A DNA stretch of 24,000 bases from Candidatus Dormiibacterota bacterium (GTDB taxonomy: Bacteria; Chloroflexota; Dormibacteria; Dormibacterales; Dormibacteraceae): positions 14,148-38,147 of the forward strand of contig DATBZP010000010.1 in assembly GCA_036513135.1 (NCBI GenBank), in the 5' to 3' direction. The notes under the pieces are model-generated. The model was not told the origin of the DNA. It saw nothing but the letters and a program-made list of their open reading frames with translations, and ran no database searches. Within the stretch, counting starts at the first letter, position 1, and each line of letters begins with the position of its first letter. A program made the translations under genes and the position numbers. Below, in pieces: positions 1-24,000 of this stretch.

Positions 1-353
1 CAGTTGGTGTTGGTGGTGAAGCTGACCGCCGTGTTGAAGGCGAGGTCCGCGGGCACGGGACCGAAGCCCATCGGGTTAAACGGCAGCTTGTCCTGGAACC
101 TCAGCACCAGGTAAGTGAAGATCAGGCTCGCGATCGTGACCGCGAGCACCGAAACCCCGTATGCGATCCAGCTCTGCTCTTTTGTTTCGTCGACCCCCAT
201 CAGCCTGTACGCGCCGCGCTCGACAGGCCGCAGCACCGGGCTCAGGAAGACACGCTGGCCCTGGAAGACCTTGACCAGGTAAGGGGCGAGGAACCAGGCT
301 CCAACGGCCACAGCGAGGTAGGTGATGACGACGCCGATGATGTCGAGGACCAC
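1..353 (-). CDS. kdpA: Potassium-transporting ATPase subunit KdpA, N-terminal about 117 aa (gene continues past the left edge)
   Basis: I translated the minus strand from GTG at 353: VVLDIIGVVITYLAVAVGAWFLAPYLVKVFQGQRVFLSPVLRPVERGAYRLMGVDETKEQSWIAYGVSVLAVTIASLIFTYLVLRFQDKLPFNPMGFGPVPADLAFNTAVSFTTNTNW. The block LPxNP...DLAFNTAVSFxTNTNW is the conserved KdpA N-terminal signature. The ORF is absent from the supplied track because it is open at the window edge. It starts 3 nt after the kdpF stop. Confidence 0.85.
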   Translation of the reverse strand, partial: MVLDIIGVVITYLAVAVGAWFLAPYLVKVFQGQRVFLSPVLRPVERGAYRLMGVDETKEQSWIAYGVSVLAVTIASLIFTYLVLRFQDKLPFNPMGFGPVPADLAFNTAVSFTTNTN

Positions 354-356
354 GGG

Positions 357-440
357 CTAGAACCTCTCCGGATAGAGCAGCGCGACGAACAGGTAAGCCG
401 TCACGATCAGCGCCACGACGCCGGCAATGATGTATGGCAT
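357..440 (-). CDS. kdpF: K+-transporting ATPase subunit F (27-aa hydrophobic peptide)
   Basis: Minus-strand ORF read by hand: MPYIIAGVVALIVTAYLFVALLYPERF*. It is a single TM helix ending in the KdpF-typical YLxxALLxPExF tail and sits immediately upstream of kdpA. It is too short for the ORF track. Confidence 0.75.
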   Translation of the reverse strand: MPYIIAGVVALIVTAYLFVALLYPERF

Positions 441-529
441 CAGGGCAGCTCCTCGAGTCCGCGGATGTAGAGGAAGGCGAGCAGCGTCAGCAAGAGCGCC
501 AGCCCCACCATCCAGAAATCGAGCGGCAT
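440..529 (-). CDS. Second small hydrophobic peptide (29 aa), KdpF-like, translationally coupled to kdpF
   Basis: Minus-strand ORF read by hand: MPLDFWMVGLALLLTLLAFLYIRGLEELP*. It has one TM helix, and its TGA overlaps the kdpF ATG (TGATG at 438-442). Coding status is unproven. Confidence 0.4.
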   Translation of the reverse strand: MPLDFWMVGLALLLTLLAFLYIRGLEELP

Positions 530-536
530 AGGCCCG

Positions 537-571
537 AGCTTAGGCGGGCACGCGTCAATGGACCATCAACG
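537..571 (-). promoter_or_regulatory. Candidate kdp promoter: direct-repeat OmpR-family (KdpE-type) box plus a -10-like hexamer
   Basis: Minus strand reads cGTTGAtggtcCATTGAcg (553-571), which is a TTGA direct repeat with 11-bp periodicity. It is followed by TAAGCT (537-542, TANNNT type) lying 7 nt before the ATG at 529, which would give a leaderless or near-leaderless transcript. This is pattern-based only. Confidence 0.25.
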
Positions 572-609
572 AAAGTCCGCGAATCAGTGGGCCGTTCGGC
601 AGGCCTTCG

Positions 610-1305
610 CTAACGTTCGATCGGCGCCACGCCGAAGCGGTAGCCCCGCGTACCGGCCGTCACGATGACCTGGGGATTCTTGGGGTCGTCTTCGAGCTTC
701 GTGCGCAGCCGCTGCACAAACGTGCGCAGGTAGTTGCGTTCGTCACCATATGAGGGCCCCCAGACATCGCGCAACAGCGTGCGGTGGTCGATCACCTGGC
801 CGGGGTGGCGGGCGAGCGCGGCCAGCAGACCGTATTCGGTCGGCGACAGCCTCACCTCGGCCCCATCCCGCACCACGATGCGACCGGCGAGGTCGACCGT
901 CACGCTCCCGCTCTTGACGACGAGGTTCGGCCCGACCGCCGGCTGCGTCCGCCGCAACACGGCCCTGATCCTGGCCAGCAGCTCGTCGGCGCCGAATGGC
1001 TTCGCCAGGTAGTCGTCCGCGCCCATGTCCAGCGCACGCACTTTGTCCTGCTCGCCACCTCGCGCGCTGATCACGATCACGGATGGGAGCCTGCGGCCTT
1101 CGAGGCCTTGAAGGATCTCCCAACCGTCCACGAATGGAAGCCCGATATCGAGCAAGACCACGTCCCAGGCTCCGCCGGTCTGGAGCTCACGAACGCCGGC
1201 CGCGCCGTCGCCGGCGGTCCGGGCTTCATGGCCGTCGCGCTCGAGGATCGACCGGATCGAGTTGCGTAGCGCCGGGTCGTCCTCGATGATCAGGATCCGG
1301 CTCAC
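610..1305 (-). CDS. kdpE: OmpR-family response regulator KdpE
   Basis: 231 aa. The receiver domain has the DD...VVLLDIGLP...KP motifs. The winged-helix C-terminus (LSPTEYGLLAALARHPGQVIDHRTLLRDVWGP...NYLRTFVQRLRTKLEDDP...GYRF) closely matches the KdpE pattern. The GTG start overlaps the kinase stop (GTGA), and kdpFA lies downstream. Confidence 0.9.
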   Translation of the reverse strand: MSRILIIEDDPALRNSIRSILERDGHEARTAGDGAAGVRELQTGGAWDVVLLDIGLPFVDGWEILQGLEGRRLPSVIVISARGGEQDKVRALDMGADDYLAKPFGADELLARIRAVLRRTQPAVGPNLVVKSGSVTVDLAGRIVVRDGAEVRLSPTEYGLLAALARHPGQVIDHRTLLRDVWGPSYGDERNYLRTFVQRLRTKLEDDPKNPQVIVTAGTRGYRFGVAPIER

Positions 1306-2453
1306 GCGGCGGGGGCTTCGGGCAAGGTGAAGCGAAAGACGGCGCCCGGCTCGGTGCCATCCTCGACCGCCACGGTGCCGGCGTGGGCCTCCACCAAGCC
1401 CTTGACTATGGCCAGCCCCAGGCCGGTGCTCCCAGCCTTGCCGTCACTCTCACCGCGGAAAAAGCGATCGAAGATGCGCTCGCGCAGGCCATCGGAAACA
1501 CCCGGGCCGCGGTCGATGACGCGAATCGTGACGAGCCCGGGCGTCTCGCGCGAGGCGCGCACCACAAGTGGAGTCCCAGGAGGTGCGAAGCGGTCGGCGT
1601 TGGATAGGAGGTTGTCCAGGATCTGTCCCAGCCGGTCCCAATCGGCGAAGACCGCGGCGTGCGCGTCGTCTGCGTTCCAGTCGACCTCTCGGCCAGGCGA
1701 CGCTCGGTGCAGGCGGTCGGCGGCGGCGACGATCGCGTCGCCGACGTCGAGCGAGACCAAATCGAGCTCGAGAGCCCCACTTTCGATCACCGCCATGTCG
1801 AGCATGTCATCTACGAGCGCTTTGAGCCTCCGTCCTTCGGCTGCGATGGTCTGGAGAGTGCGTCGCGCCTCGGCCGGCGTCTCGGCGTTGCTGAGATCAG
1901 TGCTCTCGGTCAGGATGGTGCCCAGCGGCGTACGCAGCTCATGCGACACGTTCGCGAGCAGGTCGCGGCGGAGCCGATCCGCCTCCTGCAGGGCTTTGAT
2001 CTGCTGCTCGCTTCGGGCGAGCCGCAGCGCCGAGCTCGCCGCCTCGGCCTGCTCCTTGTTCAGCCGTATCAGCTCCGTGTTTGCCTCCTGCAGCTGGCGC
2101 GCAAGCGCTTCAGATTGAAGCAACGCCTGGCGACGTCGGGAGGCCAACAGCCCGACCACGCCGGCGACGGCGAGGAAAGCGAGCAGGTTGACGATGTCCT
2201 GCTCGTCCGCGATCGTGAAGGTGTACACGGGCTGGACGAAGAACCAGTCGACGCACATGAAGCTGATGGCCGCGCAGAGCAGAGCAGGCCACAGGCCGCG
2301 GATCACAGCAACGACCGCGACGAGACCCAGGTAGATGAAGACGAAGTCGCGCTGGGTTTGCTGGCTGAATCGAAACAGTACGGCGGTCACGATCAAAGGC
2401 CCGCCGATCGAGACGAGCCACGTCAACCAACGCTCCGCCGTGCGCGCCGACAT
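1302..2453 (-). CDS. kdpD: Short KdpD-like sensor histidine kinase (TM/DUF4118-type module + HisKA + HATPase_c; lacks the KdpD N-terminal and Usp domains)
   Basis: 383 aa. The N-terminal about 100 aa form 3-4 TM helices. A coiled linker follows, then the H-box SHELRTPL, then the N/G boxes (LLSNADRF...DRGPGV...GLGLAIV). An in-frame TAG lies 5 codons upstream of the ATG, so the gene is not a clipped annotation. It is coupled to kdpE. Confidence 0.85.
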   Translation of the reverse strand: MSARTAERWLTWLVSIGGPLIVTAVLFRFSQQTQRDFVFIYLGLVAVVAVIRGLWPALLCAAISFMCVDWFFVQPVYTFTIADEQDIVNLLAFLAVAGVVGLLASRRRQALLQSEALARQLQEANTELIRLNKEQAEAASSALRLARSEQQIKALQEADRLRRDLLANVSHELRTPLGTILTESTDLSNAETPAEARRTLQTIAAEGRRLKALVDDMLDMAVIESGALELDLVSLDVGDAIVAAADRLHRASPGREVDWNADDAHAAVFADWDRLGQILDNLLSNADRFAPPGTPLVVRASRETPGLVTIRVIDRGPGVSDGLRERIFDRFFRGESDGKAGSTGLGLAIVKGLVEAHAGTVAVEDGTEPGAVFRFTLPEAPAA

Positions 2454-2880
2454 TTCGAGCCGAGCCTAACGCGTGTGGCCAGGCGGCGCTTCAGCGACAT
2501 CTTCGTTGACTCGGCGTTGATGCCTCCGGAGCTACGTTCGAGTCGTGGTGGAAAGACCAGCGATTACGATCGTGGATGCGCGGGCGGGGAGCGACCGGGA
2601 ATCGGATAGCCGGTCTTCGAAGCGGTCTGATCCGCATCGGCGCCGCAATCTCCGCATAGCCATCCGGCAGCTGGAGCGAGCCGAGCTCTACCTTGTCGCC
2701 CTCTATTCGCTCGACCTTGCCGAAGAGGGCGTCGAGGGGGCGGTGGATGACGTGATCCGCGACTTGCGGGGATTACGCCAGCACCTGGTCCGAAACAAGC
2801 TCCAGGCATAGGGGCATAACCGTCTTAAACCTCTTTCCCGAAGCGGTCGTGTGGCTGACTGTTTCCTGGCCAGACTCGAG

Positions 2881-2933
2881 ATCGCCGATTTTGAACTCGA
2901 AAATTGGTCGGGGGCCCGGGATTGACACCCGGG
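2881..2933 (-). repeat. att-like copy A: degenerate tRNA-Pro T-arm/acceptor/CCA (2905-2933) plus about 24 nt of 3' flank
   Basis: Minus strand reads cccgggtgtcaatcccgggcccccgaccaattttcgagttcaaaatcggcgat. It aligns by eye with 19606-19657 at 45 of 53 positions, including a 21-nt perfect core (attggtcgggggcccgggatt on the plus strand). The two copies are in the same orientation. Confidence 0.6.
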
Positions 2934-3190
2934 CGGTCGACGGTGATGACGCGAACGCCAGCCTTCACGCTGGCCGGCTCATCCGGACAAAAGAGGCGCG
3001 AGTGCGGGGTGCCGTGGAAGAAGAAGATGGGCCTGCCATTAGGGTCGCCCCAGGCCGCATAGGCCGGCCGACGCCCGTCCGCAAGAGTGATCGTTGAATC
3101 CCGGAGCATGGACCGGGCGAACTCCGCGTCTTCGATCTCATCAGGACCCACCGGAACGCCTTTGCGGCTTCGGCCCGCCCGTAGAGACAC
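2925..3190 (-). pseudogene. alpha/beta-hydrolase N-terminal fragment (about 88 aa), truncated at the tRNA-like repeat
   Basis: ORF 2825..3190 reads ...ADGRRPAYAAWGDPNGRPIFFFHGTPHSRLFCPDEPASVKAGVRVITVDRPG, a typical abhydrolase N-terminus with the HG oxyanion motif. Homology stops at VDRPG, and the rest of the frame reads through repeat A. There is no GxSxG nucleophile elbow and no catalytic Asp/His. Confidence 0.6.
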
Positions 3191-3221
3191 TTGGAGAGGT
3201 GCACCTAACGGGTGATATGTC

Positions 3222-3833
3222 TCATTTCTCCTGCTCCCCTCCCGACCGGGCGAATCGCACTAGTGGATCCACGTCCCCGGCATCCGCTGCTTTAAGCGCA
3301 GCTAAATAGCTCTGCCGAGCCGCACCTTCTCCTCGCAGGTCGTGGCGGCCCCATGGAAACGGACGTCCTCCGAGATTCTCGGCCAGTCTGTCGGCGCAGA
3401 ACCGAGCATGCCTACCGTTACCGTTTACAAAAGGATGGATGTTGACGATCTGGTGATGGAACTCAACACATAGTTGATCGCGATCCTCGCCCACCAGCGA
3501 TGCACGAAGCGCGAAGTTCTCGCACACCTGCCGGACAAGCACAGGGATTTGGGCCCAGGGGCCGCCTATGTTCTTATTGGTGAGACGATAGACACCGGCC
3601 CATTTCCAGACCCCGCCGAACATCTCCTTGTGGATCCTTCTTAAGGTGCTATCTAACAGCAGATTGCTGCGCACCAGCCGGCTTCGCGTTGCCCATATGC
3701 GCGCTCGTAGGATGTTCTCTTCTTCGGCGCGATTCAGTGCTTCCTGGGTATTGACGCGCAGAAGAAGGCCTTTGGCTTCGTCGGGATCGATCGGGGTTTG
3801 GCCGACGGCCTGTGCGTCGTCTCTTGGCGTCAA
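3222..3833 (-). CDS. Fic/DOC-domain protein ('mobile mystery protein B' type), putative AMPylating toxin
   Basis: 203 aa with the Fic active-site motif HPFVNGNGRHAR (HxFxxGNGRxxR). The TTG start overlaps the stop of the upstream HTH gene (TTGA). The architecture matches the TIGRFAMs mobile mystery protein A/B pair as I remember it. Confidence 0.88.
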   Translation of the reverse strand: MTPRDDAQAVGQTPIDPDEAKGLLLRVNTQEALNRAEEENILRARIWATRSRLVRSNLLLDSTLRRIHKEMFGGVWKWAGVYRLTNKNIGGPWAQIPVLVRQVCENFALRASLVGEDRDQLCVEFHHQIVNIHPFVNGNGRHARFCADRLAENLGGRPFPWGRHDLRGEGAARQSYLAALKAADAGDVDPLVRFARSGGEQEK

Positions 3834-4312
3834 TCCCAGATCTGGCTCGACCCCTGCGCAATGAGTCTTTCGCGAAGCGCATCGACCTGAGCAGCGCGCG
3901 CGCTGTCGTCCGTGGACTGGCCCTCTAGCGCCATTCCCTGCGATACCTCGCCAACGATCCGGTGGGCTGCTCGATTGGCGTTGTGGTGAACGATCATGTC
4001 AAGGGAGGCTCTGGGAACGACTGCGTACACGAGCTCACAATCCATCCCATCCGCCATCTTTCGAAGGTTCTTGAGTGTGATCCGACCTTCAGACTCAGCC
4101 AGCTCCGCCTCACTGACAGTGGCTTGCGAAACGCCGATTCGCCGTCCAAGCTGCTTTGCCGTCATCCCAAGAGCCGTCCGGATCCCTTTCAACCATCCAC
4201 CGGTCGGGGGTTGTAGGTGCACCCGCAGGAGCTGATCTTGGCCAAGGGCGCGCTCGATCTCCTCACGCTGAATACGGCGTCGGAGACCGCTCAGGGTCTC
4301 ATTTGAACTCAT
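3830..4312 (-). CDS. XRE-type helix-turn-helix protein ('mobile mystery protein A' type), putative antitoxin/regulator of the Fic gene
   Basis: 160 aa. The HTH segment is GMTAKQLGRRIGVSQATVSEAELAESEGRITLKNLRKMADGMDCELVYAVVP. It lies immediately upstream of, and overlaps, the Fic gene. Confidence 0.85.
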   Translation of the reverse strand: MSSNETLSGLRRRIQREEIERALGQDQLLRVHLQPPTGGWLKGIRTALGMTAKQLGRRIGVSQATVSEAELAESEGRITLKNLRKMADGMDCELVYAVVPRASLDMIVHHNANRAAHRIVGEVSQGMALEGQSTDDSARAAQVDALRERLIAQGSSQIWD

Positions 4313-4314
4313 GC

Positions 4315-4363
4315 ATAGGTTATACCCTATTCGGCTAGGCTAAGTCAATAGGTTGTACCCTAT
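4315..4363. promoter_or_regulatory. Two copies of a 16-bp palindromic operator-like site abutting the HTH gene start
   Basis: ATAGGTTATACCCTAT (4315-4330) and ATAGGTTGTACCCTAT (4348-4363). Each has ATAGG/CCTAT inverted arms, and the centres are 33 bp apart. The first ends 2 nt from the ATG at 4312, and there is no Shine-Dalgarno sequence in between. Confidence 0.4.
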
Positions 4364-4530
4364 GCTCCAAGGCCAAGTCGATAGTCTATGAACGATGCGG
4401 CCATCAGAGGGGCATGAAGCGAAAGACGTGGGAAACGGACGTAACAAGCGCCCGTATTACTCCACGAACTACTAAATGGAAAGGCCGGGATTCAACTCGT
4501 CGGGTCCGGTGGCTTCCTGGCTCGCCTAGT

Positions 4531-6186
4531 TCATTGAATCGACATCGTCTCCATCGACAGGTACGTCCGTGCCGCCCAGGAGACCGAGTCCTGCGCGAAG
4601 TGGCGCTGCATTGCACGGTCCCGAATTGCATTGTCCAATGCGGCCATGATCATGGACTGGTCGAGCACCAGATAGCGGTGGCCGACCGACCCCGTCGCGG
4701 GATTGACGGCGTCGAAGAAACCGGCGGGCCCGTAGATGCCGGGGTAGAGCGTACGCAACGCCTGGATGTTGGCGTATGCCTGCTGCGGCGCGACATCTAG
4801 GGCGATGAACGACGCGTGGGGAGTTACCACGTCCTCCGTCGCGCAGCCATGGCACTGCGACAATCCCTCGTTCGGGTGGCTGGCGTCCGCCCCGAACCCG
4901 TAGTACGGGAACGTCAGGCCCTCGACCCCGAAGCCGCCATATCCGCCACTGTCATCGGCCGAGCTGGATGGCGACAGGCCCCAGACCGGGTAATGGAGCT
5001 GTTGGGTGGCGTACTTGATCTGAACTTGGGCGGTGCGCGCATCGGCAAGACCGAAGCTGTGCGGCCCCCACGTAGTCTCCGGGACGACCTCGTTTACCAT
5101 CAGTCCTTCGAACATCCCGCCGGCGTACGTCGGCACAAAGGTAAGACCGGAGCCGGTGTATACGTAATGCCCTTCCCAGACGTTGAACCGCTGGCCCGAC
5201 TGCGGATCGGCATAGGTCTTCCAGGAGCCGGATAGAGGCCATTGTCCCTGCCACGAGAAGTTGGGGTCAGAGCTCTGGCAGTCGGCGTACGGAGCCGCTG
5301 GTGGAAGTGTCCGCCAGCTTCGCCACCAGACGTTGCCCGGCATCTGGTGCAACCCCATGCCTATGTAGGCGGATATACGCGGATCGCTGTACAGAGCGCC
5401 GTTGTGGTAGTAACGCGTCCAGTTGTCACCCTGATAGGGGGGCAAGCCGACGTAGTACCCGCCGAACATCTGGCCGGTGGGCTGGTTGCCGGTAATTGCC
5501 GGGTTGGTATTGCAATGAGTCTCGGCTCGCGCATCGTAGAAAAGGCCGAAGTTCAACGGGGCCATCAGGCGGTCCACCACGCCCCTGAGCTCGGGTATGG
5601 CCTGCCGCACCACGATCAAACCCGAGGCGTACAAGCCGTTGTCGACATTGGAGATGAAGTAGCAGTTGTCGAATGCCGGCGTCGTCTCGGTGGTGCAGTC
5701 GATGCCGCCAGGGTTTTGGATGATGTGACCGGTCGTGGTGTCGTACCACTGGTAGAGGAACCCGTGATCTCTCTTCAGCTTGCGAACTTCGGTCAGGGTG
5801 GCCCCGATCTCCGAGCTCGCCTCCCGCTCGCTGATAAGGCCGAGGTCGTTGGCTGCGACCACTGCCCACAGATACACCCCGATGTTGGCGGCCGAGGTGT
5901 ATCTGCCATATGCGCTGGGTGCGGTGGAGCGACCGGCAAAGGTGAGGTTGTCAAGCGGCAGGTGGGTCTTGGGGTCGACATCCGTGCTGTAGAACTTCCA
6001 GGTGTCCTGTGCGATGCGCATCAGGTTCGCCAGCTGCCCATGAGTGAAGCCGCCGCTGGTGGAGCCGCCGGTGCCATCCGCGGCAGCCACGCCCTGAGCC
6101 GGCAACAGCATCAACGCGATGACGCACAAGACCACCAGCGGACAGCGCCGCGTCCCGATCCGCCGGAACAGTCCTTCTCTTCTCAT
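4531..6186 (-). CDS. Secreted glycoside-hydrolase-like protein ((alpha/alpha)6 'putative glucoamylase'/DUF3131-type, the fold family that includes beta-1,2-glucanases)
   Basis: 551 aa. The N-terminal signal peptide is MRREGLFRRIGTRRCPLVVLCVIALMLLPAQGVAAAD. Internal motifs (GFLYQWYDTTTG, NVDNGLYASGL, YGPAGFFDAVNPATG...YLVLDQSMIMAALDNA) are ones I associate with the DUF3131/glucoamylase-like families. It is the last gene of the sugar ABC operon. The family assignment comes from memory of motifs and was not searched. Confidence 0.55.
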   Translation of the reverse strand: MRREGLFRRIGTRRCPLVVLCVIALMLLPAQGVAAADGTGGSTSGGFTHGQLANLMRIAQDTWKFYSTDVDPKTHLPLDNLTFAGRSTAPSAYGRYTSAANIGVYLWAVVAANDLGLISEREASSEIGATLTEVRKLKRDHGFLYQWYDTTTGHIIQNPGGIDCTTETTPAFDNCYFISNVDNGLYASGLIVVRQAIPELRGVVDRLMAPLNFGLFYDARAETHCNTNPAITGNQPTGQMFGGYYVGLPPYQGDNWTRYYHNGALYSDPRISAYIGMGLHQMPGNVWWRSWRTLPPAAPYADCQSSDPNFSWQGQWPLSGSWKTYADPQSGQRFNVWEGHYVYTGSGLTFVPTYAGGMFEGLMVNEVVPETTWGPHSFGLADARTAQVQIKYATQQLHYPVWGLSPSSSADDSGGYGGFGVEGLTFPYYGFGADASHPNEGLSQCHGCATEDVVTPHASFIALDVAPQQAYANIQALRTLYPGIYGPAGFFDAVNPATGSVGHRYLVLDQSMIMAALDNAIRDRAMQRHFAQDSVSWAARTYLSMETMSIQ

Positions 6187-6211
6187 CTGTGGCAGCTCCT
6201 CCTGTGGGAAT

Positions 6212-7048
6212 TCAATCGCTCGGGGCCGTACCAGCCGTCGCGAACGGGGTGGCCACTGCGTCGAGCAGCTGCACGGTGTACTCGTGCTTTGGATGCTGCA
6301 GAACCTGTTTGGTCGGGCCCTGCTCGACCACCTTTCCTTTGTTGAGGACGAGGATCTCGTCGCTGATCACCCGCGCGCCGAGCAGGTCGTGGGTGATGTA
6401 GAGCAGGCTCAAGCCTCGTTTCGCGCGCAGGCTGGCCAGCAGCCGGAGCACGTCGGCCCGCAGGGACACGTCGAGCATCGAGACCGGCTCGTCGGCCACG
6501 ATCAGCTCCGGGTCACAAGCCAGCGCACGGGCGATGACGACGCGCTGCCTCTGGCCGCCCGAGAGCTGATGCGGCAACTTTCCCGCGAACTGGGCCGGCG
6601 GCGTCAGCCCCACCGTCTCGAGCAGCTCGTAGACCCGCTCCCTGGCTCGGGCAGGGGGCATGCGCAGGAAGTTCTGGCACGGACGCATGACCGTGTATTC
6701 GACGGTGTGCAGCGGGTTGAGCGCCGCATACGGATCCTGGAATACCATCTGCACCCGGCTGTGGTACTTGCGCAGCCCGCCGGCGTGCAGGCCTTCCACG
6801 GCGAGCTCGCCGAACCTGATCGATCCCGAGGTGGGCCGCTCCGAGCCCGTGATCATTTTGGCGATCGTGCTCTTGCCGCTTCCGCTCGCCCCGACCAGGC
6901 TGACGGCGGCGCCGGGCGCGATCGTGAACGACACGTCATCCACCGCGGTGAATTTCCCCCTGCCGCGTCCCCGTACGGTGTAGACCTTCGAAACGCCGCT
7001 GACGACGAGTGGCGCCACGGTAGTGGCCTGATCGGCTGCCGATCGCAC
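6212..7048 (-). CDS. ABC transporter ATP-binding protein (Opp/Dpp 'F'-type)
   Basis: 278 aa with Walker A GASGSGKST, signature LSGGQRQR and Walker B LIVADEP. It has a GTG start, and its start codon (7046-7048) is separated by a single nucleotide from the upstream ATPase stop codon (7050-7052). Confidence 0.9.
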   Translation of the reverse strand: MRSAADQATTVAPLVVSGVSKVYTVRGRGRGKFTAVDDVSFTIAPGAAVSLVGASGSGKSTIAKMITGSERPTSGSIRFGELAVEGLHAGGLRKYHSRVQMVFQDPYAALNPLHTVEYTVMRPCQNFLRMPPARARERVYELLETVGLTPPAQFAGKLPHQLSGGQRQRVVIARALACDPELIVADEPVSMLDVSLRADVLRLLASLRAKRGLSLLYITHDLLGARVISDEILVLNKGKVVEQGPTKQVLQHPKHEYTVQLLDAVATPFATAGTAPSD

Positions 7049-7049
7049 A

Positions 7050-8057
7050 TTAGTGGACAGGTTTCACTCCCTCCTCGGCGACCGCCGCTGACGGGGCCCT
7101 GACATGGCATGCGGCCGAGCCGTGCCCCAGTGGCGACATTGGCGGGTCAAGCGTCCGGCAGATGTCCTGCACCAGCGGGCACCGTGGCGTGAAGGAACAC
7201 CCAGCTTGCGGCAGTGACAGGTCAGGTGGGGTGCCGGGAATCCCACCAAGATGGATCTCGTCCGCGCGCGGGTCTGCGTAGCACCTCAGCAACGCTTCGG
7301 TATACGGGTGGTGCGGCCCGCTTACAAGGTCTTTCGATGGTTGGTCCTCGACGACCCGGCCGGCGTACATCACCATGACCCGGTCGGTGGCCTCGAGGAC
7401 GACGCCGAGGTCGTGGCTGATGAGGATCGCACTGAACCCGTTCTCGCGCTGCAGATCTTTGATCGTCTGAATGACTGCCTTCTGCACGATGACGTCCAGG
7501 GCGGTTGTCGGCTCATCGAAGATGATCATCCGGGGTTCGAGCGCGAGCGCGAGCGCGATCGAGACCCGCTGACGCATGCCACCGGACAGCTCGTGCGGGA
7601 ATCTGCTCAGCACCGAAGCGTCGAGGCCAACCTTATCGAGCAGCTCGGCACCGCGGCGTCTGACGGTCGCACCCGGGTAATGCTCGCCCCCGTGTGCGTG
7701 AGCCTTGAGGATGTCACCAAAGTGGTGCTCAACGTTGCGCACCGGGTTCAGAGCGTTCATGCCGCTCTGCAGCACGATCGCGAAACCGTTGCGTCGCTGC
7801 CGGCGCAACGCCTCGCCCTTCAAGGTGCTGATGTCGACGCCGTCAAACCGGATCACGCCCTTCTCCAGCCGAGCCGGCGGGCGAAGCATCCGGGTCAGCG
7901 CGAACCCCAGCGTCGACTTGCCGCACCCCGACTCACCGACCAGCCCGACGAACTCGCCCTGCTCCAAGACGAGGTCCACGTCGCGCACCGACCAGATCCG
8001 CTGCCCGCGTGTTGGCTCGTACACGACGTTGACGCCTTCCACTTCCAACAGTGCCAT
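7050..8057 (-). CDS. ABC transporter ATP-binding protein (Opp/Dpp 'D'-type with C-terminal oligopeptide-type extension)
   Basis: Walker A GESGCGKST, signature LSGGMRQR, Walker B IIFDEPTTALD, and a C-terminal CxFxxRC motif. I moved the start to MALLEVEG (ATG 8055-8057), which overlaps the permease stop (TGATG). The 37-aa N-terminal extension in the track lies inside the permease gene. Confidence 0.9.
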   Translation of the reverse strand: MALLEVEGVNVVYEPTRGQRIWSVRDVDLVLEQGEFVGLVGESGCGKSTLGFALTRMLRPPARLEKGVIRFDGVDISTLKGEALRRQRRNGFAIVLQSGMNALNPVRNVEHHFGDILKAHAHGGEHYPGATVRRRGAELLDKVGLDASVLSRFPHELSGGMRQRVSIALALALEPRMIIFDEPTTALDVIVQKAVIQTIKDLQRENGFSAILISHDLGVVLEATDRVMVMYAGRVVEDQPSKDLVSGPHHPYTEALLRCYADPRADEIHLGGIPGTPPDLSLPQAGCSFTPRCPLVQDICRTLDPPMSPLGHGSAACHVRAPSAAVAEEGVKPVH

Positions 8058-8995
8058 CACTTCTCCCGAAGGCGCGGATTGGATAGGGCGTCGACACCGA
8101 AATTGATCAGGGTGAACGACACCGCCAGCAGGGCGATGGCCAGACCGGGGGCGAAGACCAGCACCCACTGGCCGGTCAGTAGCGAGTTCTGTTGCTGGGC
8201 GTAGTAGAGGATGGTTCCCCAGCTGACCGTGTTGGGGTCGCCCAGGCCGAGGAACTCCAGGCTGGCTTCGGCCATCACGGCTGCGGTTGCCGCGCTGAAG
8301 AAGCTGCCGGCGACCAGCGAAGTCATGTTCGGGAGGATCTCGCGGAACACCACCCGGAAGAGTCCTTCACCGGAGAACACCGCCGAGGTCACGAACTCGC
8401 GGGTGCGCAGCGTCGAGGCCTGGCTGCGGATGACCCGCGCGCCAGTGGCCCAGCTGGTGAACGCGACGACAAAGACGATCGTCCACACCGACCGCTTCTG
8501 GAGGTAAGCGGCCAGGATAAACATGAGCGGCAAGCCGGGAATCACGAGCACGAGGTTGGTCATGAAGCTGAGCAGTTCGTCGATTACACCCGGCCGGTAC
8601 CCCGCGATGAGGCCGATCGTCACCGCCACGAGAGTCGCAATCGCTCCCGCCGCGATCCCGACCAGCAGGGATATCCGCGCGCCGTAGACCATCTGGGAGA
8701 AGACATCCTGGCCGTTGCCTGTGGTGCCGAACCAGTTGGTGGTACTGGGGTTCTGGTACGGGACGAACGTCGTCGCTGTCGGCGAGTGCGGCGCGATCAG
8801 CGGCGCGAACACGGCCACCAAGATGACAAAGCCGAGGATGACGAGACCGATGCTCGCCTTGCGGTTGCTCCAGAGCGTGCGCAGCGCGCGGCCGAGGAAG
8901 CGCAGCGGTCCAGGGATCGGGCCGGCCGGACCGACCCGGATCGCGACCCCCGCGCCGGGAACCTCCGGCGGCGGGACGGGACTGACAATGCTCAT
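8057..8995 (-). CDS. ABC transporter permease (OppC/DppC-type)
   Basis: 312 aa multi-TM protein with the EAA-like loop region (EASLEFLGLGDP). It overlaps both neighbouring genes. Confidence 0.9.
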   Translation of the reverse strand: MSIVSPVPPPEVPGAGVAIRVGPAGPIPGPLRFLGRALRTLWSNRKASIGLVILGFVILVAVFAPLIAPHSPTATTFVPYQNPSTTNWFGTTGNGQDVFSQMVYGARISLLVGIAAGAIATLVAVTIGLIAGYRPGVIDELLSFMTNLVLVIPGLPLMFILAAYLQKRSVWTIVFVVAFTSWATGARVIRSQASTLRTREFVTSAVFSGEGLFRVVFREILPNMTSLVAGSFFSAATAAVMAEASLEFLGLGDPNTVSWGTILYYAQQQNSLLTGQWVLVFAPGLAIALLAVSFTLINFGVDALSNPRLREK

Positions 8996-10005
8996 TGACG
9001 TACCCGGGGGTCGAGGCGGACGTAGAGCACGTCGACGATGAAGATCGCGACCAGCATGGCCACCGTGATGACCAGGAACAACGCCTGCATCAGAGGGAAG
9101 TCGTGGTTGACCACGGCGATGTAGAGCAGGTTGCCCAGGCCTGGATAGCTGAACACGCCCTCGACCAGGACCGATCCGCCGACAACGGCTCCCAACGAGA
9201 GCCCGAACGCGGTGACGTTGGGAAGTAGTGCGTTCCGGGCGGCATAGAGCAAGGCGACGGTGCGTGTCCGCAGTCCATTAGCCTCCGCAAACGTCACGTA
9301 GTCCTCGCCCAGGGTGTTAATCATGTTGTTGCGCATACCGAAGACCCAGCCGGACAGACTGGTGATGGCCAGCGTCAGCGCTGGGATGACGCTGTGGTAG
9401 ACCGCGCTGGTGAGGAACGACACGCTCAGGTTCGGGGTCTCGCCGGGGTTGTACCCACCTTTGATCGGGAACCAGCCGTACGTGAACGCGAACACGTAGA
9501 GCAGCAAAAGTCCGAGCCAGAAGGGCGGGAAGGCGGCGAAGAAGGTCGCGCCGAGCGTGACCGATGTGTCCGCCGCCTTACCGCGCCGCCAGCCCGCATA
9601 GACGCCCAGCAGGGTCCCGATGACGAACGCGAAAATCGTCGTCACGCCGACCAGGGCGAGCGTCCACGGGGCTGCCTTGCCGATGGTCTGCGCGACCGTC
9701 TCGCTCGGGAACGAGTATGAGGTGCCGAAATTGAGATGCACGATGCTCGTCCAGTAGTCCCAGTACTGGGTTATCAGGCTGGTGTTCGGCACGCCCAGCT
9801 GGATCTCGACGGCCCTCCGCTGGGCGTTGGTGATGGGTTGCCCGCTGGACGCGAGCTTGGCCAGCGCCGCGTCCACCGGGGAACCGGGCATGAGCCTCGG
9901 CAGGATGAAGTTGAGGGTGATCGCCGCCCACAGGGTGATCAGGAACAGCACCACCTTGCGGGCCACATATCTCATGGCCCGCAACCGGATGGCACTGGTG
10001 GACAC
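8992..10005 (-). CDS. ABC transporter permease (OppB/DppB-type)
   Basis: 337 aa starting with the typical (M)RYVARKVVLFLITLWAAITLNFILPRLMPGSP motif. The true start may be the internal Met at about 9975. Confidence 0.9.
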   Translation of the reverse strand: MSTSAIRLRAMRYVARKVVLFLITLWAAITLNFILPRLMPGSPVDAALAKLASSGQPITNAQRRAVEIQLGVPNTSLITQYWDYWTSIVHLNFGTSYSFPSETVAQTIGKAAPWTLALVGVTTIFAFVIGTLLGVYAGWRRGKAADTSVTLGATFFAAFPPFWLGLLLLYVFAFTYGWFPIKGGYNPGETPNLSVSFLTSAVYHSVIPALTLAITSLSGWVFGMRNNMINTLGEDYVTFAEANGLRTRTVALLYAARNALLPNVTAFGLSLGAVVGGSVLVEGVFSYPGLGNLLYIAVVNHDFPLMQALFLVITVAMLVAIFIVDVLYVRLDPRVRQ

Positions 10006-10041
10006 CTTCCACCAGTGCCTCTCATTTCGCCCGGAATCACC

Positions 10042-11694
10042 TTAGGCCTTGGTGAGGCGCGTCAGTACCGTCAACAGGGAGTTGTTGTAGCTGGTCGGCA
10101 GCGTGTACGAGTTGGCGGCCGACGGCCAACCGGTGAAGCGCTTCGTTGAGAACAGACCCCAGCTGCCGCCGTAGTACATGAGAACGATCGGAACCTTGTT
10201 GTACATGACTTGCTCGAGCGCGTACGTAGCCTGCATCTGTGCCGACGCGTCGGTGGCCGAGGCCAGCGTGGACAGCGCCTGGTCGACCGACAGGTCCTTG
10301 AACCGCTCGAAGTTGTTCGCCGTGGGCGTGTTGACTGGGGTGGCGAAGCTGCTGCTCAGCGCGAGGCTGTAGTCGGTGTAGGGATCACCGCTGCCGCCAA
10401 AGCCGCCGATCGCCGCATCGAAAGTCCCAGCTTGGATCGACTGCGAGTACTGCGCGTACTGCGGCAGGTCCAAACTGGCGTTGATTCCAACGCTGCCCAG
10501 CTGGTTGACGACCTCCTTGGCCGCCGCCACCCAGTCGCTGAAGTTGCCCGGCATCACGATGGTCATGCTGGCCTGCTTACCGTCCTTGCCGACCAGCTTT
10601 CCGCCTTGCGATGTGTAACCGGCTTGCGCGAAGGCCGCCTGCGCGGCCGACGTGTCCTGCTTGACGTTACCCTGGTTCGGCAGGCTCGGGTCGAGCCACT
10701 TCTTCAGGTTCGGCAGGATCAACCCCGACATGCTGGCCTGGTCGAGGTAGCCGTTGACCGCCTTCAGGGCGATCGTCGAACGGTCCAGGGCCAGCGATAG
10801 TCCCTTGCGGAAGTTGACATCGTTGTACGGCTGCTTCGTCAGGTTGAGGTACAAGGCGATCGTGCCGCCCGGCGGGAACCAGTACTGGTTGTGTGCCGAG
10901 TCACGGGCCACATAGGTCGTCTTGACATCGGGCAGGAAGTTGTAGGACCAGTCGAACTTGCCGCTGACCACGTCGAGCTGGTTGGTGCTCTGGTTGCTGG
11001 CCTGTGCGGGGAACAGCACCTCGGCAGGCGCGACCTTGTCGGCCTGCCAGTACGTCGTGTTCTTCTTCAACGAGTACTGGGTCGGCGCGAAGGCGTCCAG
11101 CATGAAGGGCCCTGTCCCCACCGGGCTGGCGTTGGGGTCCTTGGTCGGATCAGCCATGCTGGTCCACAGGTGCTCAGGCACGATGTCGGTCTGCGCGATG
11201 GAGATGGCGAACGGGACGTTGGGGGCGGAGAAACTCATCGTGACGTCGTTGCCGCTGGCGGAGACCGCAGTGATCTGCTGCCAGACCCCCCTGCCGTCCA
11301 GCGCCGGGTACTTCTTGAGCAGGTTGAAGGTGAACACCACATCGGCGGGAGTGAAGTCCTTGCCGTCGCTCCACTTCACGCTTTGCCGGATCGTGTAGAC
11401 GAGCGTCTTCGGGTCGGTGAATTTGTATCCGGTGGCGAGGAACGGCGTGTACGTGCCGTCGATCGGGCTCGGGATCTCCAGCGGCTCGTAGATGAGATTC
11501 GTTCCATGCAGCTGGGAACCCTGGAAGGGGTTGAAGTTCTCGACCAGCGTGGGATTGCCCGCGTCGCCCTGGATCGTCAGCGTGCCGCCGCCGGCTGCGC
11601 CGTTGTTGGCGCTTGAACAGCTCACGCCAACAAGGGCAAGCACTGCGGCGGCCGCGCAGATCGTCATCGATTTGGCATGTGAGAGTCGCCTCAT
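10042..11694 (-). CDS. Family-5 extracellular solute-binding protein (peptide/nickel/oligosaccharide type), probable lipoprotein
   Basis: 550 aa. The signal is followed by Cys (AVLALVGVSCSS), and the length and motifs are typical of SBP_bac_5. The ATG overlaps the GH39-like stop (ATGA). Confidence 0.88.
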   Translation of the reverse strand: MRRLSHAKSMTICAAAAVLALVGVSCSSANNGAAGGGTLTIQGDAGNPTLVENFNPFQGSQLHGTNLIYEPLEIPSPIDGTYTPFLATGYKFTDPKTLVYTIRQSVKWSDGKDFTPADVVFTFNLLKKYPALDGRGVWQQITAVSASGNDVTMSFSAPNVPFAISIAQTDIVPEHLWTSMADPTKDPNASPVGTGPFMLDAFAPTQYSLKKNTTYWQADKVAPAEVLFPAQASNQSTNQLDVVSGKFDWSYNFLPDVKTTYVARDSAHNQYWFPPGGTIALYLNLTKQPYNDVNFRKGLSLALDRSTIALKAVNGYLDQASMSGLILPNLKKWLDPSLPNQGNVKQDTSAAQAAFAQAGYTSQGGKLVGKDGKQASMTIVMPGNFSDWVAAAKEVVNQLGSVGINASLDLPQYAQYSQSIQAGTFDAAIGGFGGSGDPYTDYSLALSSSFATPVNTPTANNFERFKDLSVDQALSTLASATDASAQMQATYALEQVMYNKVPIVLMYYGGSWGLFSTKRFTGWPSAANSYTLPTSYNNSLLTVLTRLTKA

Positions 11695-13619
11695 GGTTGG
11701 TTCTCCTTGTTGTCTACGGTCGGTCGAGGGGGTAGTGCGGGCAAAAGGCGAATCCGGGCCACGCCCGGCATGGGCAATGCGAAGTTGAGCTCGGCCACGT
11801 GCTGCTGGGCCGCGACGTCCGGCAGGCCCTCCTCGTACAGCTCGTCGTGCGCGCGCAGTTGCGCCCAGAGGGCGTCATCCGGCCACTGCACGTCCGGTGG
11901 GCACTGAGCCACTACGTTGGAGTGCTGCTCGTCGATTCGGGCCAGTCTCACCTTGTGTTCTGTGTCACCAAGTCCGGTGACGGTGAGCCGGACGTTGCGA
12001 TCCAGCCGAGGGTCGCCGCCCAACAGCGCGGCGTTGATCGTGCCGTTCCATACCAGCACGTCGACGGTGCCGTCGTCATGGCGGGTGGCCCAGGCCTGCA
12101 CGAGCACGTCAGCTCCGTCGCCGCCGACGTGGCTTTCCAGCACATGGTCGCCGAGGTGCGCGGCCAGGTGCACGGCCCAGTACCGTGGCTTGCGCAGGTT
12201 TCCGACGCTGAGCAGGCCGAATCCGTTATGGAACAAGCGGGGTGGCCGGCCCAGCTCCTCGAAGTGGTCGCTGACCACCCAGTACGCCAACGCGTCCAGC
12301 CGGCCCTGCGTTGCGGCGAAGCCGCTGAGCACGAAAGGTGCGCCGATCACCGCGTCGTGAATCGGTCCGAAGTGCGTGGAGCCCACGCCCCACTCCGTCC
12401 ACCAGATCGGGACGCCGTCGAACCCGTTGTCGTGCAAGGGCGCGCGAACGTCCAACGGAAGGTTGCCGTAAGTGTGGGTGGAGACGAAATCCAGCGGTAC
12501 GCCTTCACTTGCGGCGTGTGCGGCAAGTGACTCGACCCACTCGCCTGCGGCTGTGGACGGCCCCCCCACTCGCAGCCGCGGATCGACACTCTTGATGCCG
12601 CGAATCGACTCGTCGTAGAGGCGCAGGTACTCCTCGCGCGTGCCCGACCAGAAGACCTCGAGGTTTGGCTCGTTCCACACCTCGAAGGCCCATTGGGCGA
12701 CCTCCTCGATGCCGTACCGCTGGACCAGATGGGTGGCGAGGGCAGTGACTAGCTCGCGCCATTCGCCCCAGTTCGCGGGCGGCGAGATGATGCCCCTATA
12801 GGTGAACACGCTCTGCTCGGGGTCGCGGGCCAGCGCCGCCGGCATGAACGACAGCTCGACGACCGGCCGGATGCCCATCTCGAGCAGCTGGTCATAGATC
12901 GCATCGACGCGATCGAAGCTGTACTGCAACCTTCCGGCCACATCGCGGCGCACCACATCGTTGTCGTCATGCAGGATCGCGTGCGCCCGAACAAGGGTGA
13001 TACCAAGGTCGTCGTGGGCCTGTCGGAGGGCCGCGGCGAACTCGGTGGCGATCCACTGCTCGCGGCCGTCGAGACACAGTTGCGAGAGCCGCTCCGAGCC
13101 GACCATGTGCCAGACCCGGCTCAGGCGGCCGGTGACCCTCGAGGCGTCAACCCGGACCTCGACGAGCCCCGCCGGACCATCGAGCGTTCGCGCCGAAACC
13201 GGCTCCGACCACGCCCACGCCGGGTACCCGGCACCGGCCACCGTGCCGATTCGATAGCTGTACTCGACGTCGTCGCGTACTCCGGTGTCTGCGAACTTGT
13301 CAGTGGAAACAGCGGGAACGTCGCTGCCGCCGTGGTCGAGGATGCCCGACGGGCCGTTTTGGCCGTCGGTCCGCTCGATCAAATACCCGGCCGCACCCGG
13401 CACCCGGTCCCAGCTCAGCCGGATGTGTCCCACCGCGCCAACCGCCCGCATTCCGGTCGGTGCGGGTAATTCCATCCGTCGATCGGCACCGGTGGTGTCT
13501 GTGGTCTTCCGATAGATCCGCCGCTCCCAGTCGGCTCGCGCGTCGGATTCGTGCGCCTCGTCCACCTGATCCGCGGCGGCGGCCCCCTGGTCGCGGTCAG
13601 CGCCCGCAAGTCTCGTCAT
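11691..13619 (-). CDS. Cytoplasmic clan GH-A glycoside hydrolase, GH39-like (beta-xylosidase-type), with an N-terminal Fn3-like domain
   Basis: 642 aa. FEVWNEPNLEVFW contains the NEP acid/base motif and PIWWTEWGV is the nucleophile region, within a TIM-barrel context. The N-terminus (GHIRLSWDRVPGAAGYLIERTDG) looks Fn3-like. There is no signal peptide. The start is uncertain (13619, or Met at about 13475). Confidence 0.7.
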   Translation of the reverse strand: MTRLAGADRDQGAAAADQVDEAHESDARADWERRIYRKTTDTTGADRRMELPAPTGMRAVGAVGHIRLSWDRVPGAAGYLIERTDGQNGPSGILDHGGSDVPAVSTDKFADTGVRDDVEYSYRIGTVAGAGYPAWAWSEPVSARTLDGPAGLVEVRVDASRVTGRLSRVWHMVGSERLSQLCLDGREQWIATEFAAALRQAHDDLGITLVRAHAILHDDNDVVRRDVAGRLQYSFDRVDAIYDQLLEMGIRPVVELSFMPAALARDPEQSVFTYRGIISPPANWGEWRELVTALATHLVQRYGIEEVAQWAFEVWNEPNLEVFWSGTREEYLRLYDESIRGIKSVDPRLRVGGPSTAAGEWVESLAAHAASEGVPLDFVSTHTYGNLPLDVRAPLHDNGFDGVPIWWTEWGVGSTHFGPIHDAVIGAPFVLSGFAATQGRLDALAYWVVSDHFEELGRPPRLFHNGFGLLSVGNLRKPRYWAVHLAAHLGDHVLESHVGGDGADVLVQAWATRHDDGTVDVLVWNGTINAALLGGDPRLDRNVRLTVTGLGDTEHKVRLARIDEQHSNVVAQCPPDVQWPDDALWAQLRAHDELYEEGLPDVAAQQHVAELNFALPMPGVARIRLLPALPPRPTVDNKENQP

Positions 13620-13746
13620 GCCGTCATTCCGAACCCCTCATCGACCTGCCCACAGACCCCGCTTTAACTTGTACGAACGATCGCTCCCAGTGCATAACAA
13701 AGACAGCAACTTTCTTCCTCAACGACCCTGTGGGGTCGTGCGCGAG

Positions 13747-14128
13747 GGCAAAAGTCAGGGTTGGTCCCCCTCCGATAGATCGATCGGTGATCCTCACCTG
13801 ATGCTCGAACTTCCCAGGCTCTTGCTGGCCGTACCGAGGGTTCTGCGCAGCCGGCATGACCTGCTTCTCGAAAACCTCTTCCTCCGGCAGCAGCTCCAGG
13901 TCGCCCTTCGCTCCCAGCGGCGGCCAACCCACCGAACCTGGGACAAGCACCGTGCTAGCCGAGTTCGTCGCCTATTACAACCACGATCGACCGCACCGGA
14001 CCTTGGGCCTAGAAACTCCGGTCACCAGTGCTCCCTTGTTCAGCGGCGAAGTTCGCTCTCGCCCGATCCTCGGCGGTCTACATCACGCTTACGAACGTGC
14101 CGCCTGACGAGGGATTTGGACTTTTGCC
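13747..14128 (+). mobile_element. Internally deleted IS remnant (rve/DDE integrase-core transposase, IS481/IS3-like) bounded by 10-bp inverted repeats
   Basis: The transposase N-terminal piece MLELPRLLLAVPRVLRSRHDLLLENLFLRQQLQVALRSQRRP (from 13801) is joined out of frame to a C-terminal piece VLAEFVAYYNHDRPHRTLGLETPV...GGLHHAYERAA* (ends 14107). The catalytic core is missing. GGCAAAAGTC (13747-13756) and GACTTTTGCC (14119-14128) form terminal inverted repeats. Confidence 0.6.
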
Positions 14129-14338
14129 ACCCCACGCCCGACAGTTGGTCCGGTCCGGTCTTTTTGGTGTTTGCCCAGCCGAGGGCCCTGACCTCATTAC
14201 CTTGTGACCTGGTCCTGGAACCACCGCTCGCAGCGAGATGTCCTGTGTTGAACATCTCTGACACTGTTGCTGCCTCTGTTATGGCACCTGGACGACCCTA
14301 TGCAGGCAAACCTGCGTTTCGCCCAAGGAGGTGTCCGG

Positions 14339-14494
14339 ATGATCCATGCATTACTCGTCGTGGCGGTCATTCTTTTCGTCCTCTGGCTGGTATTCCACGC
14401 GACCGGTGGTTTGGTCAACTTGATCTGGCTGGTGATCATCGTGCTGGTCGGGCTGTGGTTGTTTGGTCTCGTCCGAAGCCGTTCCGCGCGCTGA
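14339..14494 (+). CDS. Small two-TM membrane protein, lmo0937-family-like (51 aa)
   Basis: MIHALLVVAVILFVLWLVFHATGGLVNLIWLVIIVLVGLWLFGLVRSRSAR. AGGAGG lies 8 nt upstream of the ATG at 14339. A close paralog sits at 23374..23529. The longer track ORF from 14267 lacks an RBS. Confidence 0.75.
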   Translation: MIHALLVVAVILFVLWLVFHATGGLVNLIWLVIIVLVGLWLFGLVRSRSAR

Positions 14495-14595
14495 GGCGGG
14501 TCTGTGGGCGTGACGACGTTCAACCTCAAGCTTCCTAGGCTTGGGCGCCCCAAAAAGCGTTTCGCCTGAGGGACGCTGGACAACTTATTGTCAGC

Positions 14596-15456
14596 GTGCA
14601 AACTGAAGCCTCTGGTATCGCAATCGTCTGCACGCTGCTTTTCCTGGAGGAGGCCGGCCTCCCGCTCCCCGTGGCGCCAGGCGAGGCGGTGCTTATCGGG
14701 GCGGGTCTTCTCATAGCCGGTGGAAATGCTCCCGTCTGGTTAATCGTCCCGCTCGCCTATTTGGCAGTCATCGGCGGCGTCCTGACCGCCTACACGTGGG
14801 CGCGTTGGATCGGGCCAAAGCGGGTCCACGCACTCGCCGCGCGTCTGCACGCTGGGGGACCGTACGATCGAGCAGCTGCCAGGCTTCGAGGGGCCACCCT
14901 ACTTCAGGTCGCGGCTTCCCGACTTTTGCCAGGCCTTCGCGTCTACACATCGCTGGTCGCCGGAGCCGTCGGCGTGAACATGGGCCGGTTCATGGCCGGG
15001 GTACTGCCGGCGAGCGCGCTTTGGGTCTTGGCCTTCACTGGCTTGGGCTTCTTCGCGGGTGCGCCCGTAGAACGTCTCCTGGGCCGCTTCGAAGCCTATG
15101 GGCTGCGAGCGGCAGTCGTTGCAGCGGTGGTCATCGTTTGGGTGGTGGCTGCGCGCCGGATGCCGCCGGTGCGAATTCATCCCGCCACGGCGCCCAATCA
15201 CGGAATGTTGCGGCTCGCGGCCGCGCTCCTTATCGATCTCTTGGCCATCACCGGCGTGGCCGGCGCTCTCGTGCTACTGACCGGCCTCGCGCTGGGCGAC
15301 TCTGGCGACCGGCCTGTCGCCGGGGCGGTATTTGCGATCCTGGGCATCCTCTACCTGGTGGTGGCCCGTCAGACGGTGGGCTCCACACTGGGCGAGGCGT
15401 TGCTCGACGTCCGCTACCACCCGCCTCGCCGACCCTGGTTGCTCCAGGTTCGATAG
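14596..15456 (+). CDS. DedA/VTT-domain membrane protein fused to a C-terminal RDD-like domain
   Basis: 286 aa with a GTG start. The N-terminal part (LFLEEAGLPLPVAPGEAVLIGAGLLIAGG...RLLPGLRVYTSLVAGA) is DedA-like. The C-terminal about 90 aa (RLAAALLIDLLAITG...ARQTVGSTLGEALLDVRY) resembles the RDD family. Confidence 0.65.
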   Translation: MQTEASGIAIVCTLLFLEEAGLPLPVAPGEAVLIGAGLLIAGGNAPVWLIVPLAYLAVIGGVLTAYTWARWIGPKRVHALAARLHAGGPYDRAAARLRGATLLQVAASRLLPGLRVYTSLVAGAVGVNMGRFMAGVLPASALWVLAFTGLGFFAGAPVERLLGRFEAYGLRAAVVAAVVIVWVVAARRMPPVRIHPATAPNHGMLRLAAALLIDLLAITGVAGALVLLTGLALGDSGDRPVAGAVFAILGILYLVVARQTVGSTLGEALLDVRYHPPRRPWLLQVR

Positions 15457-15554
15457 ATGCCCGCTTCTTGGTGCGCGATGGTGCTCTACCAGCTGCTGCG
15501 GCCGGGTCACATGCGCGGCGCCGAGAAGGAACCAGCCGAGGTGGTGGTGCCAGG

Positions 15555-16739
15555 CTAACCAGACAGGAGCTTGTCGTAAAGCTCGACAGTCTTGGATGCA
15601 ATGGCAGGCCAGCCAAAGTGCAGCAAGACGCGCTCGCGTCCTGCCTTGCCCATCCTCGCGGCCATGGTCGGGTCACTTAGAAGCTTCTCCATGCGGTCGG
15701 CCAGCGCACTGGTGAACCCTTCGACGTCAGCTGGATCGAAGTCCACCAGGTAACCCGTCTCACCCTCGACCACGATCTCCGGGATTCCGCCGACGCGCGA
15801 CGCCACCACCGGCGTCTCGCACGCCATTGCTTCCAGGATGACAAGGCCGAAAGGCTCGTAGATCGACGGGCAGACGAACACCGCGGCGTGCGAGTGAAGA
15901 TGAATCAGGTCCTCTCGCGATATGAAGTGGTCGATCCAGGTCAGGTTGCCTCGCTCAGCGGAGACGCGGCCGGCAAGAGCGGCCACTTCAGCGGCGATTT
16001 CGGGCGTATCGGGACTGCTGGCCACGATCACCACCTGATACCCCCGATCGAGTTTGAGGGCCGCCGCGAGAAGCAGCGGCAGGCCTTTCTGTCGTGTGAG
16101 CCGGCCGTTGAACAGGACGAACGGACGGCTCGGGTCGATGCCAAAGCGCGTCAGCGTCTGTGGCGACGGCTGAGGCCGGTAGATCTCAGGATCGATTCCG
16201 TTGTGAATTACGTGGATGCGGTCCGGGTTGACCGCGGGATAGCAATTCAGCACATCCTGGCGAACCCCGTGCGAAACGGCGATCACAGCGTCCGCGCTTT
16301 CGATCGCGGTTCGCTCGCAGAACATGGACAGGGCGTAACCTCCGCCGAGCTGCTCGGCTTTCCACGGTCTGAGCGGCTCGAGGCTGTGGATGGTCATGAC
16401 GTGTGGAATCGACCACATGAGCCTGGAGAGGTGACCGCCGAGGTTCGCGTACCACGTATGGCTGTGGACGAGATCGGCGCCCTTGACCGCCGCCGCCATC
16501 GCAAGGTTGATCGACATCGCCTGCAGCGTGGTCGACTCGGGCTTCGGTTCCGACAATGCTGGCCACGGCTGATGGCTCGTCACGCCTGGCTCGGTCCGCG
16601 GCGCTCCCCAGCATTGGACCGAGACCTCAACCAGGTGGCGCAGCTCGCGCGAGAGGTATTCGACGTGTGTGCCGGCCCCACCGTAGACCTCGGGCGGGTA
16701 TTCACGAGTCAGGAGCGCGATGTGTGGTCTCGTCATCAC
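15555..16739 (-). CDS. glgA: GT4 glycogen synthase, actinobacterial 'Corynebacterium-family' type (GlgA / GlgM-like)
   Basis: 394 aa. The N-terminus is [27 protein letters not shown], with the C-terminal GT-B motifs [45 protein letters not shown]. Confidence 0.85.
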
Positions 16740-16868
16740 CGCCCAATGTGCCCGGTCGATTCCATCAAAACTCGAGTCGGACTCTCAACACCACAACCCG
16801 GATGGGAGGGTTAGCTCTGACGAACTCGAGCGTCAGATCAGCGTTCGTTGGCCCCACGGCGCGCTCGG

Positions 16869-17261
16869 TCACGCCGGAGGCGGGTGCGCGATCAGGGTGA
16901 TTACCTTAAGCATGGCGAGGAAGCCGCAGCCCGCGCGAATCACAATTCCGAAGCAGCCCCACCGTCCCGCGAAGCGGTAGATCGCGAACAGGATGGCGAA
17001 GAAGATGACGACTCCGATGTAGTAGCCGATCGCGAACTCTGACTGCGTCGCCATCGTCGTATAGACGGCGTAGCCGAGAAGAGCCACCAGCACGAGGGTG
17101 CTCCCGATCTTCACCAGCCAAGAGCCGCCGGCAGGCTTACTCGCCGGCACCCACGCCGCTCCGTTCCACCGGAAACGGCGGTCGTTCGAGAACCACACGC
17201 CGCCGTCGAATATCGCCGGCAGGCCGTCAGGGCCGACTTGAGTGTCCACGGCAAGCGCCAT
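16869..17261 (-). CDS. Hypothetical membrane protein (soluble W/G-rich N-terminus + 3 TM helices)
   Basis: 130-aa ORF with a clear hydrophobic C-terminal half. No family was recognised. Confidence 0.45.
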   Translation of the reverse strand: MALAVDTQVGPDGLPAIFDGGVWFSNDRRFRWNGAAWVPASKPAGGSWLVKIGSTLVLVALLGYAVYTTMATQSEFAIGYYIGVVIFFAILFAIYRFAGRWGCFGIVIRAGCGFLAMLKVITLIAHPPPA

Positions 17262-17725
17262 ATTGAGGCATTGAACCCGGTTTCAAGTCGTGATTCCGCT
17301 GGACCACACTGACCCCTTCGCTGGCTCTCCGAGACGGCGACCCGCGTCTCGCCTTCGGGACCCCGCCGGCGACCAGCAGGACCGGTGGTCGCTCGAGTTC
17401 TTGCTCGCGCATGTCGTGTTCGGACACGACACCCAGGAAACAATCGACGCCCCGATGTTCAACACCTCACATTCCCATAGACCCCATCCCCGTCAAACGA
17501 CGGGGGCCAGATCCAAGCCGTTCGCACGGCGACGCGGCATGGGGACCAGGAACAACCTTAGGTGAGCATGAGCAACAGGCTGCAGAAGGGACCCAGTGCC
17601 GAACCCGCTCTCCAAGGTGCCACCTCGAAGCGTTCGGTAATCGTCGCTGTGCTGCTGCCGGCCGGAGAGGCGGCAACGCCAGCAGCCAAGCTCAACTCGC
17701 TCCCACGCTTGACACCCAAGCTCTC

Positions 17726-18634
17726 ATGGAACGGATAGTGGTCCTCGGGGGGACCGGCTTCATCGGCCGCAGGCTGCTTCCCGCCTTGCGCCGGACCGAC
17801 CGGGTCGTCCGGGTGGCCTCCCGCAGCCCCGGTGCGCCGGCCGATGTCGGCATCGAGCACGTCCGCTGCGACCTCGAGAGCGGGGAGGGCGTCGACCGGG
17901 CGCTGGAGGGCGCGGACCTGGCCTACTTTCTCGTTCACGGTATGGCCGAGGGACGGGGGTTCGCCGCTCGGGAGAAGATCGCGACCGCGAATTTCATTCG
18001 TGCCGCCCGCCGGCAGGGCGTCGCGCGCGTCATCTATCTAGGGGGGCTCTACCCGAGTGGTGGTCTCTCAGCCCACCTGGAGAGCAGGCGCGAAGTCGGA
18101 TTGATGCTCATCGAGGGGACGGGCGCGCTTGCCGTCCGGGCAGGTGTTGTCGTGGGCTCGGGGGGGGCGTCGTTCGACATCCTCTATGGGCTATGCCAGC
18201 GCCTTCCTCTGATGATTGCGCCGCGCTGGCTGGCCAGCCTGTGCCAGCCGGTCTCCATTGATGACACCGTCCGCTGCCTGGCCGGTGCGGCAGCGATCCC
18301 GGGCGGGCGCGAAGTGGATCTCGTTGGCCCGGACGTTCTGACCTACCGCGCCATGCTTGAGATCACGGGTTTCGAGTTGCGCGGGCGCAAGCCAGTCATG
18401 TTCCCGGTCCCATTCCTCTCCCCAGAGCTGTCCGCGCACTGGCTGCGGCTCGTCACCAAGGTCGACATGAACGTGGCCCGCTCCCTCGTCGCCAGCCTTC
18501 GCCACGACCTGGTCGCCGAGCGCCCTCTGCTCACTGCGGAGCTGGGGTTGACGCCGGCCGGTTTCCGAGAATCGGTCCGCACCGCACTGGCGGAACGCCG
18601 CAGGGTGCTCGTGCCCAGGATGCGAGCAGCCTGA
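17726..18634 (+). CDS. NAD(P)-binding atypical SDR / NmrA-YbjT-like protein
   Basis: I moved the start to MERIVVLGGTGFIGRRL (ATG 17726) because the Rossmann GxxGxxG motif follows immediately. The 105-aa upstream extension in the track is Arg/Pro-rich junk. Confidence 0.75.
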   Translation: MERIVVLGGTGFIGRRLLPALRRTDRVVRVASRSPGAPADVGIEHVRCDLESGEGVDRALEGADLAYFLVHGMAEGRGFAAREKIATANFIRAARRQGVARVIYLGGLYPSGGLSAHLESRREVGLMLIEGTGALAVRAGVVVGSGGASFDILYGLCQRLPLMIAPRWLASLCQPVSIDDTVRCLAGAAAIPGGREVDLVGPDVLTYRAMLEITGFELRGRKPVMFPVPFLSPELSAHWLRLVTKVDMNVARSLVASLRHDLVAERPLLTAELGLTPAGFRESVRTALAERRRVLVPRMRAA

Positions 18635-18692
18635 GCTCTTCTTCGCGGTAGGGATCTACGACCTGGTTGTCGCAGGCGACGGCGATCCGCCA

Positions 18693-19466
18693 TTACTTGG
18701 GGCGCAGAGTGCCGGCGAACACCTGCCACGCCAGAGCGGACTTCGCAACCAGGCTCAGGACCATGTAGACGCGCTCACCGTACAGAACATTCTTCCATCG
18801 GCCAATGCGGCGGTACTGAAATACCATGTTCAGAGCGAAGACGTTGAAGAAAACGAAGAGCGATGCGTAAATGAAATAGACAAAGGTGGGTGGGCGACTG
18901 CTGCTCCCGGCACCCGCACCAAACAGGTAGATCCCGATCGCGATCCAGGGCACGGCGCCTGCCAGGACGCCGAACCAGTAAGCGAGCCAGTCGACCGAGA
19001 CTCGACCCAGGTTGTAGCGCTCCATCGCCCAGCCGAAAAGGATCATTGAAGCGTTCACGCCGAATATGGCGACCAATGCAGCGATGTCGTAGATGCCCAC
19101 CAGCATCGCAATGAGAACAATCATCAGCGAGGAGCTCAACGAGTATTCGACCCAGCGCGCGGGGTTGGCGCCCAGCCGCACATTTCGTGCATACCAGGGA
19201 TAGACCCAGGGTGAGGCGACCACGAAATGCGCGATCGATGAGAGGAAGAGGAAGGCGGCGATCGCCGGGCCGAGCCTGACATTCAAAAGCACTTCTGGCC
19301 GTGGCACCAAAGTCTGCGTATTCGGGCTGAAGAAGAGGAAGTTGGTCATTACCGGGAGGGAGAAGCTCGAGGAGAGTAGGAGCATAAGGATGCCTTGCAC
19401 GAGGTGCAGGGAGCCCATCGCCACGTTGAACAGGCGTAGCCGGCCAAGTCCGACTGTGTTCGCCAC
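18693..19466 (-). CDS. Heliorhodopsin (7-TM retinal-binding photoreceptor with inverted topology)
   Basis: 257 aa with a GTG start and seven hydrophobic segments. The motifs are RLFNVAMGSLHLVQ, SSIAHFVV, RWVEYSLSSSLMIVLIA (Glu107, codon 19146-19148), IFGVNASMILFGW, AVPWIAIGIY, FVFFNVFALN and GERVYMVLSLVAKSALAWQVFAGTL (Lys242, codon 18741-18743). These match, nearly residue for residue, the conserved blocks of heliorhodopsin 48C12 as I recall them. Confidence 0.85.
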   Translation of the reverse strand: MANTVGLGRLRLFNVAMGSLHLVQGILMLLLSSSFSLPVMTNFLFFSPNTQTLVPRPEVLLNVRLGPAIAAFLFLSSIAHFVVASPWVYPWYARNVRLGANPARWVEYSLSSSLMIVLIAMLVGIYDIAALVAIFGVNASMILFGWAMERYNLGRVSVDWLAYWFGVLAGAVPWIAIGIYLFGAGAGSSSRPPTFVYFIYASLFVFFNVFALNMVFQYRRIGRWKNVLYGERVYMVLSLVAKSALAWQVFAGTLRPK

Positions 19467-19605
19467 AGCGCGACAAGAATAGTCGCCTCAACAGTCGGCG
19501 TTCAGATCCGGCCGACGAGGGTCAACCAACGCACCCCTAGTTGCGATAGTTCCCCGGGAAATTGTGACCCGGCTGTGATCCGACGACTCCAGTCAAGCTC
19601 CGGGA

Positions 19606-19676
19606 ATCGCCGAGTTTGAATACAGAATTGGTCGGGGGCCCGGGATTTGAACCCGGGGCCTCACGGTCCCGAACCG
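19606..19676 (-). repeat. att-like copy B: 48-nt 3' remnant of tRNA-Pro(CGG) (anticodon arm to CCA, 19629-19676) plus about 23 nt of 3' flank; not an intact tRNA
   Basis: Minus strand reads CGGTTCGGGACCGTGAGGCCCCGGGTTCAAATCCCGGGCCCCCGACCA. It has the anticodon loop TTCGGGA (CGG), the T-arm CCGGG-TTCAAAT-CCCGG and the acceptor 3' strand GCCCCCG-A-CCA. The complementary 5' acceptor strand (CGGGGGC) and a D-arm are absent upstream. Confidence 0.7.
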
Positions 19677-20034
19677 TTATGGCGCTCGGTTCGGTGTGCA
19701 CCGCCAGAGGCCGTTTGAGTTCACGACGTCGTCGGCTTCAGTCCGCCAGGTGCCGCCATGTGTCGGCCCATGCCGCCCGGGTTGCTATATGCGTTGCTAC
19801 ACGGCAGCCGCGATCGTGCGGCTCGCTGAGGAAGAGAAAGCTGCGATCGCGTTTGCTCAGGTCGGCCTCTCGCAGCTACGGCAGCTCGAAGGCCTAGAGA
19901 CTCGAGCACGCGATCTACACGCGACCACCCCAGGGTTTCGCAGACTCCGCGCTCGCCCGGAATGATGTGTTCCGCATCGAAATGCAGGGCCTCAGGCGTG
20001 CTGGCGAGCGAGACGAGGCCAGCGGGAACCGGTG

Positions 20035-20868
20035 TCAGTCGACCGGAGGCAGCTGTCGGATCAGACTATGCACGTTGAGTTTCGGCATCGGGACCCTCGG
20101 GTTCATGGCCCGCAGGGTTTCCAGCAGTAGGTGCGACACTGCCCAATCGCGGAATGGCTTGTCGTCCGCCGGGACGATGTACCAAGGGGCGGTCGGCTTC
20201 GAGCACCGGGTCAGGAGCATGTTGAAGGCCTCCTGGTATGCATCCCAATGACTCCTTTCTTTGATGTCATTGGGGCTGAACTTCCATCGTTTTTCGGGTG
20301 TGTTGAGGCGAGCAAGTAGTCGCTGACGCTGCTCCTCGTTTGAGATATGAAGGCAGATTTTCACGGGGATCACGTTTGATCTGGCAAGTCCAGCCTCGAA
20401 TCGGTTTATCTGCTCATACCGACTCTCGATCACTTCGGGAGCGGCCAACGCCTTGACCTTGGCGATGAGCACATCCTCGTAATACGAGCGATTGAAGATG
20501 GTGATGTGGCCCGGCCCCGGTATTTCCTTCTTGAACCGCCAGAGGAAATGGTGTCTAAGTTCGGTCGCACTTGGTGCCATGAAGGTGCGGACGTGCACAC
20601 CTTGAGGATCCATCGCCGCCATTAAGTGGCGGACCGTTCCGTCCTTGCCGCTGGTGTCCAATCCCTGCAGAACAATCAGGATCGCCTGTTTCTTCTCCGC
20701 GTAGAGGCGCTCTTGAAGGTCCAGCAATTCGGGGCCGTATTTCTCACGGGCGGCCGCTATCTTCTTGCGTTTGACTCCTAGCCGATCGCCAGGGTCAACG
20801 TCCCCGAGGCTCACCTGGCCTTTCCATGCGCGAGCCTTGAGCATGTCCCTCATGGATCTCTTTGCCAT
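20035..20868 (-). CDS. ppk2: Polyphosphate kinase 2 family protein (polyphosphate:nucleotide phosphotransferase)
   Basis: 277 aa with Walker-A-like LQGLDTSGKDG, FNRSYYEDVL and the C-terminal APWYIVPADDK motif. GGGAGG lies upstream of the ATG. Confidence 0.9.
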   Translation of the reverse strand: MAKRSMRDMLKARAWKGQVSLGDVDPGDRLGVKRKKIAAAREKYGPELLDLQERLYAEKKQAILIVLQGLDTSGKDGTVRHLMAAMDPQGVHVRTFMAPSATELRHHFLWRFKKEIPGPGHITIFNRSYYEDVLIAKVKALAAPEVIESRYEQINRFEAGLARSNVIPVKICLHISNEEQRQRLLARLNTPEKRWKFSPNDIKERSHWDAYQEAFNMLLTRCSKPTAPWYIVPADDKPFRDWAVSHLLLETLRAMNPRVPMPKLNVHSLIRQLPPVD

Positions 20869-20935
20869 TGAGCCTCCCGTTCAGCAGGTCACAGACGTTC
20901 GGCGAGAGCCGCGGCCGACTCCTTGGGCAGTGCGC

Positions 20936-21256
20936 TCACCTTGGAAGGATCACACGTAATGCGCTCAACTCCGCGGTGATGGTGGCCAGCGTGCGGCCGA
21001 GCTGGACGTTGTCAGCGTAACTTCGAACGCTCGGTTTAGTCGTCACTAGCAGCTTGCGGAACTTGAACACTTGGCCCAGACCGCCTTCCTTGTGCTTGGA
21101 GAGTACGGCGCGGGCAAGTACCCGCTTGACGATGCTGCCGAAGTCCAGCCGTGAGAGCTCTCGGTCGAAGAACCTGCCTTTTGGGAGAGCACGGGACGGT
21201 TTCGACAATCGGGGCACCGCCCTTGGTCCGAGGACGCCCGCGGCGACTGCGCTCAA
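20936..21256 (-). pseudogene. Possible decayed polyphosphate kinase 1 (PPK1) N-terminal remnant
   Basis: The ORF reads ...GRFFDRELSRLDFGSIVKRVLARAVL...GLGQVFKFRKLL. The PPK1 N-terminus, as I remember it, reads RF(L/I)NRELSWLxFNxRVLxxAxD...LLERxKFLAI. After a frameshift the next frame reads RLNRAFEV, compare NLDEFFEV. Only about 90 aa are present. This is weak similarity judged by eye. Confidence 0.3.
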
Positions 21257-22095
21257 GCCGCGCTACCCATCAGCCGGATCCAGCGGGCGCAGGCGAAGGA
21301 ATGGAGGCCCAGTGCCACGAAACCCAGCGCAATGATGCCTAATACGATGCGTCCGAATGGCTGGCCGAGCAAGAAGAGGAATGCGCCTCCGAAGCCTTGG
21401 ACTTGGGCGGCATCGTGGTGTATCCCGGCCTGGACAAGAAACCAACCGATCACCAAGAAGATGACGCCGCGGGCTAACATCCCGAAACGGCCGAGCTTCA
21501 CTGCTATGTCCCGTTCGGAGGCGCTCATCTCCGCGCCCTTCAGATCCTCTTTGAAAGTGGCGCGATAGGCTTCGAGGAATTGCCCTAAGGCGACCAGGAT
21601 GGCGACGAGGCCAATGACGACCGTCAACGGACCGCCGCCGGGGTGGGTGAGGATCGTGGCTATCGTTTTCTGGGTGCTGTCAGCGGCAGTTCCGCCTGAC
21701 CCCAAGAGGATCTGGACGGCGAAGAATACGATGGCCGCGTACGACACTGCGCTCGTGACGAAGCCAAGCCTCGCCGCGTAGCCGGATACGTCATGGCCAC
21801 GGTGCAGAGGGTCGTAGATCGCCCTGGTGAAACCCCACAATGAGTAGGCGGTCAGGCCGACCGCTACCACGATTAGCACCAGCTTCCCAAATGGGTTACG
21901 GATCAAGAACACAAGACTTCCCGACAAGTCAGTGGTCTGGCCGCCCCCGACTCTGAACGCTATACCCAATGCAAGCAGACCCATGACGGCGTACAGGGCA
22001 CCGCGGACGACGTAGCCCAACCGCTCTAGAAACTCGAGGAGCGGGTTGGCGGCCGCTCGCTTGACGGCGTTGTTGCCGGATTGAAGAGTTGCCAT
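21253..22095 (-). CDS. DUF1206-type integral membrane protein
   Basis: 280 aa. It contains a three-fold repeat of a paired-TM unit (G.VVRGALYAVMGLLAL, YAARLGFVTSAVSYAAI, RFGMLARGVIFLVIGWFLV) typical of DUF1206. Confidence 0.75.
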   Translation of the reverse strand: MATLQSGNNAVKRAAANPLLEFLERLGYVVRGALYAVMGLLALGIAFRVGGGQTTDLSGSLVFLIRNPFGKLVLIVVAVGLTAYSLWGFTRAIYDPLHRGHDVSGYAARLGFVTSAVSYAAIVFFAVQILLGSGGTAADSTQKTIATILTHPGGGPLTVVIGLVAILVALGQFLEAYRATFKEDLKGAEMSASERDIAVKLGRFGMLARGVIFLVIGWFLVQAGIHHDAAQVQGFGGAFLFLLGQPFGRIVLGIIALGFVALGLHSFACARWIRLMGSAA

Positions 22096-22096
22096 T

Positions 22097-22477
22097 TCAG
22101 GCCGCCGCCTGAAGGCTCTTCTTCAGCGCCCGGACGTCGAGGTGCGGGTTGGAATAGATCAACTTCATTTCCTCCATCGTCTCGATGAGAAGCTGCGAGA
22201 CGGCCCAACTTGCGATACCACTTGCGGTTGGCGGGTACCACGTACCACGGGCCGGCTTCTGTCGAACAACGCCCGAGGGCGGAGCCGTACGCCTGCATTC
22301 CTGGAGCGACATGATGTACTCCTCGTCAGCCACCGTACGTTCGTCTCCGTCGCGTCGCTTGACGCCGTTGGTCTCCGACGGATCGATTCGTACCAGCTTC
22401 ACGCGGCCTCGGCCTGGTCGCACGCTCGAGAGGTCCCGGACGGAACCGCGACCTGTGCCGTTCTTGCTGTCAGGCAT
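22097..22477 (-). pseudogene. ppk2 pseudogene: N-terminus fused to C-terminus, catalytic core deleted, frameshifted
   Basis: The N-terminal piece MPDSKNGTGRGSVRDLSSVRPGRGRVKLVRIDPSETNGVKRRD...EEYIMSLQE parallels intact PPK2 (SMRDMLKARAWKGQVSLGDVDPGDRLGVKRKK...ELLDLQE). It then jumps to AYGSALGRCSTEAGPWYVVPANRKWYRK in another frame, and then to WAVSQLLIETMEEM...* (compare APWYIVPADDKPFRDWAVSHLLLETLRAM). About 170 codons, including the P-loop, are missing. Confidence 0.7.
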
Positions 22478-22528
22478 AGCTTCGATTGAGGATGGACTGA
22501 GAGTGGTAACAATCGCAGTAACTCGCGC

Positions 22529-22678
22529 TACAAGATCGATTTGATCAAGAAGCAAGGACCTGGCGCTCGTTCGAGCAGCTCGAGCTCGCCACCGCTGCTC
22601 TGGGTCGACTGTTACAACAGCCGCCGCCTGCAGGCTGCTATCAGCGCCGTCCACTCAGCCGGGTCGCTCGCGCCGTGA
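22529..22678 (+). mobile_element. IS3-family transposase (OrfB) C-terminal fragment, frameshifted
   Basis: Plus-strand frames read IDLIKKQGP / WRSFEQLELATAA / LWVDCYNSRRLQAAIS...*. These match the conserved IS3 OrfB tail (..LI+.QGPW+s.e.lELATleWVDWyNhrRLh..IG) as I remember it. No upstream transposase body is present. Confidence 0.45.
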
Positions 22679-22809
22679 CTAGCCAGCTCCTGTCAGGCCT
22701 GAGTACGGCACGGGCGAGCACGCGTTTGATCCTCAACCGCCGGACGTGCCGTGGCTTTGGATGCGGCCGCGCCACGGTGTTGGGCACTGAGCAACCGCGC
22801 CAGAATTCC

Positions 22810-23217
22810 TCAGCCGCGACCCGTCACACCGACTTCCTCAGCTTCGTTCGCGGCGTGCCTGGCGCGCAGTTTTACAGAGAGGACACGCTGCCGCCGGCCC
22901 GGCCCATTCTCTGGGTCGAGGAAATACATGAGGGCACTACCAAGCGCCGCGGCGATGATGATTGCGGTCACTCCAGGCACCCAATTCGGGCGGCCACCTT
23001 CGGTCCAGTCCCCTCGCCCAAAACCACGCTTCACGCGTCGAACCAAGGGACGCACCGACTCAGCTGCCTGGGATACTCCACCTCCAACCTCGAAAGCGGT
23101 ATCACGATTCTCTCGCCAAAACGATTGCACCCGCCGGCGGCGATCCTCTCCGCGTTGCGGATCTAAGAAGTAAACAGCCGCTCCACCGAGGGCGGCGCCG
23201 ATTGTGATTCGATCCAT
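22810..23217 (-). CDS. Hypothetical small protein with two tandem 'hydrophobic helix + YFLDPxxGxxRRxRV' modules
   Basis: 135 aa. A strong RBS (AAGGAGG) precedes the ATG at 23217. The internal repeat is IGAALGGAAVYFLDPQRGEDRRRRV versus IIAAALGSALMYFLDPENGPGRRQRV. Confidence 0.6.
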   Translation of the reverse strand: MDRITIGAALGGAAVYFLDPQRGEDRRRRVQSFWRENRDTAFEVGGGVSQAAESVRPLVRRVKRGFGRGDWTEGGRPNWVPGVTAIIIAAALGSALMYFLDPENGPGRRQRVLSVKLRARHAANEAEEVGVTGRG

Positions 23218-23373
23218 CTGAACACGCCTCCTTACTTATCGACCACGCCTCTCCGAGCCTAGCAGGCAACCGAAGAGGCACTCGACTCAGGCGCGCGGGA
23301 GGTTGACTCGCGATAACAGGCGGGCTGGTCTCCTCCAGAAGACCCCGGGCAACGCCGGTCCAACTTACCTCTC

Positions 23374-23529
23374 CTATCGCGTCGAGCGCCCGCGGACGAA
23401 ACCGAACAGCCAGAGCACGACCAACACGATGATTGCTATCCAGATCAGGTTAACCAGACCGCCGGCGGCGTGAAACAGCAACCAGAGCACGAAAAGAATG
23501 ACCGCAACTACAAGCAACGCGTGGATCAC
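23374..23529 (-). CDS. Small two-TM membrane protein, lmo0937-family-like (51 aa), paralog of 14339..14494
   Basis: Minus-strand ORF read by hand from GTG at 23529: VIHALLVVAVILFVLWLLFHAAGGLVNLIWIAIIVLVVLWLFGFVRGRSTR*. AGGAGG lies 7 nt upstream. It is not in the ORF track because it is below the length cutoff. The overlapping track ORF 23450..23734 is in another frame. Confidence 0.75.
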   Translation of the reverse strand: MIHALLVVAVILFVLWLLFHAAGGLVNLIWIAIIVLVVLWLFGFVRGRSTR

Positions 23530-23724
23530 TTGGATACCTCCTAGGAAACCGGCCTAACGAAGTCTCGGTGAGCTTCATCGTATCGATTGGAGCGGACTCT
23601 GTCTGTCTTGCGCTGGCACCTATCTTGCATCGGGCAGTGGCTGCCTCGTGCTCCGATGGGAGCGCCCGCCGAGTGATGGTCGTGAGCTCTTCGATTGGCA
23701 GGGAGCGGGCAGGCTGGGCGGCGC

Positions 23725-24000
23725 TCATTCGCATATGACCTCAGCGGCGTTGTTCTCCGACTCGGTCAAGCGCAGGCGCACCAACCGCGCGGGCGCGAAG
23801 TGGGGCGCCAGCTTGGTGAAAGCTGCGAAAGCGATGTTCTCTGCGGTCGGCACAATCCCGCTGAGACATTCAACGTCTCGGTTGAGATGCTTGTGGTCGA
23901 CCAGGTCGATGAACTCGCGCCTGAGGACACGATCCACGTCCTTGAGGTTGGCGACCATCCCTGTCTCCGGATCGACTGCGCCGGCAACGGTAACCTCGAC
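23725..24000 (-). CDS. queD: 6-carboxy-5,6,7,8-tetrahydropterin synthase (QueD / PTPS family), C-terminal part; the 5' end lies beyond the window
   Basis: The reading frame is open to the right edge: VEVTVAGAVDPETGMVANLKDVDRVLRREFIDLVDHKHLNRDVECLSGIVPTAENIAFAAFTKL...*. It carries the typical QueD motifs G(M)V.(D/N)(F/L)..(L/V), LDH..LN and PT.ENIA. Confidence 0.85.
   Translation of the reverse strand, partial: VEVTVAGAVDPETGMVANLKDVDRVLRREFIDLVDHKHLNRDVECLSGIVPTAENIAFAAFTKLAPHFAPARLVRLRLTESENNAAEVICE

Follow-up and report, generated by a model that had tools for sequence, protein, structure and literature searches.

The window analysed here, a stretch of 24,000 nucleotides from Candidatus Dormiibacterota, contains a heliorhodopsin (HeR) gene at positions 18693-19466 on the minus strand. 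The coding sequence starts with GTG (19466-19464), ends with the stop codon at 18695-18693, and encodes a product of 257 amino acids. A previous sequence-only reading of this DNA had called a 257-aa heliorhodopsin ORF at exactly this interval and was silent on its strand. The ORF is present; translation of 18693-19466 on the plus strand gives stops throughout. The GC3 of the HeR frame is 0.76, as in the real genes of the window, which has about 63% GC. Convergent with HeR and separated from it by a gap of 58 nt is a gene for an NmrA-like atypical SDR of 298 aa (17738-18634, plus strand). Upstream of HeR, 568 nt apart, is a gene for a PPK2-family polyphosphate kinase (20035-20868, minus strand). 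Two fragments of a tRNA-Pro gene are also found. Copy A (19629-19673, minus strand) is a tRNA-Pro(CGG) 3' fragment with 45 identical nt from the anticodon loop to CCA, and it sits 163 nt upstream of HeR. Copy B (2905-2935, minus strand) is a degenerate, shorter tRNA-Pro 3' end followed by about 25 nt of the same flank. The two copies are direct repeats 16.7 kb apart (chance expectation 0.00), and between them lies a mid-window sugar-uptake operon with GH39, Opp-type ABC transporter and glucoamylase genes.

The family of the 257-aa product was examined with profile and sequence searches, as the sequence-only reading had proposed. Pfam Heliorhodopsin (PF18761) matched with 330.5 bits (cutoff 26.7; E=6.8e-99) over profile positions 1-242 of 242. 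It was the sole Pfam family at E<=1, and no type-1 (Bac_rhodopsin) profile matched the protein. The NCBIfam equivalog NF038020, "heliorhodopsin HeR", scored 342.3 bits (cutoff 100; E=1.5e-102) over positions 1-244 of 244. TaHeR (3e-70) and 48C12 (1e-67) were the top matches in a sequence search of the PDB, with 47-51% identity. The conserved blocks and residue numbers quoted earlier were all found in the translation: His21 in GSLHLVQ, His80 in SIAHFVV, Glu107 in RWVEYSL, the IFGVNASMILFGW block at residues 134-146, and Ser238 with Lys242 in LSLVAKSAL. Alignment to 48C12 (6su3) placed these residues in the expected columns (H21=H23, H80=H80, E107=E107, S238=S237, K242=K241). Glu107 and Lys242 also fell in the expected columns of TaHeR, at 114 and 244 of the chain numbering (published E108 and K238). 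All five residues are invariant among the relatives. The SxxxK motif (S238 to K242) in helix 7, which serves as a HeR criterion in PMC8612252, is present in the window HeR. The product of 18693-19466 is thus a genuine heliorhodopsin, and its family membership is well beyond chance.

The window HeR is an ordinary representative of a large family of light-sensing retinal proteins known since 2018, with at least 7,955 proteins at E<=1e-10 in a word-indexed search, that current annotation names automatically. NCBI holds HeR proteins 94-98% identical to the window copy, and the exact 257-aa sequence also occurs on NCBI contig DAIRTV010000085.1. It had been expected that an annotator would label such a gene hypothetical. 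This is true of many JGI entries, which read "hypothetical protein", but NF038020 exists and NCBI proteins 95-97% identical to the window copy are named "heliorhodopsin HeR". The risk of HeR being overlooked therefore holds for older annotation pipelines only. The description of the host as a high-GC monoderm was approximately right, given the GC content of the window and a host in Candidatus Dormiibacterota. Of the closest loci, L008, L009 and L012-L015 are labelled Candidatus Dormiibacterota, and a few others bear discordant bin labels (Nitrosotalea, Clostridia and Acidoferrum). The ABC substrate-binding protein of the window, encoded by a gene unrelated to HeR, has its closest named relatives in Ca. 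Dormibacter and Dormiibacterota (79-82% identity), and the host is thus no actinobacterium. Dormibacterota are placed within Terrabacteria as sisters of Chloroflexota, or arguably as one of its classes (PMC10608941), and HeRs are reportedly confined to monoderms (PMC8612252). A monoderm envelope of the Dormiibacterota host is plausible.

An AF2 model of the protein has seven helices, in agreement with the 7-TM protein expected from the sequence, and the long A-B beta-hairpin typical of HeR (strands 36-47 and 52-64). The confidence of the model is modest (pLDDT 62) because the input alignment was shallow. When the model was searched with Foldseek against the PDB, the best ten matches were all HeRs (TM 0.75-0.81, 46-51% identity). 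Type-1 rhodopsins gave TM values of about 0.5 at 10-14% identity, the best with TM 0.54 and E=0.16. The predicted fold is thus closer to HeR structures than to type-1 rhodopsins. Lysines and arginines in the loops number 7 on the N-terminal side vs. 5 on the opposite side, a weak bias. By homology, the window HeR would have the inverted topology, with its N-terminus in the cytoplasm.

The start of the gene differs from that of its close relatives. Proteins of 95-98% identity are 274-276 aa long and start 17-19 codons earlier, with MDMTQMAQVAPSGRQPSNDV before ANTVG. Their genes begin with the Shine-Dalgarno (SD) sequence GAGGGAAAC, an ATG and 19 extra codons, vs. GTG in the window. At the DNA level, the window is 95-97% identical to six related loci (L002, L003, L004, L008, L009 and L011), and this similarity ends abruptly at 19470, 4 nt upstream of the GTG. 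The region that follows (19467-19520, minus strand) consists of about 54 nt unrelated to the corresponding 105 nt or so of the relatives, which comprise the 5'UTR, the SD, the ATG and the 19 codons. It includes an in-frame TGA (19490-19488) 7 codons upstream of the HeR GTG, and 39 of its nucleotides (19467-19505) are common to the window and the independent lineage L090. Next to it lies the GTTGGTTGAC motif (19521-19530, minus strand), which is also found upstream of the full-length HeR genes in L003, L009 and L088. We tentatively take this motif as the end of the alignment with the native upstream region; because it still aligns, about 105 nt were apparently replaced by about 54 nt. The gene had been described as an intact copy. 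That is correct for the HeR domain, which is complete, but not for the native 5' end, whose SD, ATG and 19 codons have been replaced.

No SD was found within 5-10 nt of the HeR GTG. A scan for promoter and terminator consensus sequences over 18500-20200 found none, including no sigma-70 consensus in the spacer. A TANNNT-like sequence, TATTCT, is located 9 nt upstream of the GTG, from which we infer only that a leaderless HeR transcript would fit. The junction is shared by four independent assemblies, which rules out an assembly chimera: besides the window, it is present in L001 (99.86% identity over 6.5 kb), L089 (99.55%) and L090 (95.9%). L090 is a 38.9-kb contig whose sequence farther upstream is unlike that of the window.

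The sharp breakpoint 4 nt before the GTG and the in-frame TGA 7 codons upstream might mean that HeR has recently been disabled, the replaced 5' end leaving a poorly expressed ORF on its way to a pseudogene. The absence of a properly spaced SD and of a promoter consensus, together with the heavy rearrangement of the surrounding region, would fit such a history. However, the 257-aa ORF is intact in all four junction-bearing assemblies, including L090, which is about 4% divergent. Of the codon changes in HeR between the window and L090, 14 are synonymous and 8 are nonsynonymous but conservative, with a dN/dS of about 0.2 as a rough estimate. Compared with six full-length relatives, the window copy has 8 synonymous and 2 nonsynonymous changes of its own. 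Because the changes between lineages are mostly synonymous, the short allele is under purifying selection, and because the junction is present in both lineages, this selection acted after the remodelling. In addition, the 257 residues span the full HeR profile, and the N-terminus is about as long as those of 48C12 and TaHeR. In view of this evidence for selection, a dying gene is improbable. These comparisons indicate that the 5'-shortened HeR allele is kept intact by purifying selection.

The tRNA-Pro fragments point to a rearranged region around this allele. Copy A has no 5' half and is therefore not a tRNA gene. The flank that follows its tRNA-derived core (19557-19628, minus strand) is 80-93% similar to the post-core flanks in L003, in the second copy of L009 and in L088. 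The core is found upstream of HeR in the same orientation in the window, L001, L008, L009, L088, L089 and L090, and downstream of the SDR gene in L003 and in the second copy of L009. In L088 there are three cores at spacings of about 3 kb, and arm-like GGACAC repeats stand before each of them. Copy B truncates an alpha/beta-hydrolase-like ORF at its DRPG motif. The cores look like attR-type scars of tRNA-Pro-targeting elements. By ARAGORN, the window and most loci are without a tRNA, and neither end has an intact tRNA-Pro. The program made one call, in L012, where the 5' half is atypical, so that an intact tRNA-Pro in this locus is uncertain. Across the window, Rfam at gathering thresholds had no matches. 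In the HeR-PPK2 spacer, the sole match of a scan by E-value was an S4-leader at chance level (E=0.34), and the tRNA fragment went unreported. Folding energies were no better than those of shuffled sequences for the tRNA-like fragment (z = -1.4) or for the HeR/SDR intergenic region (z = +0.2).

These features raise the question whether the HeR-SDR pair is cargo of, or has been moved by, tRNA-Pro-targeting integrative elements, in which case its presence would reflect mobility, either horizontal or within the genome, and not a long-standing chromosomal function. The cores lie near HeR or SDR in one orientation across related loci, they form the array with GGACAC repeats in L088, and in the window they occur as direct copies of which one cuts a hydrolase-like ORF. 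The surroundings of the 2-kb module differ from genome to genome. The sugar-uptake operon is syntenic in relatives of 93% identity on contigs of 213-662 kb, with differing flanks, and within about 8 kb upstream of it no HeR or SDR is found among the called genes of L091 and L093. On the other hand, neither the window nor the neighbourhood of HeR in any close locus contains an integrase by Pfam and tblastn searches. A recombinase in L002, used as a query for integrases, matched only L002 and L010, and weakly L016; it looks XerC/D-like and is unrelated to the cores. No intact tRNA-Pro marks either end, the viral contig collection lacks the exact 45-nt core, and the 16.7 kb between the two copies include an ordinary sugar-uptake operon that is syntenic in relatives. 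The breakpoint inside HeR lies away from the cores and was therefore not a clean site-specific event. We think it less likely than not that such elements account for the presence of the pair. The sequence comparisons do indicate that HeR sits in a plastic, rearranged part of these genomes, and a shortened allele maintained by selection within this part is the reading we retain.

The sequence-only reading had also described the gene context as readable. It is readable but uninformative: the neighbours vary among close relatives, with one SDR gene as the exception, and the context therefore gives little functional information. Convergent adjacency of HeR and SDR is found in the window, L001, L003, L004, L008, L009, L088 and L090, and SDR is the sole neighbour conserved with HeR. 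It does not lie beside HeR in L002, L005 or L012-L015. HeR and SDR are read from opposite strands and thus do not share an operon. The protein has the Rossmann motif GGTGFIG, and its catalytic Y-x3-K site reads S-A-H-L-E-S-R, with His and Arg for Tyr and Lys; this replacement is common to all six aligned homologues. The loss of the catalytic Tyr and Lys marks it as an atypical SDR of the NmrA+DUF2867 subfamily, the window copy being without DUF2867.

Distant SDR homologues (36-41% identity, 480-520 aa, with an added DUF2867) occur in Acidimicrobiia, Anaerolineales, Chloroflexia and unclassified bins. Such homologues were found at distances of 1-3.6 kb from HeR in at least 6 loci, a second search giving 7, and their surroundings there include photolyase, MerR+B12-binding regulator, DUF427, TspO and acyltransferase genes. 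Among 91 sequences, that is, 90 loci, all except L089 and L090 gathered via a HeR protein match, and the window, photolyase was within range of HeR in 15, B12-MerR in 13 and SDR in 16. SDR is also among the ten recurrent HeR neighbour groups in the survey of PMC11109279. These associations suggest that the HeR-SDR pair is loosely tied to light-stress genes, and they make SDR the best context-based candidate for a partner of the window HeR. Two other candidates were set aside. PPK2 was rejected as a partner because it adjoins HeR only in this lineage (the window and L001), and the two-component system at 610-2453 is unsupported in that role, being 16 kb off, beyond copy B, and of a kind that is common.

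Taken together, we think it likely that the locus encodes a functional retinal-binding HeR, most probably a slow-cycling, non-pumping light sensor that modulates a partner. Its 5'-replaced allele is under purifying selection. Lys242 would bind all-trans-retinal, the Schiff-base counterion would be Glu107, and His21 and His80 would lie next to this counterion. By homology with 48C12 and TaHeR, the protein would run a slow photocycle without ion pumping. By analogy, HeR would respond to light by altering the partner's activity through direct contact. The first 19 codons of the ancestral gene and its ribosome-binding site have been lost by a local replacement, with GTG now serving as the start. 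A sensory model of HeR has been put forward (PMC8612252), and partners in other organisms are glutamine synthetase (PMC9529153), photolyase (PMC9769723) and an ABC transporter (PMC11109279).

The lateral fenestration residues of HeR are present as Y163, V167, G170, F207, N208 and A211, which correspond to F162, C166, G169, F206, N207 and A210 of 48C12. This motif is a proposed carotenoid site found in 91% of HeRs (preprint 10.1101/2025.11.27.691015). The main role of the protein might then be light capture with a second, exogenous carotenoid antenna instead of partner signalling, a view compatible with a sensor. Because the motif is so widespread, it is not distinctive for the window HeR. Moreover, the antenna was proposed in a preprint from structure, docking and sequence statistics and not from a demonstrated energy output, and no retinal or carotenoid biosynthesis gene is found in the window. 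We give antenna capture a small chance of being the main role.

The fold and the counterion are also shared with V2HeR3, a viral HeR that transports protons (PMC9448325), which would allow the window HeR to be a light-driven or light-gated ion transporter and not a sensor. However, the window HeR shares 50% identity with 48C12 and is distant from the viral subfamily, and it has the fenestration motif that is reportedly missing in the viral transporting group. For 48C12, Pushkarev and colleagues, in the founding study of 2018, reportedly found no ion transport. Viral-type ion transport is very improbable for the window HeR because of its closeness to 48C12, and the light sensor remains the function that we favour.

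A bolder version of the sensor proposal would join HeR to its neighbour. The 2-kb unit of HeR and short SDR in Dormiibacterota might be a self-contained light-response module shuffled among tRNA-Pro-repeat sites, in which SDR would signal directly and link light to NAD(P)H redox. The sites would then be arrays of integrase-less cassettes mobilised in trans. If this were true, the 5'-remodelled allele would be a natural experiment showing that HeR can do without its N-terminal extension and native promoter. We regard this combination as quite unlikely.

The finding places a well-conserved HeR in Candidatus Dormiibacterota, an uncultured lineage of soil bacteria known chiefly for oxidising trace gases. 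In a literature search, we found no paper discussing heliorhodopsin in Dormiibacterota. The naturally N-terminally shortened allele, which selection has kept, is a small usable fact for the design of HeR expression constructs. The neighbourhood data give further support for the recurring link of HeR to light-stress genes, namely the atypical NmrA/DUF2867 SDR, photolyase and B12-dependent MerR regulators. The context in the window is poorer than in the studied HeR systems, and HeR function is no more testable here. The overall importance of the window HeR is modest, and specialists would not be surprised by it.

With respect to known systems, the tRNA-Pro repeats resemble tRNA-targeting islands and integrase-less cis-mobilizable elements in having direct repeats of about 45 nt from a tRNA 3' end that flank variable genes, and in the tandem arrays of L088. 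They differ in that no integrase or intact target tRNA is in view and the HeR breakpoint is off the repeat. Among heliorhodopsins, the founding member 48C12, from an uncultured freshwater actinobacterium (PDB 6su3, 6su4, 6uh3 and 9ljj), is about 50% identical to the window HeR over the full length. The IFGVNASMILFGW and LSLVAKSALAWQ blocks are identical in the two proteins, and the folds agree with TM 0.75-0.80. In contrast to 48C12, the window HeR comes from Dormiibacterota, carries insertions of 2 residues in the A-B hairpin and of 1 residue in the D-E loop, and starts at a derived replacement. TaHeR, from a Thermoplasmatales archaeon (PDB 6is6, 7clj and 7u55), is the best PDB match (46-48% identity, TM 0.77-0.81), and its counterion Glu and Schiff-base Lys align with those of the window HeR. 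Unlike the window HeR, TaHeR has an archaeal host and an E-F loop 5 residues shorter. AbHeR with glutamine synthetase (PMC9529153), TfHeR with photolyase (PMC9769723) and OcHeR with the OmrDE ABC transporter (PMC11109279) belong to the same family and provide the working model for partner modulation. Their partners share the HeR operon, whereas none of those genes adjoins the window HeR. V2HeR3 (PMC9448325) is of the same family and has the same chromophore site, but it belongs to the viral subfamily, transports protons, and reportedly lacks the fenestration motif that the window HeR has.

The heliorhodopsin gene is preceded (20035-22095, minus strand) by a gene for a PPK2-family polyphosphate kinase, assigned to the TIGR03709 subfamily with 321 bits, and by one for a DUF1206 membrane protein. 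Among the loci compared, these two genes adjoin heliorhodopsin in this lineage only. An operon on the minus strand (4531-13619) encodes a GH39-like glycosidase, an Opp-type ABC transporter with its binding protein, two permeases and two ATPases, and a glucoamylase-like protein. Its gene order is kept in L091 and L093 (8049-17125), 93% relatives whose contigs measure 213-662 kb, and the genes flanking the operon there on either side are unlike those of the window. Two paralogous genes encode a 51-aa small membrane protein with two helices (MIHALLVVAVILFVLWL...). Located at 14342-14494 (plus strand) and 23374-23529 (minus strand), they make up an inverted repeat of 168 nt, its two copies being 77% identical and 8.9 kb apart. 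A 306-aa ORF overlapping the first copy (13618-14538) matched no family and is probably spurious.

Heliorhodopsin genes 84-97% identical to that of the window are found on contigs named Nitrosotalea sp., Clostridia bacterium and Candidatus Acidoferrum sp. (L002 and L010 of GCA_035534295.1, L004 of GCA_035648475.1, and L017); these contigs probably come from mis-binned or misclassified MAGs. The heliorhodopsin P0019, encoded at 7208-8038 of the related locus L088, is 95% identical except for short aberrant stretches (e.g. WYAASAA-G and DRDIRR...VDGALQPGPQSR), which look like compensated frameshifts and may derive from sequencing errors or a decaying copy. Locus L089 (1793-2910) is 99.55% identical to the window, and the match breaks off sharply at window position 17903, within the gene of the NmrA-like SDR that is convergent with heliorhodopsin. 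Either a further rearrangement or a chimeric assembly would account for this break.

Near heliorhodopsin in several Dormiibacterota genomes, the 3' ~45 nt of tRNA-Pro(CGG) is repeated in a single orientation, and the 5' half is absent. The window carries copies at 19629-19673 (copy A) and 2905-2935 (copy B), both on the minus strand. Other copies lie in L009 (6-50 and 6986-7030), L003 (9319-9363), L090 (5253-5277) and L088 (654-699, 4157-4201 and 7006-7050), where the three fragments are spaced ~3 kb apart with GGACAC direct repeats ahead of them. The second heliorhodopsin copy of the L010 bin, in L011, has a different context, with two divergent tRNA-Arg genes (9197-9272, minus strand; 9480-9555, plus strand) ~450-800 bp upstream.

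Beside copy B, an alpha/beta-hydrolase-like ORF (2936-3190, minus strand) comprises the N-terminal part only (...FFFHGTPHSRL...VITVDRPG). It stops at the DRPG motif, exactly where copy B starts, and is a gene truncated at a rearrangement junction. An HTH_3 and Fic/DOC gene pair (3222-4312, minus strand), resembling a toxin-antitoxin system, also adjoins copy B. A Fic gene is present in L088 too (9745-10170), after the heliorhodopsin-SDR pair. The tRNA-Pro fragments look like att scars left by integrase-less cassettes, but neither an integrase nor an intact tRNA to accompany them was found in the window or the close heliorhodopsin loci.
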